From Bdellovibrionota bacterium (lineage in GTDB: Bacteria; Bdellovibrionota; UBA1018; CAIPTA01; JAALKR01), in NCBI GenBank assembly GCA_965207455.1, contig CBDBMJ010000003.1, forward strand, positions 192,001 to 256,000: 64,000 nucleotides of DNA, read 5' to 3'. A program made the position numbers and the translations under genes. The notes beneath the pieces are model-generated. The model searched no databases. It had not been told where the DNA came from and saw only the letters and a program-made list of their open reading frames with translations. Below, piece after piece: positions 1-64,000 of this stretch (within the stretch, counting starts at the first letter, position 1; every line of letters begins with the position of its first letter).

Positions 1-165
1 TTTCGTATAATCTAAACCCGTGGTTTCCAGATCCACCACTAGGCCCGTGCATACATTCTCCTTGGAGACCGAGTCTTTGGGCAAAGAAAAGTCGCCTTGA
101 AATCGATGTAACGTGATGGTGTTTCCGTCCTCGGACAAACCTGCGCTTTGAATAAATCGTGCCAT
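1..165 (-). CDS. DEDDh 3'-5' exonuclease (DnaQ/epsilon-like), N-terminal part, runs off the window
   Basis: Manual translation from the ATG at 165 gives MARFIQSAGLSEDGNTITLHRFQGDFSLPKDSVSKENVCTGLVVDLETTGLDYTK, containing ExoI motif VVDLETTG. GGGGTAGGA lies upstream. Not in the ORF track. Confidence 0.7.
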   Translation of the reverse strand, partial: MARFIQSAGLSEDGNTITLHRFQGDFSLPKDSVSKENVCTGLVVDLETTGLDYTK

Positions 166-236
166 ATTCCTACCCCCAGTCGTATGAATTCAACATAGAA
201 TACCCAGATTCTCAAGGAACAGGGTATAATAAAAAT

Positions 237-1589
237 ATGCAACTGTCTTTGGAACAGATTATAGAAACGCCGGTGGACAGCTTAAATTCCCAAGGGCAGG
301 GTGTGGCTCACCATAACGGCATCACTCTTTTTATCGACGGGGCTTTGCCCATGGAGGTGGTGCAAGCCCAAATATACCAAATAAAAAAACGCTATGCCTG
401 TGCCACTGCCATAAAAATCATAAAGCCATCTCCAGTACGGGAGGATAAGCCCCCCTGTATACATTTTGGTAGCTGCGGAGGTTGTCATCTCATGCATTTA
501 AGCTACCCGGCTCAGTTGGAAGAAAAGGGGCGGCATGTGAAAAATTGTATGGAGCGGATTGCAAAGCTTTCTCCATCGCCCGCAATCTTGCCCTGTATTT
601 CCTCTCCTCAAATACTAGCCTATCGAAATAAAGTGCAGATCAATATGGGGATGGATGGAGACAATATCATTGGTGGTTTTTACGCTTTGCGATCCCATTC
701 CATCGTGGCAATGGAAAGTTGCCCTATCCATCTCCCTCTGGGCGACCAAGCCTATCAAGCAGCATTAACTTTTTTGCGCCAGGAAAGTATCGTTCCCTAC
801 GACGAGTCCACGAGAAGGGGAACGTTACGTCGCCTATGGATACGGACCACTCAAAAAACCCAGGAAGTGCTCCTAGTTTTTATTACAACCCGGCCCCAAA
901 CAAAAATCTTACAGAAAATTGCTAAAAAACTTATGGACACAATCCCTTCCATCGTGGGTGTTCTCCAAAATATTCAACCAAGCCGGGGGAATACCACCCT
1001 AAGTTCCACATTCATTACCCTAGGGGGACGAAGTTATGTAAAAGAAACGTTTATGGATTTAGAGTGGAGGCTTTCTCCACAGTCCTTTTTTCAAATGAAT
1101 ACACCGCAAGCAGAAACATTATACCGTGAGGCTCTCCAGATGGCTGAACTCACGGGCACAGAAACGGTTGTGGATGGGTACTGTGGCACAGGAACTTTAT
1201 CTCTCGTACTTTCCCAACACGCCCAGCAGGTATTGGGGGTAGATTCTGTCCGTGCTGCCATTGAGGATGCAAAACATAATGCCCAAATCAATGGAATAGA
1301 AAATGCCCATTTTCACTGCGGTACTATGGAAGCTCTTCTGCCCAATATGAAGCCCTTTCAAATTATTTTTCTGGACCCTCCCCGGAAGGGTTGTGATCGC
1401 TCTGTATTGGAAACAATTGCCCGTGTAGGGCCTCAAAAGATAATTTATATTTCTTGCGACCCTGCCACTCTAGCTAGAGATCTTGCCATTCTCCAAACCC
1501 ATTCCTATCATGTGAAAAAAATACAGCCCCTGGACATGTTCCCTCAAACTTCCCATGTGGAATGTGTTGCGCTCATAGAGCGCTTGTGA
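237..1589 (+). CDS. rlmD: 23S rRNA (uracil-5)-methyltransferase RlmD/TrmA family
   Basis: TRAM-like N-terminus, Fe-S motif CIHFGSCGGC, SFFQMN, DGYCGTG, LDPPRKG, YISCDPATLARD, DMFPQTSHVE. Start moved to ATG 237; TATAAT at 225-230. Confidence 0.9.
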   Translation: MQLSLEQIIETPVDSLNSQGQGVAHHNGITLFIDGALPMEVVQAQIYQIKKRYACATAIKIIKPSPVREDKPPCIHFGSCGGCHLMHLSYPAQLEEKGRHVKNCMERIAKLSPSPAILPCISSPQILAYRNKVQINMGMDGDNIIGGFYALRSHSIVAMESCPIHLPLGDQAYQAALTFLRQESIVPYDESTRRGTLRRLWIRTTQKTQEVLLVFITTRPQTKILQKIAKKLMDTIPSIVGVLQNIQPSRGNTTLSSTFITLGGRSYVKETFMDLEWRLSPQSFFQMNTPQAETLYREALQMAELTGTETVVDGYCGTGTLSLVLSQHAQQVLGVDSVRAAIEDAKHNAQINGIENAHFHCGTMEALLPNMKPFQIIFLDPPRKGCDRSVLETIARVGPQKIIYISCDPATLARDLAILQTHSYHVKKIQPLDMFPQTSHVECVALIERL

Positions 1590-1603
1590 GAAAATTGAAA
1601 ATC

Positions 1604-3478
1604 ATGGGACAATCTTCTTTACTAAGCAATCCTAAGTTTTGGCCTCTTTTCTATACCCAATTATTTGGAGCCTTTAATGACAATTTCTTTAAAAATGGAT
1701 TGATAATCCTCATTACCTATCAGTCCATGAAAATCGGATCCCTAGATCCTCCAACGCTTGTGGCTCTCTGTGGAGCTATATTTATCTTTCCATTTTTCCT
1801 TTTCTCTGCCACTGCTGGACAACTGGCCGACAAATATGAAAAGTCGAAAATGATCGTCTATATTAAAGTCCTAGAAATTTTCATTATGCTTTTAGCGACT
1901 GTCGGTTTTATAACAGGAAGTATCCAAGTCCTCATGGCCACGCTCTTTCTTATGGGAACCCAATCCGCATTCTTTGGTCCTCTAAAGTATAGTTACTTCC
2001 CACAAATCCTACCCGATAATGAACTCGTGGGAGTAAATGCTCTCCTCCAAACGGGAACTTTTTTAGCTATTTTGCTGGGCACTCTTGCGGGCGGTATAAT
2101 CATAGCTATCCCCGGCAATGGACCCATCTACATCAGCATTGGCGTAATTCTTTTAGCTTTTATTGGTTTTTTCTTTAGTCGAGCCATACCTTCCATAGAA
2201 GTAAAAGATCCCAGTCTTCGTGTGGAGTATAACCCCATCTTTCCCACTTGGAGAATCATCCGTTATATACTTCAGGATCGAACCATTGCTCTTGCCACAT
2301 TTGGAACCAGTTGGTTTTGGTTCTATGGAGCAGCCATGCTTTCCCTATTTCCTGGATATGCAAAAACAACCTTAGGCGGGAATGAACATGTGGCCACTCT
2401 CCTGTTGGCTCTTTTTTCCGTCGGCATTGGTCTTGGGTGCATGATCTGTAAGAAGATATCTGGACGAAACTTAGAGCTTGGACTTGTACCCATAGGCTCT
2501 ATAGGCCTCACCATATTTATTTTTGATTTATTTTTAATCCCTTACTCCGACTATAGTGGAATGGCTCCACTTACCCTGATGGAATTCCTCAATGCTCCAA
2601 ATAGTTTTCGAGTGATATTTGATCTAACCATGGTTTCTTTTTCAGGTGGATTTTTTATCGTCCCCATGATGACCTTGATCCAACAAAAAGCCTCTAAAGC
2701 ACACCTGTCGCGAGTGATTGCTGCGGGAAATATTATTAACGCTTTGTTTATGGTGGTGGCAGCTGTCATGCTCACCATACTTTTTAAATATAATTTTGCA
2801 TCAACAGAAATCTTTGTGGTGCTGGCTGTTCTCAATCTTTTTGTTGCCATCTATGTATACACAGTCCTACCAGAATTTTTCCTGCGCTTTGTGGGCTGGA
2901 TTCTCACAAAACTTATCTATCGCCTACGCCCCATGGGATTGGAACACATCCCTCACAAGGGTCCAGCTCTCCTCGTCTGTAACCATGTTACCTATGTGGA
3001 CTGGCTATTCCTCACCGGTGCCATCCATCGCCCCATCCGTTTTATTATGAACTGTCGTTTTCTTGAAGTTCCCGTCGCCGGGTCCCTTCTTAAAATGGGC
3101 AAGGTAATCCCCATTGCTCCTGCGAAAGTAAACCCAGAAATTCTAAGCGCTGCATGGGAAACGGTACACGAGGCACTCCAAGATGGAAATCTTGTGTGCA
3201 TATTTCCAGAAGGCGTTCTTACGAAAGATGGAAAAATTGCTCACTTTCGTCCTGGCATAGAGAAAATTATTCAAAGAGACCCCGTTCCCGTAATACCCAT
3301 GGCACTGTGTGGAGTTTGGCAAAGCTACTTTAGCACCCAAAAAGGTAACTTGCTCCAAAGATTTCCCGGCAAACTCTGGAAAAAAGTAAAACTGCGCATA
3401 TCTTCTCCTCTAGACCCTCAACAAGCGACTTCTCAAAAACTCCATGAAATTATAACAGCTCTAGTCGATGAAAAATAA
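1604..3478 (+). CDS. MFS transporter (LplT-like) fused to 1-acyl-glycerol-3-phosphate acyltransferase domain
   Basis: TQLFGAFNDNFFKN MFS start, about 12 hydrophobic segments, then PlsC motifs NHVTYVD and IFPEG. Confidence 0.85.
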   Translation: MGQSSLLSNPKFWPLFYTQLFGAFNDNFFKNGLIILITYQSMKIGSLDPPTLVALCGAIFIFPFFLFSATAGQLADKYEKSKMIVYIKVLEIFIMLLATVGFITGSIQVLMATLFLMGTQSAFFGPLKYSYFPQILPDNELVGVNALLQTGTFLAILLGTLAGGIIIAIPGNGPIYISIGVILLAFIGFFFSRAIPSIEVKDPSLRVEYNPIFPTWRIIRYILQDRTIALATFGTSWFWFYGAAMLSLFPGYAKTTLGGNEHVATLLLALFSVGIGLGCMICKKISGRNLELGLVPIGSIGLTIFIFDLFLIPYSDYSGMAPLTLMEFLNAPNSFRVIFDLTMVSFSGGFFIVPMMTLIQQKASKAHLSRVIAAGNIINALFMVVAAVMLTILFKYNFASTEIFVVLAVLNLFVAIYVYTVLPEFFLRFVGWILTKLIYRLRPMGLEHIPHKGPALLVCNHVTYVDWLFLTGAIHRPIRFIMNCRFLEVPVAGSLLKMGKVIPIAPAKVNPEILSAAWETVHEALQDGNLVCIFPEGVLTKDGKIAHFRPGIEKIIQRDPVPVIPMALCGVWQSYFSTQKGNLLQRFPGKLWKKVKLRISSPLDPQQATSQKLHEIITALVDEK

Positions 3479-3580
3479 ATAATCGCTGCTGCGCAAGTAA
3501 TGTGAAGCAAATGTAACTCTTCTCTATTATAATAAATGCTACGAGCGCTGAGTTGCCTCAGCTGAGTTTCCTCAGCTTAA

Positions 3581-3614
3581 TAACATTACTCGTAAATATT
3601 ATTTTTTTGACGAG
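3581..3614. repeat. ~34-bp direct repeat, copy 1 (internally palindromic)
   Basis: TAACATTACTCGTAAATATTATTTTTTTGACGAG; near-identical copy at 4155-4187. Confidence 0.85.
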
Positions 3615-3624
3615 CAAAAAAGAA

Positions 3625-3653
3625 TTGACGTACAAAAAATATTCCGTTAAATT
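3625..3653 (+). promoter_or_regulatory. Putative sigma70-type promoter
   Basis: TTGACG-N17-TAAATT upstream of the 3720 CDS. Confidence 0.4.
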
Positions 3654-3719
3654 AAACCTTATAAAAGAGATGCATGGTGTAGCTCTTAAAAAAATTATCA
3701 AGAAAAGAGGAAAAAAATT

Positions 3720-4157
3720 ATGAACATACTAAAACTAATATTTGCATTCACTATACTTTGCTCCCTGTCAAGCGCTCCAGCTTTTGCCATGGCAGAAGGT
3801 CCCACGACTGAAATGGAGATAGATTATGTGTCAGAAATGCCTGCAGACGCACTGGTAAACTGCCATAAGAAAGCCATTCCTGACCCTGACGCTGACCATG
3901 AAATTGACCCTGACGGAAAGCGCTACTCAACGTTTTGTCAAACTACACAGACAGTTGAAATAAATGGAAAAGTAGAAACTTTTGAGATTTTAATGAAACT
4001 CGCAATTGGCGGACTGGATAAGCGCTTTTATGTCAAACTTGACATAGATGTATATTCTTATAAGGATGCATTCTCACCAGTAGCCACTGTATCACTTCGC
4101 TGTAACGGAGGCCGTTTCAATGACCGCTGTAGGCTTTTGTTTGTAACGTTTGTATAA
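3720..4157 (+). CDS. Hypothetical secreted protein (4 Cys in the mature part)
   Basis: Sec signal peptide ending AFA; AGAGGA RBS; no family recognised. Confidence 0.75.
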   Translation: MNILKLIFAFTILCSLSSAPAFAMAEGPTTEMEIDYVSEMPADALVNCHKKAIPDPDADHEIDPDGKRYSTFCQTTQTVEINGKVETFEILMKLAIGGLDKRFYVKLDIDVYSYKDAFSPVATVSLRCNGGRFNDRCRLLFVTFV

Positions 4158-4187
4158 CATCACTCGTAAATATTATTTTTTGACGAG
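4155..4187. repeat. ~33-bp direct repeat, copy 2
   Basis: TAACATCACTCGTAAATATTATTTTTTGACGAG; one substitution and one T indel relative to copy 1; overlaps the TAA stop. Confidence 0.85.
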
Positions 4188-4321
4188 AAAGCCTACAATT
4201 TTTACATGAAAGAGGTGCAGATGAGCGGGATATTGGAATAGCTGAAATCAAAATTAAAGAACTAGAAAAAGACGGCAAAGAATAAGAACACTCGCTGAAA
4301 GATTAACGTAACCGATACTAG

Positions 4322-4352
4322 AAAATCCCCTCCTACATGAGGGGATTTTTTT
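4322..4352. terminator. Rho-independent terminator, probably bidirectional
   Basis: AAAATCCCCTC-CTACAT-GAGGGGATTTT followed by a T-run, between convergent genes. Confidence 0.8.
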
Positions 4353-4392
4353 GCCTTCAGCAGCTAAGATAAATCAAAGCACCCCACAGTTC

Positions 4393-5262
4393 CTAAAATT
4401 TAATATTCGCTGTTGGCACAAGCTCATTACCGCCACTTTTACCATTCCCTAATTGCCCAACACTGTTGCTACCCCAGCATTTTGCAGTCCCATTACTTAA
4501 AAGAGCACAGCTATGCTCTGATCCAAGAGAAATGTCTATAGTACCAATAAACTCGTAGAGAGAACTTGCATCAGAGCAAGCAGAGCTATTGCCAGCCCTG
4601 TCCGTCTGCTTTGCGTAATGAGTATATTCTCCTAGACTACTTAAACTGGAATCTATTGTGATGGAGTTCTCTGTAGTTGTTTCTGATGCCACTTGGCTTT
4701 CTTCCGTACAAGCGCTGTGCGTGTATAGAGTAACTTCCGCTCCAATCTCTACGCCCGAGATCAAAAAACTAGGCGATCTATCCGGTGATGGACTGATAAC
4801 TCCTTCGGTAAATGCTATTGCTGATTCTGCTGGCGCTAGCGTATCTAAATGGTATTTTATTTCTAAGCAATCAAAAACCTCTGCCCCATTGGCATGTTTT
4901 GCATAATAAGTATATTCTCCATCATCAGTAATGGAACTTTTTAGCCCTACAGACACTTGACCATCTGCCGGGATTGAATCTGCGCTCACTGATTCTCCAG
5001 CACATTCCTCCATTACATGCAGGCTGACCAATGCTCCACCTCTCACATTGAAAAACTTAAAAGCTGGTGATGAGTTCTTAGAGTAGTATATGCCTTCCTC
5101 AGGATTAATTCCTTCTATTTCGATAGCAAATTCAGGCGGCGAATTAGGAGTAAACGAATTAAAGGGCAACAAATTACTACCCGAATCGCTACTGCTACAA
5201 CCAACAAGGGCGGCAAACAGTATAAACGGTATTATGTGGAGATTGAGATTCTTACACGCCAA
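4393..5262 (-). CDS. Lipoprotein with two Ig-like (Big) repeats and one C-terminal RCC1 repeat
   Basis: Lipobox ALVGC; two repeats SPxF...V..GA.V.L....C...GEYTxYAK; ends ISLGSEHSCALLSNGTAKCWGSNSVGQLG. Start placed at TTG 5262. Confidence 0.7.
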   Translation of the reverse strand: MACKNLNLHIIPFILFAALVGCSSSDSGSNLLPFNSFTPNSPPEFAIEIEGINPEEGIYYSKNSSPAFKFFNVRGGALVSLHVMEECAGESVSADSIPADGQVSVGLKSSITDDGEYTYYAKHANGAEVFDCLEIKYHLDTLAPAESAIAFTEGVISPSPDRSPSFLISGVEIGAEVTLYTHSACTEESQVASETTTENSITIDSSLSSLGEYTHYAKQTDRAGNSSACSDASSLYEFIGTIDISLGSEHSCALLSNGTAKCWGSNSVGQLGNGKSGGNELVPTANIKF

Positions 5263-5643
5263 TGTTCCACTGCTACGTAGGTTTTTCAAAACCCAACCTA
5301 AATACATGCAAGATGAACTACAAAGAGTTCCGAGCATTTTCACAAACAAATTATTCTTCTAACTTACACTTGTTAAAACGGTCGGAATCCGTAATACCTT
5401 TAGAGGTATTTTCATTATTAAATAAATACAAGAAAGAGTGTTGAAAAATTCTTCATTTGAACTCCAATACCGGACATGAAAAATAATTTAACCTTTTAAA
5501 ATTTTCCCCGATCTTAGAACCTTGCTGATAATTACGGATAGAGTAAAAATTGAGAAATACACAATATTGTCGCTACGTTCTGGTCTATCTCCCATAAAAA
5601 CCAGATTTTCCTTGAGTCCCCTTATTAGCTAAGGTATTCCTTG

Positions 5644-5753
5644 GGTGGGTGTATCTGGCCCCATGCAAGTTTCTAGGGTGAACTCCGCCAGGACTGGAAG
5701 GTAGCAACGGTAATCTAATGGAGCTGTGTTGTGGTTTCGCTGGGTCGCCCACT
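5644..5753 (+). ncRNA. ffs: Signal recognition particle RNA (small SRP/4.5S)
   Basis: Helix-8 core GCCAGGACTGGAAGGTAGCAACGG; terminal pairing GGTGGGTG/CGCCCACT; typical position upstream of dnaX. Confidence 0.85.
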
Positions 5754-5776
5754 ATCATAATATGGAGCATAAAAAA

Positions 5777-7417
5777 ATGTCTTACCTAGTATTAGCTCGA
5801 AAATATCGTCCCCAAAGTTTTCAGGAGCTTTTGGGTCAGGAACATATTACCCAAACCCTGAAAAACGCATTCCAGCAAAATAGGATTGGGCACGCCTATA
5901 TTTTTTCAGGCACTCGCGGCATTGGAAAAACAAGCCTTGCCCGACTCCTAGCCAAAGCCCTGCGCTGCGAGCACCCCGATGCCCAACCCGGCAAACCCAA
6001 GTACGGAACCTCTTGTAATACATGCCAGTCCTGTTCCGACATCACAAAGTCTGCCGCCCTAGACGTACTGGAAATAGACGGTGCCTCCAACAACGGTGTA
6101 GAGCATATTCGTGAGATACGAGAAAACGTCAAATTCTTTCCCTCCAACGGCACAACGAAAATATATATTATCGACGAAGTTCACATGCTCACGGGCGCTG
6201 CTTTCAACGCCTTACTAAAAACACTGGAAGAACCTCCGTCCCATATTATTTTTATTTTTGCCACAACGGAGATCCATAAGGTGCCGGCCACTATTCTCTC
6301 TCGCTGCCAACGCTTTGACTTAAAAAGAGCGCCCCAGTCTTTGATTTTTCAATTCCTCCAACTCATTACAGAAAAAGAAAAACTAGAGGCAGACCCCGGC
6401 GCCTTACAACAGATTGCCCAAAAGGCAAGTGGCTCCTTTCGGGATTCCCTTTCCCTCTTGGACCAAGTCATTGCCCACTCCCATAGTATGAGTGCTACCT
6501 CAATTACCGTAAAGAATACACAAGAGGTTCTGGGTATTGTCAGCCAAGAGCTGTTACAAGAAATATTTCATTCCCTAGTGAACAGCAATCCAGTTGCGGC
6601 TCTTATGCGTGTGCAAGATGCTTTTGAGTCGGGCATGAGCATGAAATCATTGGCGATAGCATTGGCTGAATATTTCCGTAATGCCGTTCTTATAAAATTA
6701 GGCGTTACAAAAAATTTACTAACAATTACAGACGAGCAAGCAGCAACACTTTCCAAAAGTCTGGGCGACACACAGGAAACCCTACAAGCGAGTTTTGAAG
6801 TGATCTCAAAATCCATTCCTGAAATTGCCCAAAGCCCCCTCCCAAAAGCCACCTTGGAAATGGCATTGATTCGAGTCTCTCAGTTAGGATCTTTGACCAG
6901 TGTAGCTGCTCTATTGGATCGACTTGAAAAGATGGAGAAAAACACGGCTGTACATGCTCCAGTCCCCATCGAGACTCCAGTCCCCACCGAGACTAGTCCT
7001 TGCCCACCCTCCAGCCATCCCCTCCAATGGGCACACTTTGTACAGTTTGCTCTCCAAAAACAGGCGAAGGTGGGAAGCCTACTGGAGCACGCCACACCCG
7101 TAACTCCCATAGAGGAATGGAAAAGCCAGCAAACCCTCCAAATAGGCTTTTTCCAGTCCTTTTATTACCAACAGGCAAAGGCTAGGAATAAAGAGTTAAC
7201 CTCCTTGGTGCAAGAATACATTGGGGCAGAGAAGCTCTTGGTCATAGCAAAGGTCGACCGAACTCAAAAAGCTAAGCCCTCTATTGTAGCCACTGCTCAA
7301 AAAAGTCACGCCCAAAAAACCGACAAATTAAAAGAGAAATTTTTGCAGCAAAAAATCGTGCATGATACAAAAGAGATACTAAACACAAAAATGATAGACT
7401 TTAGAGTAAAGGAGTAA
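5777..7417 (+). CDS. dnaX: DNA polymerase III subunit gamma/tau
   Basis: LARKYRPQSF, GTRGIGKTS, Zn cysteines, EIDGASN, IIDEVHML, SRCQRF. Start ATG 5777 follows GGAG. Confidence 0.95.
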   Translation: MSYLVLARKYRPQSFQELLGQEHITQTLKNAFQQNRIGHAYIFSGTRGIGKTSLARLLAKALRCEHPDAQPGKPKYGTSCNTCQSCSDITKSAALDVLEIDGASNNGVEHIREIRENVKFFPSNGTTKIYIIDEVHMLTGAAFNALLKTLEEPPSHIIFIFATTEIHKVPATILSRCQRFDLKRAPQSLIFQFLQLITEKEKLEADPGALQQIAQKASGSFRDSLSLLDQVIAHSHSMSATSITVKNTQEVLGIVSQELLQEIFHSLVNSNPVAALMRVQDAFESGMSMKSLAIALAEYFRNAVLIKLGVTKNLLTITDEQAATLSKSLGDTQETLQASFEVISKSIPEIAQSPLPKATLEMALIRVSQLGSLTSVAALLDRLEKMEKNTAVHAPVPIETPVPTETSPCPPSSHPLQWAHFVQFALQKQAKVGSLLEHATPVTPIEEWKSQQTLQIGFFQSFYYQQAKARNKELTSLVQEYIGAEKLLVIAKVDRTQKAKPSIVATAQKSHAQKTDKLKEKFLQQKIVHDTKEILNTKMIDFRVKE

Positions 7418-7421
7418 CGTT

Positions 7422-7754
7422 ATGCGAAAGTCCGGAGGAGGATTTGGAGGGAATATGCAACAGATGATGCAACAAGCCCAACAGATGCAAAAAAAAGTGC
7501 AAGAAGCCCAGGCAGCGTTGGCCACAGAGGAAGTGCAAGCCCAATCGGGTGGTGGAATCGTAAAAGTGACCGTCAGTGGAAACCAGGACTTACTGGATAT
7601 TACCATTGCCCCTGAAGCCTTAGAAGATGCAGAAATGCTCCAAGATATGGTAAAAGTAGCTATGAACAAGGCTCTAAAAGAGTCGAAAGAATTATCCGAA
7701 AAGAAAATGGGTGGCGCCATGGGAAACCTTCCCTTTCCCCCGGGGCTTTTTTAA
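7422..7754 (+). CDS. ybaB: YbaB/EbfC nucleoid-associated protein
   Basis: MQQMMQQAQQMQKK...SGGGIVKVTVSG; dnaX-ybaB-recR synteny. Confidence 0.93.
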   Translation: MRKSGGGFGGNMQQMMQQAQQMQKKVQEAQAALATEEVQAQSGGGIVKVTVSGNQDLLDITIAPEALEDAEMLQDMVKVAMNKALKESKELSEKKMGGAMGNLPFPPGLF

Positions 7755-7760
7755 GCAGTT

Positions 7761-8357
7761 ATGGACTACTTAAACCAGTTGGTTCATGAGTTATCAAAAC
7801 TCCCTGGCATTGGACCAAAATCAGCAACTCGTCTCACCTACCATTTATTAAATACGAACAAGGAGAGTATCGAGCGACTATCCCACACTTTGATTGCTGC
7901 CAAGGAAAATACCCGTTTATGCGATGAGTGCCATACCTATACGCAAACACAACTTTGTAGCATTTGTGAAAAAACAAATCGAAGCAAACATCAAATTATT
8001 GTTGTGGAACGTCCCTGCGATGCAGACGCCATTGAAAATACCCACCACTTTCTCGGCACCTACCATGTACTCCACGGCTTGCTTTCTCCCATGGACGGCA
8101 TCGGTCCCCAGCAGTTGAAATGCAAGGAGCTCATCCAAAGAATTTCCAAGCTGGAACAAACACAGGAGATAGAAATTATTTTAGCTATAAACCCTAGTAT
8201 AGAGGGAGAGGCCACCTGCCTGTACATAAAACAGATACTGAACTCTCCCATAAAAATTACTCGAATTGCGTACGGCTTACCCATGGGAGGAGCTTTAGAG
8301 TATGCGGATCAAATGACGATTACAAAAGCGTTGGATAATCGTGTGCAATATAAATAA
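7761..8357 (+). CDS. recR: Recombination mediator RecR
   Basis: LPGIGPKSA HhH, C4 zinc finger, YHVLHGLLSP, EGEAT, RIAYGLPMG. Confidence 0.95.
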   Translation: MDYLNQLVHELSKLPGIGPKSATRLTYHLLNTNKESIERLSHTLIAAKENTRLCDECHTYTQTQLCSICEKTNRSKHQIIVVERPCDADAIENTHHFLGTYHVLHGLLSPMDGIGPQQLKCKELIQRISKLEQTQEIEIILAINPSIEGEATCLYIKQILNSPIKITRIAYGLPMGGALEYADQMTITKALDNRVQYK

Positions 8358-8371
8358 TAGGAGGCCAAAAG

Positions 8372-9025
8372 ATGAGTTTTATTAATTACAAAAACATGGA
8401 AATCAATTGCAAGGTAGTTTATTTTGGTCCGTCCGCAGGGGGAAAAACCACCAACCTTCGTTATATTCATTCCCAAACCCATCCCGACGGTGCACTCCTT
8501 CCCATAAACACCAAGAGCACCCGTTTGTTTGATTTCCTACCCCTTGCCTTGGGAACACTCAACGGCTTCAAGGTTCGTTTTCACCTATATGCGGTCCCAG
8601 GACAGACTGAATCTGCCCACACCCATTTCCTGCAAAGTATCGATGGAATTATTTTTGTTTGTGATTCACAGGTAAACCGCATAGAGGCCAATATGGAAAG
8701 TTTTCATAACCTTAAGCAAACCCTGGAACAACAGGATTTAGATATACAGAAAATACCGTTGGTGTTTCAGTATAATAAGAGAGACATACCCAACATTTGT
8801 CCCATCGAGGAGCTTTCTAAAGAAATAAACAGTATCGAGGCGCTGGAATTTCCTGCAACCGCTACAACTGGTCAGGGCGTACTAAAAACCTTGGACTCGT
8901 TAACAAAAAGAATTGTTGGCGAATTGAAAAATCAAACTCAGCTTGTACAGCTCGAAAGTGAAAAAAAAGGGCCTCAACCGTTACCTAAGTTGAGACCCCA
9001 CAGGAAAGACTCCTTAACCGTATAG
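8372..9025 (+). CDS. mglA: MglA-family small Ras-like GTPase (divergent)
   Basis: MSFINY..EINCKVVYFGPSAGGKTTNL, FDFLPL, RFHLYAVPGQ, QYNKRD. Confidence 0.85.
   Translation: MSFINYKNMEINCKVVYFGPSAGGKTTNLRYIHSQTHPDGALLPINTKSTRLFDFLPLALGTLNGFKVRFHLYAVPGQTESAHTHFLQSIDGIIFVCDSQVNRIEANMESFHNLKQTLEQQDLDIQKIPLVFQYNKRDIPNICPIEELSKEINSIEALEFPATATTGQGVLKTLDSLTKRIVGELKNQTQLVQLESEKKGPQPLPKLRPHRKDSLTV
8961..8998 (-). terminator. Putative terminator of protease copy 1 (lies inside the mglA 3' end)
   Basis: A8-GGGCCTCAAC-loop-GTTGAGACCC; homologous to the hairpin at 10769-10819. Confidence 0.55.
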
Positions 9026-9041
9026 TTACCGTCCTTGGGAT

Positions 9042-10592
9042 CTATAGTTCTCCCTCAAGAGATTTCAGTATATTGAGTCGACCACCTGTAATTGTTTTAT
9101 CCTTCAAACTGGGAAGGCTGTCTGTGAACTTTAACAAACGTTCCCTTATTTCTAGATAAGTGGCATCTGGGTACTGCGACCAAAGTAGGGCCGCGGCACC
9201 TGCCACATGGGGTGCAGCCATAGATGTACCACTAAAGCTCTTATATTTTTCCCCAGGTACGGTGCTATAAACACCCACACCAGGTGCGGACAAGTGAACA
9301 GTCTTTAACCCGTAATCGGAGAAATTAGCCAGCCGATCCTTACTGTCGTTGGCTGCCACTGCAATAACGTTATCGAAATCCAAGCCATGGTTAGCTGGCC
9401 ACGATGATCTCCGATCATTGTTTCCGCCATCGTTACCTGCGGCTGCAATGAATAGTACGCCTTTTTCATGAGCATTTTTAATAGAACCTTCCAGCGCTGG
9501 ATCCTTTGGTCCCTTACCGCCCCAAGAGTTGGAAAGAACATTAGCTCCACGACTTACAGCATAGTTAATGGACTTAATTGCATTTACCGACGTTCCCTGA
9601 CCTCTGCTTGTTATAAACTTCAAGGCCATAATGGATACTCGCTGAGAAACACCTGAAATTCCCACTCCATTCTCACCTACAGCACCGATAACACCGGCAC
9701 AGTGGGTACCGTGCATATTATCGTCGAAGGGAAGATTGTCGTTATTCGTGAAATCCCATCCCACTACGTCTCCAACAACATCGGTGCCATCTGAGTTTAC
9801 TCCCGTTTCAGCAAAAGAACTTACGTTAGGATTTCTCCACATATTGAAAGCAATATCGGGATGATTATAGTCCACGCCTGTATCAATTACAGCCACAACC
9901 ACATCTTTAGATCCTTTGTTTATTTTCCATGCCTCGGTTGCTTGAATTTGACCCATTCCATACACGTTGCCCATGTTTGGATCTGCGCTAGCTTCTGGCT
10001 CCCCAGGTAGCGGTTCGATATCTGGACGATTTGGTGGTGGTCCGCCGCCGCCATCTTCACAACCCGGAGGAAAGGGAAAACCCGGAATCAGACAAGGTGG
10101 TTTTTCTCCTGGTGGTGGTGGGCTTCCGCCTCCATCATCGCAACCCGGAGGAAAGGGAAGACCTGGAATGGGACAGGGTATGCCTGCATGAGGTTCGTTT
10201 TCTTTTACCTCTATGGGAGATATTCTCCATATATAGTTGGGCTGGGCATATTCCACAGCTGGATTTTTTTCCAGTATTTCAATGAACTCTTCCACGCTGA
10301 ACTCTTCGTGGTTAAACGCTATGTGCTGCATTGTACCGTTTCTATTCATATCTTCAGGATTAGATATTTGATTAGCAAATAGCACACCCAAGCGATCATA
10401 CATATTGTTTGTAGACAGTAGAGAAAGGGTTTTGCTATTACGATACTTAACAATCACCTCTCCTTTTTTATATTCTCTATCGATAAAAGCCGACGCGTCG
10501 ACTCCCCACAAAAGCACAGCCATAATCATCCAGCCATGTAGTGCGCTTCCTTTCATAATGAACTTACTTATAGTTTTGATTTTCTTTGTCAT
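9042..10592 (-). CDS. Secreted subtilisin-like S8 serine protease, copy 1
   Basis: Signal peptide, prodomain (VEYAQPNY), catalytic triad VIDTG / HGTHCAG / GTSMAAPHVAG. Confidence 0.92.
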   Translation of the reverse strand: MTKKIKTISKFIMKGSALHGWMIMAVLLWGVDASAFIDREYKKGEVIVKYRNSKTLSLLSTNNMYDRLGVLFANQISNPEDMNRNGTMQHIAFNHEEFSVEEFIEILEKNPAVEYAQPNYIWRISPIEVKENEPHAGIPCPIPGLPFPPGCDDGGGSPPPPGEKPPCLIPGFPFPPGCEDGGGGPPPNRPDIEPLPGEPEASADPNMGNVYGMGQIQATEAWKINKGSKDVVVAVIDTGVDYNHPDIAFNMWRNPNVSSFAETGVNSDGTDVVGDVVGWDFTNNDNLPFDDNMHGTHCAGVIGAVGENGVGISGVSQRVSIMALKFITSRGQGTSVNAIKSINYAVSRGANVLSNSWGGKGPKDPALEGSIKNAHEKGVLFIAAAGNDGGNNDRRSSWPANHGLDFDNVIAVAANDSKDRLANFSDYGLKTVHLSAPGVGVYSTVPGEKYKSFSGTSMAAPHVAGAAALLWSQYPDATYLEIRERLLKFTDSLPSLKDKTITGGRLNILKSLEGEL

Positions 10593-10768
10593 AATAATCT
10601 CCTTATTATTATTTTTTTTTCTCTCAACTTTTATTAGGGACTATTTATACGAAGCGCTACAAGTTAAAAATACAAACAACCTCTGTGAAACCCTTACATT
10701 TTATATAATTATTTGCGCTGCATGGATTATAAAAAATACAATTGCGTACAGAGAGAAAACCCAGAAGC

Positions 10769-10819
10769 AAAAAAAAAGGCCCCAACCGCCCCAACTGTTA
10801 TTCAGTTTCGGTTGAGGCC
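10769..10819 (-). terminator. Rho-independent terminator of protease copy 2
   Basis: A9-GGCCCCAACCG...CGGTTGAGGCC hairpin, giving a T-run on the minus strand. Confidence 0.6.
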
Positions 10820-10853
10820 CACAGGATGGACTCCTAGTTACTGTTCTTGGGAT

Positions 10854-12398
10854 CTACAATTCTCCCTCAAGAGATTTCAGTATATTAAGTCGACCACCTG
10901 TAATTGTTTTATCTTTCAAACTAGGAATGCTGTCTGTGAACTTTAACAAACGCTCCTTTATTTCTAGATAACTGGCATCGGGGTAATGCGACCAAAGCAG
11001 GGCCGCTGCACCTGCCACATGGGGCGTGGCCATAGATGTACCGCTAAGACGCTTATATGTTTTTCCAGGTATGGTGCTATAAACAGCCACGCCAGGCGCA
11101 GACAAGTGCACAGCTTTCTTCCCGTAGTCAGAAAAACGTGCCAGCTTGTCCCGACTATCAGTGGCTGCCACCGAGATAACATTATCTAAATCCAAACCAT
11201 GGTTGGCTGGCCATGACGACTTTTGATCATTGTTTCCACCAGCGTTACCTGCAGCTGCAATGAACAGCACTCCTTTGTCACGAGCATTTTTAATAGATGC
11301 TTCCAGTGCCATGTCCTTTGATCCTCCAGTGCCCCAAGAGTTGGAAAGAATCTTAGCTCCACGACTTACAGCATAGTTAATGGACTTAATTGCGCCGGCT
11401 GTGGATCCTCGATTTCCTTTTGTTATAAATTTCAAGGCCATAATGGACACTCGCTGTGCAACGCCTGAGACTCCTATTCCGTTCTCGCCCACAGCACCAA
11501 TAATTCCAGCGCAGTGACTGCCGTGCATGTGATCGTCGAAGGGAAGATTGTCATTATTTATGAAATCCCATCCCACTACGTCGCCGACAATATCGCTACC
11601 GTCTGAATTTACTCCCGTTTGCATAAAAGAACTCGCTTTAGGATTCCTCCACATATTGAAAGCAAGGTCGGGATGATTGTAGTCCACGCCCGTATCAATC
11701 ACAGCCACAATCACATCCTTGGATCCTTTGTTTATCTTCCATGCCTCGGGCGCTTGAATTCGAGCCATTCCGTACACGTTGCCCATGTTTGGATCTGCAT
11801 CAGCTTCTGGCTCCCCAGGTAGCGGTTCGATATCTGGACGTTTCGGTGGTTGTCCTGGCCCTCCGCCGCCACCATCTTCACAACCCGGAGGAAAGGGAAG
11901 ACCCGGAATCAGACAAGGTGGTTTTTTTCCTGGTGGTGGTTGTTCTCCATCCTCGCAACCCGGGGGAAAGGGAATACCTGGAACTGGACAAGCCGCATAA
12001 GGCTTACTTTCCTCCACCTCTATGGGAGATACACTCCATATATAGTTAGGCTGGGCATACTCCACAGCTGGATTTTTTTCCAGTATTTCAATGAGTTCTT
12101 CCACACCGAACTCTTCGTGATTAAACGTTATGTGCTCCATCACACCGTTCATATTTGTATCTTCAGAATTAGATATACGATCAACGAACAGCACACCCAA
12201 GCGCTCATACATATTATGTATGGATGTTAGAGAAAGAGTATTGCTTTCACGATACTTAACAATTACCTCTCCTTTTTCATATTCTCTATCGACAAAAGCC
12301 GACGAGTCGACTCCCCATAAAAACATAGCCATAATTATCCAGCCATATAGTGCACTTCTTTTTATAATTAACTTATTTGTATTAATTTTCTTTTTCAT
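10854..12398 (-). CDS. Secreted subtilisin-like S8 serine protease, copy 2
   Basis: Close paralogue of 9042-10592; VIDTG / HGSHCAG / GTSMATPHVAG. Confidence 0.92.
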   Translation of the reverse strand: MKKKINTNKLIIKRSALYGWIIMAMFLWGVDSSAFVDREYEKGEVIVKYRESNTLSLTSIHNMYERLGVLFVDRISNSEDTNMNGVMEHITFNHEEFGVEELIEILEKNPAVEYAQPNYIWSVSPIEVEESKPYAACPVPGIPFPPGCEDGEQPPPGKKPPCLIPGLPFPPGCEDGGGGGPGQPPKRPDIEPLPGEPEADADPNMGNVYGMARIQAPEAWKINKGSKDVIVAVIDTGVDYNHPDLAFNMWRNPKASSFMQTGVNSDGSDIVGDVVGWDFINNDNLPFDDHMHGSHCAGIIGAVGENGIGVSGVAQRVSIMALKFITKGNRGSTAGAIKSINYAVSRGAKILSNSWGTGGSKDMALEASIKNARDKGVLFIAAAGNAGGNNDQKSSWPANHGLDLDNVISVAATDSRDKLARFSDYGKKAVHLSAPGVAVYSTIPGKTYKRLSGTSMATPHVAGAAALLWSHYPDASYLEIKERLLKFTDSIPSLKDKTITGGRLNILKSLEGEL

Positions 12399-12599
12399 AA
12401 TAACCTCCTTATTATTATTTGTTTTTATTGTTTACAGCTTTAATTAAGAACCCTTACATTGCGCATGACAAGTCAAAAGTACAAAAAACTCCTGTAAAAT
12501 CCTTGCATTTAATATAATTATCTATACCCTGAATGGATTGTAGAAAATACAGGCACACAGCACACAGAAGTACCCACCTGTTTTCCTGTATCTCCAAAC

Positions 12600-13248
12600 T
12601 ACTGTTGCGACCATTCCAAAACGACATATGCTTTCGAATCTGTTTGGCCTGTTGGAACTGCAGGCTATGGGAATGGGGGTCTCTCCATTACCCTTCCCCT
12701 ACGAGAGGAGGATGGAAATGGAAATAACTTTGAATACGAGTTCACTGTTTATTGGGGAGATGGTTCAGCGCCTCAGACAATCAATGCTTATAGTGCCACC
12801 ATCACTCACACCGATGCAAGTGCAGGGGACTACCTAGTTCAAATAACAGGCTCAAAGTTTCCAACTTTGGAATTTCGTGAGGCAAAAGATAAAGATAAAA
12901 TCATTGAAGTAAAAAACCTTGGAGACGTGGGCTGGAAAAGTTTTCGTAATGCTTTTTGGCTTTGTAAAAAGCTCAGCAAATTCACTTCTGGCAATACGGA
13001 CACCTCTCAAGTAACGAACATGAGTTCCATGTTTTCTGGCGCTCTTAGTTTAATCTCGCTTGATTTATCTGCTTGGAATGTGGGTAGTCTCACATCTGCA
13101 TCTGATATGTTTAAAGATACTTACCGTAACCTGGGGAGATAGTTTCACTGGTATTACTGGCGAGATGATCTTTACTGGCAGTAATCCTGATGTAACTATA
13201 ACTTGTTCTGTTAGTGGGGCCAATTTTTTTGAGAGAACCTGTAATTAG
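12600..13248 (+). pseudogene. 5'-truncated, frameshifted BspA/DUF285 surface-protein remnant with PKD-like segment
   Basis: Frame open from 12513 to 13142 without a start until 12867: AFESVWPVG..ITLPL..YEFTVYWGDG..GDYLVQITG..NLGDVGWKSF..DTSQVTNMSSMF..LDLSAWNV. Apparent C-terminus continues in another frame to 13248. Confidence 0.7.
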
Positions 13249-13407
13249 ATTATTGTAACGGATTATTTTTCTACACACGGTACTAGCGCTCCGATAAAGT
13301 GGTTTTTAATACTATTTCTTGTTTCTGTGGCGAAAATTCTCTTCGTTTCACAAATTGATTAAAGAATCCTTGGCCATCACCCGAAATCTTTATAGAGGTT
13401 CCGTTTC

Positions 13408-14835
13408 ATGCGCTTTATTATTTTTTTTCTTTCTTGTTTTGTCTTCCAAGCAAATGCTCAAACAGCTTGGAGCAAGGATTTTCATTTGTGTTTTTTCACC
13501 ATGAATAACGCCAAAGAATACAGAGTGGCTAAAAAGTTTTTTCAAAAAATTACAAAAACATATCCAAAACTACGCTTCCATGTAAAAGAGTTTCTGCCCT
13601 ACGGGGAGTATGCTCAATCGGGCTTCCGTAAGCTCTTGGACGAGGAGCATCCCTGCGACGGTTTAGTGTTATCGGGTCACCATCGAGCTCAGGGTTTTGA
13701 GGGAGAGCGTAGCGTGGGATACTTGCCCATACAACAATTAGAGCGATGGAGTTGCAGCGAGCGCTACCGCCCATGGTTTCATGGAATTAAAGCCATCTGG
13801 CTCCAGGGCTGCGCCACTGGGGCACCTTCTTGGGAGGAAAAGGGAAACTTCACCCGCGCCTATCAATTAATTTTTCCCAACGCAACCTTATTTACTTGGA
13901 GCGGGAGCGCACCCTCAGGTGTTGCTCACAAAACAATCCCCTATCATATAAAAAATCTGGAAACATTCTCTCAAAAATCAGAAAGCGTGGCCATAAAAAA
14001 TTTATTTCTAGGGAAGGACAGGACCACGGGAAAGGAAGCATGGCTGGCCCTTCGCCATCCCGTCTCCAATGAAAAATTTTTCAGCATTCATAATAAAACA
14101 GCTCAATCCTTCCTTCCCCGATCAGGCGCCAATGGGGAAAGGGAACTCACCTGCACTCTTTCTAGAAACAGCACTGTGGAAGAACGCTTTTCAAAAATTC
14201 GTAATTTATTTCATAAGCCAGAAATATTTCGACGACAGATGGGAAGGATTTTATCAGAGTTAAACTTGGCGAAAAAAAAATATCCCTCATACTACAGGAT
14301 TCTTATTGAGGAATTATCTTCACCTAGAAACATGGCTACTTTTGAAAAAATATGGAACAAAAAAATGGGAATTACGGAGCGCTTGCAGTTCTATCATTTT
14401 TATGTAGGAATCAACCAAGTGCACAATAAAAAGTGGAAATATTATTTACAAAAAAAAGCTCTCCAAGTATTTTCCAGTACGCTCAAGCACCTAGACCATG
14501 TGGAGCGAAAACACTGGAGAAGGAAAGTATCAGAAATACTACTAACAAAGTTTGAAGACAACACGATATTGCTGGATCCCAACAATCTTAAGACTATTGA
14601 AAACAATGAAGCTCTGTTAGCCTTATTAAAAGCCATGTTCCAAAGAAAAGAGTCCATCCTCGCCCAAGAAATTATTTATTCTATCTTAGAAAATCCCTTT
14701 ATCAACAGTAAAGTGCTCTACCAAGTTGCCTGGCAAACCAGGATCATGGGAACCTATAATCTTGAATACTTGTGGGGTATTATCACTAAACATGCCAAAG
14801 TAAACGACAAAATCATGGAGCTAGCTTTAGAATAA
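13408..14835 (+). CDS. Hypothetical secreted protein, possible caspase/CHAT-like His-Cys domain
   Basis: Signal peptide (FQANA); motifs GLVLSGHH and AIWLQGCATG; helical C-terminal half. Confidence 0.65.
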   Translation: MRFIIFFLSCFVFQANAQTAWSKDFHLCFFTMNNAKEYRVAKKFFQKITKTYPKLRFHVKEFLPYGEYAQSGFRKLLDEEHPCDGLVLSGHHRAQGFEGERSVGYLPIQQLERWSCSERYRPWFHGIKAIWLQGCATGAPSWEEKGNFTRAYQLIFPNATLFTWSGSAPSGVAHKTIPYHIKNLETFSQKSESVAIKNLFLGKDRTTGKEAWLALRHPVSNEKFFSIHNKTAQSFLPRSGANGERELTCTLSRNSTVEERFSKIRNLFHKPEIFRRQMGRILSELNLAKKKYPSYYRILIEELSSPRNMATFEKIWNKKMGITERLQFYHFYVGINQVHNKKWKYYLQKKALQVFSSTLKHLDHVERKHWRRKVSEILLTKFEDNTILLDPNNLKTIENNEALLALLKAMFQRKESILAQEIIYSILENPFINSKVLYQVAWQTRIMGTYNLEYLWGIITKHAKVNDKIMELALE

Positions 14836-14839
14836 AACC

Positions 14840-15481
14840 ATGCTAAATAGTATAAGAAAAAGAAAAACGTACTTAGAAATAGGCATTGCTGTACTTCTCT
14901 TACTCATTGTTATTACTCTATGCAAGCATGCCGGCGATGACTTGTATGATTACAAATATAGTAAAGATTCCACGCGATTTAACTCCTCTACTGTTATTGT
15001 TTGCTTAGCTGGAGGCAAAGGGCGGGTAACTGCGGCTATTAAACTCTATAACCAAGGCGTGGGGAAATCACTATTAATTATTGGCGTAGGCCCCCAGACC
15101 ACTCGAGAATCTATTATCAATAATTTATCCACAAGTATTAGGGAGCACTTAACTCCGGAGAGATTAGCAAATATCATAGTGGAAAACCAATCAAAAAATA
15201 CAATAGAAAATGCTCGTGCCCTTCAGCATCTCTTTGGCCAAACAAAAGACACGCAAAGCATAGTGCTAGTAACTTCCGGCTATCATATAAAGCGCGCCTT
15301 ACTTATTCTAAAAGAAACCCTACCTCAAACAGTAAGTATATATCCTTATATTCCCAGCGACACCCTAGACATGACTCCTGAAAATTGGTTTTACTCCTTC
15401 TATGGCATTAAAGTGACTATGATAGAAACGGCCAAGCTCCTTCTCACCAGCCTATCCTTCTCCCTATTGAAGACTCTATAA
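14840..15481 (+). CDS. YdcF/DUF218 family membrane-anchored protein
   Basis: IVCLAGG, ENQSKNTIENA, LVTSGYHIKRA. Confidence 0.85.
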   Translation: MLNSIRKRKTYLEIGIAVLLLLIVITLCKHAGDDLYDYKYSKDSTRFNSSTVIVCLAGGKGRVTAAIKLYNQGVGKSLLIIGVGPQTTRESIINNLSTSIREHLTPERLANIIVENQSKNTIENARALQHLFGQTKDTQSIVLVTSGYHIKRALLILKETLPQTVSIYPYIPSDTLDMTPENWFYSFYGIKVTMIETAKLLLTSLSFSLLKTL

Positions 15482-15482
15482 A

Positions 15483-17663
15483 TTAAGTTTGTATTCTTTC
15501 CACACTAATAATGCCCGCCTTTCTCTCCAATGAAGAGATGAGATGGTTTAATTGCTCAACATTTTTTATCATAACTTCAAAAATACAGACGGCTTGACTT
15601 TCTTTTGTGGTTTGTACCGTAGCCTGAGAAATATTTACATTATCTGCGCTAATAGATTTTGTCATCTCCGCTAGTAACCCGGGCGTATCTTCACAGTATA
15701 CCTTTATTTTCACATTACGGTAAAAGGAACGAGGCGCGCCATCGGCTCCTTTCATATTCCATTCCACATAAATTTTACGATCTTGATTACCCTCCATACC
15801 CTTTGCGCATTTTGCAGTATGTACGGTGACCCCTCTGCCCCTTGTAATAAAACCAAAAATGGAATCTCCCGGAATGGGACTGCAACATTTTCCAAATCGA
15901 ATAAGTACATTGTCCACTCCGTCCACTGTAACCGCATTTCGAGCTTCACTTTTCTTAGTGGCCGAATCTAAAACTTTTTGAAAAAAACTTTGTTCTCTCT
16001 CTGTTTCATTTGTTTTTTCATCTATTAGAGCGGCAGGAATTATCTTTTGTACGGCTTCCTTTCCAATAATGCGACCAAAACCAATCTTCACATATAAACT
16101 CTCAATGTTATTACAACTCAAATCGGGAAGCGCCTTGGTTATTTCCCCCGATTTTAACATTCTCTCCAAGGTGAGTTTATACCTGCGAAACTCCCGATCA
16201 AGAATCTCTTTGCCAATCTCTTGAGCTTTTTCACGCTCCTCCTGCTTGAAATAGTACCGGAGCTTAGACATAGCCTTGCTGCTTCGTACAACCTTTAACC
16301 AATCCTTGCTGGGCTTTTGTGTTTTAGAGGTAATAATAGATACAGTGTCTCCGCTACATAAATTATAACGTAAAGAAACCATTTTCCCATTTACTTTTGC
16401 TCCTGTACAGGCGTGCCCCACGTCGGTATGAACAGAATAAGCAAAATCAATGGGCGTGGACCCTGCCACTAACTCCTTCACCTGCCCCTTAGGCGTAAAC
16501 ACATAAACCCCCACATCATAAAGATTCATGCGCACAGATTCAAGGAACTCGTTGGGATCTTTTAAATTTTGATGGGCCTCCATCAAACGATTTAACCAAT
16601 CCATGTGTAGCTTATTTTCCGAATGCCCTTCCTTATATTTCCAGTGAGCTGCCACTCCAGAACGGGAAATTTCATACATCTCATGGGTACATATTTGAAT
16701 CTCTAGGCGCTCTCCAGAGGAACCAATTACCGTAGTATGCAATGCTTGGTAGTTATTGGGCTTTGGCATAGCAATATAATCCTTAAATCTGCCTGCCACT
16801 GGCTTAAAAGCAGAATGGATCACGCCCAGGGACTTATAACATTCAGTAATGTTATCCACCACAATACGAAAAGCAATAATATCATTGATACTTTCCGGAG
16901 GAATATTATTGGATTCCATTTTTTTATAAATAGAATAAATATGCTTGAGTCGGCCTGAGAATTTTGCATCAATTCTATACTCTTCTAATGCTTCCTGAAT
17001 ATAGCTTTTTACCTTTTCCATATAAACATCACGCTTAGCTTTATGATTCACCATAAATGTTTCAATCTTTTGATACATCTCTGGCTTCAAGTAGCGCAAA
17101 CATAAATCCTCTAATTCAACCTTCATCCATTCAATTCCCAGTCGGTTTGCTAGAGGCGCATAAATATCTAAAGTCTCTTCTGCAATGGCTCTTTGCTTAT
17201 TTTCTGGTAAATGCTCTAACGTCTGCATATTATGTGTGCGGTCAGCTAACTTCACAAGAATTACCCTAAGGTCTTTTGCCACAGCCACAATCATTTTACG
17301 AAAGTTTTCCGCTTGCTTTTCTTCCGTAGTTCGGAAATTAATCCGGGAAATTTTTGTGACTGCATCCACTAAAAAGGATATGGAAGGACCAAACAAACTC
17401 TCTATCTCTTCTAAATCTGCCTCAGTGTCTTCAACTGTATCATGGAGTAAACCCGTGATAATGGAATCCAAATCCAATCGGAGTTCCGCTAAAATTATAG
17501 CCACGCTAATAGGATGAATAATATAATCTTCCCCACTGTGGCGCTTTTGTCCTCTGTGTTTGTCGCTAGCAAACTGAAAGGCTTTTTTCACAAGCTTCAA
17601 GTTAACTTCTGGATAATAATCCAAAAGTTTTTTTTCCAATATGGCAAAAGAAGCTGCTGGCAT
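15483..17663 (-). CDS. spoT: Bifunctional (p)ppGpp synthetase/hydrolase Rel/SpoT
   Basis: HD motif LLHDTVED, VKLADRTHN, KDYIAMPKPNNYQALH, TGS domain (DFAYSVHT) and ACT domain. Confidence 0.95.
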   Translation of the reverse strand: MPAASFAILEKKLLDYYPEVNLKLVKKAFQFASDKHRGQKRHSGEDYIIHPISVAIILAELRLDLDSIITGLLHDTVEDTEADLEEIESLFGPSISFLVDAVTKISRINFRTTEEKQAENFRKMIVAVAKDLRVILVKLADRTHNMQTLEHLPENKQRAIAEETLDIYAPLANRLGIEWMKVELEDLCLRYLKPEMYQKIETFMVNHKAKRDVYMEKVKSYIQEALEEYRIDAKFSGRLKHIYSIYKKMESNNIPPESINDIIAFRIVVDNITECYKSLGVIHSAFKPVAGRFKDYIAMPKPNNYQALHTTVIGSSGERLEIQICTHEMYEISRSGVAAHWKYKEGHSENKLHMDWLNRLMEAHQNLKDPNEFLESVRMNLYDVGVYVFTPKGQVKELVAGSTPIDFAYSVHTDVGHACTGAKVNGKMVSLRYNLCSGDTVSIITSKTQKPSKDWLKVVRSSKAMSKLRYYFKQEEREKAQEIGKEILDREFRRYKLTLERMLKSGEITKALPDLSCNNIESLYVKIGFGRIIGKEAVQKIIPAALIDEKTNETEREQSFFQKVLDSATKKSEARNAVTVDGVDNVLIRFGKCCSPIPGDSIFGFITRGRGVTVHTAKCAKGMEGNQDRKIYVEWNMKGADGAPRSFYRNVKIKVYCEDTPGLLAEMTKSISADNVNISQATVQTTKESQAVCIFEVMIKNVEQLNHLISSLERKAGIISVERIQT

Positions 17664-17664
17664 A

Positions 17665-18261
17665 TTACAACTTCTCCACTGTACTTGTTGCGGCTATCAA
17701 AAAATTGCATATTTCCAAAAATGTTTTATCTAAATTGTGGTTAGTAACCACAAAATCAAATTCATCTTTATGGAAAATTTCTTCTTGAGCAGCCAAAAGC
17801 CGCTTTTCTATCACCTCTGCCGTATCCATGGAACGAGCTACCAAACGCTGCCTTAGTACCTCCATGCTAGGAGGAAGAATGAAAATACTGATAAGCTCTT
17901 TAGCAAATATTTGCTGCAAGCTCTGCACCCCTTGAACGTCTATATCGAATAGAACAATTTTTTCTTTCTTTCTTTCTGCTTCCAAACGCAATAGGCTTGT
18001 ACCATAGTCATGCTCATGTACAGTAGCCCACTCCAAAAAATAGCCATTCTCCCTCATCTCTTTAAACTCTTCTTTTGTAATAAAAAAATAATCTTCTCCA
18101 TCTTCCTCTTCTCCCCTGGGCGGCCTCGACGTATGAGAAATGGAAAGAGAAAGATTTGCGTATTTTTCCAAGAGCATGGAACAAATAGTAGTCTTCCCAG
18201 CGCCACTGGGGGCTGCAATAGCAATATAGAATTTTTTATTGTGAATAGATAAACTAGCCAT
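17665..18261 (-). CDS. gmk: Guanylate kinase
   Basis: APSGAGKTT, SHTSRPPR, GEDYFF, DIDVQG. Confidence 0.95.
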   Translation of the reverse strand: MASLSIHNKKFYIAIAAPSGAGKTTICSMLLEKYANLSLSISHTSRPPRGEEEDGEDYFFITKEEFKEMRENGYFLEWATVHEHDYGTSLLRLEAERKKEKIVLFDIDVQGVQSLQQIFAKELISIFILPPSMEVLRQRLVARSMDTAEVIEKRLLAAQEEIFHKDEFDFVVTNHNLDKTFLEICNFLIAATSTVEKL

Positions 18262-18263
18262 GA

Positions 18264-19169
18264 TTACTCCAAATTCTGTATTTGCTCCCGAATTTTGTCC
18301 AAGCCAAGCCTCACCTCTATACTACGATTCGTAATTTCAATTTCTCCCGCTTTGGCTCCCAAGGTATTGGCTTCTCTCATTATTTCCTGCACAAGAAAAT
18401 CTAAGCGTTTTCCAAGAGCACTTTTTTCATTTTTCACCAGTAAACCTTGAAACTGACTCAAATGACTGTCTATGCGATCCAACTCCTCACTAATATCACT
18501 ACGATCCACATAATAGGCCACCTCCTGCAAAAGCCGGGATTCATCCAATTTTGCATTTATAAATTGAGGTAATTTTTGAATTCGAAGGTGTAGACGATCT
18601 TCCATTCGTTTACGAACACCACTAGCTAAAGTTTTAATCTCTTTCATGTACCTGGTAATTTCATGAAGCTCTTTCTGTAAAACTTTTACAATGGCTTCCC
18701 CTTCTTTACAACGCATTTGAAGGAGCTCCACAATAGCTTCTTCCAAAGCTTTGTCCAAGAGCTCAAAAATTTCTTTTGTTTCATCCTCTGCTCGAGGTGC
18801 TTCTTCCGTAATAAATGTGTTCGGCAAACGAAGCAAACTACTCACACTCAAGCCGCTGGGAATGCCCAATTTTTTAGCAATAGTTCCTATGCTCTCGGAA
18901 TAGGTGGCAACAGAGGACTCGTTTATGGGAGTAATAAGACTTGGGTCTAGGATTTTATGGTAAACATAAACTTCAATCGTGCCTCTCTCAATAGACGTGC
19001 GCAGCCTTTTCTTTAAGGCATACTCCCAGACGGAAAGAACTCGAGGCAGTTTTGCACGCAAGTCGAAATGTTTTCCGTTGACTGTCTTGAGTTCAACTTG
19101 AACTTGGAATTTGGAAGAGACTTTAGTACCACGACCAAAACCCGTCATGGAATAAATTTTTGAATCCAC
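18264..19169 (-). CDS. yicC: YicC/YloC family endoribonuclease
   Basis: SMTGFGR, DISEELDR, GKRLDFLVQEIMREANT, REQIQNLE. Confidence 0.93.
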   Translation of the reverse strand: MDSKIYSMTGFGRGTKVSSKFQVQVELKTVNGKHFDLRAKLPRVLSVWEYALKKRLRTSIERGTIEVYVYHKILDPSLITPINESSVATYSESIGTIAKKLGIPSGLSVSSLLRLPNTFITEEAPRAEDETKEIFELLDKALEEAIVELLQMRCKEGEAIVKVLQKELHEITRYMKEIKTLASGVRKRMEDRLHLRIQKLPQFINAKLDESRLLQEVAYYVDRSDISEELDRIDSHLSQFQGLLVKNEKSALGKRLDFLVQEIMREANTLGAKAGEIEITNRSIEVRLGLDKIREQIQNLE

Positions 19170-19179
19170 AGGTCATCTC

Positions 19180-20166
19180 CTATTTTGTAAGATCCGTACG
19201 TTCTATAAACTGAGAACCCATCGCACGAAATCTCGCTGTCCGCTCTTTCTTTAATGTCTCACCAGACTTTTCCATCAGCTTCTTAAGATGAAACTTGAGT
19301 CGCTTCTCCAGTATTTTTGCCGACTCCTGATGATCTTGGTGACAACCCCCCTGGGGCTCCGGCACAATCTCATGAATTACACCTAGAGAAAGAGCATCCT
19401 CTGCACCCATTTTTAATACTTGGGCAGCTTTTTTGTGCTGACCGCTGTCGCTCCAAAGAATCGAGGCACAACTCTCCGGAGAAATCACAGAATATATGGA
19501 AAACTCTTGCATCAGTAGACGGTCTGCCACCGCAATCGCCAACGCTCCACCTGATCCACCCTCTCCAATCACCACGCCAATAACGGGAACCTCTAGGGAA
19601 AACATGCGCATAATACTGTCGGCAATGGCTTCACTTTGCCCCCGCTCCTCAGCACCCAAGCCAGGGTACGCCCCAGGCGTATCAATAAATGTAATAATGG
19701 GTATCGAAAATCGACTAGCCAGATCCATCAAACGAATAGCCTTCCGGTACCCTTCAGGCTTTGCCATACCAAAGTTTCGCTTTATTTTTTCCTTCGTCCC
19801 ACGACCCTTCTGTTGACCAATCACCATCACGGGTTGTTTGCCTAAATTCCCTAGACCACCGATAATGGCCGGGTCGTCTTGAAATTTTCTGTCTCCATGG
19901 AGCTCCTGAAAATCCGTGAAAATATGCTCTATATAATTAAGGGTATAGGGACGGTTGGGATGACGAGACAACTGCACTCGCTGCCAAGGCGTGAGCTTTC
20001 CATAGACCTCACGGGTAAGCTGCTTGAGCTTGCTTTGCAGCGCATTAATCTCCCCACTGAAATCTATACCCCCATGACGAGACATGCCCTGCAACTCTTG
20101 AATTTTTTTCTCCAAGTCTAAAATAGGCTGTTCGAAGTCGTAGTTCTGGTCCATAAACAATGCCAC
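19180..20166 (-). CDS. accA: Acetyl-CoA carboxylase carboxyltransferase alpha subunit
   Basis: ELHGDR, RNFGMAKPEGYRKA, DTPGAYPG, GEGGSGGA. Confidence 0.96.
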   Translation of the reverse strand: MALFMDQNYDFEQPILDLEKKIQELQGMSRHGGIDFSGEINALQSKLKQLTREVYGKLTPWQRVQLSRHPNRPYTLNYIEHIFTDFQELHGDRKFQDDPAIIGGLGNLGKQPVMVIGQQKGRGTKEKIKRNFGMAKPEGYRKAIRLMDLASRFSIPIITFIDTPGAYPGLGAEERGQSEAIADSIMRMFSLEVPVIGVVIGEGGSGGALAIAVADRLLMQEFSIYSVISPESCASILWSDSGQHKKAAQVLKMGAEDALSLGVIHEIVPEPQGGCHQDHQESAKILEKRLKFHLKKLMEKSGETLKKERTARFRAMGSQFIERTDLTK

Positions 20167-20210
20167 AATAGCAAGCTAAGTGCCAAACCGCAAGGTAAAG
20201 GCTTTTAGTC

Positions 20211-20246
20211 AAAAAAAAGCCCTCCTTATGTCTAAAGAGAGCTTTC
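20211..20246 (-). terminator. Putative terminator after the 20275 gene
   Basis: Imperfect hairpin AAAGCCCTC...GAGAGCTTT with an A-run on the plus strand. Confidence 0.4.
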
Positions 20247-20274
20247 TATTTCTAGTCTGTGGTGAAAGGAAAGT

Positions 20275-20919
20275 TTATTCGCACTTACTACTAGTAAAGG
20301 TTTCTCGCGATTGAGGCGAAGCAGTCATCGCAGCATAAACTGAATTCATATATTGTTCAACATAGACTCTAATTTCTTTTTCTGTAAAACCATACTTCAC
20401 TGCCCTCTCTTCATCCGACATTTTCATTAATTCTGATACGGGATGATGATCCGCTCCAGATTCTAAATCTGTCTTTACTTCCTGCCATAGCTGATCTATC
20501 AGTTTACAACTAATAAATAAAATTCCTCGACTATGTCCTTCAATATACCCTTTAGCAAATGCTCTCTTGGATATATCTGTGGTTTTTGCACCCTCTTTTA
20601 CTTGCTTCATTCGAGCATTACTCACATCTCGAGGATCGAGGGACATTGAGTGATAAGCCTCAGGCGATGCATGATCCTCCTCCCAACCTATAACTTTACC
20701 CAGACCTCCGTTCAAAATTCCTTCCCTATACCCAGTAAAGTGCCCAACATAGAATTCACGCAATGCTTTCAACTGCTCTGTTTGATCGTAGACTTTCAGA
20801 ACTCGAGTAGATCTATGTGGTGTGGGACTACCAAATGCGCTGGGATTATTATCAGCAGCATTTCCAACGGTTGGTAATGCTATGGCAAGTGCCATTGCTG
20901 TAATTGTTAATTTTTTCAT
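20275..20919 (-). CDS. Hypothetical secreted protein
   Basis: AGGAG RBS and signal peptide MKKLTITAMALAIALPTVGNA; no family recognised. Confidence 0.75.
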   Translation of the reverse strand: MKKLTITAMALAIALPTVGNAADNNPSAFGSPTPHRSTRVLKVYDQTEQLKALREFYVGHFTGYREGILNGGLGKVIGWEEDHASPEAYHSMSLDPRDVSNARMKQVKEGAKTTDISKRAFAKGYIEGHSRGILFISCKLIDQLWQEVKTDLESGADHHPVSELMKMSDEERAVKYGFTEKEIRVYVEQYMNSVYAAMTASPQSRETFTSSKCE

Positions 20920-21075
20920 TATTGCTTTTCTCCTTTGTTTTGAACTGCATGCAAGCACGCTAGTTCGGTTTACTGCTTAACTTGATGCATTATGCCCAAT
21001 ATAACGCATAAAGTCAATCTTATTTTAAGTGATACAGAAAAACTGCAAGTGTCTGAATTTAAAGAAAGAATCTCT

Positions 21076-22428
21076 TTATGCGCTCACATTCACATCATTG
21101 AGTAGGCTGTAGTGGGGGCCATAATAGGCCTGCCTTCCGTCCATTCCATTAACATTGATAAGAGTGGAGGTATCGGACCAGCGTATTTTAGAAAAATTTG
21201 TGGGAAATTTTCCAGACAAGCTCCCGCCCTTTATATAGGTGACGGTATTTTTTTCGTTATCGTATAGGCGAGCTAGGCGAATTTCGGAAGAGAAAGTTAA
21301 GTCATTGGCAGAAGTAAATAGACCTGAGAATTGTAGTATTTCTAAAACCTGAGGCGCACTTTTGCGAAGCGAATCCACGGACTGAGATTGTTGTGGCTCT
21401 AGGACTACTGTGCCTTGGTTGGTGGTAACTTCTTTTTTTAAGTAGTCGGAAAACTTTTTTTCCGACGGATTGCAAATAATCTGATTGTCTTTTGCCAGCA
21501 CTTGTTTTTTTTGTGCATCCCCATAGCTATCAAATAAACAAGAGCCAAAAGAATGGATCATCTCTGGATCTAGGGATAGAGAAAAGGGGTGACCTTCAAA
21601 ATTAGGAATGAGTGGTTTTCCCGTTTCCATAAACGGAGTATTGAAATATTTATTTCTAGTGTTTAGCTGAGACAATACATCGCTAAATATTGGACACATA
21701 TCTGCGGCACTCAACAGTACGGCATACTTGCCCGTTTTTGGTCCTTCCTTAGTAAGAGAGTATTTTGCAAAATCCGCTGATTGAGTGCACATTTTCGGAA
21801 AGTCCATCTGCTTGGAACTACCCGACCATTGGGTAAGTAAAAACTCCTCGGCCATGTTTTCATTTTTTTCGGAAAAACAAACTTCCGTATAAATTTGGGT
21901 TTGAAAATTTTCACCGCAAAAACCGTTGCTCAAAAAAAGTTCTCTCCGGTCTCGTGAGACAAATAACTCTGCTGAATTAAAATGTCCCTGCTCCGTGTTT
22001 TGTATGGCTTCCACTAAGTTCTTGCCCATCTCCTCTGTACTCGCACCCAAGTTTTCCCAAATAAGGGGGTCGGCTCGATTCTTATGGGGAATTTTCGGTG
22101 GGTTTTCCTGCAAGCTCCAACGCTCCTCTTCTCCTAGGTGAGCTGTTGCTATAAGGGTTTCTACTTGTTGATGGAGGTTGTTTGTAAAGAAAAACTTTTT
22201 TCCAGCAGCGCCAAGTTTTTTCTCTTTAGAGACTTCTATGGAAACGTAAAGAAGTTTCTCTTGGACAAATCGACGTTGATCCAGGGATGCGGTTTGTGTC
22301 TTGTCTTGAATAAAGTAGGCCTCTTCCCTGTCTGTGGAAATGTTTCTTACCGTCCATTGAAAAATGGATCCATCTTTTTTTTTGGCTTCCAGTTCTTTTA
22401 GTAAATTATCTATCGTCCAATTTTCCAT
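21076..22428 (-). CDS. TldE/PmbA-like subunit
   Basis: Directly follows tldD; GKYAVLL, FDSYG motif, TFSSEIRLA; no HExxH. Confidence 0.75.
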   Translation of the reverse strand: MENWTIDNLLKELEAKKKDGSIFQWTVRNISTDREEAYFIQDKTQTASLDQRRFVQEKLLYVSIEVSKEKKLGAAGKKFFFTNNLHQQVETLIATAHLGEEERWSLQENPPKIPHKNRADPLIWENLGASTEEMGKNLVEAIQNTEQGHFNSAELFVSRDRRELFLSNGFCGENFQTQIYTEVCFSEKNENMAEEFLLTQWSGSSKQMDFPKMCTQSADFAKYSLTKEGPKTGKYAVLLSAADMCPIFSDVLSQLNTRNKYFNTPFMETGKPLIPNFEGHPFSLSLDPEMIHSFGSCLFDSYGDAQKKQVLAKDNQIICNPSEKKFSDYLKKEVTTNQGTVVLEPQQSQSVDSLRKSAPQVLEILQFSGLFTSANDLTFSSEIRLARLYDNEKNTVTYIKGGSLSGKFPTNFSKIRWSDTSTLINVNGMDGRQAYYGPHYSLLNDVNVSA

Positions 22429-22430
22429 AA

Positions 22431-24026
22431 CTACCCCAACAACACATTATCAACAAGCATGTAAGGACCACCGGAGCCGGCTTGCACCAACTCTTTGTGG
22501 TACTTTCCACAACCGCCAACCTTATTCAAGGGATGGTGACAAGTGTCCTGCTCCACCTTGTCTGCCTCTATTTTTGACTTCATTAAAATGGAATTAAGGT
22601 AATCGGGAGTATAGCCCGTCATTTGCACGGAACCGCCACTGGGACCATGAAACACTTGCCCCGTAAGTTTGCCGTCCTTGATTTCCTCCAAGTATGCAAT
22701 GCCAACTTGGATTCCCATACCTTTGGGATCTTCCATACCTCCGGCAGGATGGTGGGCTAAAAAACCATAGTCCACGGCCTTGAGGAGTTCGTCTAAGGTA
22801 TGTGTACCTTCGCTAAAGTAGGTATTGGTTTGACGAGTATACACTCCATGGGACCAACACTCCCGTTTTCCATTGGCTGTTCGGGGTACGGATAGGCGAA
22901 TGGCCGACGTTAGGTTTGTCATGGGGGACTGGAGAACTCCTCCCTTTACTAAGTATTGTTTTTTCGCTAGCCAACCTTCTTCGTCGAAATAATAGGAACC
23001 CCAGGCACCGAATCCTTGATCCGCATTTTTATAAATAGCTGGGTTATTGAGTATAGTCGCTAGTGCATTCCCCACAGATTCTTTGCTGTGGTAAAGTTCC
23101 CAAGCCTTCGACCGACCTCTAGCGCAGGTGTCTCCCTCCTGAGAGTGACCAAATGCCTCGTGGGCAAATACACCCGCAATATCGGGGCCCATAAGTAATT
23201 TATAGCGACCCGCCTTTAACGGTTTTGCTCCCAGTTGCTTCTCCAGCATGAAATATATTTCTTCCAACGATTCTGGGTCAAAGTGTACGGTTTCTCGTCC
23301 ACCCAGACCACCGTCCACGCAATAGCCCCGTTCTCCTTTTTTCATTGCCATGCCCGTTACTCGATTGCGCAGCAAGGACTGGGAAAGATTCACCTGTGCG
23401 TCCATAAAAAAGTAGTCCTCTTTGCTAAGAGCGAGAGAGGCTAGGCTAAAGTCCACATTTTTACAGGGATGGTTGGGGGGAAGTTTTTTTGCATACTCTT
23501 GAATCTCTTGCAAGTATTTTTCTACATACGTCATCGCTTGGGCATCCTCTGTCCAAAGCATTTCCTGAGAAGGAGTTCCAAAGTGTACATGGGTGTCTGG
23601 CTGTGGGTTAGGAGGAATTTGGCTCAAAAGCTCTGGTTCAAAGGCTCCTTCTTCCTCTAGGCGCTCCTTCCAAGTGGGAGCTTTATAGTACTTTGGTTTT
23701 CCTGTGGGGTTTTGGGGGATTCTTTTTACTAAATCAGATGCCTGATTTTCTAGATGGGATTTTTCCAAGGAGTCCGTTGCTTGTTCGTATAAAGTGAAGC
23801 CGTCGTAAATTCGTAGTACCACTCCTTGGCGAATATTCTCTGAGCTTGCTTGACCACGTTGGTTTCGTGTAAAAATCTTTTCTCCACGTCGTTCCAGCAG
23901 TACAGACACATACCATTGGGGATTGGGTGCTTGGAGAATATCGAGAAGCTTGGACAAATGGGTGTGGGTGGATGTGAGATAGGGTTCTGGGGTGGCCCGT
24001 ATAGGTGCTCTGTTCTGTTTTTCCAT
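22431..24026 (-). CDS. tldD: TldD family metalloprotease
   Basis: GVFAHEAFGHSQEGD, FDEEG, RQTNTYF, GCGK. Start ATG 24026 follows AGGAG. Confidence 0.88.
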   Translation of the reverse strand: MEKQNRAPIRATPEPYLTSTHTHLSKLLDILQAPNPQWYVSVLLERRGEKIFTRNQRGQASSENIRQGVVLRIYDGFTLYEQATDSLEKSHLENQASDLVKRIPQNPTGKPKYYKAPTWKERLEEEGAFEPELLSQIPPNPQPDTHVHFGTPSQEMLWTEDAQAMTYVEKYLQEIQEYAKKLPPNHPCKNVDFSLASLALSKEDYFFMDAQVNLSQSLLRNRVTGMAMKKGERGYCVDGGLGGRETVHFDPESLEEIYFMLEKQLGAKPLKAGRYKLLMGPDIAGVFAHEAFGHSQEGDTCARGRSKAWELYHSKESVGNALATILNNPAIYKNADQGFGAWGSYYFDEEGWLAKKQYLVKGGVLQSPMTNLTSAIRLSVPRTANGKRECWSHGVYTRQTNTYFSEGTHTLDELLKAVDYGFLAHHPAGGMEDPKGMGIQVGIAYLEEIKDGKLTGQVFHGPSGGSVQMTGYTPDYLNSILMKSKIEADKVEQDTCHHPLNKVGGCGKYHKELVQAGSGGPYMLVDNVLLG

Positions 24027-24083
24027 CTGAAACTCCTTTTTAGTCGTTTTATTTTTAACAAATCTATAGTAAAAACTCAAGGT

Positions 24084-25214
24084 ATGCGTAAATCTACTCT
24101 CTTAGCCTTATCACTTCCACTTTTGGCCTCTTTTCTTCTTTATTCCTATCCTGCCTTGGCAGACCTCAGATCTATTAAGCTCCCTCCAGGGTTTCGTATC
24201 TCTGTATTTGCGCAGAATGTCCCAGGAGCCCGTTCCCTTAGCCTCGGTCCCAAGGGGATCGTGTTTGTGGGCAGTAGGCAAGGTGAGGTATACGCATTGG
24301 AGGACAAGGACGGAGATTTTCGTGCAGAAAAAGTATATACGGTTGCCCGTAACCTAAACTTCCCCAATGGGGTGGCCTACTATAAGAAACACCTTTATAT
24401 TGCAGAAATTGACAAAATACTTCGCATCAAAAATATAAGCCAACACCTTCGCACCTCCACAACTACCCCGGAGGTGATCTATGAGAATCTTCCCAAGAAG
24501 AGCCACCATGGTTGGAAGTTTATTGCCTTTGGACCGGATGGAAAGCTTTATATTCCAGTGGGTGCTCCATGCAATATTTGTGACGACAAAACAGGACCAT
24601 TTGCAAAAATATTGAGATTAAATATAGCGGCAAAAGAAATAAAAAAGGAGAAACTAGAGGTGGTTGCCCACGGGGTTCGCAATACGGTTGGCTTCGACTG
24701 GCATCCAGAAACAAAGAAGTTATGGTTTACTGATAATGGGCGAGATCTTTTGGGGGACGATCAACCACCTGATGAGTTAAACCGGGTCTCCAAAAGCGGC
24801 AATCATTTTGGCTATCCCTTTTGCCATGGAGGCGACATCCTAGAACCTACTGTCCTGGCAAGAAATCGTCTCTGCTCCGAGTTCGTCGCTCCAGTAAGAA
24901 AATTAGGTGCCCATGTGGCAGCCCTTGGCATGCGTTTTTATAGAGGAAAGCAATTTCCTAAAAAGTACCATAATCAAATTTTTATTGCAGAACATGGTTC
25001 CTGGAATCGAAGCTCAAAAAGTGGCTATCGTATTACCTTAGTGACCATGAAAAATAACGGGGCAAAGCCCACCTATACATCCTTTGCCACTGGTTGGTTA
25101 CAGGGAGAAAAGGTTTCCGGCAGACCGGTGGATGTTCTCAATATGCCAGACGGATCTTTACTTGTCTCCGACGATCTCAGCGGCCAAGTTTACCGTATTT
25201 CTTATAAAAAATAA
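24084..25214 (+). CDS. PQQ-dependent sugar/sorbosone dehydrogenase family protein
   Basis: Signal peptide; LPPGFRISVFA, HHGWKFIAFGPDG, GVRNTVGFDW, HGSWNRS, GRPVDV. Confidence 0.88.
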   Translation: MRKSTLLALSLPLLASFLLYSYPALADLRSIKLPPGFRISVFAQNVPGARSLSLGPKGIVFVGSRQGEVYALEDKDGDFRAEKVYTVARNLNFPNGVAYYKKHLYIAEIDKILRIKNISQHLRTSTTTPEVIYENLPKKSHHGWKFIAFGPDGKLYIPVGAPCNICDDKTGPFAKILRLNIAAKEIKKEKLEVVAHGVRNTVGFDWHPETKKLWFTDNGRDLLGDDQPPDELNRVSKSGNHFGYPFCHGGDILEPTVLARNRLCSEFVAPVRKLGAHVAALGMRFYRGKQFPKKYHNQIFIAEHGSWNRSSKSGYRITLVTMKNNGAKPTYTSFATGWLQGEKVSGRPVDVLNMPDGSLLVSDDLSGQVYRISYKK

Positions 25215-25225
25215 TAGAGGGAGGG

Positions 25226-25900
25226 TTATTCTTCGAACAGGTCTTCATAAAATTGACTATACTCTCCGGTCCCCTCAAGGAACGTCATACTAAACAAGCT
25301 AAAGATAAAAAGTAAAAATAAAAGAAATAAAAATAAAAGTACCTGTGGTGTGAACACCACAAGCAGTGCCCGGGAAGAAGAGGTGGCAAATTGTTCTCGA
25401 ATGGCAATTACAAGCAAAGCAATTGTGGCAACATACGCCAGCAAGCCCCCTAATACGGGAACAACGGAAAGCCAAGAAGCAACAATGGCACAGCCTAAAA
25501 TTTTCAAGCAGGTTTTTTGATTCATATTTTCATGGCTAGGAAGGAATATTTTTGCAAATACATAGAGAATAATAGAATTGATAAAAAGCCAGGGAAGTAT
25601 GAAAAACGGATGCAGTAGGGCCTTGGCACTGGAGAAGAGAAATGCTCGCCCTTGATCCATGGAATCTGCCCCATCTACAGTGAGATAGCTACCAATCCAA
25701 TCGGAGAAAAATGTTGTGATGATGGCAAGTGATAGGGATTGGAAGAAAAATAAAAAAAGTGCGCTCAGCCAAGAGCTGAGTAAGCCCAGTGCTAGCACTT
25801 TGTGCAGATCTATTTCATTGAAGTCTCGACGAAAGAATGACGCTGGTTCCAGAAGAATGGATTGGCAGTAGTGTAGGTAGCTGCGAATAATTTGAGGCAT
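25226..25900 (-). CDS. Yip1-domain membrane protein
   Basis: ILLEPASFF start, about 5 TM segments, VPVLGG motif. Confidence 0.7.
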   Translation of the reverse strand: MPQIIRSYLHYCQSILLEPASFFRRDFNEIDLHKVLALGLLSSWLSALFLFFFQSLSLAIITTFFSDWIGSYLTVDGADSMDQGRAFLFSSAKALLHPFFILPWLFINSIILYVFAKIFLPSHENMNQKTCLKILGCAIVASWLSVVPVLGGLLAYVATIALLVIAIREQFATSSSRALLVVFTPQVLLFLFLLFLLFIFSLFSMTFLEGTGEYSQFYEDLFEE

Positions 25901-25916
25901 GTTGTTTTATTTATTC

Positions 25917-27428
25917 CTAGTATTTTTTGTTGGTTTGGTTTTTTTTGTTGGCAGCTTTATTGGCAGCTTTATTGGTGGCTTTATTGATTGCTCGCAACGC
26001 TTTCTCCACTTTTTCTTGGTCTGGATCCCAGAAGTTCACAATAGAAGAAGGCATTGCTTGGGTAAATTTTTGATTCATCTTTCGCAGTTCCTTTTTTCTC
26101 GCTCCGTTTACTATGCTTATTGTCCGATAATCTGTGCGGATTTGCAAATTTTTGATAGCTTCCTTTTCTATATCTAAGAATTCCACCTCAATATCCCAGT
26201 TATTTCTCCACAGTTTCCCTAACTTCGATTTGCTGGGAATAAAGCTGGCCACATTCTTTTCCAAAAAAACGTTCACAAATTCTTGAAATTTTTCGGAAGA
26301 AAACCGACTTGTGTTCTTTGGCGAGTTCTTTGATGGGTTCTGGGCTATCTCTTTCCATTCATTGCCGTTCACTTTTTCTAGGGTATGGGATTTTTTCCTT
26401 CCATTGCTGGAGATAAAGGAAAGGCGCGCATACATAATTTCATTTCCTTCTTGCATGATTCTTCTTTCCCGGTACTCAGGGAAGGTGCGGGAGAAATTCT
26501 TAAGCCTTGAGTGCTCCAATTCTGCTGACCAACTAAGGTCTGTGCTCTCCACCCGATAATTTTTACTGCCTTGGATAGGATACAGTTCTATTCTTTTCGT
26601 TTTTTCTTTCTCTGTAACGGATATGACGATAGCAGGAGGCCCTTGCTTTTTATTTTTATCTTCAGGCACTTCGCTCTTTGCACGAAAGGCGATGATCGAC
26701 CGCAATAAATTATTAAGTAATTCTTGATCGGCATCCACTTTTTGAGGTTGGGTGATCTGCCAAGTATTATTTTTTTTCTCCCCTGAAATGATGCCTTGTT
26801 TGCCATATTTCCATGAGATTGCCGTTACGTCTGATCTTTTTATTCCGTGGAGAATTTCTTTATTTCGCCAATGGAATTGAGTTCGATTGAGTGTGGCATG
26901 GATGTCCGCAGGAACGAGAAATATGGCCTCAGGCTTTTGTGATGCTTGGACATAACGGGTGCGCCCCAGGGGATTTTTTTCCCCCAGCCATAGTTTTTCC
27001 ACTGTAGTTGAGCCCGTCATTTGAATACGAAGCGAAATGGGAAAAGAATCAAAGCCAAACTCCTTTTCCCACTGAGGAACTTGTTTTTTTTCTAACCGCT
27101 CCACAAAAATCAAATTCCTTACGGAGTGGAGTAAGCTTGCCACATTTTTGCCTGCTGCTGGAAGAACCTTGGGCCTCACGATGTCCCATTTTTGGTTATT
27201 CGTATAATCACAGCCTTTGGGTTCTTTGCATTCTAGGCGAATAGTTCCTTTTTCTCCATTAAAGTCAATCTCCACCCAAGAAAATCGATCGTTCTTAAAT
27301 GAAAAGATACGCCTTTCCTCCCTAGCCTCTTCCGTTCGATTTTTCTTCCATACTAGGGAATCAAAAAAATACAGGCTACCCAAGATCATAAATACTATGG
27401 CTAAAATAAAGGACGTTTTTATATTCAT
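25917..27428 (-). CDS. DUF4340-domain protein
   Basis: N-terminal TM; repeated W.I..P and LGEKNP...YV motifs; typical fourth gene of Gld-type ABC operons. Confidence 0.75.
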   Translation of the reverse strand: MNIKTSFILAIVFMILGSLYFFDSLVWKKNRTEEAREERRIFSFKNDRFSWVEIDFNGEKGTIRLECKEPKGCDYTNNQKWDIVRPKVLPAAGKNVASLLHSVRNLIFVERLEKKQVPQWEKEFGFDSFPISLRIQMTGSTTVEKLWLGEKNPLGRTRYVQASQKPEAIFLVPADIHATLNRTQFHWRNKEILHGIKRSDVTAISWKYGKQGIISGEKKNNTWQITQPQKVDADQELLNNLLRSIIAFRAKSEVPEDKNKKQGPPAIVISVTEKEKTKRIELYPIQGSKNYRVESTDLSWSAELEHSRLKNFSRTFPEYRERRIMQEGNEIMYARLSFISSNGRKKSHTLEKVNGNEWKEIAQNPSKNSPKNTSRFSSEKFQEFVNVFLEKNVASFIPSKSKLGKLWRNNWDIEVEFLDIEKEAIKNLQIRTDYRTISIVNGARKKELRKMNQKFTQAMPSSIVNFWDPDQEKVEKALRAINKATNKAANKAANKKNQTNKKY

Positions 27429-27443
27429 AAGTGCCTCTTTATA

Positions 27444-28922
27444 CTACCGGCTACGGGATACTTTCCAAACCCACATACCTATACTGAAAATAGCAATGGG
27501 AAGAAAAATCACAACAATCCAAAAGAAAGCTCTCGTCCAATCAGGGTTTAACTCTAAGTTAGTATCTGTGGCTCCTTTTGAGCGAATGCTAATAAAGGAG
27601 TTCTGGTCGGAAAGCCAAGCAAGGGAATTCATAAAAAGATCTTTATTAGAAGCCATACTAATAAGGCCATTCACAATAAAGGCTGTTGTGGGAAATACAA
27701 CTATTCTTGCGGGTTTTTCCTCTGGCCCTGTTTCAATAGCTAGGGCTAGGTTTCTTTGTTCTTTCTTGTCTGTTCCCTTATTGTATTGAGCTAGACCTTT
27801 TCTCAAATCATTCCAATTTTTTTCTGCCCAGGTGCTGGGGGTAGACCGGGCTAGAATGCTCACCTTAACTTTTTCCTTTTTATTTTTTATTAAGTATGTG
27901 GTCAGTGGGAAAATAAAATTAGCTACTTGTTGGAATTTCACTTCGGTACGCGCAAAGTCCTTTGTAATTAAGTGATCTTTGGAGTAGGCGGAGCCAATAA
28001 TCATTTGTCCTTGGAGTTTGGCTTGCTTACTGGCTTCGTCGATAAGAAGTTCATTGCCCACGCCCACGCCGTAGTTTGCTTTTAAAAACTTAGCCATTTG
28101 TTTTGCACCAGGGGGGAGACCAGATAATTTCACATCCACGTCCAAGCCTAAAATAAGTCGCCCTCCAGAGGCAAGCCACTTCTGAATTCGCTGAATTTCT
28201 AGGGGCAAAAATCCTGATTGGGGTCCCGTAATAATCACCACACTAGCATCTTTAGGAATATCGGACTGTAGCAGATTTAAGGTACGTACCGTATAGGCTT
28301 CTCGTTCCATTAATGTGCGTAAAAGAGAAATGCTTTCTGCCGACTTTTCATTCCCAAGGTTTCGTTCTCCGTGCCCTACTGTAAAATACACCACCTGGTC
28401 TTTATTTTTGAGCAAGCGTATAATCCCGTTGGTAAGTTTTTCTTCGGACAAGCCCGTAACCTTAACTCTTTTTTGTTTCTCGGAAGAAACAAAGGACATT
28501 ACGGTGGTGTTATATTCTGTTACACCGAGAGCTTTTGCATAAGTGGGACGTTGGTTTACCTCTATAAATTCTATCTCTAAAAGTTTTGTTTCATTGCCGT
28601 ATGCTTTAAGTATTTTTTGTGCCCGCATTTTTTTTTCAGGAAACTGCCTAGAATTTCCAAAATAAGAGAAGCGTATTTTCTGAGGCAGCTCCTTGAGAAT
28701 CTTTGCGGTCTGAGGGCTAAGGGTATTAATGCCTCTAGCGGTTATGTCCCATCGGTAGTCATGTTCCACGGCAAAATAATTAATAAAAACAAGGGAGCCT
28801 AGAACTAAAAGAATAATCAAGGAAAGGTTGGCGCCATAGCGAGTAGATTTATAGGTAAAGAAGTGCAATAAATTCTGAAGGCGGGGAAGTATTTTGAAAA
28901 ATCCTTTTGGCATATTCGTCAC
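27444..28922 (-). CDS. GldG-family ABC transporter auxiliary protein
   Basis: RWDITARGINTLSPQT, VYFTVGHGE, NKDLFMNSLAWL, TM segments at both ends. Confidence 0.85.
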   Translation of the reverse strand: MTNMPKGFFKILPRLQNLLHFFTYKSTRYGANLSLIILLVLGSLVFINYFAVEHDYRWDITARGINTLSPQTAKILKELPQKIRFSYFGNSRQFPEKKMRAQKILKAYGNETKLLEIEFIEVNQRPTYAKALGVTEYNTTVMSFVSSEKQKRVKVTGLSEEKLTNGIIRLLKNKDQVVYFTVGHGERNLGNEKSAESISLLRTLMEREAYTVRTLNLLQSDIPKDASVVIITGPQSGFLPLEIQRIQKWLASGGRLILGLDVDVKLSGLPPGAKQMAKFLKANYGVGVGNELLIDEASKQAKLQGQMIIGSAYSKDHLITKDFARTEVKFQQVANFIFPLTTYLIKNKKEKVKVSILARSTPSTWAEKNWNDLRKGLAQYNKGTDKKEQRNLALAIETGPEEKPARIVVFPTTAFIVNGLISMASNKDLFMNSLAWLSDQNSFISIRSKGATDTNLELNPDWTRAFFWIVVIFLPIAIFSIGMWVWKVSRSR

Positions 28923-29686
28923 TCCATGGTCCGTTCAATGTCGAAAACCGTATACGCTCCAAAAAGAGCAAGGCAGGTGAATGATACATAATAGGCTATA
29001 TCTACAATGGTTATAATTCCCTGTGAGAAGTTAAAAAAATGGGAAATGATGGAAAGGTAGTCGAAAAGTCCTCCCCAGGATGAGCCGGACTGAGAACCCC
29101 ATAGGCCCACGAGCCAAAAAAACAGGAGCGTTCCAAATGTCATCACAGCAGAGATAATTTGATTTTCCGTACAAGAACTCCAAAAAAGACCTATGGCTAT
29201 ATAGGTACTTATCACCAGCAGTACTCCTAGGTAACTTCCCAGCAGTATGCCCACATCTGGGCTAGCACCGAAGAAAAGGACGAGGGGATAAATAAATGTT
29301 CCTGCCAGCATAACGGAGATCAAACCAACCCCGGCCAAAAACTTCCCTAAAATAATATCAATGGAGCGGATGGGGGCCGCCATCAATAGGGTAAGGGTCT
29401 GTTCCTTGCGCTCCTCGGATATTAGGCGCATGGTAATAAAGGGCGCCACAAACAGTAAAATTACATTAATGTTCCCAAACATGGGTGCGATAATATGTTC
29501 TGAAATAGTGGGTTTCGGTCCTTGGCTTACTTGCATAAATTGTAACTGCGACTGCTGAAAATAACTAAGCAGATTAAAAAACACATAACCCACTAAAGCT
29601 AAAAAAACAGAAATAATAATATAAGCGATTGGGGAATAAAAATAACTCCGAAAATCTTTTTGAGCGATTAAAAGAATTTTACCCAT
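28919..29686 (-). CDS. ABC-2 permease (GldF-like)
   Basis: YFYSPIAY, TMRLISEERKEQTLTLL, ILGKF, SSCTENQI. Confidence 0.88.
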   Translation of the reverse strand: MGKILLIAQKDFRSYFYSPIAYIIISVFLALVGYVFFNLLSYFQQSQLQFMQVSQGPKPTISEHIIAPMFGNINVILLFVAPFITMRLISEERKEQTLTLLMAAPIRSIDIILGKFLAGVGLISVMLAGTFIYPLVLFFGASPDVGILLGSYLGVLLVISTYIAIGLFWSSCTENQIISAVMTFGTLLFFWLVGLWGSQSGSSWGGLFDYLSIISHFFNFSQGIITIVDIAYYVSFTCLALFGAYTVFDIERTME

Positions 29687-29688
29687 GG

Positions 29689-30630
29689 CTACTCACCTTC
29701 CTTGGAAATTAATTTCATAAACGCACCCTCTAGACTCATTTTCTCTTGGTTTAAGCGTAAAAGATCCAGGTTGTTCTGCACACAAAGTTTGGCAATTTCT
29801 GCCCGGTGGTCCGCTTTCTTTTCATGTTCTATCACAAGGGTATGTTCTCCCTTTTCTGGATCAGATGCGTATTCCACTGCAGATACTTGGGGAAGGGCTT
29901 GGATCCGGGGAATGAGTGCTTTCGGATCATGGCGCATGCTCACCTCCAATTTTATAGTGGAGGCGATATTTCTAGATATTCCCTCCAGCGTATCCATGGC
30001 AATAATTTTTCCTTGATCGATGACCACTACCCTATCGCAAGTGAATTGCACCTCAGGCAAAATATGGGTGGACAAAATCACAGTGTGCTTTCCTTTCAAG
30101 TTACAAATTAGCTTTCGAATTTCTATAATTTGCTTAGGATCCAGGCCCACGGTTGGTTCATCTAAAATTAGTATGGGGGGGGAGTGTACAATTGCCTGAG
30201 CTAGGCCCACTCGTTGCCGGTATCCCTTGGATAGATTGCCAATAAACCGGTTTTGAACGTCTACAAGGCCGCAGCTGTCCATGGCCACATCCACTGCTTT
30301 TTGTATTTGAGGTCCGGGCACATTGTGGAGTCGAGCCGCAAACGTTAAATATGCTTTCACATCCATGGAGCTATATACTGGAGGATTTTCAGGCAGGTAT
30401 CCGATGGAGGCCTTTGCTTTTAACGGCTCTTTCCTAACATCAAAACCATTTGCTGTGGCAGTGCCACTGCCAGCACTCAAGCATCCACTTAAAATTTTCA
30501 TGGTGGTGCTTTTTCCTGCACCGTTGGGGCCCAGGAATCCTAAAATCTCTCCCTGCTCTACCCGAAAACTCACATCTTGTATGGCAAGTCTCTCGCCATA
30601 TTTTTTACATAATTTATTTACTTCAATCAC
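29689..30630 (-). CDS. ABC transporter ATP-binding protein (GldA-like)
   Basis: GPNGAGKST, LSKGYRQRVG, ILDEPT, STH. Start placed at GTG 30630. Confidence 0.92.
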   Translation of the reverse strand: MIEVNKLCKKYGERLAIQDVSFRVEQGEILGFLGPNGAGKSTTMKILSGCLSAGSGTATANGFDVRKEPLKAKASIGYLPENPPVYSSMDVKAYLTFAARLHNVPGPQIQKAVDVAMDSCGLVDVQNRFIGNLSKGYRQRVGLAQAIVHSPPILILDEPTVGLDPKQIIEIRKLICNLKGKHTVILSTHILPEVQFTCDRVVVIDQGKIIAMDTLEGISRNIASTIKLEVSMRHDPKALIPRIQALPQVSAVEYASDPEKGEHTLVIEHEKKADHRAEIAKLCVQNNLDLLRLNQEKMSLEGAFMKLISKEGE

Positions 30631-30640
30631 GCATCTTTCC

Positions 30641-31288
30641 TCAAGGTCGCACGAACACAATTTCTTCCTCTGCTAGTAAGGTCATCAATTGTTCAAATGC
30701 TTTTGCCCGGTGGCTATATTTATTTTTTTCCACGGAACCCATTTCTGCAAAGTTTAGATTGGAATTCCCATTGGGAATAAAAATAGGGTCGTAGCCAAAG
30801 CCATTGGTTCCCTTCTCCTCGATAGCAATGCTCCCTTCACAACTAGCCGACGTGCTAAGGAGAACTCCCTCCACCATAAAAACAAGGGAGCAAACAAAAC
30901 GTGCTCTGCGGTTTTTGCCCGTTTTTTTACTCAGCAATTGAAGCACTTTGGTTCGATTAGCTTCGTCCTGAGATTCACCCGATTTTGGTGTGGCAAAGTG
31001 GGCAGACAGTGGTCCCGGTTTTCCGTCTAGCGCTAGGAGTTCCAGCCCTGAATCATCGGCAAATATGGGAACTTTTGCCGCTTGAAAGGCAAAGCAGCAT
31101 TTTCGCTCCGCATTCTTATTATAAGTTGCGTCAGGTTCTCTGGACTCAGCTTGCGAAAGGTGGGCTGAATTACAGACCCATTTTTTCAAGGATACTATGG
31201 ATATATTATGAGGCAGTGCTATGGTTTGAAACTCCTGGATTTTTCCTCTGTTTCCGCTGGCAATAGTTAAGTGTTCAAATCGTCGCAT
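30641..31288 (-). CDS. rdgB: Non-canonical purine NTP pyrophosphatase RdgB/HAM1
   Basis: ASGNRGK, ADDSGL, GFGYDPIF, KNKYSHRAKA. Confidence 0.92.
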   Translation of the reverse strand: MRRFEHLTIASGNRGKIQEFQTIALPHNISIVSLKKWVCNSAHLSQAESREPDATYNKNAERKCCFAFQAAKVPIFADDSGLELLALDGKPGPLSAHFATPKSGESQDEANRTKVLQLLSKKTGKNRRARFVCSLVFMVEGVLLSTSASCEGSIAIEEKGTNGFGYDPIFIPNGNSNLNFAEMGSVEKNKYSHRAKAFEQLMTLLAEEEIVFVRP

Positions 31289-31364
31289 TTTTGGCCCTAC
31301 ACTGGGGTTTATGGTAATAACGTTGTTATGGAAAGTCAACTACACTTGTGCTAAAAAAAATTTG

Positions 31365-32378
31365 ATGGAGCAGTTGGAACATAAACATAGCCTTGCCGTA
31401 GATATGGTCGGAATCCAGGAGCGGGCAGCTCTCTTTGCAACTCGAAGTATCAAAGCGAAATCCAAGCTTCAGGCTCTCCATGCCTGCGTGCAAATGATAG
31501 ACCTTACTACGCTGGAGGGGAGTGATACTCATGGGAAGGTTCGTCAGCTTTGTGGAAAGGCTCGCAATCCTTTTCCCCAGGCCTGTGCAATGGATATGGA
31601 CTCTGAGGGGGCTTCTTCTGAGAGGGCTTCTTCTGAGAGGGCTTCTTCTGAGAGGGCTCCATCTGTGATGGTTCCATCTGTGATGGTTCCATCTGTGATG
31701 GTTCCGCCTGTGGCTGCTGTATGTGTGTATCCGTCGCTTGTTGCCCAAGCGAGGAAGTATTTAGAAAACTCTTCTGTGGCAGTTGCCTCAGTTGCCACTT
31801 CTTTTCCTTCGGGGCAGGCCCCTCTTTCCATTAAGTTACAGGATGTGGAGTATGCGGTGGGTGCTGGGGCCCAAGAGATCGACATGGTCATTCATCGAGG
31901 TGATTTCCTCAGTGGAGAGTACAACAAGGTTCGGGACGAGATTGCTGCCACGAAGGAAATTTGTGGTAAGGATGTGCACTTAAAAGTAATTTTAGAGGTG
32001 GGGGAGCTTGGAACGTACGACAAAATTCATCTCGCCTCCCACATTGCCATGGACGCTGGGGCTGATTTTATTAAAACGTCCACGGGAAAAATACCTTCTG
32101 CGGCCTCCATGCCCGTTACGTTAGTAATGTTATTAGCTATCCGGGACCACTACGAAAGAACGGGGAAAAAAATAGGAATGAAGCCTGCTGGTGGTATTCG
32201 TACTGCCAAGCAAGCTCTCCATTACTTGTGTATGGTGAAGGAGACCTTAGGGCCTCAGTGGCTTTCTCCCAGCTTATTTCGTTTTGGTGCCAGCAGTTTG
32301 CTTAATGATTTATTGAAACAAATATATAAGCAAAAGACAGGACGCTATTACTATGGCAAGGCTTTTTCTTCCGACTAA
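31365..32378 (+). CDS. deoC: Deoxyribose-phosphate aldolase (long type) with repeat insertion
   Basis: IDLTTLEG, AAVCVYP, EIDMVI, LKVILE, ADFIKTSTGK, KPAGGIR, FRFGASSLL. Confidence 0.93.
   Translation: MEQLEHKHSLAVDMVGIQERAALFATRSIKAKSKLQALHACVQMIDLTTLEGSDTHGKVRQLCGKARNPFPQACAMDMDSEGASSERASSERASSERAPSVMVPSVMVPSVMVPPVAAVCVYPSLVAQARKYLENSSVAVASVATSFPSGQAPLSIKLQDVEYAVGAGAQEIDMVIHRGDFLSGEYNKVRDEIAATKEICGKDVHLKVILEVGELGTYDKIHLASHIAMDAGADFIKTSTGKIPSAASMPVTLVMLLAIRDHYERTGKKIGMKPAGGIRTAKQALHYLCMVKETLGPQWLSPSLFRFGASSLLNDLLKQIYKQKTGRYYYGKAFSSD
31602..31706 (+). repeat. Two adjacent in-frame 15-bp tandem repeats inside deoC
   Basis: (GGGCTTCTTCTGAGA)x3 then (TCCATCTGTGATGGT)x3, encoding ASSER x3 and PSVMV x3. 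Confidence 0.9.
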
Positions 32379-32399
32379 TTTCATACAAGGGTAAAGACG

Positions 32400-33872
32400 A
32401 TGACACAAAAAAGAGCAAGCAAAATAAAAAATTCTACTTGGGACTTTTCCTACGACCCTGCCCCCGAGTCCACCTCTATTCTACAAATTCCATCTCAGTC
32501 TCAGTGCTGGATCGACGGAAAATTTGTGGATTCCTTGGGTCAGCAACATTTTTCATCTATAAACCCTGCCACGGGAGAGGTTTTAAGCCAGATACCCAAT
32601 GGAAACAAAAAGGATGTGGATAGAGCGGTACAGGCAGCAAGAAAAGCTTTTCCCCGTTGGAGTGCTTGTTCGGGTAAAGAGCGAGGACGTTATTTATTTC
32701 GTATTGCTCGAATGATTCAAGAGCAAGCTCGCCAGTTAGCTGTACTGGAAACGATGGATAATGGAAAGCCCATTCGGGAATCTCGTGATGTGGATATTCC
32801 TCTCGCTGCTGCCCACTTTTTCTATCATGCTGGTTGGGCGGATAAGTTAGAGTATGTTTTTCCTGGAAAGAAAGTACATCCTGTGGGTGTGGCTGCTCAA
32901 ATCATCCCATGGAATTTTCCTTTGTTGATGGCTGCTTGGAAAATTGCTCCTGCCCTAGCCACGGGTAATTGTGTTGTATTAAAACCTGCGGAAACCACTT
33001 CCCTAAGTGCGCTCCACTTAGCAAAAATCATACAGGAGGCGGGTCTTCCCGATGGAGTGGTGAATATTGTTACGGGAGATGGTGCCACGGGTGCTGCTCT
33101 TTGTGCCCATCCGGGGGTGGATAAAATAGCGTTCACTGGTTCCACGCAAGTGGGAAAAGAAATTGCAGGCACGATGGGGAGTGAAAAAAAGTTAACCTTA
33201 GAATTGGGTGGAAAATCAGCTCATATTATTTATGAGGATTGTGCCATTGATCAGGCAGTTGAGGGAATCATAAATGGAATTTATTTTAATCAGGGTCATG
33301 TTTGTTGTGCTGGATCTAGATTACTTGTGGAAGAGTCCATTGCTACCACGATTGTGAAAAAATTAAAGCAAAGAATGGCCCACCTTAGGGTGGGTAATCC
33401 ATTGGATAAAAATACGGACATTGGTGCCATAAATTCCAAAATGGAGTTAGATAAAATTCGTCATCTAGTGCAAGTGGGTAAGGACGAGGGTGGTGAGTAT
33501 TTTGAAGCGGCTCAGGGAGAGCTTCCTTCGAAAGGTTTTTTTCATAAGCCCTGTTTCTTTAATAATATTTCTTCTAGCGCTACGGTAAATCGCTTGGAAA
33601 TTTTTGGACCTGTGTTGGCCATATCTACTTTTCGTACACCTGAAGAGGCGATACAAAAAGCGAACGACACGCCCTACGGATTAGCTGCGGGTATTTGGTC
33701 AGAAAAAGGATCCAAGATTCATCACACGGCCAAGCACCTAAAAGCTGGTGTGGTGTGGGCCAATACTTATAATAAATTTGATCCTGCCTCTCCCTTTGGT
33801 GGCTACCATGAAAGTGGTTGGGGAAGAGAGGGCGGAAGACACGGGCTCCTGTCCTACTTGGAGGTGCAGTAA
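32400..33872 (+). CDS. Aldehyde dehydrogenase (catalytic)
   Basis: IIPWNFP, KPAE, FTGST, LELGGKS, NQGHVCCAGSR, EIFGPV, PFGGYHESG. Confidence 0.93.
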   Translation: MTQKRASKIKNSTWDFSYDPAPESTSILQIPSQSQCWIDGKFVDSLGQQHFSSINPATGEVLSQIPNGNKKDVDRAVQAARKAFPRWSACSGKERGRYLFRIARMIQEQARQLAVLETMDNGKPIRESRDVDIPLAAAHFFYHAGWADKLEYVFPGKKVHPVGVAAQIIPWNFPLLMAAWKIAPALATGNCVVLKPAETTSLSALHLAKIIQEAGLPDGVVNIVTGDGATGAALCAHPGVDKIAFTGSTQVGKEIAGTMGSEKKLTLELGGKSAHIIYEDCAIDQAVEGIINGIYFNQGHVCCAGSRLLVEESIATTIVKKLKQRMAHLRVGNPLDKNTDIGAINSKMELDKIRHLVQVGKDEGGEYFEAAQGELPSKGFFHKPCFFNNISSSATVNRLEIFGPVLAISTFRTPEEAIQKANDTPYGLAAGIWSEKGSKIHHTAKHLKAGVVWANTYNKFDPASPFGGYHESGWGREGGRHGLLSYLEVQ

Positions 33873-33873
33873 G

Positions 33874-34740
33874 ATGGACAATGTAAGCAATAATGAAACG
33901 AGTGTATTAAAAACCATAAAGCTTTATATAGGTGGGGAGTTTGTCCGTACGGAATCTGGGCGAAGTTTTCCCAGTTACGACGCTAATAAAAAACTCCATG
34001 CCCACCTATGCAAGGCCTCCCGTAAGGATGTGCGTAAATCGGTGGAGTGGGCTCAAAAGTCAACCCACTCTTGGGCATCTCGCAGTGCTTACAATCGAGG
34101 GCAAATACTCTACCGAATGGCAGAGATGGCACAAAGCAAACAAAAAGAATTTATGGATATTCACTTACAATGGGGTTGTACAAAAGAAGAGGCCCGTGCC
34201 TCGGTGAATTCCATTATAGATAGTTTTGTATACTACGGAGGTTTTGCAGATAAATTCTCTCAGTTGATGGGTGGAGTGAATCCTGTGAGTGGTCCTTTTC
34301 ATAATTTTACCACGCCAGAACCCATGGGTGTGGTGGGATTATTGATGAGCGACAAGTCCAGTCCCAAGGATCAGGCGCAAGTTTGGGTGGCCCGTTTGTG
34401 CGCTTTACTTTGTTCTGGAAATACGGTGCTGGCCCTATTGCCCCCATCGATTGCGTCCCTAATAGCCCCGCTTTCTGAGGTATTTGCCACTTCGGACCTT
34501 CCCCGTGGAACTGTTAATGTGTTGACGGGAAGTGTGGAGGAATTAGCACCTGTAATGGGAGAGCACATGGAAATTCAAGCGCTGTGTATTTGTGGCAACC
34601 CAAAGAGTTTTTCCCACTTGCACACAATGGGTGTTCATAATATGAAACGGGTTGTGGAAGTAAAATCTCCTCTGCTCTCTTTAGAAAGTATTCTCTCCTT
34701 TGTGGAGTACAAAACAGTATGGCATCCCATTGGAATGTAG
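33874..34740 (+). CDS. Short aldehyde-dehydrogenase-like protein (NAD-binding part only)
   Basis: KLYIGGEFVRTESGR, YNRGQILYR, EPMGVV, ends EYKTVWHPIG; no ELGGK and no catalytic Cys segment. Confidence 0.85.
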   Translation: MDNVSNNETSVLKTIKLYIGGEFVRTESGRSFPSYDANKKLHAHLCKASRKDVRKSVEWAQKSTHSWASRSAYNRGQILYRMAEMAQSKQKEFMDIHLQWGCTKEEARASVNSIIDSFVYYGGFADKFSQLMGGVNPVSGPFHNFTTPEPMGVVGLLMSDKSSPKDQAQVWVARLCALLCSGNTVLALLPPSIASLIAPLSEVFATSDLPRGTVNVLTGSVEELAPVMGEHMEIQALCICGNPKSFSHLHTMGVHNMKRVVEVKSPLLSLESILSFVEYKTVWHPIGM

Positions 34741-34751
34741 AAAGGAAGATA

Positions 34752-35666
34752 ATGAATAATACACCCATACTTTCTGTTGGTTCCCTCGCCTTTGATTCCA
34801 TTCAAGTTCCAGGGGATTCTGTAGAAGCGGCTCTTGGAGGATCAGCAAATTATTTTTCACTTTCGGCTAGTTTTTTTTCTCCTGTGCAAGTGGTGGGTGT
34901 TGTGGGAGAGGATTTTCCTCAAGAGCATTTACGTTATTTAGAGTCTCGAAATATCGACACGCAAGGAATTCAAGTTAAAGAAGGCAAGACCTTTCATTGG
35001 AAAGGAGAATATAAGGACGACTACAACAGTGCCATTACCCATGATACGGAACTCAATGTTTTTGGAGATTTTAATCCAGAGGTGCCTGCTCATTACGCCA
35101 AGGCCAAATATGTTTTCTTAGGTAATATTACTCCGAGTTTGCAATCTCGGGTGCTGGAGCAGGTGGAGAATCCCAGATTAATTGCACTAGACAGCATGAA
35201 CCTTTGGATCAATACCGCTAACGATGATTTGCAGGGCATACTAAAAAAAGTGAACTTACTTATCATCAATGATGGAGAGACTTGCTTGTTGGGTAAGAGT
35301 AAGAATGTTTTTACAGCGGCAGAAAAAATCATGGAGATGGGCCCTAAGTGCCTTGTTGTAAAGAGAGGTGAGTACGGTGCTTTCCTTCTTATGAACGGTG
35401 AGTATTTTGTAGCGCCGGCAGTACCTTTAAAGCAAATAAAAGACCCCACGGGGGCAGGCGATACTTTCGCAGGTGGTTTGTTAGGGTATTTAGCGTCTCA
35501 AGATTGCGACCTCAGCGACACAACTGTTCTCAAACAAGCTCTTCTATATGGAACCGTAATGGCCAGCTTTGTGGTACAGGATTTTAGTTTTCTTCGACTA
35601 AAGACGATCAGCTCAAAAGATATTCAAGCAGTCTATAAGAAAATTTCTTCCATGATTACTTTATGA
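34752..35666 (+). CDS. PfkB-family carbohydrate/nucleoside kinase
   Basis: VGSLAFDSI, LGGSANY, VKRGEYGA, DPTGAGDTFAGG. Confidence 0.9.
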   Translation: MNNTPILSVGSLAFDSIQVPGDSVEAALGGSANYFSLSASFFSPVQVVGVVGEDFPQEHLRYLESRNIDTQGIQVKEGKTFHWKGEYKDDYNSAITHDTELNVFGDFNPEVPAHYAKAKYVFLGNITPSLQSRVLEQVENPRLIALDSMNLWINTANDDLQGILKKVNLLIINDGETCLLGKSKNVFTAAEKIMEMGPKCLVVKRGEYGAFLLMNGEYFVAPAVPLKQIKDPTGAGDTFAGGLLGYLASQDCDLSDTTVLKQALLYGTVMASFVVQDFSFLRLKTISSKDIQAVYKKISSMITL

Positions 35667-36260
35667 CTCTTCTTGAAAGTGAATAACGGGCAGCGTTTTA
35701 TTGGGAAGAAATTTCTTCTCATTCATTCGAAACTCAATCTCATTATTTTTTTCAGCAATTGCCAGCGACGGAGCCTTTTTATTTTTTTGAGTCATGGCCC
35801 TTCGAGAAATCCATTGTGAGTATAGTACAGGCTTAAATGTGCTGTCTTTTTTATACTCCAAGATAGTCCAGTAGAAATCTTGGTATTGGGAAGTCCTACC
35901 TACGGCATGTGTCCAGCCCTTGAGTTCCACAAAAATTCTTCCTTTAATCCGTATTATTTTTGGCTTTACCCAGCTTCCATACTGTAGAACATTGTCAACG
36001 AACGGCTCCAGCTTTATTTTCGCTGCCCATTTAGAGGGAACAAAATAAAGTTGCATGCCATTGCTTGTTTCTCTCAATTCAATAAATTTTTTACCAACTA
36101 GGGGGACTTTATTAATTCGATGGCTTGTATTTTTCCCTTCAACGTCTGTCGTTGAGAAAGAAAAAATTAGTAGCATAAGGCAGTATTTTATATGGATTCT
36201 GCTTTTTTGGATATTTTTTCGTGCTTGCATATTTTCTCCTATTATTTTTTCCTTTGACAT
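35661..36260 (-). CDS. Hypothetical exported protein
   Basis: Hydrophobic signal-like segment YCLMLLIFSFSTT; start overlaps the stop of the upstream 708-aa gene. Confidence 0.65.
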   Translation of the reverse strand: MSKEKIIGENMQARKNIQKSRIHIKYCLMLLIFSFSTTDVEGKNTSHRINKVPLVGKKFIELRETSNGMQLYFVPSKWAAKIKLEPFVDNVLQYGSWVKPKIIRIKGRIFVELKGWTHAVGRTSQYQDFYWTILEYKKDSTFKPVLYSQWISRRAMTQKNKKAPSLAIAEKNNEIEFRMNEKKFLPNKTLPVIHFQEES

Positions 36261-38368
36261 TCCGCTCTCTCTTCCGCAGTCCGCGGTACTGGGCGAAAGA
36301 AAGAAACCGCTGGTTTGCTCTCTGCTATTTCAATATCACCTATATGTGTTACGGAATATTTTTCTGGTTTAGAATAACAAGCAAATCCTGGTTTTGAATC
36401 ACCATGACAAAAGAAAAAATTAAAGTCTTCTGCTAGTTTTTCTCCCTTACTTTTATAGGGGTACTTCTCCTTAAAATTCTTTGGATCACAGTAAGCTTCT
36501 CTAGATAGTTTTACGGCTAAATCCCATCGCTTTGGAGATTCTTTCTTAGGACAAAGGGTGCTACTTAAATTACCATGGTCTTTTACTTGAGGATTCCATA
36601 CGGAAAATTGATATCTTTTGGAAAGCACTCTTTCCTCTGGGGTCATATTTTCCACCCGTTCGCTTTCTCCTTTCTTTCTAGCAAAATTCCCTTTATATAT
36701 TTGTTCATAATTTCCCGGTTCTTTCCGTTTCCTAACATTATTTCTAAATACTTTATTATTCTCAAACCTTGTACGATCAGCAATGGTTCGAAGAGAGTAA
36801 ATATAATGGCCATTGGACTCACTATCACCTTCTGTTTCCACACTTCGAACCTCGCTATATATTGTTCTAGCCATGGCATCAATTGTACGCAAATCTCGGA
36901 AAGTCATTTTTTCACCAAGCCTGCATGTTAATTCAGATTCAGCAAGTTTGCTATGAATCTTATCTTTTTTCTTATCCCAATCAGCATAGACATGCCTGTC
37001 ATAAGAACTCATATTATGATTACCAATTCCATCCTTAAATTTAATACAAGCACCTGTATTATCTTTTAGAAATTCTTCGTCTTGTTCCTTCTCAGCTTGG
37101 ATCAAAGCTTGTGTTGCTTGAGCAACTCCATTATTTGACGATTTTTGTGAACATCCATATACCTCAATATAATGGAGAATTTGATCAGCCGTCAGTTTCG
37201 TGCTGAAACTATTATTCCTGGCTTGTATATTAAAATCTCCAAATTCTCTTAATTGTGCTAACTGTGCTAACTCGGACGAAGTAACTTTTACATTAAATTT
37301 TTTCAATATAGCGCAATATATGGGATTCTTTCCTTCTTCACAAGATATACCTCCTGGACTAAGTTGGGCTGCTTGTTTTTTTGTCGGTTTTTTTGCTGCT
37401 GATTTTGCTTTTAATTGCTCTAGTTCTACTGCTTGTTTTGCCGCTTGTTTCGCTGCTTGTTTTTCTTGTTTTGCTGCTTGTTCTACTGCTTGCCTTGCCT
37501 GTTTTGCTTCCTCTGACTTCAATTGTGCTAGTTTTACTGCTTCTTCCGCCAATAGCCTTTCTTCTTCTTTCTCTCTTAAATCAGCCTCTGCTTGTGCTAA
37601 TTCTGCCTCTAATTGCGCCTGTTTTGCTGCCTCTTCCGCTGCTTCTTTTGCGCTTGATCTTCTTGCTTGGCTAAACGGATCGTATTCCATGCTTTTTTGC
37701 TTTTCTTTCATTTCTGACGTCAATCGTTCTACAGTTCTTTCTATTTTATCTAATTCCAAAGATTTCTGTATGTTAATGTTCCCTAAGCTGAAATTTCCTG
37801 TCCTTTTTTTCCAGGGAGATGCCCATCCCTTTTCAAAAACGATTGTTTTTTCCTCTTCATTCCATGGCTTAAATGTCAATACTCTGTTGGTATCTCCAGA
37901 CCTGCCTAGTGAACGTGTGCCTTCAGAAATATAGTAAGGGATAGGGTTTCCGCCCTTCACTGTTGAACGTTTTAATCCTACGATACGAAGATTTTTCTTC
38001 TTGAGCTCTACCCAACCTCGCCTCTTATTTCCCCCATGCTTCATAAAAGTGGCATAAATAAAATTACGACCACGAAATCTCCGTACCACTATCTTTTGCT
38101 CTCCCCATTCATCGACAGCAATATAGCCTTCGGAAAGCTTCTCGCTAGGCTTGCAAGCAGGGCCTCCTTGAGTTGAATCGCTACACGGTTTCTTCACACA
38201 AGCTTCCAGCTCTTTTGCCGTTAATTTGGGGGAACATTGAGGGTAGTAAACAGGATTACCCACCATACTGTAACTCACATGATCAATTAGCAGGGTAGTC
38301 TCTGCTACCGTGTTAATGGTAAATAAACAAAGAGTTACAGACAAACAGGAAATAAAAACTCTCTTCAT
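36242..38368 (-). CDS. Secreted modular protein: Cys-rich N-domain, coiled coil, C-terminal SleB/Hydrolase_2-like cell-wall hydrolase
   Basis: Signal peptide; Ala/Glu/Lys/Gln-rich coiled coil; C-terminal AMARTIYSEVRS...TIADR...VLSKRYQFSVWN resembles Hydrolase_2 motifs. Confidence 0.7.
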   Translation of the reverse strand: MKRVFISCLSVTLCLFTINTVAETTLLIDHVSYSMVGNPVYYPQCSPKLTAKELEACVKKPCSDSTQGGPACKPSEKLSEGYIAVDEWGEQKIVVRRFRGRNFIYATFMKHGGNKRRGWVELKKKNLRIVGLKRSTVKGGNPIPYYISEGTRSLGRSGDTNRVLTFKPWNEEEKTIVFEKGWASPWKKRTGNFSLGNINIQKSLELDKIERTVERLTSEMKEKQKSMEYDPFSQARRSSAKEAAEEAAKQAQLEAELAQAEADLREKEEERLLAEEAVKLAQLKSEEAKQARQAVEQAAKQEKQAAKQAAKQAVELEQLKAKSAAKKPTKKQAAQLSPGGISCEEGKNPIYCAILKKFNVKVTSSELAQLAQLREFGDFNIQARNNSFSTKLTADQILHYIEVYGCSQKSSNNGVAQATQALIQAEKEQDEEFLKDNTGACIKFKDGIGNHNMSSYDRHVYADWDKKKDKIHSKLAESELTCRLGEKMTFRDLRTIDAMARTIYSEVRSVETEGDSESNGHYIYSLRTIADRTRFENNKVFRNNVRKRKEPGNYEQIYKGNFARKKGESERVENMTPEERVLSKRYQFSVWNPQVKDHGNLSSTLCPKKESPKRWDLAVKLSREAYCDPKNFKEKYPYKSKGEKLAEDFNFFFCHGDSKPGFACYSKPEKYSVTHIGDIEIAESKPAVSFFRPVPRTAEERAECQRKK

Positions 38369-38464
38369 ATTAATAAATTGTACGCTTACCCCTTAGATAA
38401 AACAACGGGAAGATAATACAAAGGTCTGTTTTTTTGTAACAGGTATTTTTTTTCAAAGTTGATG

Positions 38465-39837
38465 CTATTTATTTTTATCCTCGTCTTTAATGATTATATA
38501 TCCTCTCTGATCTAGTTCCCTATCTGTACCTTTCAAAACCTCCCGAGCATTCAAAGATTTTTCCAAGGCAAGCATTGCTTCCATAGTTGTTCTAAATACA
38601 ACCAACAGTTCTCGCAAGCGGCGGGTATTCATTTTCCCTGCCTGCATGAATGAGTATACCTGTTCTTGCCTCATTATATCCTTCTCCAACATCCATATAA
38701 ATTCTAGCCTTATTCTTTCCCACATTATGCCTTTCTGTTGGGTCTGCGGGAACAAAATTCCCAATTGGAAATTTTACATTTGCTGGAAGCGGACCCCTGC
38801 CTCCCGGCTTCCATGGATCAACTTTTGCTTTCTTTACCGGAACCCTGTTTGTAGCCTCAAAAATTTCAAATGTACTGTCCGGAAAATAAATGGTTAATTT
38901 ACCAACATTAACCAATTCATTCCTATCATCATAAAGTTCACTTCTTTTTTCACCGGTCCTATCAAAAACAGCAATTACTTTTGGATCTCTTTTACTCGCT
39001 TTTTCTAGCGCAACAAGCGGAACACTAAGATCTATCCCTCCCGTTGGAGAGGGCTGTCTTTGACATCCGTTTACCTCAATATAATGGAGAATTTGATCAA
39101 CCGTCAGTTCTGCACTAATAATGCTATTCTTATTTTGCATATCAAAATCCATCAGTTTGCTAAGTGCCGGTATTTCAGCAATAGTCACTATTAGCTTAAG
39201 TTTTTCTTGCTCCAATTCCTCCTGTTCTAATTTCTTTTGTTTCATTTTCTTTAGGTTCTCAACTATCCTGTCTTTTTCCAATATGGCGCAGTATATGGGA
39301 TTCTTTCCTCCCTCACAGAATATGCTTTTTGGACTCAACGGAATTTCTTGTTTTGCTGGTAGCTTTAACTCTTTCTTACTTGTCTTCTTTTTGGGCTGTC
39401 TCCAAGGCTGACTTTTCACCAGTTCCTTTTCCAGTTGTACTGTAATTGTTTCCATTTCTTTTAATTCCAAAGATTTCTGATCGGTGATTTTTTTGTGCGT
39501 GTGGTTTCTTAACCTTTGTTCCCAAGGAGAACGATTAACTTTTTCAAAAACAATTGGTCTTTTTCCCTTATTCCATGGTTCAATCTTTAATATTTTCTTC
39601 TCTCCAGCCCCGCCTAATGGAAGCGTATTTACGGAAATATTGGAAACAATATAGTTTTTTTTTGCTGTTGGATTTTTCACTCCTATTAGACGAAGAGTTT
39701 TCTTCTTGACCTCCACCCAGCCTTTTTTCTTCTCTATGCCTCCTGTATCAGAAAAACCGGCATGAATAAATATTCTACCATCATACAATTTTCTCACTTC
39801 AAACCCCGGCGCTCCCTTTTCTTGAATAATAATATTA
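38465..39837 (-). pseudogene. 3' part of an IS-disrupted paralogue of the 708-aa gene, with Tlde1/L,D-transpeptidase-like C-terminus
   Basis: Shares GWVE.KKK.LR..G.K, CE.GKNPIYCAIL and LT.DQILHYIEV.GC with 36242-38368. C-terminus has GPLP and GILIHAGR..RTVGCI. A one-base frameshift near 38594 separates a tail ending at 38465. Confidence 0.75.
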
Positions 39838-39845
39838 CCTTCAGG

Positions 39846-41051
39846 GTAACTAGTGGTCTAACCACTTAATTTTTTCACTTTTCTTGGAAGCGCAGTGCCG
39901 TGGCTTGTCGCATTTTTTGAGCAATCATTAAGACATGAATCCAGTAGAACTGAGTGATAGTGACTTACTCGAAATAAATAATGTTATAAAAAAAAGCGAA
40001 AATAACAGAATAGTTGTAAGGGCCATTGCCCTAAAAATGAAATATCTAAACCATACAAATATGGGTGCGGCAGAGGTTCTGAATATAACCCCTAGGACAG
40101 TGATTAATATTTGTAGCTACTATAGTAGCGGAAGGAATAGAATCTGCTTTAAACGATGACCCAAGACCAGGGAGGCCAGTAGAAATAGATGATAGAATAA
40201 AGTCTAAAATTGTTGCAATAGTCTGCAGTGACCCACCTGAAGCTTTTGATCGCTGGACATTGGAACTCATACAAGAGCAAGTAATAAAAGATGATATCGC
40301 TGAAAAAATAAGCAAAGAAAAAATCAGAATAATGCTCCAAGAGCATGATTTAAAACCTTGGAGATATGATATGTGGTGTGTGCCCAAGTTAGATAAAGAG
40401 TTTATCAATAGAATGGAAGATATATTAGATATCTATGAGATGCCTGTAGACGATAATGATCCTATAGTGTGCATTGATGAGAAATCGATCCAGTTACTTG
40501 ATAATAAGCGAGAGGAAAGTTGTACAAAAGAAGGGTCAATTAGAAAAATTGATCATGAATACAAGAGAAATGGAGCAGCAAATATATTTATGGCGGTAGA
40601 ACCCAAGAAGGGTATTTTTCATGCCAAGGTTACCGATAATAGGACGGGAAAAGATTTCGCTAAATATCTTTCTCAAATAGAAAGGAAGTATTCAAATTCT
40701 AAAAAAATCATTTTAGTAATGGATAATTTGAATACTCACAAAGAAAAATCATTACTCGATTTCTATGGAACGGATAAGGGGAAAAAGCTCTGGAAAAGAT
40801 TTGAAGTGCACTACACGCCAAAGCACGCCAGTTGGTTAAATCAAGCTGAGATCGCAATAGGTATGTACTCACGGCAGTGTCTGGGAAAAAGAAGAATTGG
40901 ATCTATCGAAGACCTGAGAAAAAAGACAAATGGTTGGGTCAGTGCAATTAATTCTAAAGAAGTAATAATTAAATGGAAATTTAACAAGGTCGAAGCTAGG
41001 GAAAAATTCAAATATAAAGTGAAAAAATTAAGTGGTTAGACCACTAGTTAC
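39846..41051 (+). mobile_element. IS630-family insertion sequence, 1206 bp, 36-bp perfect TIRs
   Basis: TIR GTAACTAGTGGTCTAACCACTTAATTTTTTCACTTT at 39846-39881, exact reverse complement at 41016-41051; flanked by CCTTCAGG at 39838-39845 and 41052-41059. Confidence 0.92.
39935..41039 (+). pseudogene. IS630 transposase with a frameshift near 40123
   Basis: HTH ORF 39935-40159; a second frame continues EGIESALNDDPRPGRP...RWTL into DDE motifs CIDEK, VMDNLNTH, HYTPKHASWLNQAE. Confidence 0.88.
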
Positions 41052-41311
41052 CCTTCAGGAAGCTTCTCCCCAGCCTTACAGTTGCCGACATGTGGGTCTC
41101 CAAAAGCACCATCAAGCTGCTGTTCACATGGCCTCCCAAGACAGTCAGCCAATGCTCCTTCCTTTAAGTCAGGCGAACACTTGGGATAATAAGTAGTCTC
41201 ACCTACCACACCGTAGCTCATATAATCAAATAGACCAGCAATAGCTCTTGGATTAGCAAATAAAGCAAGAATTATAAATAAACGAATATATAAAAAACCT
41301 AGATCAATCAC
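41052..41311 (-). pseudogene. 5' part of the IS-disrupted paralogue
   Basis: Signal peptide plus SY..VG...YYP.CSP.L....L..C...PC...CK..EKL.EG, matching the 708-aa N-terminus. Removing the IS and one TSD copy gives in-frame KLPEGNIIIQE. Confidence 0.85.
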
Positions 41312-42798
41312 TGTGCACTTTTCTTTTTAATTTGTTTGCCGCTTGCTGGTGTCGAGGATCTCTTAACCCTTAACCACCCTGTTTTCCTCTGACATCTGGG
41401 ATTGAGATAAGAGTAGCTATCTTTTATTACCTTGTCGGGATACTTTAGAATTTCACTCTTTCTGCTTTTCTCTGTAAGGCCCTTCATAAGCTTCTTCTTA
41501 CTTCCAAATGAGAGATCACTCTCATGTATAAATTTCTTAAACTTCTCAAGCGTTTTGTAATTTTTTATTCCCCTTACTATTTTTTGGTACTCTCCTATTT
41601 CCTTAGCACGTCTTTCTAACGTTTTTTTATTCTTATTTTCTATCCTCTTCTCCACGAGAACCTTAATCTCATCGATAAGCGTGTTCAAAGAGTCAACACC
41701 TTTTTTTAATTTACCACAATAATTATGCGCAAACGAAAATAAGCTTACACCAGCATTATGTGCCCATGTGGCCAATAAAATTGGGAACTTCAATTCGACT
41801 TCAATTTTGTTTGAGCCCCTACCTATGGAGTATGTTAAGCGCTGATTCTCTGGCTCAAGCCACTCTACTATTTCCCTAGCTGTTTTTCCAGTATCACCTT
41901 TTTTTCTCGTCAATTTCTTAAAATTATTTTGGCAATTACTTAAAAGTTTATTTGCTTCTGCAAGATTTTCCTTAAATTGAAGGGTGCTGTATAGCATACA
42001 CAAGTGGGGGTTTTCCAAAAACTGGCACCTGCGATATATGTAGATCACATCTTCAATATCTTTTCTTGACGTTGCACCAACAAATTTGGGAATCCTATCT
42101 GGAAAATTCTCATATCCATGAGATTTTCGAATCTTCTCTCTTGTACTTTTACATTGCTCAGATTTAAATTGCTTACTGAAAGCACTGTTCTTTTTAAAAT
42201 AATTATGTGTTTGCCGCACTGAATCGCCAGTGAGCTGCCCCAAGCAAGTAGCACCCCAATCGCTTTGCGCGTTTAGTTTAAGTTTAGATTCATGAATAAG
42301 TAAAGGCAGCATAGAAAAGTAATCAATACCCACACATTCTCCCACATCCCTTAAAGCTTCCTCAATACTTGCAACATAATTTTTATTAATGCAAAATGCT
42401 CCTCTTTTCATACTAAGGAGCCTTTTATTTTTCCAACTCACCTCTTGCCTTCTCAATTCCTCCTTGTATATTTTCCCATCGGTTCCTCTTCTCTCAACGA
42501 TTTCACCTGAGTCTATGCAGTAAGCATAAAACTTCCCTTTAATACCGACCTTCATAGCTGGCAATAAACAGCTGTAATCCTTACACCGTTTATCATCCCA
42601 GCGAGCAGAATTTTCATCCCAGTGGGCAGAACTTTCATCCCAGCGTTGACTATATTTTTCTATAATATCCTGCTTTTCTTCACATTCGCCAACATTTAAT
42701 CTGCACACAGCCAAGCATTCGCTAGGAACAAGCACAGGCAAGCAGAATAATATCAATGTAAAGAAGAGCTTTATTCTGTTCAGATACGGAGAAATCAT
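41308..42798 (-). CDS. Secreted SLT/lysozyme-like lytic transglycosylase-domain protein, paralogue A
   Basis: Signal peptide; LLIHESKLKLNAQSDWGATCLGQLT and LATWAHNAG correspond to SLT motifs ES, GLxQ and AYNAG. Confidence 0.7.
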   Translation of the reverse strand: MISPYLNRIKLFFTLILFCLPVLVPSECLAVCRLNVGECEEKQDIIEKYSQRWDESSAHWDENSARWDDKRCKDYSCLLPAMKVGIKGKFYAYCIDSGEIVERRGTDGKIYKEELRRQEVSWKNKRLLSMKRGAFCINKNYVASIEEALRDVGECVGIDYFSMLPLLIHESKLKLNAQSDWGATCLGQLTGDSVRQTHNYFKKNSAFSKQFKSEQCKSTREKIRKSHGYENFPDRIPKFVGATSRKDIEDVIYIYRRCQFLENPHLCMLYSTLQFKENLAEANKLLSNCQNNFKKLTRKKGDTGKTAREIVEWLEPENQRLTYSIGRGSNKIEVELKFPILLATWAHNAGVSLFSFAHNYCGKLKKGVDSLNTLIDEIKVLVEKRIENKNKKTLERRAKEIGEYQKIVRGIKNYKTLEKFKKFIHESDLSFGSKKKLMKGLTEKSRKSEILKYPDKVIKDSYSYLNPRCQRKTGWLRVKRSSTPASGKQIKKKSAQ

Positions 42799-42844
42799 TT
42801 TTCAAAAACCTCTAAAATTCAAACATAGTGTTTGGTAAAATAAA

Positions 42845-44434
42845 TTAATTGCCACGAGAACCGCCCTTGGCATTGCCTCCAGCACTGCCCCCTGAGGGGT
42901 TAAAACTAAGCCAGCCTATTTTTTCTTGGCATGATTGGGATTGTTTGTCAGCACGCACTGAATCCACATTGCCATAAATGTAATTATCAGGCTTGAGATA
43001 TTGATAACCATCCTCTATCGTACTTTCAATATAGCCTAAAATTTCTCTCGTTCTATTTATTTTTCCTTTCACAACCTTCTGAACTCCAGCATAAGCTTTT
43101 TTATTCAAGCTTTTTATGTGATTCATAAATGCTTCAAGTGTTTTGTATTTTTTCAGAATACCTAGCAATTCACTACTCTCGCCATGGGTTTTCACAATAT
43201 ACTCCTCGGTTGCGCTTCTATCATCCTTTTTTCTTTTTTTCTCTGCAATATCTCGTACTTCATTCTGCACATCATTCTTCACTTTCTTACCGCGCCTCAG
43301 TGCTCGTACTATTCTGTTGCAGTAGCTATCCACATAGCCAAATAATTCTCCGCCAACATTGTGTGCCCATGTGCCCAATAAAGTTTGTGCCTTAAGCTCA
43401 ACATTCGTTTTTTTATTTAAGGAGTATGTAAATTTCTGATCCTCTGGCTTAAGCCAATCTGCTATTTCCTTCGCTTTTTTTCCGCGAAACCCGTCAATCT
43501 TTTTTTGGCATTTCTTTAAATGAGCGGCTGCCCTGTCGGAATTCTTCTTAAAATAGAGCGTTGAATACAGCAGGCACAAATAAGGGTTATCTATAAACGC
43601 ACATCTAAATCTTGGTTCATCTGTATTGAATTTATGTATTTGATCATTGTCACTCCAATATGTGGGGAAATGTTCGTTTGGAAGAAATGGAAAATTTGCA
43701 TATTCCTCATTTTTTCGAATTTTATCCCTTGTATTTTTACATTCCGAATTCGTACTAAACCTCTGTATAAAATCAGTAGATTTTCTATCTGGAACCTTTC
43801 CTCTCTTGTTTTCCACAGGAGTTCTCTCTCCAAAATATTTTTTATTCACATCAGCTATTGCAACACCAGTGAGTTGCCCTAGGCAAGAGGCTCGAGCACC
43901 GCTTTGTGCATTCAGACCAATTCTAGACTCATGGATGAGCAATGGCAATATGGAAAAAGGCTCAATGCCCACGCACTTGCCCACTTCTTTTAAGGCATCC
44001 GCAATAACTGCAACATGCTTTTTATCAACACAAGGCTTACTCCTTCTTCTCATTCTGTTAGTCTCTTGGCGCCATTTGCCGGATTTATTTTTTTTACAAT
44101 ACGCATACCCACTACCTCTCGTGCTATCCTGCCATCTATTCCTTGGTGCTGATGCAAGGGCAGCCTCCATGGCTGGCAGCAAACAACCATAGTTTTCACA
44201 TTTTTTATTATCCCAACCAGGAGATAATTCATTCACTCTTTCCTGATGTTCGATTACAAGCTTATACCCTGCATGTTCATATATTCTTTCCTTACCCTTA
44301 TATTCCTTACACTTTTCCCGTATTGTACAAACACCCGATCCTTCAGCATGAGTAAACACTGATGCGAGCAAATAAATCAGCACTGCGCTCAACATAAATA
44401 AGAGATTTTTTTTATGTATGTGCTGGGAAAACAT
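42845..44434 (-). CDS. Secreted SLT/lysozyme-like lytic transglycosylase-domain protein, paralogue B
   Basis: Signal peptide; LLIHESRIGLNAQSGARASCLGQLT and GTWAHNVG; Cys pattern collinear with 41308-42798. Confidence 0.7.
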   Translation of the reverse strand: MFSQHIHKKNLLFMLSAVLIYLLASVFTHAEGSGVCTIREKCKEYKGKERIYEHAGYKLVIEHQERVNELSPGWDNKKCENYGCLLPAMEAALASAPRNRWQDSTRGSGYAYCKKNKSGKWRQETNRMRRRSKPCVDKKHVAVIADALKEVGKCVGIEPFSILPLLIHESRIGLNAQSGARASCLGQLTGVAIADVNKKYFGERTPVENKRGKVPDRKSTDFIQRFSTNSECKNTRDKIRKNEEYANFPFLPNEHFPTYWSDNDQIHKFNTDEPRFRCAFIDNPYLCLLYSTLYFKKNSDRAAAHLKKCQKKIDGFRGKKAKEIADWLKPEDQKFTYSLNKKTNVELKAQTLLGTWAHNVGGELFGYVDSYCNRIVRALRRGKKVKNDVQNEVRDIAEKKRKKDDRSATEEYIVKTHGESSELLGILKKYKTLEAFMNHIKSLNKKAYAGVQKVVKGKINRTREILGYIESTIEDGYQYLKPDNYIYGNVDSVRADKQSQSCQEKIGWLSFNPSGGSAGGNAKGGSRGN

Positions 44435-44437
44435 TTT

Positions 44438-45241
44438 TTAAACGCCCCCGAACTTCAAGCATAGTATCTGACGAACATAATACATGTCCTCGTAAGAATT
44501 TGGAGCACGCTCTGTCCATGGGTACTCCTCTAGTGAGGATTCATACTTTGGATCAAAATTCAAAAGGTAAGCACTTGGATTAAGGCAGTACTTTTTCTTA
44601 CTCCATTGAGAAAAGCCCATCGCCTTGAAAGCACGATCATAACTAGAAAATAAATATATTTTCATTTCAACTTCTTTCTCTAATTTTGCTGATTTTATCT
44701 TTCCGTAGTATTTCTCTTTTGCACGAAGGCCCAGTATTTCTCCCTGAATTTCGGAATGAAAATTAGTTATCATTTCTTTTATTTTTTTCTCGCCCGTCTC
44801 GTCACATGGAGCTTGAAATATCTTCTGTGCTATTTTTTTTGTTACAGGCAAATTTATTTTACCCACAATAGCTTCCACTTCCTTTTGTCTTTTCCGAGCT
44901 ATTTTTGCTTTTTCTTGCTTTTGCCTTCTTTGGTAAAACTTGGATTTCTTTGAGGACGTTTTTTCGGAGTTTTCTAGCTCACAAAATATGTTTTTATATA
45001 TCTTCTTTAGCTTTTTTGTGGGTTGACTCCCTTGCTCAGCAAGAGATAGCTGGGATGTGGAAAAAAAAGAGCAAAGCAGAAGTATCCATATGCACCCTTT
45101 CCAAGCAATAAAAAAGTGCCTAAAAATACACGGTAAATACTTATATTGTTGAAGTTGATTGAAAACTTTATTCCTAGCCATTCTTTTCATTATATACGGA
45201 AAATAACAAAGAAAGAAAAAATTCTCAACCGCTTTAACCAA
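44438..45241 (-). CDS. Hypothetical exported Lys-rich protein (start uncertain)
   Basis: Signal-like IWILLLCSFFSTSQLSLA; ends 3 bp before the next gene. Confidence 0.6.
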   Translation of the reverse strand: MVKAVENFFFLCYFPYIMKRMARNKVFNQLQQYKYLPCIFRHFFIAWKGCIWILLLCSFFSTSQLSLAEQGSQPTKKLKKIYKNIFCELENSEKTSSKKSKFYQRRQKQEKAKIARKRQKEVEAIVGKINLPVTKKIAQKIFQAPCDETGEKKIKEMITNFHSEIQGEILGLRAKEKYYGKIKSAKLEKEVEMKIYLFSSYDRAFKAMGFSQWSKKKYCLNPSAYLLNFDPKYESSLEEYPWTERAPNSYEDMYYVRQILCLKFGGV

Positions 45242-45285
45242 AGGCCCAAAGGCTGCTATGGAACCGCAAACAGGTAAAAAAGACC

Positions 45286-46026
45286 TTACTTGGGAAGCTT
45301 CTTTCTCTCTAACAGGCTCGCAACCAGAATGGATCCTTCATATAGAAGGTACAGGGGAACCATCATCAGGACCATGGAAAGCACATCGGGTGGAGCGCAT
45401 AGTGCGGACATAACGGCAATAGCAATAACTGCGGTCCGTCGGTTTTTTCGGAGAGTTTTTACATCCAGTACACCCACACAAACTAAAAATACCAGAACTA
45501 CGGGAAACTCAAAGGACAAGCCAAAGAGAAGTAGCAGTCGAAAAACGAGAGAAAAATATTCCTTCACGGTAATAAGAGGTATGTTTTGAGGTTGGCCAAA
45601 TTCTATGAAAAAAGGAAAGCCGCTGGGGAAAATAAAGTAATACGCAAAACTAGCACCAAGAAAGAAAAAGCAGGTGCCAAGAACAACAAAAGGAATGGCC
45701 ATACGCTTTTCCTGCTTGTGCATAGCGGGGGAAATAAAGGCCCATACTTGGTAAAAAATAACGGGCATGGCTAGGAGAAATCCCCCGATCATGGAAACAC
45801 GAAGGCCATTGAGAAAGCTTTCAAATAGCCCGGTAAAGTATAATTGCTGCTTGTCTGGAGGAAGCACCGCAAAGAGGGGTTGGGTAAAAAACGCCGTCAG
45901 CGGTTTATGGAATAAATAACACAGGGAGGAGGTGGCGATAAATGCCCACAGGCACCATAGCAGGCGTTTTCGTAGCTCTTCAAAGTGATCGACAAACGGT
46001 TTTTCTGAGTCTTCTGGCTTGGTCAT
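45286..46026 (-). CDS. tatC: Twin-arginine translocase subunit TatC
   Basis: DHFEELRKRL, YQVWAFISPAM, FGLSFEFP, PPDVLS, LYLLYE. Confidence 0.93.
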   Translation of the reverse strand: MTKPEDSEKPFVDHFEELRKRLLWCLWAFIATSSLCYLFHKPLTAFFTQPLFAVLPPDKQQLYFTGLFESFLNGLRVSMIGGFLLAMPVIFYQVWAFISPAMHKQEKRMAIPFVVLGTCFFFLGASFAYYFIFPSGFPFFIEFGQPQNIPLITVKEYFSLVFRLLLLFGLSFEFPVVLVFLVCVGVLDVKTLRKNRRTAVIAIAVMSALCAPPDVLSMVLMMVPLYLLYEGSILVASLLERKKLPK

Positions 46027-46083
46027 GGTTTTTTTTGTTTATTGCCTTTCTTCAATCAGTGATATATATACTTTTTATACGTT

Positions 46084-46704
46084 ATGCAAATAAAACTGGA
46101 AAATACGGGTATCGCATCGCTAGCACCAATCCTGGCGCTGCTTTTTTGGGGCACTAGTTGTACGGAAACCCCTCAGCCAAACAATCCAAACACATCAGGG
46201 GAACCTGTAAAAAACATAGGCGGAAAAGTGGAAACAACAAAATATGATCTCAGTGTGGACAAAAAAACAGGCCTGTCCAAAGCCATTGCTACTATGATTC
46301 TTGGCGACGGCTCAAAAATAGAGTGGCAATTCTTCACGGAAAAGGCGCCCAATACGGTTCGTCGAATCACACACCTTATCAGTACTGGTTTCTACAACAA
46401 TACCGTGTTTCACCGTGTAATTGACGGCTTTGTAGTACAGGGAGGCGACCCCACTGGTACCGGCACTGGCGGATCGGGAGAGAATATAAATGCAGAATTT
46501 AACGATATTAAACATGTGCTTGGGATCGTGTCCATGGCGCGTGCACAAGATGCGAACTCCGCAGACAGTCAATTTTTTATGATGACAGGAACCCATACCC
46601 ACTTAGATAAGAGCTATACTGGCTTTGGAAAAGTGGTCACCGGTGAAGGGCTTTTGAAAAAAATAAAAAAAGGCGATAAAATTAAAACCTTCACAATTAA
46701 ATAA
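46084..46704 (+). CDS. Cyclophilin-type peptidyl-prolyl isomerase, lipoprotein
   Basis: WGTSC lipobox-like; FHRVIDGFVVQGGDP, SMARAQDANSADSQFF. Confidence 0.9.
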   Translation: MQIKLENTGIASLAPILALLFWGTSCTETPQPNNPNTSGEPVKNIGGKVETTKYDLSVDKKTGLSKAIATMILGDGSKIEWQFFTEKAPNTVRRITHLISTGFYNNTVFHRVIDGFVVQGGDPTGTGTGGSGENINAEFNDIKHVLGIVSMARAQDANSADSQFFMMTGTHTHLDKSYTGFGKVVTGEGLLKKIKKGDKIKTFTIK

Positions 46705-46709
46705 AACCT

Positions 46710-46925
46710 CTAGGCTGCCCTAGCTTTTTGTCGCATAAAATGTTCCATCTTTTTTTCATAGTCCGGAACCATTTCTCCTCTTTTATTGATCAGACCAAAC
46801 TTGAACTGGTCGAAGTGCTCCAAGCAAAAATTATGTTTTATGGGTTTAGCATGACAACTTTTATGTTGGCACTGTAGTGGTGCCAGAACCCGAGCATTTT
46901 CTTTCTTTCCTTTTTTATCTCCCAT
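46710..46925 (-). CDS. Small hypothetical protein with Cys/His (putative Zn) motif
   Basis: AGGAGG RBS; CQHKSC...FCLEHF. Confidence 0.7.
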   Translation of the reverse strand: MGDKKGKKENARVLAPLQCQHKSCHAKPIKHNFCLEHFDQFKFGLINKRGEMVPDYEKKMEHFMRQKARAA

Positions 46926-47001
46926 TATTACCTCCTATTTTTTTAAAACAAGCTAACGTATTACTTGTTCCATCGGAGATTTGATCGCCCATCTTTAGCG
47001 C

Positions 47002-48225
47002 TTATTGGAAGTATTTTAAGATGAATTTACGGGCAATATAGGAGGGCTTCACACGCCAGTATTTTCCACTTGTAATGAGGGAGGCGAACGCAATTTTTCG
47101 ACTGGGATCTTCGGTGGACTGGGCAAAGCCCATGAACCAATCGTGTTTTCCTTTGGGATCTTCCCCCGTAAGCGAGCCCGTTTTACCACCGATAAATAAT
47201 TTAGAGAGTATGGGATGGCGCTGATAGTCCCTATAGTGACGACGAGCTGTTCCCTTCGTGATCGTCTTCTCCATCATTTGCGCTAACGTGTATGCCGTAT
47301 CAGGAGAAATCGCTTGTGGCAACAAGGCATTCTCTCTTGCATACACGGTATAACCACTGTGGTGGGTGAGCCTTTTTATAAAATAAGGGTTGGGAGTGAC
47401 ACCACCATTGATAATAGTGCCCGCGAGTAGGGCTGCCTGAAGTGGGCTAATGGTTTGTCGCTTAGTGTATCCCGAACCGCTTTCTGCAATCCCGAAAGAA
47501 TCTCCAGGAATGATGGCACGAGATATATCCACGGGCACGTCAAAGGATAGGGTTTGGTTAAAGCCGAGGGCATTTGCATACTGCTGGAGTTTTCTTTGGC
47601 CTATCTTGTGAATGGCCACTTTCCCAAAAACACTGTTGATGGATCTGGCTAGAGCGTCGTCCAGACGAACAAAACGAGTCCAGCGGTTACGTCCATACCC
47701 TAGGTTTTGCTTGTATAGTGAGGTGGCTGAACCATTGAAGGGAATGCGGGAGCTGGGACTAAGTTTTGCCCCTTCTATGGCAGCGGCCGAGGTAACCACT
47801 TTAAATATGCTAGCTGCAGGGAAGGATCCTCGAAGGGCAAGGTGTCCTTCATGACCTCCTCGACTATAATCCACCATGCTTAGGATGGCACCATTGCTGG
47901 GATCGATGGCCACAAATGCAGCATACTTGGGTTTATAGCGTTTATATAAGCGTTCGATGACTTCATTGAGTTCAGGTTTAATTGTGGAGTCCATCCGGTA
48001 CTCCTCTTCTTGAAGGTGAATTACCTGTTTTTGTAAGGGTTTATGTAGATCTAGCGGCTGGTCGCTCAATAGAGTATAGAGTTCCAGTCGAGTAAGGTTA
48101 GGCGGGGTGGTAGTCCAAAAAAAAAACAAGGAAAAAATGCTCAAAAGAGTTGCCACACTAAAAAGCAGGACAGCCCATTGCTTTACATGGTTTTTCATAC
48201 TATTTTCTTGCTTGGATAAAGACAC
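47002..48225 (-). CDS. Penicillin-binding transpeptidase-domain protein (no dimerisation or TG domain)
   Basis: TM anchor; SxxK (ASIFK), SxN (SIN), KTG (GKTGS). Confidence 0.87.
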   Translation of the reverse strand: MSLSKQENSMKNHVKQWAVLLFSVATLLSIFSLFFFWTTTPPNLTRLELYTLLSDQPLDLHKPLQKQVIHLQEEEYRMDSTIKPELNEVIERLYKRYKPKYAAFVAIDPSNGAILSMVDYSRGGHEGHLALRGSFPAASIFKVVTSAAAIEGAKLSPSSRIPFNGSATSLYKQNLGYGRNRWTRFVRLDDALARSINSVFGKVAIHKIGQRKLQQYANALGFNQTLSFDVPVDISRAIIPGDSFGIAESGSGYTKRQTISPLQAALLAGTIINGGVTPNPYFIKRLTHHSGYTVYARENALLPQAISPDTAYTLAQMMEKTITKGTARRHYRDYQRHPILSKLFIGGKTGSLTGEDPKGKHDWFMGFAQSTEDPSRKIAFASLITSGKYWRVKPSYIARKFILKYFQ

Positions 48226-48381
48226 TCTATTCCATTCTAGTCAATTCGTTGCTGTATGAAAAGGCTAAAAATACCTATTAAAATTATATTGCGCTTCACT
48301 AGGCTTGATTTTTCCCAATACCTGATATCTAATATTCTTAAGGATCCTTTTTTTTGTTTCATTGAATGGAGTACTCAAATT

Positions 48382-49218
48382 ATGTATATATCAAAAATCA
48401 CCTTTATTTTTTTAACCGCAATTCTAACCATGCAGGCTCATGGGGCGAAAACAAAAGGCGGGGTTCTTGCCAGTGTGGGAAACAAGCAAATCACCATTGA
48501 GGATATAAAAAGCCGACACAAGGATCTCCTACCTGCGCAAAAAGACTACCTCAACAAAAATGAAAAGGCCAAAGCCAACCTTTTAAAGAATTCCATTAAA
48601 GAGGAGATTTTAGTCCAAAAGGCTTTAGAGAAAAAAATAGACCAGGATCCAGCTTTTTTAGCTCGAATGGCCCAAATTCGACGTGCCATATTGACTCAGA
48701 CCTTAATTCAAAAAGAAATTGAACCCAAGCTTGCGGACAAAAATATTAGAAGATTTTATAACAAAAATAAAAGGCTCTACCGAACGGACAAGGTTCGAGC
48801 AATCCACATTTTACTCCCCACCAAAGAGGCTGCCAACGAAGTATACAAGCTAGCGAGAAAGACAAAAACCGACGATGCGTTTAAAGAGCTAGCTCGGAAA
48901 CATTCCAAAGATCCCTCTGTGGCTAGAAATCTGGGCGACTTAAATTTCTTTGAATACGGTCAAATGGTTCCTGAGTTCTCCAAAGTGGCTTTCGCTTTGA
49001 AGAAGGGACAGATTAGTCAGCCCGTAAAAACTTCCTTCGGTTACCATATCATTAAAATGATCGACACGAAAAAGGGGAAACGATCCAAATTTAAAACCGT
49101 AAAGAACAAAGTGAAATCGGATCTGAACCGTAGCCTTATTAAAAAACTTATCGACAAGTTTAAAAAGGAAGTTGCAGTAAAGATAAACACCGACCAGCTT
49201 AAAAATCTAAAATTCTAG
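48382..49218 (+). CDS. PpiC/parvulin-type peptidyl-prolyl isomerase (PrsA/SurA-like)
   Basis: VRAIHILL, FKELARKHSKD, GDLNFF, MVPEF, PVKTSFGYHIIK. Confidence 0.9.
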   Translation: MYISKITFIFLTAILTMQAHGAKTKGGVLASVGNKQITIEDIKSRHKDLLPAQKDYLNKNEKAKANLLKNSIKEEILVQKALEKKIDQDPAFLARMAQIRRAILTQTLIQKEIEPKLADKNIRRFYNKNKRLYRTDKVRAIHILLPTKEAANEVYKLARKTKTDDAFKELARKHSKDPSVARNLGDLNFFEYGQMVPEFSKVAFALKKGQISQPVKTSFGYHIIKMIDTKKGKRSKFKTVKNKVKSDLNRSLIKKLIDKFKKEVAVKINTDQLKNLKF

Positions 49219-49223
49219 CATTC

Positions 49224-49814
49224 CTATAACTCCCACGACGCATTTTTTCTCTTCAATCCCAAGAGATATATTTCTTTACTGTGGGTTCTCGTGCTCTGAG
49301 GTCGAATTCTCTCCACACGAGAAAAATTTCTTTCCATTGTTTGGATCATGCTTTCCATGGCATCACTTTCAAAAATTTTTATTAAAAAATTCCCATCCAG
49401 CTTCAATGCTTTTTCTGCTATATAAAGAGCTCGCTCACAGAGTTCTAGGGAAAGGGCTTGGTCTCGAAGGCGAATACCACTCGTCTTGGGAGCCATATCA
49501 CTGAGTATGCAGTCGAAGGGTGCCTGAGGCAGAGTATGGAACTCCATTTCTAGCACATCTCCCTGGAGAAATGTGGCTTGCTTGTGTTTCCACGTTATGG
49601 CCTGCAAATCAACACCCAACAAATGTCCACTGGGGCCAAGTTTCTCCAACACCACTTGGCTCCACGCGCCTGGCGCTGCCCCCAGTTCCAGCACGCTCCC
49701 TTGGCGGGGAATGAGTGCATATTTTTTTTCTATTTCCTTTAGCTTATAAACAGAGCGGGCGAGATAACCCTCTTGCTTTGCTCGTTTGGAATAACTATCA
49801 TTTTTTTTATACAT
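49224..49814 (-). CDS. rlmE: 23S rRNA 2'-O-methyltransferase RlmE/FtsJ
   Basis: ARSVYKL, ELGAAPGAWSQ, ILSDMAP, SKEIY. Confidence 0.93.
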   Translation of the reverse strand: MYKKNDSYSKRAKQEGYLARSVYKLKEIEKKYALIPRQGSVLELGAAPGAWSQVVLEKLGPSGHLLGVDLQAITWKHKQATFLQGDVLEMEFHTLPQAPFDCILSDMAPKTSGIRLRDQALSLELCERALYIAEKALKLDGNFLIKIFESDAMESMIQTMERNFSRVERIRPQSTRTHSKEIYLLGLKRKNASWEL

Positions 49815-52191
49815 TTTCCAGTTCCACTATGGTGCAACCATCGCCTCCTTCTTCATTGGAGCCAGGGTGGAACTGCACTCCATAGGCACTATTTTTTAAA
49901 AAAAGTCGCGTGGCTTTCTTTAAAGCACCACTGCCATGACCATGAATAATGCGAACGGAAATCCTCGTACTCCGTACCGCTCGATCTAAAAATTCCTCTA
50001 GCCTAGTGGTGGCGTCTTCCACTCTTAGGCCAATGAGGTTTAGCTCCTCGGGGCAATCTGAAATAGAAAGCGAAGTGCGAGTGCCCGGAGAATGTTTTTT
50101 TTTGTTCTTAGTGCTGTCTTCCTCCAACAGAATAAGCTCATCCCAGGGTGCGCGTACTTTCATATTTCCCACCTGTACTTCGGCCTGTTTATTTTTAGGG
50201 TCGTTGAGAAGTTTTCCTTTCATCCGAAGGTTTTGGATTTTCACCACGGCGCCGACCCTCATAAATACATTTTTACTTTCCGTCTCTTTAGGGGTGCTTT
50301 GAAATTCCTGAGGCACCTCTATTGCTTTTGCTTGCAATAAACGACGACTTCCCTTCACCACCTCTTCATACATATGCGGAAGCTTTTCAAGCTTTCCCTT
50401 ATACTCCTGAACAATCGTACTGGCCTCTGCAAATGCCTGAGCTTTTATTTTTTTTATTTCTGCTTCAAAACGAATTCCCAGATTCTCTCTTTCCGACTGT
50501 ACTTTTTTCTGCATCTCAGTGGTTCTTTTTAATTCCCGTTCCATCTCGATTTTTTTTTCATCTAGCTCTTTACGTGCGCTCTCTATCTCACTTTCCTTGG
50601 ATTCTATTTTTGTAATCAAGTGATCAACCTTGCCATGGGAGTCCTGGAACCTACGGGTAGCGTCCTGTATAATTTTACTGGGAATCCCCAGCCTTTGGGC
50701 TGTTTCTATTGCCCAACTACTGCTGGGTATTCCTAGGCGTATCCTATACTTAGGTTCCATTTTTTTTACGTCGAACTCCATGGACGCGTGGAGAAGGTTT
50801 TCTGCCTCCATTTCCTTAAGTTCGCTAAAATGCGTGGTAACGAAAACAGTAACTCCCCTTTGGGTAAGCTCAGATAAGATGGCACCACTTAGGGCTGTGG
50901 CTTCTGCGGGGTCGGTGGAATTCAGTATCTCATCGATAAGAACCAAAGTAGAGGAATCCGCTATCTCTAAAATATTTTTAATAATAGCCACGCTGGAAGA
51001 AAAACTCGATAGGTGTTCCTCAATGTTTTGCTCGTCGCCTATCTGAACTAATACTTTTTTAAAATACGGAATGGTGGAATTTTCTCCACAGGGAAGAAGA
51101 AAACCACAACGACTCATCATTGCTAAAAGCCCCATTGCCTTGAGTAGCACCGTTTTTCCTCCCGTATTGGGACCAGATATAATAACACAATGGGTGTCTG
51201 GAGGAATAAGAACAGAATTTGTTACCAATTCTTCCGCAGGCAAAAGTTTTCTCAGTAGGGGATGGTACAGATCCAACAATTCCATTGTAGAAGAGAAGGT
51301 AACGGGAGTGGCATGTTTATAGGACTGGAAATCTTGGGCAAAACGGGCACGACCCAACGTTAAATCTATACGTATAGTGCTATTATAATTCTCCCATAAC
51401 ACCTCCGAGTGGGGTACGAGTTTCCCGGTAAGCTCATGGAGAATTTTATATACTTCTTCTTCGATGTCGATTTGTATTTGTCGAATTTTGTCGTTCCAGT
51501 CCCTTAGGGCAAAGGGCTCCACGTATGCTGTGGCCCGACTGGTGCTGGACTCAAAAGATAATCCAGGGACTTGTTTTCTATACGCCCTTTTAATGGGGAT
51601 CACATACCTGCCGTCTCGTATGTCGAAGTACTGATCTTGGGCTATTCCTGCTCGAATGGCTCGTCGTAGAATTTTCTCCACAGCCTCCCGAGCTCGCTCA
51701 TGGGCTTTTTGCTCCTCCCGTCGGAGTTTTCCTAGCCTTGAGCTAGCTGAATCTTTCACACCACCATCGGGTTCAATGCAATGACTGATCTTTTTTTGCA
51801 GATCTGGGAAGCTCGTAATGGAGGACGCGAGTGCGTGACATTCGGGAAATTTATCCTTTGTTTTTTGAAAAACCTGGCGCACCTGGTGGCTAATTTCCAT
51901 CAATTTCGCAAAGGCATGGAGCTCTTGACCCGTAAGGCACGCAGCTTTAGCCAATCGCTGAAAGGGGGTGGCCATTTCCTGCAAGCTGGAAATAGGAGGA
52001 AATTGCTCCATCTCTATTATACCTAAGCCTTCCTGGGAAAGCTGGAGTAGCTTTTCAGATTCTGCCTGCTCATCGGGAATCTCTAAGTGCAGGGCCTGCA
52101 ATTTAGCTGGGAGACTTGCGCAAAATCCGCTATACTGCTCTAAGAAGCGAAACCATTCTAAGGACTGCAGGGAAGATTTAATTATGTCCAC
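49807..52191 (-). CDS. mutS2: MutS2 with KOW and Smr domains
   Basis: ISGPNTGGKT, IGDEQ, LSSFSS, IDEI..STDP, TTHF, C-terminal IIHGHGSGAL. Start placed at GTG 52191. Confidence 0.92.
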   Translation of the reverse strand: MDIIKSSLQSLEWFRFLEQYSGFCASLPAKLQALHLEIPDEQAESEKLLQLSQEGLGIIEMEQFPPISSLQEMATPFQRLAKAACLTGQELHAFAKLMEISHQVRQVFQKTKDKFPECHALASSITSFPDLQKKISHCIEPDGGVKDSASSRLGKLRREEQKAHERAREAVEKILRRAIRAGIAQDQYFDIRDGRYVIPIKRAYRKQVPGLSFESSTSRATAYVEPFALRDWNDKIRQIQIDIEEEVYKILHELTGKLVPHSEVLWENYNSTIRIDLTLGRARFAQDFQSYKHATPVTFSSTMELLDLYHPLLRKLLPAEELVTNSVLIPPDTHCVIISGPNTGGKTVLLKAMGLLAMMSRCGFLLPCGENSTIPYFKKVLVQIGDEQNIEEHLSSFSSSVAIIKNILEIADSSTLVLIDEILNSTDPAEATALSGAILSELTQRGVTVFVTTHFSELKEMEAENLLHASMEFDVKKMEPKYRIRLGIPSSSWAIETAQRLGIPSKIIQDATRRFQDSHGKVDHLITKIESKESEIESARKELDEKKIEMERELKRTTEMQKKVQSERENLGIRFEAEIKKIKAQAFAEASTIVQEYKGKLEKLPHMYEEVVKGSRRLLQAKAIEVPQEFQSTPKETESKNVFMRVGAVVKIQNLRMKGKLLNDPKNKQAEVQVGNMKVRAPWDELILLEEDSTKNKKKHSPGTRTSLSISDCPEELNLIGLRVEDATTRLEEFLDRAVRSTRISVRIIHGHGSGALKKATRLFLKNSAYGVQFHPGSNEEGGDGCTIVELENV

Positions 52192-52215
52192 CGAGACAGT
52201 ATAACAAATAGAACT

Positions 52216-53658
52216 ATGTCTCTCAATTGGCAAGAACTGGAAAAGGTAATTTCTGAGGTAAATCCCTTAGTGCTAGGTTCCAGCGTACAAAAAATCGCCC
52301 AAACGGCTAGTTTTGCCCTTGGGGAGTCCGTTGTTTTTCATACTTACTCTAGTGGCGCAGGCACTCAGCGCCTGATTTTTAGCTGCAATAACCTCTGTAC
52401 TGGGCTGTTTCTGGCTCCATCCCGATCCGTCAAGATAGATTCCCCCCCCTCTCCCAGTACATTTATCATGGTTTTGCGCAAGCACCTTATGGGAACGCGC
52501 CTAAAAACCATTCATCAGAACCCGGGCGACAGGATGGTTTCTTTCTTTTTTGAAAATGGGAGGGTACTCATTGGGGAATTTATTCCCAGAAGATCGAATC
52601 TCCTATTGTTGGCCTCTCAGGATCAGAATACGGGGAAATACCTTGCGAGTTTCAGGAGCGTGCGACTAAATACGGGAGGACTCTATCCCCTGCCCAAGGC
52701 CATGGGCACAAGTCCTAAAGAAGTACGAAGTTTTAACGAATTTCCAGGCGCTACTTACCCGGAAAAGACCTTTCATTATTTCCATTCCTACTTCCTTACT
52801 GCCACTTTTTCTAAAAAAAAGTCAGCTTATTTACAAAAAATTCGATCCCAGAAAAAGAAACTCCAAACGGCAATAAAGAATCTCAACAAAGATGAAGAAA
52901 AAATAAAAGGACTGGACTCTATGCAGGAATCAGCCCATGCCTTGCAAGAGAAATTATATGAGTTTGGTGCCAAGAACTTTCCCAAAGAGTTAACTGTCAA
53001 TATATCTCTCCTGTCCAGTGAAAAGAAAATCACTGTGAGCTTAGATAAAAAATTAACATTTGCAGAAAATCTCAATACTCTTTTCCAAAGAATAAAAAAA
53101 ATAAAAAGAGCCAGTGGGGAAATTCATAGTCGGATGATGGGTTTGGAGGAAAAAAAATCTTATTTAGAGGATTTAGAATCAAAGGTTGAAGGATCTAATA
53201 ACGAAGAAGAAATGCAATTATTCCACAAAGATCTGGAAAAACTCCAGGATCCCAAGAGACTACAAACAAGTAAAAAATCTAAAGATTATTTGGAAATTGT
53301 TTCCAGCGACGGGTTTGTTATTTTTTGCGGAAGAAATGAAAAAGAAAATCGATTGGTTACTTTTAAGGTGGCTAAGGGAAATGACCTATGGTTACACTTA
53401 AGAGGTGCCCCAGGTGCCCATGTGTTGATTAAATCTCAAAAAAAGAAGACAGTGCCCTTATCCACATTATTGGAAGCAGCTCAGTTGGTATTGTATTATA
53501 GTAAAGCACGAAAGGGAAAGCATGACGTGGACTATACCTTCCGCAAAAACGTGCGAGCTATTAAATATACGGTTGCTAAGGTTACCTATACGGAAAATAA
53601 GGTTTTGTACATTGAATCCGACGTGGAAAAGCTAAGAAAGCTTCTTCAGAGTCAATAG
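52216..53658 (+). CDS. rqcH: NFACT family protein RqcH/FbpA (ribosome quality control)
   Basis: PSTFIMVLRKHL, DRMV, coiled coils, NFACT-R GRNEKEN..VT..DLWLH..PGAHV..AAQL..YYSK..VDYT. Confidence 0.85.
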   Translation: MSLNWQELEKVISEVNPLVLGSSVQKIAQTASFALGESVVFHTYSSGAGTQRLIFSCNNLCTGLFLAPSRSVKIDSPPSPSTFIMVLRKHLMGTRLKTIHQNPGDRMVSFFFENGRVLIGEFIPRRSNLLLLASQDQNTGKYLASFRSVRLNTGGLYPLPKAMGTSPKEVRSFNEFPGATYPEKTFHYFHSYFLTATFSKKKSAYLQKIRSQKKKLQTAIKNLNKDEEKIKGLDSMQESAHALQEKLYEFGAKNFPKELTVNISLLSSEKKITVSLDKKLTFAENLNTLFQRIKKIKRASGEIHSRMMGLEEKKSYLEDLESKVEGSNNEEEMQLFHKDLEKLQDPKRLQTSKKSKDYLEIVSSDGFVIFCGRNEKENRLVTFKVAKGNDLWLHLRGAPGAHVLIKSQKKKTVPLSTLLEAAQLVLYYSKARKGKHDVDYTFRKNVRAIKYTVAKVTYTENKVLYIESDVEKLRKLLQSQ

Positions 53659-54591
53659 TTTCTTTGCTGCCAGAAAAGGGTCTTGCTCACCCCTTGCCAC
53701 CTGCTCAATTAAGTCCAGCCCACTTTTCGTTTGAAAGAAACGGGTGGAAGCTCTGGTAACCATGTCTGAGGCTATATTCATCAGTATGGTACGCGCAAAT
53801 CGATGATTTTTTTCTTTTATTTCACCCGACTTTTTTAAAAACCTGTAGTGCTCTTCTATGGATTGGTATAGTTCAGAAATGCCCTGGTTCTTTTCTGCCA
53901 CAGTTTTTGTGATGGGCACACTCCACGAACCTTTCGCTCCATGGGATAACTCTAAACTCATGGTTAGGCTTTTTATAATGTGATCGGAGCCAACACGATC
54001 GCATTTGTTTACATTTAAAATATCTGCTATTTCCAAAATGCCGGCTTTCATCATTTGCACTTCATCTCCACTCTCAGGAACGAGCACAACAACGTTGGTG
54101 TGAGTAACACCTAAAATCCCTAGTTCCGTTTGGCCCACTCCCGCTGTTTCTAAAATGACTAAATCAAAACCAGCTGCATCCAACAACATCACAGCCTTTT
54201 GGGATGTTCGGGATAAACCGCCCTGCCCACCCCGGGTTCCAATGCTACGTATGAAAACATTTTCATCCCCAGCGTGTGCTTGCATACGGATACGATCTCC
54301 TAAAATTGCTCCTCCACTAAAAGGGGAACTTGGGTCTACACAAAGCACGGCTACTTTTTTCTTTTTCTCTCGCGCCAAGTATATCAACTTATCTATTAGA
54401 GTGGATTTTCCTGCTCCAGGAGGACCTGTTATACCAACTAAGTGAGCTTTTCCCGTATGGGGATAGATTGTAGCTATAATATCGTCGATATTTTCTTCTT
54501 GATTTTCCACAAGGGAGATTAAGCGAGCGATGCTAAACATGTCTCCTTGAAAAAATTTCTTCACTAATTCTTTGCTAATCACCGAGGTCAT
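53632..54591 (-). CDS. meaB: MeaB/ArgK family GTPase (methylmalonyl-CoA mutase chaperone)
   Basis: GITGPPGAGKST, VDPSSPFSGGAILGDRIRM, ETAGVGQ, NKCD. Confidence 0.92.
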   Translation of the reverse strand: MTSVISKELVKKFFQGDMFSIARLISLVENQEENIDDIIATIYPHTGKAHLVGITGPPGAGKSTLIDKLIYLAREKKKKVAVLCVDPSSPFSGGAILGDRIRMQAHAGDENVFIRSIGTRGGQGGLSRTSQKAVMLLDAAGFDLVILETAGVGQTELGILGVTHTNVVVLVPESGDEVQMMKAGILEIADILNVNKCDRVGSDHIIKSLTMSLELSHGAKGSWSVPITKTVAEKNQGISELYQSIEEHYRFLKKSGEIKEKNHRFARTILMNIASDMVTRASTRFFQTKSGLDLIEQVARGEQDPFLAAKKLLTLKKLS

Positions 54592-55100
54592 TATCTTAAT
54601 TCCTGCACTTTTTTAATAAGGTCTGTGGTGGAGCGACCATTTCTAAAGGAAAGAGATTTTACTTTCCCACCGTGCATTTTTACAAATCGTGCGCCAACAA
54701 TTTCGTCCTCAGACCAATCCCCTCCCTTTACTAAGTACTGAGGTTTTATTTTTTCTATCAACGCTTGCGGCGTATTACTTGAAAACCAGGTCACAACGTC
54801 CACGCACTCTAGGGCAGCCAGCATTTCAGCCCGATCTTTCAGGGGCACTAGCGGGCGTTGCTCTCCCTTGAGGCGACGAATGGAAGCATCTGTATTCAAT
54901 GCCACCAATAAGATATCTCCCATCTTTCGCGCTTCCGATAGGTAGGTAATATGCCCCAAGTGCAAGAGATCAAAACAGCCGTTAGTAAAAACTATTTTTT
55001 TCTTTTTCTTTTGTAATTTTTCCACCCAAGTGACAACCAGTTTAGGAGAAAAGATCTTTTGGGAAGTCTGCAAGCTCGTATGAGTGCGGGATTGTTTCAT
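54591..55100 (-). CDS. rfaE2: D-glycero-beta-D-manno-heptose 1-phosphate adenylyltransferase
   Basis: VFTNGCFDLLHLGH, LKGEQRP, VKGGDW, STT. Confidence 0.9.
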   Translation of the reverse strand: MKQSRTHTSLQTSQKIFSPKLVVTWVEKLQKKKKKIVFTNGCFDLLHLGHITYLSEARKMGDILLVALNTDASIRRLKGEQRPLVPLKDRAEMLAALECVDVVTWFSSNTPQALIEKIKPQYLVKGGDWSEDEIVGARFVKMHGGKVKSLSFRNGRSTTDLIKKVQELR

Positions 55101-55107
55101 TTGTCCC

Positions 55108-55731
55108 CTACTCCTTATGGACCAAAGAGGTAGTAACCCGATCATGCCAAGGGCGACGCCTAGAATCCCATAATGCGCTCATGGGCCCTGCCCCCACTGC
55201 CAAGAAGGAAAGAAAAAAACAAGCCATTCTCTTGCTAGCAATGGCAAAGCTAATGGGCTTATATCCGGGGCCATCCTCCACAACGGTTAGGCGTAAAAAC
55301 ATTTTTCCCAGGGTTTGTCCCCCAACGCCCTCTCCTAAAAGGAAATATCCGATATGTACAGCGAGAGCATAGAGCAGGCAAAGCACGGGATTATGGACGA
55401 AAAAATTCCAACCTGCCCGTGGTGCATTGATATAAAAAACAAAAAAAAGCATTCCATTAACAATGGAAAGATCGATACAAAACGCACTCAAACGATCGAA
55501 AAGAACGGCAAACTTCAAGGGCTCTTCCCTCTTTTTTCTAGTGAAGGGGTATGGAGTGGTGGCAGCCACCACAGTGGGTTTTGGAATTCTGGGAGGATTG
55601 GGGTAAAGACCAAGACCATCGTTAAGCGCAGAGAAGCGGAGTTGCTCCTCTGTAATCGCCTCCAAATCCTGAAGGTAGGGAGAACTTATTGACTCTGCTT
55701 CCTCTAGTTTTTCTGTTTCTTCCTTTGCCAT
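55108..55731 (-). CDS. RDD family membrane protein
   Basis: RLSAFCID, GQTLGK, WHDRV. Confidence 0.85.
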   Translation of the reverse strand: MAKEETEKLEEAESISSPYLQDLEAITEEQLRFSALNDGLGLYPNPPRIPKPTVVAATTPYPFTRKKREEPLKFAVLFDRLSAFCIDLSIVNGMLFFVFYINAPRAGWNFFVHNPVLCLLYALAVHIGYFLLGEGVGGQTLGKMFLRLTVVEDGPGYKPISFAIASKRMACFFLSFLAVGAGPMSALWDSRRRPWHDRVTTSLVHKE

Positions 55732-55745
55732 AAAATACTTTTCAC

Positions 55746-57308
55746 TTATTGATGGTTTTTATTTCCAATAACTCGCTCTGCTTCCTCTCTTTTTCCAATC
55801 ATGGAAAGGGCATGCCAACTGCCATTGGGGAAAAGCACTGTGCCTTCTAGGTTCGATCGATAGACCACAAAATTATTATTGTGCCACAAACTAATATAGG
55901 GGAGATCCCGGGCTATAATTTTTTGGACTTTATCATAAGCCCTCTTTCTTTTCTTCCGATCCATTGTGCCTTTGGCAATTTCCAAATAGCGATCCAGTTC
56001 TTTACTACTATAGTTGGTGCGATTATTCCTTTCCCTTTCTTCAGAGTGGAAGACATTAAAGAAGTGCTCAGGCAGGGTTACGCCCACCCAACGGAGTAAG
56101 AACATTTCCGTATTTCGTGCCTTTACGTCGCCATAGAACGTTCCCCATTCAAACGCTTGGTGCTTTATAATAAGACCAGATCTTTCCAGTTGACTCTTTA
56201 TTGCCACTGCATTATCCATAACCAGTTTATTTGTTGTAGTCTTTAAGCTCAAAGTCAGCTTAGGTTTATTATTTTCCCCGTTGTAGTATCCTGCCTCATC
56301 TAAAAGTTTTTTAGCGAGTGCTAAATTCATTTTAATGGGACGAAGTTTTTTATTATAATACCAGTTTGTTTCTGAAAGTATGCTCGATGCTGGTGTAGCC
56401 ATCCCACTAAGTTTGTATTTAATAATGGCAGGAACATCTAAACTGTAGGCAATTGCTTGGCGCACCTTTAGCTTCTTTAGCGCTGGATTTGCCATATTTA
56501 ATCCCATGTACTGATAGGCAATTCCTTTACCTACGATGGCTCGAACTTCTGGAAATTTATTTATCGTTATTTGCTGTAATTTTTTATAGTCTAAATCATT
56601 TAAGATAATGTCTATCTCGCCTTTCTGTAATTTCAAATACCGGGACAGATCTTCCCTTACTACCTTCACATGAATTTTAGGAGACGGAGGCAGGGGAAGG
56701 CAGTTGGTTTCAAATCTTTTTAATTTCACACCGCTAGAGTTATTTTCAAAAACAGCGTACGGTCCAGCACCCACCGGGAACTTTAGAAACTTCTCCTCAT
56801 TATAGCTCTCCGTGGGAATAATTTTCAAGAGAGAAAGATCGGTGAGAAGCTGAGGCTCTATGTCCTTGGTGTGTAGGCGAAACGTTTGTGGACCCCGTTT
56901 TTCAAAACGTGTAATTCTCTGAAACGCTTTCATAAATGGAGATTTATTTTTAGGGTCGCTATAAAACAGTATATTTTTCTCTATATCATCCACTGTTATT
57001 TCCCTACCATTGTGGAAGCGACAACCCTTGCGCAAAGTAAATTCAATACTTCGGTCGGTCAAAATCTTAAATTTTTCTGCCAAGTGGGGCACAGGCACAA
57101 GTTCTGTGCCAATTTTTGTAAGACCAGCATGGACTAATTGTCCAATATGTTGGGAATTCGCAGTGGTGGCACGAAGGGGGTCCAGTGTTTGCTGAGGACT
57201 GGTGATTGCTGTAACGAGAGTGTCTTGGGGAGAGCGGTAGTTCTGTGTGCAGGACACAAAAGCGAGTAAACAGGGTAAAAAGAAAAAACCTTTTTTAAAA
57301 TAAATCAT
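55746..57308 (-). CDS. ABC transporter substrate-binding lipoprotein (SBP family 5, peptide/nickel)
   Basis: FVSC lipobox; TLDP, FTLRKG.RFHNG, PVGAGPY, VRQAIAYSLD, DLPYISLW. Confidence 0.88.
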   Translation of the reverse strand: MIYFKKGFFFLPCLLAFVSCTQNYRSPQDTLVTAITSPQQTLDPLRATTANSQHIGQLVHAGLTKIGTELVPVPHLAEKFKILTDRSIEFTLRKGCRFHNGREITVDDIEKNILFYSDPKNKSPFMKAFQRITRFEKRGPQTFRLHTKDIEPQLLTDLSLLKIIPTESYNEEKFLKFPVGAGPYAVFENNSSGVKLKRFETNCLPLPPSPKIHVKVVREDLSRYLKLQKGEIDIILNDLDYKKLQQITINKFPEVRAIVGKGIAYQYMGLNMANPALKKLKVRQAIAYSLDVPAIIKYKLSGMATPASSILSETNWYYNKKLRPIKMNLALAKKLLDEAGYYNGENNKPKLTLSLKTTTNKLVMDNAVAIKSQLERSGLIIKHQAFEWGTFYGDVKARNTEMFLLRWVGVTLPEHFFNVFHSEERERNNRTNYSSKELDRYLEIAKGTMDRKKRKRAYDKVQKIIARDLPYISLWHNNNFVVYRSNLEGTVLFPNGSWHALSMIGKREEAERVIGNKNHQ

Positions 57309-57384
57309 TCTTACACTCCTCCAGTACAAAAACTAGGTTATACTTATAGACAGTCAACCTTGATTTTTTGAGTTTAATAAGCCC

Positions 57385-58845
57385 ATGCAACGCATAGCCA
57401 TATTTCTTGTAGTATCCTTTATTTTACCTCTAAAAGCAAGGAGCACCCCCATCAAGCTCGATGCCCTAAAAGTCCTATTTGAAAAACAAATTAGTAAGCT
57501 ACCCAAGCAAATCAGCCTTTCCATGCTTGTGGAAACCGCAGGAGATAGAAAGGTCATCTACTCCCATAAAAAGAACACAGCATTGGTACCTGCCTCCTCC
57601 ATGAAACTACTCACCTCCAGCGCAGCACTTGAAATCATGGGACCTGCCCACACGCTCAAAACCCGGGTTTTGCTAGAGGGCACTCGTAAAGGAGATACCC
57701 TAGATGGACACCTAGTACTCGTGGGCAATGGAGATCCATACTTAGTCAGTGAACGCCTTTGGCTCTTAGCGAGAGCTATTGCCCGCACGGGTATAAAAAA
57801 AATTACCGGCGGTATTAAAGTAAATAATGAATATTTTCCTGAAAACGACACATTACTAAACTTAGCCGGAAAGGGCGAACCCTATGCTGCAAAGCTGGCT
57901 GCCACTAGCTTTAATTTTAATAGCTTGGAATTGCATGCCTCAGTTGGAAACAAAAAAGAAAAAGTAATCGTGCATTTAGGCCCGGTGGAACATGGCTATG
58001 GCAAAATCATCAATGATGTGAGACTAGTTCCCGGAAAAACGAAATCTGTCCGAGTGACATCAAAGGGACGAAAAAAAGGAATAGAAACATTTCGTCTATC
58101 GGGAAATTTGGGAAGAGAAGCCTCTCCCCTTGTGCTCTACTATCCAGTGGAAGATACATCAGCCTATATCAGCCATGTCTTAGCCGCTATGTTGAAAAAA
58201 GAAAGCATTGAAATAAAAATCCCTTATGCAGGAAACACTAATTTTGATTCTGGAAAGGAACTCACAAAAATTGAAAGTCCTCCTCTCACCACGCTCCTAC
58301 GCCTAATGAATACTTATAGTAATAACTTTATGGCAGAACAGTTCTTTTATATAATGGGTGCTATTAAGCACGGAGCACCAGCAACGAAAGAAAAATCCAA
58401 ACAAGTACTAGATGAGTCCTTAAAAAAAATACCCGAATGTAGAAAAGACACTATCTTTGCAGACAACGGCTCCGGGTTCAGTTGGAAAAGTCGGATAAGT
58501 GCTGCCTGCCTAGTGGGCAGCTTGCAAAAAAGCTACCGAAAGTTTCGTGGCTTTGCCGATTTAATTGGAAGCATGCCCATTGGTGCCAATACGGGCACCC
58601 TAAAAAAACGATTCCATGGCTTTGATTCTTCCTGGTTCCACCCAACAAAAGTGCGTGCAAAAACAGGAACACTTTGGAGTCAAGGTGCTGTTACCTCCAT
58701 CGTCGGATTTACTTCCTCCTACTCTGGCGAGCCTCTAGTATTCTCTTTACTACTAAACCATAAGGAATCGGGCAGTAAGCCCATTTTACCAATGCGAAAT
58801 TGGGAAGAGAAAATAATTAGTCTTTTACAAAAGGTGACTTTGTAA
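57385..58845 (+). CDS. dacB: D-Ala-D-Ala carboxypeptidase/endopeptidase (PBP4, S13)
   Basis: PASSMKL, GNGDP, SNN, NGSG, RAKTGTL. Confidence 0.9.
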   Translation: MQRIAIFLVVSFILPLKARSTPIKLDALKVLFEKQISKLPKQISLSMLVETAGDRKVIYSHKKNTALVPASSMKLLTSSAALEIMGPAHTLKTRVLLEGTRKGDTLDGHLVLVGNGDPYLVSERLWLLARAIARTGIKKITGGIKVNNEYFPENDTLLNLAGKGEPYAAKLAATSFNFNSLELHASVGNKKEKVIVHLGPVEHGYGKIINDVRLVPGKTKSVRVTSKGRKKGIETFRLSGNLGREASPLVLYYPVEDTSAYISHVLAAMLKKESIEIKIPYAGNTNFDSGKELTKIESPPLTTLLRLMNTYSNNFMAEQFFYIMGAIKHGAPATKEKSKQVLDESLKKIPECRKDTIFADNGSGFSWKSRISAACLVGSLQKSYRKFRGFADLIGSMPIGANTGTLKKRFHGFDSSWFHPTKVRAKTGTLWSQGAVTSIVGFTSSYSGEPLVFSLLLNHKESGSKPILPMRNWEEKIISLLQKVTL

Positions 58846-58866
58846 CTTTAGAAGGAGCAACACAGA

Positions 58867-60132
58867 ATGAATAAAAAAATATTATTTTTATGTTCTTGGA
58901 TGTGGATGCTAGCAACCCCTTCACAAACATGGGCCGATACAAGGACTCCATTCCAAAGTCATAAAATCTTAAAGGACTCTTTCCAGTACGGCTCCATAAA
59001 AACAGAGAAAGCCCTGCACTCTAGAGTAAGATTCTGGATAAACATATTCACCCAACTCCATAACTGGGAAATCCTACTCCACGATTCCCTCTTCCCCAAC
59101 ATCATATATGAATCGATTAATGTTAAGGATATTGAAGAAAATAAAAAAATCAGCAATAGAACAAAAAGAAGACAAATCGCAAAAAAAATTAAAGATAGAA
59201 GGAAGTATTATTCTAAGCTTTTAACGGATTTATATTTCAAGCACTCCTCGGGCAATCCAGAAAAAGCAACCATGACGGAAGATGAGCTTCGCGTCTACGA
59301 ACAGTATACAAAAAGAAAACTCCACCATAGAGAAATCCTTGCTGCCTCTGAAAAAAAACGTTTTCGTACTCAGAGAGGACTAAAGGAAAATTTCATCCAA
59401 GGGATCTACGAGTCGGGCAGATATATGCCGAAAATCCAAAGAATTATGAGTCGCCATAATCTTCCTCCAGAAATCTCCTACCTACCCTTTTTAGAGTCAA
59501 GCTTTAATAATAACGCTCTATCAAGAGTAGGCGCCTCTGGAATCTGGCAATTCATGCCCAGTACTGGAAAATTATTTCTCCGCGTGGACAAGATAGTAGA
59601 TGAAAGAAACGACCCCCTAAAAGCAGCAGAAGCTGCTGCACTCCTTATCGCCTCCAATTATAAGGCACTCCAAGCCTGGCCTCTTGCCATCACAGCCTAT
59701 AATCACGGTAAATCTGGAATGTTAAGCGCTGTTAGAGCTACTAAAACAAGATCCCTAGCCTCCATTATTGAAAAATATAACGGTAAGCGCTTTCAATTTG
59801 CCTCTAAAAATTTCTTTAGTGCTTTTGTGGCTAGCCTCCATACCGCAAAAAATAGTACTTTTTATTTTGGAAAAATTGGTAGTGCAGAGGTAATAAACTT
59901 TGAAGAATTTATTATGCAAGATTATATGAGCCTCAAGACACTGGCTCATTTCACAGGCATTGAACCAGATGAACTCAAAAAATATAACCCTGCTCTTACG
60001 AAACCTGTTCAAAACTATAAAAAATATATACCCGTGGGCTATACTCTTCGAGTGCCTTTAGCTAATAAAAATGATTTTTTAGCACGCTATAAGGCAATTC
60101 CTCCTCAATATAAATTTTCTCGACAAAAATAA
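58867..60132 (+). CDS. MltD-like lytic transglycosylase
   Basis: LPFLESSF, GASGIWQFMPSTG, DERNDP, WPLAITAYNHG, C-terminal LysM-like LKKYNP. Confidence 0.88.
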   Translation: MNKKILFLCSWMWMLATPSQTWADTRTPFQSHKILKDSFQYGSIKTEKALHSRVRFWINIFTQLHNWEILLHDSLFPNIIYESINVKDIEENKKISNRTKRRQIAKKIKDRRKYYSKLLTDLYFKHSSGNPEKATMTEDELRVYEQYTKRKLHHREILAASEKKRFRTQRGLKENFIQGIYESGRYMPKIQRIMSRHNLPPEISYLPFLESSFNNNALSRVGASGIWQFMPSTGKLFLRVDKIVDERNDPLKAAEAAALLIASNYKALQAWPLAITAYNHGKSGMLSAVRATKTRSLASIIEKYNGKRFQFASKNFFSAFVASLHTAKNSTFYFGKIGSAEVINFEEFIMQDYMSLKTLAHFTGIEPDELKKYNPALTKPVQNYKKYIPVGYTLRVPLANKNDFLARYKAIPPQYKFSRQK

Positions 60133-60141
60133 GAATGTAAA

Positions 60142-60615
60142 TTAACGAAGGCCGCAAGAACTAAGATAGGCTTTCGTACTTTCATACCAAGGCAGAACCG
60201 GCGTATCGTTTTCCGTAGGATAACTATCCCTAACCATAGAAAAAACTTTAGACTCTTTACTCCCAATCATCGCTGTAGGGAAACGCTCCCTTTCCTGGAG
60301 CTCCTTATTCAATTTCACTATGGGACCCACCACATGCTGAACACCAGCAGCGTCCCAAAGGGAAAGATTAAGAACATTGATTGCCACCATCTCAAACGTG
60401 GCAAAAAAAACAATTTCCTGCATCTTAGTTTTCAACATTTCTAAATTCTTTTCTAGAACTGCACGAGTAAGTTCTCCCGTGAGTATAAACTCTTGCCCCA
60501 CCTCTAGACCCTGGTGATTTCTTATATCTTTTTGAGATATATCAATATCCTTATTTCCGTTCGTTTTCATAACTTTCATCTCATACTCCAGTCCACTGCC
60601 ACTATACTCTCCCAT
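60142..60615 (-). CDS. Hypothetical protein
   Basis: 157-aa ORF filling the gap; no family recognised. Confidence 0.6.
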   Translation of the reverse strand: MGEYSGSGLEYEMKVMKTNGNKDIDISQKDIRNHQGLEVGQEFILTGELTRAVLEKNLEMLKTKMQEIVFFATFEMVAINVLNLSLWDAAGVQHVVGPIVKLNKELQERERFPTAMIGSKESKVFSMVRDSYPTENDTPVLPWYESTKAYLSSCGLR

Positions 60616-60884
60616 GCAGTGCTCTCAAAATAAATAATATTTACCCAACTGTCAATGCCGCAATGCAAATAAAACAATAAATATTGGGTCTGCTAGGGAA
60701 AAGCATTCACCAACCCCCTGCAAACCCCTTCTCGCCTCTATGTGCTCCCAAAGCACTACCTAGCCGCATAATAACCCTTCCAGCCTCCAAAACTATGCTT
60801 ACGGGGCTCTCAAAAATAGAGAAAATCAATTAAATTCAGTAAAAACATATATTTACAAAAAAATCTCTTCAGCTAAAACAATGT

Positions 60885-60913
60885 TTGACTATTCTTGCTA
60901 TTGATAGTACAAT
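60885..60913 (+). promoter_or_regulatory. sigma70-type promoter of the Sel1 array
   Basis: TTGACT-N17-TACAAT. Confidence 0.6.
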
Positions 60914-60958
60914 GCGTTATTACTGAGAAATAAAAACTATATATAAGGAGAAAAGAAA

Positions 60959-62443
60959 ATGAAGAAACAAAAAAATGGAATGAAGTTTTACTGGTTTGCG
61001 TTTCTTATTTTTATTGCTGTACCCAACATAAGTCACAGTCAGGATGCTGACTACCAACAAACCTTAGAAAAAGCGCGTTTAGGCGATGCGAGAGCTCAAT
61101 TTAATTTAGGTCTTGCGTATGACCGAGGAGAAGGCGTTGCCGAAAATGCTGAGAAAGCAGTTTATTGGTATAGACGAGCAGCAGAGCAAGGATATGCGAA
61201 TGCCCAATCTAATTTAGGTGTATATGTAAATGCTGGAAAAGGCGTTACTCAAGATTATAAGGAAGCAGTTCGTTGGTTTAGAAAAGCAGCAGAGCAAGAA
61301 AATGCACATGCTCAATTTGCTTTAGGTGCTCTGTATTATGCCGAGGAGCGGGCGTTACTCAAAATGATGAGAAAGCAGTTTATTGGTCCAGAAAAGCAGC
61401 AGACCAAGGGTATGCGGATGCTCAATATAATTTAGGTATGTTGTATAGAAATGCTGGAAAAGGTGTTGCTCAAGATTATAAGGAAGCAATTTATTGGTGG
61501 AGAAAAGCAGCAAATCAAGGAGATGCACATGCTCAATTTGCTTTAGGTGCTCTGTATTACCGAGGAGAAGGTGTTTCTAAGGATATTAAGACGGCATTGC
61601 ATTGGCTTGAAAAAGCAGCAAAGCAAGGAAATACAAATGCCCAATCTAATTTAGGTTATAAGTATTATGTAAATGGAAAAGGAGTTACTCAAGATGTTGA
61701 TCAATGCAATTTATTGGTACAGAAAGCAGCAGATCAAGGAGATGCAGATGCTCAAATTTAGTTTAGGTATTATCTTATACTGAAATGGAAACAGGCAGAT
61801 TATTGCCAAAAATGCTGAGAAAGCAAGTTTATTGGTATAGACGAGCAGCAGAGCAAGGATATGCGAATGCCCAATCTAATTTAGGTTATATGTATGATGC
61901 TGGAAAAGGCGTTACTCAAGATTATAAGGAAGCAGTTCGTTGGTTTAGAAAAGCAGTAGAGCAAGGATATGCGAATGCCCAATCTAATTTAGGTTATATG
62001 TATTATGCTGGAAAAGGCGATTTACTCAAGATTATGAGGATGCGGTTTATTGGTATAGAAAAGCAGCAGAGCAAGGATATGCGAATGCCCAATCTAATTT
62101 AGGTTATATGTATGATGCTGGAAAAGGCGTTACTCAAGATTATAAGGAAGCAGTTCGTTGGTTTAGAAAAGCAGTAGATCAAGGATATGCAGATGCTCAA
62201 AATAATTTAGGTCATATGTATTATGAAGGGAAAGGTGTTGCCCAAGATTATAAGAAAGCAGTTCGTTGGTTTAAAGAAGCAGCAAATCAAGGATATGCAC
62301 ATGCTCAATCTCATTTAGGTGCTATGTATTACCGAGGAGAAGGTGTTTCTAAGGATATTAAGACGGCATTGCATTGGCTTGAAAAAGCAGCAAAGCAAGG
62401 AAATACAAATGCCCAAGATCTTTTACAAGAAATCAAAGAATGA
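60959..62443 (+). pseudogene. Secreted Sel1-like-repeat protein (about 12 repeats) broken by several frameshifts, real or assembly artefact
   Basis: Signal peptide, then ~108-nt units A..W..KAA.QG.A.AQ..LG..Y..G.GV..D spread over ORF fragments 60959-61435, 61438-61761, 61785-62102 and 62108-62443. Confidence 0.8.
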
Positions 62444-62515
62444 AGATTCCACTGAGTCTGCAAGTTGAGTGTGTGAGGGTTGAACAATAAAGACTATATA
62501 TAAGGAGAAAAGAAA

Positions 62516-63142
62516 ATGAAGAAACAAAAAAATGGAATGAAGTTTTACTGGTTTGCGTTTCTTATTTTTATTGCTGTACCCAACATAAGTCACAGTCAGG
62601 ATGCTGACTATCATAAACAAGTAGTAAAAGGAGCATATGAAGTAAGCGCGAACGCGCAATCTAATTTGGCTGGTATGTACTCTTTTGGAGAAGTTGTTGT
62701 TAAAGATTTTGAACAAGCCAATACAAGTTGCGGTGCTGACTACCAACAGACCTTAGAAAAAGCGTATTTAAGCAATGGGAGAGCTCAAAATATAGGTCTT
62801 ACGCACGATAAAGAAAAATGCATTAGTCAAGATGCTAGCTACCGACTTACCTTAAAAAAAGCGCCTTCAGGCGATGCGATGGCTCAATTTAATTTAGCTC
62901 GAATGTATGATAAGGGAGAAATCGTAACTCAAGATTATGAGGATGCGGTTTATTGGTACAGAAAAGCAGCAGATCAAGGACATGCAAAAGCTCAAACTAA
63001 TTTAGGATCTATGTATGCTACTGGCACAGGTGTTTTTGAAGATAATCTACAGGCAACTTATTGGTACAGAAGAGCAGCAGCCCAAGGAAATTTATATGCT
63101 AAATTTAATTTAGGCCTTTATGACCCCGAGTATCGAAGATAG
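62516..63142 (+). CDS. Secreted Sel1-repeat protein
   Basis: First 32 aa identical to the 60959 gene; AQFNLARMYDKG, WYRKAADQGHAKAQTNLG. Confidence 0.85.
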   Translation: MKKQKNGMKFYWFAFLIFIAVPNISHSQDADYHKQVVKGAYEVSANAQSNLAGMYSFGEVVVKDFEQANTSCGADYQQTLEKAYLSNGRAQNIGLTHDKEKCISQDASYRLTLKKAPSGDAMAQFNLARMYDKGEIVTQDYEDAVYWYRKAADQGHAKAQTNLGSMYATGTGVFEDNLQATYWYRRAAAQGNLYAKFNLGLYDPEYRR

Positions 63143-63265
63143 GAAAGTTTCATTAAACTCAATAAAACCAGACATTTACAAAAGCACGCATCCAATCAAT
63201 ACTGCTTGAATCCCCTCTGTCTTTGTGATACGATGCGCTGATATCGTATGGCTTGAGAAAAGAAA

Positions 63266-63562
63266 ATGAAGAAACAAAAAAATGGAATTAAGTTTCACTG
63301 GCTAGCATTGTTTATGCTTATTTTGAGTTCTGGTCCCAACACTAGCTTTGGGGGCAGTGAATATCGCAGTACTGAATTCATCAAAAAAGTCATGGGCATG
63401 GGATATCTAAGATCGGCGCATGTTCAGCATCATTTAGGTCGAATATATAAGAAGGATAGAGAAGGCATTCAAAATGATAAGAGTACAGTTCATTGGTTTA
63501 GGAGGGCAGCAAGGCAAGGAGATACGAATGCCCAATATCTTTTAAAAGAAATCAAAGAATGA
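63266..63562 (+). CDS. Short secreted protein with one degenerate Sel1 repeat
   Basis: MKKQKNGIKFHW start shared with the array; WFRRAARQGDTNAQYLLKEIKE end matches the 62443 end. Confidence 0.7.
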   Translation: MKKQKNGIKFHWLALFMLILSSGPNTSFGGSEYRSTEFIKKVMGMGYLRSAHVQHHLGRIYKKDREGIQNDKSTVHWFRRAARQGDTNAQYLLKEIKE

Positions 63563-63720
63563 AGATTCCACAGAGTCTGCAAATTTAAAAGTTAAGTGGG
63601 GTTGTCGCTAAATATCCTATACCATTCATACTTTTGAGTTGAGGGATTTTTGGCTTCTTCCAAGCCAATATAATGTGGTTTCAACCCTGCAAAAAAAATA
63701 CAAGTGACTGTTATTATTGT

Positions 63721-63790
63721 CCTTTTTTTATTGTCTAGGCAATGCGATTGCCACTCCTTTTTTTATTGTCTAGGCAATGCGATTCCCACT
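63721..63790. repeat. 35-bp tandem duplication
   Basis: CCTTTTTTTATTGTCTAGGCAATGCGATTSCCACT x2 with one mismatch. Confidence 0.85.
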
Positions 63791-63841
63791 CCCTAGGCTG
63801 TCCTTATATACCATACGCACCATATTTGCTCTGCGTCAAGG

Positions 63842-63869
63842 CTTGACAAGTCCTTAAGTGCCCCCATCT
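63842..63869 (+). promoter_or_regulatory. sigma32 (RpoH)-type heat-shock promoter
   Basis: CTTGAC-N14-CCCCATCT, close to consensus CTTGAA-N13-17-CCCCATnT. Confidence 0.65.
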
Positions 63870-63894
63870 TTAGTGTAGAGGAAGAGTGATTGCT

Positions 63895-64000
63895 ATGGAA
63901 AAAACTACGGACAACCAGACCCCGCCAAAAAAGGGGAACAAGAAAAAGAAGCCCAATGCTCTTGAGGAAGTCAAGACACAGGCAAAGGAATGGGAGAATA
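63895..64000 (+). CDS. Partial CDS, possibly nucleotide exchange factor GrpE
   Basis: MEKTTDNQTPPKKGNKKKKPNALEEVKTQAKEWEN...: disordered N-terminus entering a helix, behind a heat-shock promoter; diagnostic motifs lie outside the window. Confidence 0.45.
   Translation, partial: MEKTTDNQTPPKKGNKKKKPNALEEVKTQAKEWEN

Follow-up and report, generated by a model that had tools for sequence, protein, structure and literature searches.

A locus specific to one lineage groups putative exported lytic transglycosylases of two families common in Bdellovibrionota

Parallels to the locus reported here have been described in Bdellovibrio. According to PMC10127604, this organism secretes lytic transglycosylases (LTs) into its prey, and PMC4686830 describes a self-protection gene placed downstream of a wall enzyme, as in the Bd3459/Bd3460 pair of B. 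bacteriovorus. At the level of single enzymes, the relevant comparisons are the family-1 LTs (E. coli MltC, MltE and Slt70, P. aeruginosa MltF), the SleB/CwlJ proteins (Hydrolase_2) and Tlde1, for which PMC9638812 gives the motif HXX14-17-(S/T)HGCh. In its arrangement, the locus also recalls the polymorphic toxin loci of the Rhs, CDI and LXG types.

We analyzed a window of 64,000 nucleotides (G000:C3:192001-256000) from a 2.38 Mb genome, G000, that is 94.7% complete and the sole member of its genus. The named relatives fall within Bdellovibrionota, in agreement with the assumed affiliation, and by analogy with its phylum the organism is taken to be a predator. Six minus-strand genes (g1-g6, Table 1) sit between pfkB and tatC. 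The original prediction had described them as closely spaced, co-oriented genes for exported wall-active enzymes built from paralogous pairs. Order, strand and spacings (3, 46, -4, 96 and -19 bp from g1 through g6, the last becoming +11 with the start at 36230 of the public gene call) were as described, but the fourth gene is broken rather than intact. Both paralogous pairs are real, with 34% identity over 551 columns for g2/g3 and 33% over 410 columns for g4/g5. A hydropathy scan, used in place of a signal-peptide predictor, found a single hydrophobic N-terminal stretch in all six proteins, in line with the signal-like N-termini that had been expected. Lysine enrichment also extends to all six (11-15%, 90th-99th percentile of 1,602 ORFs), but cysteine enrichment is limited to four (88th-97th percentile), the g4 piece and g6 lying at the 44th and 21st percentiles. 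The locus is more AT-rich than its flanks as proposed (37.6% GC; median 40.7%), but 18% of 1,181 genome windows of equal size are lower still; such a mild deviation led us to reject a horizontal island on the grounds of GC content. No protein exceeded the curated cut-off in a Pfam scan or the cut-off in a PHROG scan. We propose that the locus groups predicted exported LTs in a cluster specific to this lineage, drawn from two families widespread in Bdellovibrionota and likely directed against prey, and we regard this proposal as evenly poised between right and wrong.

Table 1. Features of the g1-g6 locus, in window positions
Feature	Position	Strand	Description
g1	44438..45241	-	orphan, Cys/Lys-rich, predicted exported; 250 aa from ATG 45190
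g2	42845..44434	-	529-aa predicted SLT-like (family-1) lytic transglycosylase; Glu169, GQLT, HNxG
g3	41308..42798	-	496-aa g2 paralog (34%); Glu170
g4	38465..41311	-	pseudogene; about 544 codons (residues) on read-through with X at the breaks
IS630-type element	39846..41051	+ (opposite g4)	1,206 bp; DDE_3/HTH_32 transposase
g4 second break	38592..38596	-	frameshift, stop at 38592-38594 just past catalytic-like Cys (G-C-I)
g5	36242..38368	-	708 aa; predicted C-terminal SleB-fold lytic transglycosylase domain; Glu506
g6	35661..36260	-	189-199-aa predicted exported orphan; candidate g5 inhibitor by position

The two SLT-like transglycosylases of the original prediction were borne out, g2 by structural matches and g3 by paralogy. 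When a model of g2 (pLDDT 65, pTM 0.71) was compared with 48,161 chains using VIA-align, all of the top eight matches were family-1 LTs (Z 6.2-7.9), with MltC as the best (Z 7.9, rmsd 4.2, 173 aligned residues) and MltF, MltE and Slt70 also among them; every Z lies below the caution level of 8, and the weight comes from the agreement of all eight. A g2/g3 profile searched against solved structures gave weak matches (best E 0.007), of which 12 of 14 rows were named transglycosylases, and aligned with the ESrF..GLMQL and AYNAG stretches of solved LTs at E 0.007-0.7. Together with six weak relatives, g2 and g3 displayed HES, GQLT and H/YNxG motifs, corresponding to the E-S, G-x-x-Q-L and Y/H-N-x-G motifs of family-1 LTs, and the catalytic Glu (HES-169/170) was invariant in 9/9 aligned rows. 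By its model g2 is thus predicted to have the lysozyme-like SLT fold of MltC, MltE, Slt70 and MltF, and g3 is assigned the same fold through its identity to g2. In contrast to family-1 LTs, the two proteins are about 500 aa long with large Cys-rich insertions, share 13-16% identity with them and form a Bdellovibrionota family of their own below the Pfam SLT cut-off: against PF01464 (21.3 bits), g2 and g3 were unlisted and a third paralog located outside the window (G000:C3:423232-424674; L011:9233-10675) reached 14.3 bits.

The predicted SleB-like hydrolase corresponds to g5. This protein comprises a species-specific N-terminal region with an SH3-like lead only, a coiled linker and, according to a model, a C-terminal SleB-fold domain. 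The last 250 residues define a second phylum family whose named holders are Bdellovibrionota. A domain model built from 35 rows (pLDDT 79.5) matched two SleB structures best, 4fet (Z 7.0, rmsd 3.7, 122/122 residues aligned) and 4f55 (Z 6.6, rmsd 4.0, 121/128 residues aligned), with the third-best chain at a Z of only 3.0. The modelled SleB fold extends across the whole SleB catalytic domain, and the ARTIYxE and QFSxW motifs are shared. Glu506 was invariant in 35/35 aligned rows, and we take it to occupy the place of the single catalytic Glu that closes the first helix of SleB. Unlike SleB/CwlJ, the g5 domain is twice the size, follows a long species-specific region and belongs to a non-sporulating Gram-negative host; it also remains below the PF07486 cut-off, which the best family members (2/9) approached with E about 0.1. 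PDB sequence searches with the domain and with the 35-row profile gave no match, nor did a word-based search with the domain among shorter proteins. The Foldseek check that had been suggested returned nothing at E<=0.001 for the g2 or the g5 model. That all structural Z values are under 8, with Foldseek and Pfam empty, counts against the prey-directed reading. Since the title of a structure entry names SleB a lytic transglycosylase, g2, g3 and g5 are all predicted glycan cutters, and on the basis of the models and alignments each would use one Glu to cleave the MurNAc-GlcNAc bond. With g4 a pseudogene in this strain, the intact members are these three predicted glycan-cutting enzymes, and the peptide-stem enzyme that had also been expected is not among them.

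We wondered how far the two families extend beyond this genome. The SLT-like family was found at E<=1e-12 in 86 of 401 phylum genomes, seven of which had contributed to the model, and the SleB-like family in 49 of 401, at least five of them contributors. Within family f21, which includes a genome (G401) whose match coincides with a named record of Bdellovibrio sp. qaytius, 48 and 30 of the 53 sampled genomes were positive, respectively. Among the 99 genomes sampled from the class besides G000, 13 carry the SLT-like and four the SleB-like family, and both went undetected in G001 (88% complete), the single further genome of the host's family. Scattered, unlinked genes in relatives would have refuted the original prediction, and this is partly the case: the relatives searched carry the enzyme families, but scattered and never clustered. 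In the genomes searched they are adjacent nowhere else, the closest pair lying about 26 kb apart (G190), and none of the six genes stands beside tatC or pfkB in the five nearest relatives examined (5/5).

This distribution bears on whether the cluster serves the cell's own wall, in growth, division, squeezing or appendage assembly, with the clustering a by-product of duplication. Self-remodelling is among the roles considered for such genes in PMC2797640, which leaves prey and self both possible. In Bdellovibrio-like genomes the SleB-like gene is conserved and usually present once, with no partner gene beside it, a pattern that fits a self-wall role equally and so counts against use on prey, and the neighbours of the cluster include PBP, tatC and cyclophilin genes. 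However, both families are patchy within the class, seven ordinary SLT matches over the cut-off already exist in G000, and core wall machinery would hardly be expected to diverge so strongly, to occur in extra copies or to tolerate a pseudogene. We therefore consider self-wall remodelling rather unlikely. We favor use on prey on the following grounds: both families show a patchy distribution and duplicated members, the seven ordinary SLT genes can take care of housekeeping, no T6SS marker was found and, in the sources cited above, Bdellovibrio secretes LTs into prey and has a wall enzyme with a protecting gene downstream of it.

Exported genes are commonly duplicated throughout G000, which together with the failure to detect either family in G001 counts against the prey-directed reading. 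A crude heuristic applied to 2,015 ORFs counted 122 pairs of tandem paralogs, of which 65 have signal-like ends, and 12 further runs of at least four co-oriented signal-like ORFs, so the anatomy of the cluster alone is ordinary for this genome. Tandem pairs also arose independently elsewhere, as observed for the SleB-like family in Bdellovibrio sp. qaytius (L018:5422-7967) and for the SLT-like family at G398:C1:2763902-2766221.

Such background duplication also fits the notion that the locus forms no functional unit and that duplicated exported genes have merely piled up at a rearrangement breakpoint, where they drift or decay. In four of five relatives pfkB adjoins a recO-gmhB-galE block, and in G000 a stretch of 198 kb separates pfkB from recO; the cluster occupies one end of it, and close to its opposite end lies the third SLT-like paralog. 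g4 in addition carries two independent lesions. Drift is hard to reconcile with five of six frames being open at tight spacing, with the catalytic Glu kept in three proteins just 30-35% identical and with 99% conservation of g5 between this strain and a sister allele, and we judge this explanation highly improbable.

The broken gene g4 starts within g3, and its frame is interrupted after 87 codons by the IS630-type element. An assembly error as the cause of the second break, the frameshift, was considered and rejected, as a depth-21 contig of run X1, possibly the source data, spans it unchanged. The original prediction had seen a Tlde1/L,D-transpeptidase-like enzyme in g4. Indeed, the C-terminal domain contains an L,D-transpeptidase-like motif (H-x15-C, T-V-G-C) in which His and Cys are 16 apart as in Tlde1/YkuD (H-x12-T-V-G-C-I), and its GPLP and R-x-G-x-L-I-H stretches resemble Tlde1 by eye. 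Compared with the Tlde1 motif of PMC9638812, g4 retains the first His, the Thr and the Gly-Cys-Ile, and Val replaces the second His. A loose form of this pattern, composed after the sequence had been seen, occurred in 1 of 2,015 ORFs, namely g4 itself. PF10908 did not match g4, a PDB sequence search with the domain gave one chance hit only, and when it was scored against three of the phylum's Tlde1 domains, 445 of 2,000 shuffles did equally well. The proposed enzyme identity was not upheld beyond the motif: the score is no better than that of shuffles and the gene is a pseudogene here, leaving the Tlde1/YkuD-like domain putative and assigned by motif. In contrast to Tlde1, g4 has a signal-like N-terminus instead of T6SS/Rhs delivery, its gene is broken and significant sequence matches are missing. 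VipB, one T6SS marker, was unmatched in the 94.7% complete genome, so delivery by a T6SS is not indicated.

Residues 27-367 of g4 align with residues 27-427 of g5, and beyond them the g4 domain is unrelated to g5. The two proteins thus have about 340 N-terminal residues in common and differ in their C-terminal domains. The sole relative of the g4 piece among 1.84 billion representatives is the g5 allele, and its C-terminal part matched in 0 of 126 other class genomes. An intact g4 would place a Cys/His peptide-stem domain, so identified by its motif, on the N-terminal carrier of g5. The gene directly downstream of g4 is g5, leaving g4 with no immunity gene of its own.

The flanking genes g1 and g6, neither of which had a match in the 126 other class genomes, had been put forward as candidates for immunity. 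Nothing was found to support this for g1. For g6 the position argues in favor: when the neighbours of 34 other SleB-like genes were read by eye, one of them at a contig edge, three (L019, L021 and L022) shared a 4-bp overlap with a small exported gene. The remaining genes, mostly from Bdellovibrio-like genomes, had no small exported neighbour of such kind. The partner genes (L019:5164-7109, L021:4978-7096 and L022:4965-7096) encode 157-188 aa and belong to one unannotated family of 11 sequences that includes P0001-P0010, for which Pfam gave no match and a PDB search with the partner profile was empty. g6 resembles this family in position and size, but homology, suggested by eye, was not supported by hhalign (probability 0.1-0.2%) or an HMM (-0.9 bits). 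This lack of detectable homology, together with the finding that the nearest sequence relative of g5 (L022:236-1576) has no partner gene downstream, counts against the prey-directed reading. Language-model comparison of g6 gave nothing above the lead level of 0.9; the weaker leads included PliI (PF16743), which scored 0.79 with 143 of 256 features in common, and Pfam gave no match. Given its position, g6 is a candidate inhibitor of g5. As with Bd3459/Bd3460, a small exported gene comes after the gene of an exported wall enzyme in a predator-lineage genome; unlike that pair, g5 is a predicted LT and Bd3459 a DacB endopeptidase, and g6 is by Pfam no ankyrin protein.

Compared with a sister allele, g6 has 16 differences over 171 residues and g5 has 4 over 708, three of these within 25 residues of Glu506. 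One X1 contig with 80% likeness leaves the window at 38595, and the 30 letters seen there keep the g4 frame open and carry other substitutions, so that a divergent sister allele of the g4 3' end is likely present in run X1. X1 contigs split into two alleles in g6 and in the g4 tail, and their depth falls from 43 (window 44381-46000) to 25 (41025-44410) where g2 starts. This hints at strain differences along the locus, depth being a weak measure.

Together these data raise the idea of a polymorphic antagonism locus, in which a common N-terminal carrier presents interchangeable wall-attacking C-termini to competitors or kin and variable immunity genes follow. The carrier common to g4 and g5 has no relative outside the species among the 1.84 billion representatives, the exchanged C-terminal domain and the variable small gene downstream of g5 resemble Rhs, CDI and LXG loci, and both the unequal divergence of g6 and g5 and the open g4 allele of X1 would fit. 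Moreover, the true Tlde1 domains of the phylum, present in 3 of 401 genomes (L076-L078), form the C-terminal ends of Rhs-like genes, and each of these genes overlaps a small one downstream. Unlike those loci, however, ours offers no known delivery domain, T6SS, cassette array or downstream orphan toxin-immunity cassettes, the carrier is known with two C-termini only, g4 lacks an immunity gene and a recombination tract could explain the unequal divergence. A locus of this kind is in our view unlikely. A bolder form of it, a Sec-exported wall-attack system of an uncultured predator lineage in which SleB- and L,D-peptidase-type domains on a species-specific carrier vary between co-occurring strains and a new, fast-evolving family of PliI-like inhibitors of SleB-type LTs stands guard, we consider improbable.

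Returning to the prey-directed reading, the cluster likely arose by local duplication plus exchange of C-terminal domains. Judged by their N-termini, g2, g3 and g5 would be exported via Sec, and the enzymes of the cluster would likely open or soften the peptidoglycan of prey. By its position and by analogy with Bd3460 and Bd3459, g6 would act in the producer's periplasm as an inhibitor that binds g5, and thereby likely protect the producer; g4 is dead in this strain.

We found no paper on the locus or its families among the literature search results listed; supplements to published work may include Bdellovibrio members with expression data. What is new is the grouping of wall enzymes, confined to one species; the enzyme folds are known and the families widespread in the phylum. 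A one-species arrangement with a dead member makes the locus less of a system than first proposed. Of more lasting interest are both phylum-wide families, the carrier on which C-terminal domains have been exchanged and the small genes that partner SleB-like genes. The families, predicted to be LTs, are unannotated and invisible to Pfam, and their wide carriage in Bdellovibrio-like predators makes their role testable by knockout in cultured Bdellovibrio. Candidate protein inhibitors of this enzyme class in Gram-negative predators are encoded by the small genes that overlap a SleB-like gene in four genomes.

Several other gene groups were observed in this genome. Within the window, at 57385-63142, an ordinary SLT gene comes after a DacB-type (Peptidase_S13) gene and precedes a fragmented run of Sel1-repeat genes in which two N-termini are identical. 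Exported subtilases, 78% identical, stand in tandem at 9042-12398, next to a small GTPase (8372-9025) that by motif presumably resembles MglA. At G000:C1:596407-621592 there is an array of at least seven large paralogs whose N-termini were labelled pilin-like by eye.

The element inside g4 belongs to the IS630 family as judged by transposase domains (PF13358, E 7e-30; PF13565, E 5e-11), inverted repeats (39 nt, perfect) and a TA target, with CTAG at both ends in both element copies. Its transposase is itself frameshifted near 40132. X1 records stop 27 bases inside each element end, short of the 31 bases required by the contig bridging rule, and no joint skips the element. An 8-bp direct repeat lies outside it (39838-39845 and 41052-41059), and a GTAA...TTAC shell with this 8-bp target repeat surrounds the element (window 39838-41059). 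Such a shell is not known as a trait of IS630. Four other elements of the genome display the same pattern of ends and repeat, three of them with GTAACTTAGT ends, and presumably resemble IS66. The transposase of one such shell-type element is interrupted by a second, internally deleted IS630-type copy (G000:C1:1725402-1726077), and either cross-mobilisation or a collapsed nested insertion possibly accounts for the shell pattern.

Follow-up and report, generated by a model that had tools for sequence, protein, structure and literature searches.

The described proteins that come closest to the gene pair analysed here are several kinds of wall-modifying enzymes and one kind of toxin. Spore-cortex lytic enzymes of the SleB/CwlJ type carry the Hydrolase_2 domain (PF07486), whereas LD-transpeptidases (YkuD, PF03734) and the type VI effector Tlde1 (PF10908) have a His ... 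Thr-x-Gly-Cys-hydrophobic motif near the C-terminus. In Sec-dependent polymorphic toxins (APD1/APD2, MAFB-N, MicroscillaN; Zhang et al. 2012, PMC3482391), a signal peptide and a lineage-restricted N-terminus precede a conserved junction, after which the C-terminal enzymatic domain varies. Finally, the secreted predatory peptidoglycan enzymes of Bdellovibrio bacteriovorus include DacB endopeptidases with an ankyrin self-protection protein, LD-transpeptidases, the lysozyme DslA and MltA-like Bd3285 (PMC3276566, PMC4686830, PMC10127604, PMC7511926, PMC13689555). As exported enzymes of the same phylum and the same chemical classes, these resemble the proteins discussed below, and they show by precedent that a wall enzyme can have its protective protein encoded beside it; none of these published enzymes has a SleB-type domain, and none of the present analyses links the pair to predation.

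The two genes, A and B, lie in a 64,000-nucleotide stretch of a Bdellovibrionota genome (GCA_965207455.1, contig CBDBMJ010000003.1, positions 192,001 to 256,000), hereafter the window. We consider them to be, more likely than not, tandem paralogues for Sec-exported modular peptidoglycan enzymes of a cell-wall set. They belong to a block of six genes, all on one strand, for predicted exported orphan proteins, and this block has a G+C content of 0.365-0.385, compared with mostly 0.40-0.46 elsewhere in the window. The block includes two upstream paralogues of 496 and 529 aa (41308-44434, minus strand, as A and B), which are 34% identical to each other and in which SLT-like E-S ... G-Q ... H-N-x-G motifs were recognised by eye; a third such paralogue elsewhere in the genome gave a sub-threshold SLT match (E 0.04). 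Downstream, a 199-aa ORF with a signal-peptide-like start (35661-36260, minus strand) overlaps the 3' end of A. Pfam, PADLOC and NCBIfam assign it to no family, and a search of 126 further genomes from the class gave a single weak match (E 0.005); a role as a partner or self-protection protein is only a conjecture.

Gene A (36242-38368, minus strand, as are all its parts) is an intact ORF of 708 aa with a signal peptide, the scaffold shared with B, a linker and a SleB-like domain; a public protein collection holds a 708-aa protein 99% identical to its product, and that allele is intact too. The protein begins with a signal-peptide-like stretch (approximately residues 1-23, 38300-38368), in which a hydrophobic core and, after it, a small-residue site were read from the sequence. 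Next come a cysteine-rich head (residues 27-85, 38114-38290), whose counterpart in B was identified by BLASTP and alignment, and a middle domain with the GWVE-KKK-LR block common to B (residues 94-224, 37697-38089). Alignment and a repeat family delimit the next part, an Ala/Lys/Glu/Gln-rich, coiled-coil-like spacer (residues 225-330, 37379-37696), which is mostly missing from B in the alignment and gives nothing but low-complexity pseudo-hits in Pfam and NCBIfam. The last shared module (residues 331-406, 37151-37378) runs from C-E-x-G-K-N-P-I-Y-C to H-Y-I-E-V-x-G-C, and its end is the junction.

In total, approximately 400 N-terminal residues are common to A and B at 40-49% identity, with BLASTP matches between the heads (27/61 residues identical, E 1e-14), the middle domains (61/154, E 7e-24; 56/129 in the codon alignment) and the last modules (49/121, E 3e-20). 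Right after the common G-C motif (A residue 406), the two diverge completely: ungapped DNA identity drops to 32%, and the C-termini show no similarity by BLASTP and an hhalign probability of 0.16%. Thus, the common scaffold, the unrelated C-terminal domains and the break after the last GC, all proposed in a sequence-only reading of this DNA, are borne out, and the homology between the two C-termini that it had named as contrary evidence did not appear. The near-identical DNA that it had noted at approximately 37150-37200 versus 39063-39110 is real, although short: the 15 codons that precede the junction match at 42 of 45 bases, including a 28-base perfect run, and the repeat search gave 79% over 87 nt (37151-37237 versus 39063-39149). 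Within these 15 codons, all 13 identical residues share codons, compared with identical third bases at 16/27 and 40/56 upstream, in statistics that are post hoc and derived from two sequences. Judged from these sequence comparisons, the pair is a real case of domain swapping; it is not a proven toxin system.

On the minus strand, gene B is split into three pieces. The head piece (41051-41311, 87 codons) encodes a signal-peptide-like start and the cysteine-rich head; it opens with a GTG that overlaps the stop codon of the gene upstream. The frame of the body is open from 39846 down to a TAG stop at 38592-38594 (listed ORF of 401 aa, 38592-39797); its scaffold part (39063-39846) reaches to the junction Cys and comprises the middle domain, a short spacer and the last shared module. 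The tail is read in the next frame, as far as a stop at 38465. Between head and body lies a 1200-bp IS630-family element (39849-41048, plus strand) with terminal inverted repeats (DDE_3, E 4e-30; NCBIfam IS630 transposase, E 3.3e-50, 171 bits versus a cut-off of 100), the transposase of which is itself split over two frames. A second, internally deleted IS630 copy is present elsewhere in the same genome. The element is flanked by a TA duplication (39847-39848 and 41049-41050), and the earlier joining of B at approximately 41052/39837 is therefore essentially right; the frame is open across the join. The same reconstruction, however, had read without mention through a second lesion, a one-base frameshift at 38592-38597 that immediately follows the G-C-I codons; the extra base is absent from a sibling haplotype in run X1. 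Gene B is dead in this strain through the IS630 insertion and the frameshift, while gene A is intact.

Another important question is what the two C-terminal domains are, as neither gave a match in Pfam, NCBIfam or PDB sequence searches, even at E <= 10, and Foldseek found none in the PDB. For the C-terminal domain of A (residues 438-708, 36245-37057), an AlphaFold model was obtained (pLDDT 78.7, pTM 0.83) and compared with 48,161 chains by VIA-align. The two best matches were SleB catalytic domains, 4fet_A (Z 7.1, aligned residues 120/122) and 4f55_A (Z 6.8, 118/128), followed by SpoIID in third place (Z 3.4); a Z of approximately 7 can arise by chance for models of such kind, and the SleB call is drawn from the gap to the next row together with independent profile evidence. 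In hhalign, the A family matched 15 Pfam-positive Hydrolase_2 ORFs of the phylum with a probability of 70.5% (E 3.9e-5), and a low-confidence extension of this alignment places Glu506 (codon 36851-36853, minus strand) on the conserved Glu of Hydrolase_2. A bridging homologue, a 537-aa ORF of genome G050, is hit by both the A-family profile (E 4e-11) and Pfam Hydrolase_2 (27.4 bits, cut-off 27). In G050, a SleB-like gene again adjoins two LD-transpeptidase-fold genes, in keeping with the proposed enzyme pair.

Residues Asp497, Arg501, Thr502, Glu506 and Arg532 are invariant in 23/23 sequences of the A family, and A retains all eight invariant residues, although it lacks a cysteine (model position 81) present in more than 90% of the family. 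Like the Hydrolase_2 ORFs of the phylum, A has A-R-T-x-Y-x-E with the invariant Glu, N/D-R and Q-F-S-x-W in the same order. It differs from SleB in its low sequence identity (13-14%, missed by the Pfam model), in long insertions that are poorly defined in the model (residues 111-128 and 226-233 of the piece), in lacking the SleB-type N-terminal peptidoglycan-binding domain and in its Gram-negative host, which is not known to sporulate. The SleB/Hydrolase_2 guess made from the sequence is therefore backed by the predicted fold, the profile comparison and the bridging homologue, which indicate a divergent domain of this type. Its unnamed family is present in 49/400 other Bdellovibrionota genomes, mostly with one match per matching genome and in a few with two or three, and follows at least five unrelated N-termini across the phylum. 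In five complete genomes of genus g113, the match is located between 2.56 and 2.86 Mb. The B. bacteriovorus member is annotated only as a hypothetical protein.

The C-terminal domain of B (38465-39062, minus strand) carries near its end an H-x12-T-V-G-C-I motif with His384 and Cys400 (Cys codon 38598-38600), preceded, as in YkuD and Tlde1 proteins and in the same order, by G-P-L-P-x-N and strand-like segments. An LD-transpeptidase (YkuD)-like identity is plausible from this motif, from the language-model neighbours (YkuD, Tlde1 and DUF5675 clusters, 0.86-0.89) and from an hhalign score against 27 YkuD ORFs of 23.7, reached by 0/120 shuffles (12.1 +/- 2.2), at a probability of 14%. On the other hand, neither PF03734 nor PF10908 matches, the His-to-Thr spacing is 12 residues instead of the 14-17 quoted for LD-transpeptidases (PMC9638812), Val replaces the His of S-H-G-C, and the gene is broken. 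The more specific Tlde1/DUF2778 identity suggested earlier is not supported: the comparison with the two Tlde1 ORFs detected in this phylum gave a probability of 0.4% and a score within the shuffle range (reached by 14/120), with no Pfam match. In addition, unlike for Tlde1, neither type VI genes nor a cognate immunity gene for B were found.

How far does the scaffold extend beyond this locus? Exhaustive phmmer against 1.84 billion representative proteins returned A and B only, and a profile of the N-terminal ~400 aa gave, in 280 other genomes of the phylum, four marginal matches of 15.7-20.3 bits, approximately at chance level. The highest score of the front part in the language-model comparison, 0.79 with SH3b clusters, is likewise at chance level. 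The scaffold was found neither in the sole other genome of the same family nor in the other genomes searched in the order (0/10; 0/7 in the profile search), which is unusual for housekeeping genes and, together with the low-G+C orphan character of the block, makes it unlikely that A and B are autolysins remodelling the cell's own wall (growth, shape, insertion of envelope machines) and unrelated to attacking other cells. Such a role would fit the ordinary cell-wall genes that the window also contains (an S13 carboxypeptidase, a penicillin-binding transpeptidase and a canonical SLT), the Sec-type signal peptides read from the sequence on both proteins, the tolerated loss of B in this strain and the self-acting LD-carboxypeptidase reported for Bdellovibrio (PMC8938487).

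The absence of a further scaffold member also leaves the sample at two genes in one genome, with no polymorphism to tabulate, and the claim of a polymorphic family is not supported. Quite improbable, in our estimate, is the corresponding scenario in which the front part delivers or anchors the proteins, recombination at the junction exchanges C-termini that serve as antibacterial warheads, and the small ORF behind A confers immunity or self-protection. It is in line with the single scaffold bearing two unrelated wall-attacking C-termini at a sharp junction, the locally high synonymous identity there, the exported orphan ORF overlapping the A stop, the lower G+C of the block and the Sec-dependent precedents cited above. 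Nevertheless, the junction statistics come after the fact from n=2 sequences, the genome holds no stand-alone C-terminal cassette bearing the junction, no gene at all lies between B and A as an immunity candidate, and no established immunity gene was found. Pfam and NCBIfam detected no known trafficking domain, type VI sheath (VipB) and Hcp genes were not found in the genome (94.7% complete), and the A domain belongs to a conserved, widespread phylum family, unlike a hypervariable cassette; with its varied N-termini it shows the reverse of a constant scaffold with changing C-termini. That the block is a functionless, decaying remnant in which A is merely still unbroken, as the two independent lesions in B and the orphan status of the genes could suggest, is highly improbable given the 708-codon open frame of A with all its family-invariant residues, the equally intact 99% identical allele and the B frame kept at the frameshift site in the sibling haplotype.

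We therefore return to tandem paralogues for modular peptidoglycan enzymes as the best explanation of the whole. Each protein would consist of a signal peptide and a lineage-restricted front part of ~400 residues (cysteine-rich head, middle domain, variable-length spacer and four-cysteine module), with an unrelated catalytic domain joined on immediately after the module's final G-C. The pair would have originated by duplication, after which a new C-terminal domain took the place of the old one at the conserved junction. The most likely activity of the A domain is that of a lytic transglycosylase cleaving the glycan strand by means of Glu506, and the B domain most likely acted on peptide stems via Cys400. 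The common front part would most likely hold or place both enzymes at one common site, either in the envelope or on the target wall. LD-transpeptidases and lytic transglycosylases are secreted by Bdellovibrio onto the walls of prey (PMC13689555, PMC10127604), and the six-gene block looks like a set for cell-wall remodelling or attack, the target of which may be the prey wall or the bacterium's own.

Genes A and B lie within a block of six tightly packed minus-strand ORFs running from 45241 to 35661, all of which have signal-peptide-like starts and no Pfam family. The G+C content of this block is 0.365-0.385, compared with mostly 0.40-0.46 over the remaining window, and scans with Pfam, NCBIfam and PADLOC found no family in any of the six genes except an IS transposase. 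Gene A (36242-38368, minus strand) is an intact 708-codon frame. Directly upstream on the same strand, gene B has a GTG start overlapping with the stop codon of the 496-aa gene before it and falls into three pieces: a head of 87 codons (41051-41311), a body that terminates in T-V-G-C-I followed by a stop codon (38592-38594) and a tail in the next frame that ends at 38465. The 96-bp gap between B and A is free of ORFs, and the stop of A is overlapped by a 199-aa ORF (35661-36260, minus strand) with a signal-peptide-like start, an exported orphan without family or relatives.

The comparison of A with the pieces of B revealed a common front part of approximately 400 residues, hereafter the scaffold. 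BLASTP aligned the cysteine-rich head (27/61 identical residues, E 1e-14), the middle domain (61/154, E 7e-24) and the last module (49/121, E 3e-20), and the Ala/Lys/Glu/Gln-rich spacer is ~100 residues longer in A than in B. The Cys in a G-C pair is the last homologous residue (residue 406, base 37151, in A; base 39063 in B). The sequence-only reading had pointed to near-identical DNA at this junction and to complete divergence after the last G-C, and both observations were borne out: 42 of the 45 bases in the last 15 codons before the junction are identical, including a 28-base perfect run, and the ungapped DNA identity past the junction is 32%. All 13 identical residues in these 15 codons are encoded by identical codons; among the identical residues further upstream, the third base is the same in 16/27 and 40/56 cases. 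This local excess of identity, noticed post hoc in two sequences, fits a recombination or gene-conversion tract. We regard this as a genuine, neatly delimited replacement of the C-terminal domain, in a pair of predicted exported wall enzymes that is specific to the lineage.

One member of the pair, B, is now a pseudogene. Its head is split from its body by a 1200-bp element (39849-41048) with terminal inverted repeats and TA on either side, which encodes a DDE_3/IS630-family transposase (Pfam E 4e-30; NCBIfam E 3.3e-50, 171 bits, cut-off 100). The genome contains a further copy of the element, with an internal deletion and 99-100% identity, on a different contig. When the element and one TA were removed in silico, the frame of B was open and the flanking residues aligned with residues 81-98 of A. 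The frame of B is additionally shifted by one base straight after the G-C-I codons.

The locus was found, in the form of contigs, in only one public sequencing run (X1), probably the source sample; nothing was found in run X2. An X1 contig at depth 21 is identical to the window across the frameshift site of B, while in another the match stops at 38595, after which the letters correspond to the window shifted by one base; we read this as a sibling haplotype of B with an unshifted frame at this site. A further X1 contig of 130 nt (depth 12.8) differs from the window at 9 positions between 38433 and 38561 and has one base inserted there, a divergence of ~7%; the inserted base sits behind 38497, past the stop codon. 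The 3' end of B thus occurs in a second haplotype, and two related strains coexist in the X1 sample. As for an empty insertion site, no X1 contig spans the element, and contigs cannot show its absence.

The insertion element displays several features of its own. Its depth in run X1 is 60-90, versus 21-25 in the flanks. The transposase in the copy inside B is divided between two frames, as ORFs 39935-40159 and 40260-41039, and the collapsed element contig of X1 (depth 61.9) is one base shorter at 40132, which places both parts in one frame; the element is therefore probably active in the population, with a defective variant inserted in B. Short hairpins followed by T-rich runs, resembling terminators, occur at both element ends (39852-39866 and 41031-41045). 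Read on the minus strand, they would stop transcripts arriving from upstream of B, and thus A may need its own promoter within the 96-bp gap. A scan for promoters and terminators was at chance level (33 sites versus 28.6 ± 4.8; 14 versus 10.5 ± 3.2).

An important question is which enzymes were placed behind the junction. For A, neither the whole protein nor its C-terminal piece matched the Hydrolase_2 model PF07486 (gathering score 27 bits) at E <= 10, and a search of the whole genome with this model likewise gave 0 matches at E <= 10. Searches of PDB sequences with the A and B pieces and with profiles A1 and A3 returned nothing meaningful. An exhaustive phmmer search with A of 1.84 billion representatives yielded five proteins at E <= 0.001, namely A's own cluster, the body of B and three proteins of 450-617 aa matching only residues 454-686 of A; the profile built from them added one more protein. 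Applied to 401 Bdellovibrionota genomes, the profile of the A domain had matches in 50, that is, in 49 of 400 when the genome of the window is excluded, and in 30 of the 53 genomes of one family. The matching frames are 240-759 aa long, and in each of them the match lies C-terminally. According to exact look-ups, members are annotated only as hypothetical proteins of Bdellovibrio bacteriovorus (including ATCC 15356/DSM 50701), Bdellovibrio sp. and a Bacteriovoracaceae MAG.

To this family we applied both structural and profile comparisons. The alignment comprised 23 rows: A, 18 of 20 ORF domains from 19 loci (the omitted two being near-duplicates) and four database proteins. Asp497, Arg501, Thr502, Glu506, Arg532, Leu601, Cys606 and Pro607 are invariant in it. 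The AlphaFold model of the A C-domain obtained with this alignment had a pLDDT of 78.7 and a pTM of 0.83; an earlier model from a 5-row alignment reached a pLDDT of only 60.4. Foldseek found nothing in the PDB at E <= 0.001 with either model. VIA-align, run over 48,161 representative chains, ranked the catalytic domain of Bacillus anthracis SleB first (4fet_A; Z 7.1, rmsd 3.3, 120/122 aligned) and that of B. cereus SleB second (4f55_A; Z 6.8), followed by SpoIID at Z 3.4. With hhalign, the A family was aligned to 15 Pfam-positive Hydrolase_2 ORFs of the phylum at a probability of 70.5% (E 3.9e-5), and a 537-aa ORF of another Bdellovibrionota genome, G050, was matched both by the A-family profile (E 4e-11) and by PF07486 (27.4 bits in one search and 29.6 in another). 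Glu506, invariant in 23/23 rows, meets the conserved Glu of Hydrolase_2 only in the low-confidence extension of the hhalign alignment. Because of the structural matches to SleB, the hhalign result and the bridging G050 ORF, we accept the C-domain of A (residues 438-708) as a divergent SleB/Hydrolase_2-type domain, as the sequence-only reading had proposed, in a predicted new subfamily that falls outside the Pfam model.

Two further observations concern this family. A Cys stands four residues past the invariant Glu in more than 90% of the members, and a second one, at position 177, is present in every member. At the first of these sites, model position 81 of its C-terminal piece, A carries Val instead, so that the probable disulfide of the family would be missing in A. 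In the Bdellovibrio-family genome G366, two SleB-like genes are arranged in tandem (locus L027, G366:C1:2677577-2681236); therefore, the family duplicates locally in other genomes too.

The C-domain of B (38465-39062) proved harder to place. No match to the YkuD model (PF03734) was obtained at E <= 10, either with the natural piece or with a read-through containing X, and a genome-wide YkuD search matched only another gene (C3:432522-432935). Relatives of the domain were found in 0 of 400 other genomes of the phylum, and a word-index search, which covered only proteins of 86-275 aa, gave 0 of 36 candidates at E <= 10. Near its C-terminus, B carries the motif H384-x12-T-V-G-C400-I. The LD-transpeptidase motif published in PMC9638812 is H-x(14-17)-[S/T]-H-G-C-hydrophobic. 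The His, Thr, Gly, Cys and hydrophobic residue are all present in B, although the spacing is shorter (12 versus 14-17) and Val replaces the second His, a position that is likewise variable among the YkuD ORFs of the phylum. Language-model neighbours (YkuD, Tlde1 and DUF5675 at 0.86-0.89) served as a lead only. The hhalign comparison of B with YkuD ORFs (27 of 30 phylum loci, three cut by a contig end having been dropped) gave a probability of 14% and E 0.0019 over 37 columns, and none of 120 composition-preserving shuffles reached its score of 23.7 (mean 12.1, sd 2.2, max 20.1). On the strength of the motif and this score, we lean towards an LD-transpeptidase-like fold for B. Of the original suggestion of a Tlde1/DUF2778/YkuD-like domain, the YkuD-like part appears plausible, outside the Pfam model. 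Specific membership in Tlde1 was unsupported: B had no match to Tlde1_dom (PF10908), and in comparison with two Tlde1_dom ORFs, found in 201 genomes, hhalign gave a probability of 0.4% and a score that 14 of 120 shuffles reached.

A similar combination of genes was observed in another Bdellovibrionota family. In locus L074 (G050:C1:423000-434000; 4131-7693, minus strand), a 537-aa SleB-like gene precedes, on the same strand, a 141-aa exported ORF and two proteins of 210 aa each, the first a YkuD protein with S-H-G-C and the next one with a G-C motif that resembles the LD-transpeptidase motif. Pairing of SleB-like with LD-transpeptidase-type enzymes may recur.

These data raise a key question: does the pair belong to a polymorphic toxin system, as initially suggested? 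Toxins that depend on Sec and have lineage-specific N-terminal domains form a class described in PMC3482391. According to the boldest version of this idea, the front part would be a targeting module of a new, Sec-dependent kind that brings interchangeable wall-attacking enzymes to the prey wall, new enzymes are joined to it by recombination at H-Y-I-E-V-x-G-C, and the 199-aa ORF protects the producer. A conserved junction before a variable domain is indeed present, in a sample of two sequences, and in the position of an immunity gene the 199-aa exported orphan overlaps the stop of A; none lies behind B. The search with the scaffold profile for further C-termini was negative to empty. No third scaffold member was found in a word-index search of 5.8 billion proteins, in the exhaustive phmmer search of 1.84 billion representatives, in the genome itself or in 10 other genomes of the order. 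In 280 other genomes of the phylum, the profile gave four matches at about chance level (15.7-20.3 bits, per-genome E 3e-4 to 7e-3), and among 20 full-length SleB-like ORFs and the proteins P0001-P0007 it matched only A and B (P0001 and P0002), the others scoring no better than E 0.5. In a protein atlas, the best value for the scaffold, 0.79 to SH3b clusters, was at chance level by the tool's own figures. One N-terminal architecture in front of many C-termini was not found: the scaffold has two members only, in databases that may lack close strains. The genome (94.7% complete) has no stand-alone cassette with the junction and 0 matches to the type VI secretion families VipB and Hcp.

The SleB-like domain shows the reverse pattern, one C-domain behind differing N-terminal regions: those of 24 family proteins fell into groups of 14 and 6 and four singletons, A among the singletons (one ORF with its N-terminal part cut off was omitted). 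A complex prediction for the A C-domain with residues 41-199 of the 199-aa ORF scored 0.00 and bears on the question neither way. The positive support for a polymorphic toxin system is limited to A and B, and we do not consider such a system established; the full targeting-module scenario appears unlikely to us. If it were true, A and B would represent the predatory counterpart of a polymorphic effector family. The more exciting claim, a new delivery domain for polymorphic toxins, is so far unsupported, with two genes as its basis.

The surroundings of the pair were also inspected. When all ORFs at the retrieved loci with SleB-like genes were searched by phmmer for the 199-aa protein, the 267-aa protein and the two SLT-like proteins, nothing was found at E <= 1. 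In three relatives, TatC and the pfkB kinase lie apart and are hence uninformative on an insertion of the block. Three paralogous exported proteins of ~490-530 aa (34-39% identical) are encoded at 41308-42798 and 42845-44434 and elsewhere in the same genome (G000:C3:423301-424455). Their shared motifs E-S, G-Q-L-T and H-N-x-G follow one another as in SLT lytic transglycosylases; the Pfam SLT model matched at E 0.04 at best, in the third copy only, and residues 131-233 have weak relatives in 27 of 300 other genomes of the phylum. Finally, a 330-aa ORF (33748-34740) lies behind a full-length aldehyde dehydrogenase; its match to the Aldedh model covers only 10-233 of the 461 positions, and it is a shortened or decayed paralogue.

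Predators of the Bdellovibrionota are being investigated as a source of enzymes that can harm the cell walls of Gram-negative bacteria. We suggest that both proteins would be exported by the Sec pathway, after which the common front part would take A and B to the same place; there, A would cut glycan strands and B, if intact, would edit peptide stems, the target being either the prey wall or the cell's own wall. Secretion by Bdellovibrio of LD-transpeptidases and lytic transglycosylases acting on the prey wall is described in PMC13689555 and PMC10127604. In the literature searched, no link between SleB-type enzymes and Bdellovibrio was found beyond one general review; the accessions of the B. 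bacteriovorus family member were not found there, nor in the supplements of a Bdellovibrio predation proteome paper (one supplementary PDF excepted).

In the A/B pair, nature provides a clear example of how a catalytic domain can be replaced while the junction in front of it stays fixed. A useful by-product of the analysis is an unnamed SleB-like family across a predatory phylum, whose 402-aa member in Bdellovibrio bacteriovorus is still annotated as a hypothetical protein. For this unannotated family, present in 49 of 400 other Bdellovibrionota genomes, the result provides a name and a testable activity, and a new class of lytic transglycosylases would extend the list of wall-damaging enzymes of these predators.
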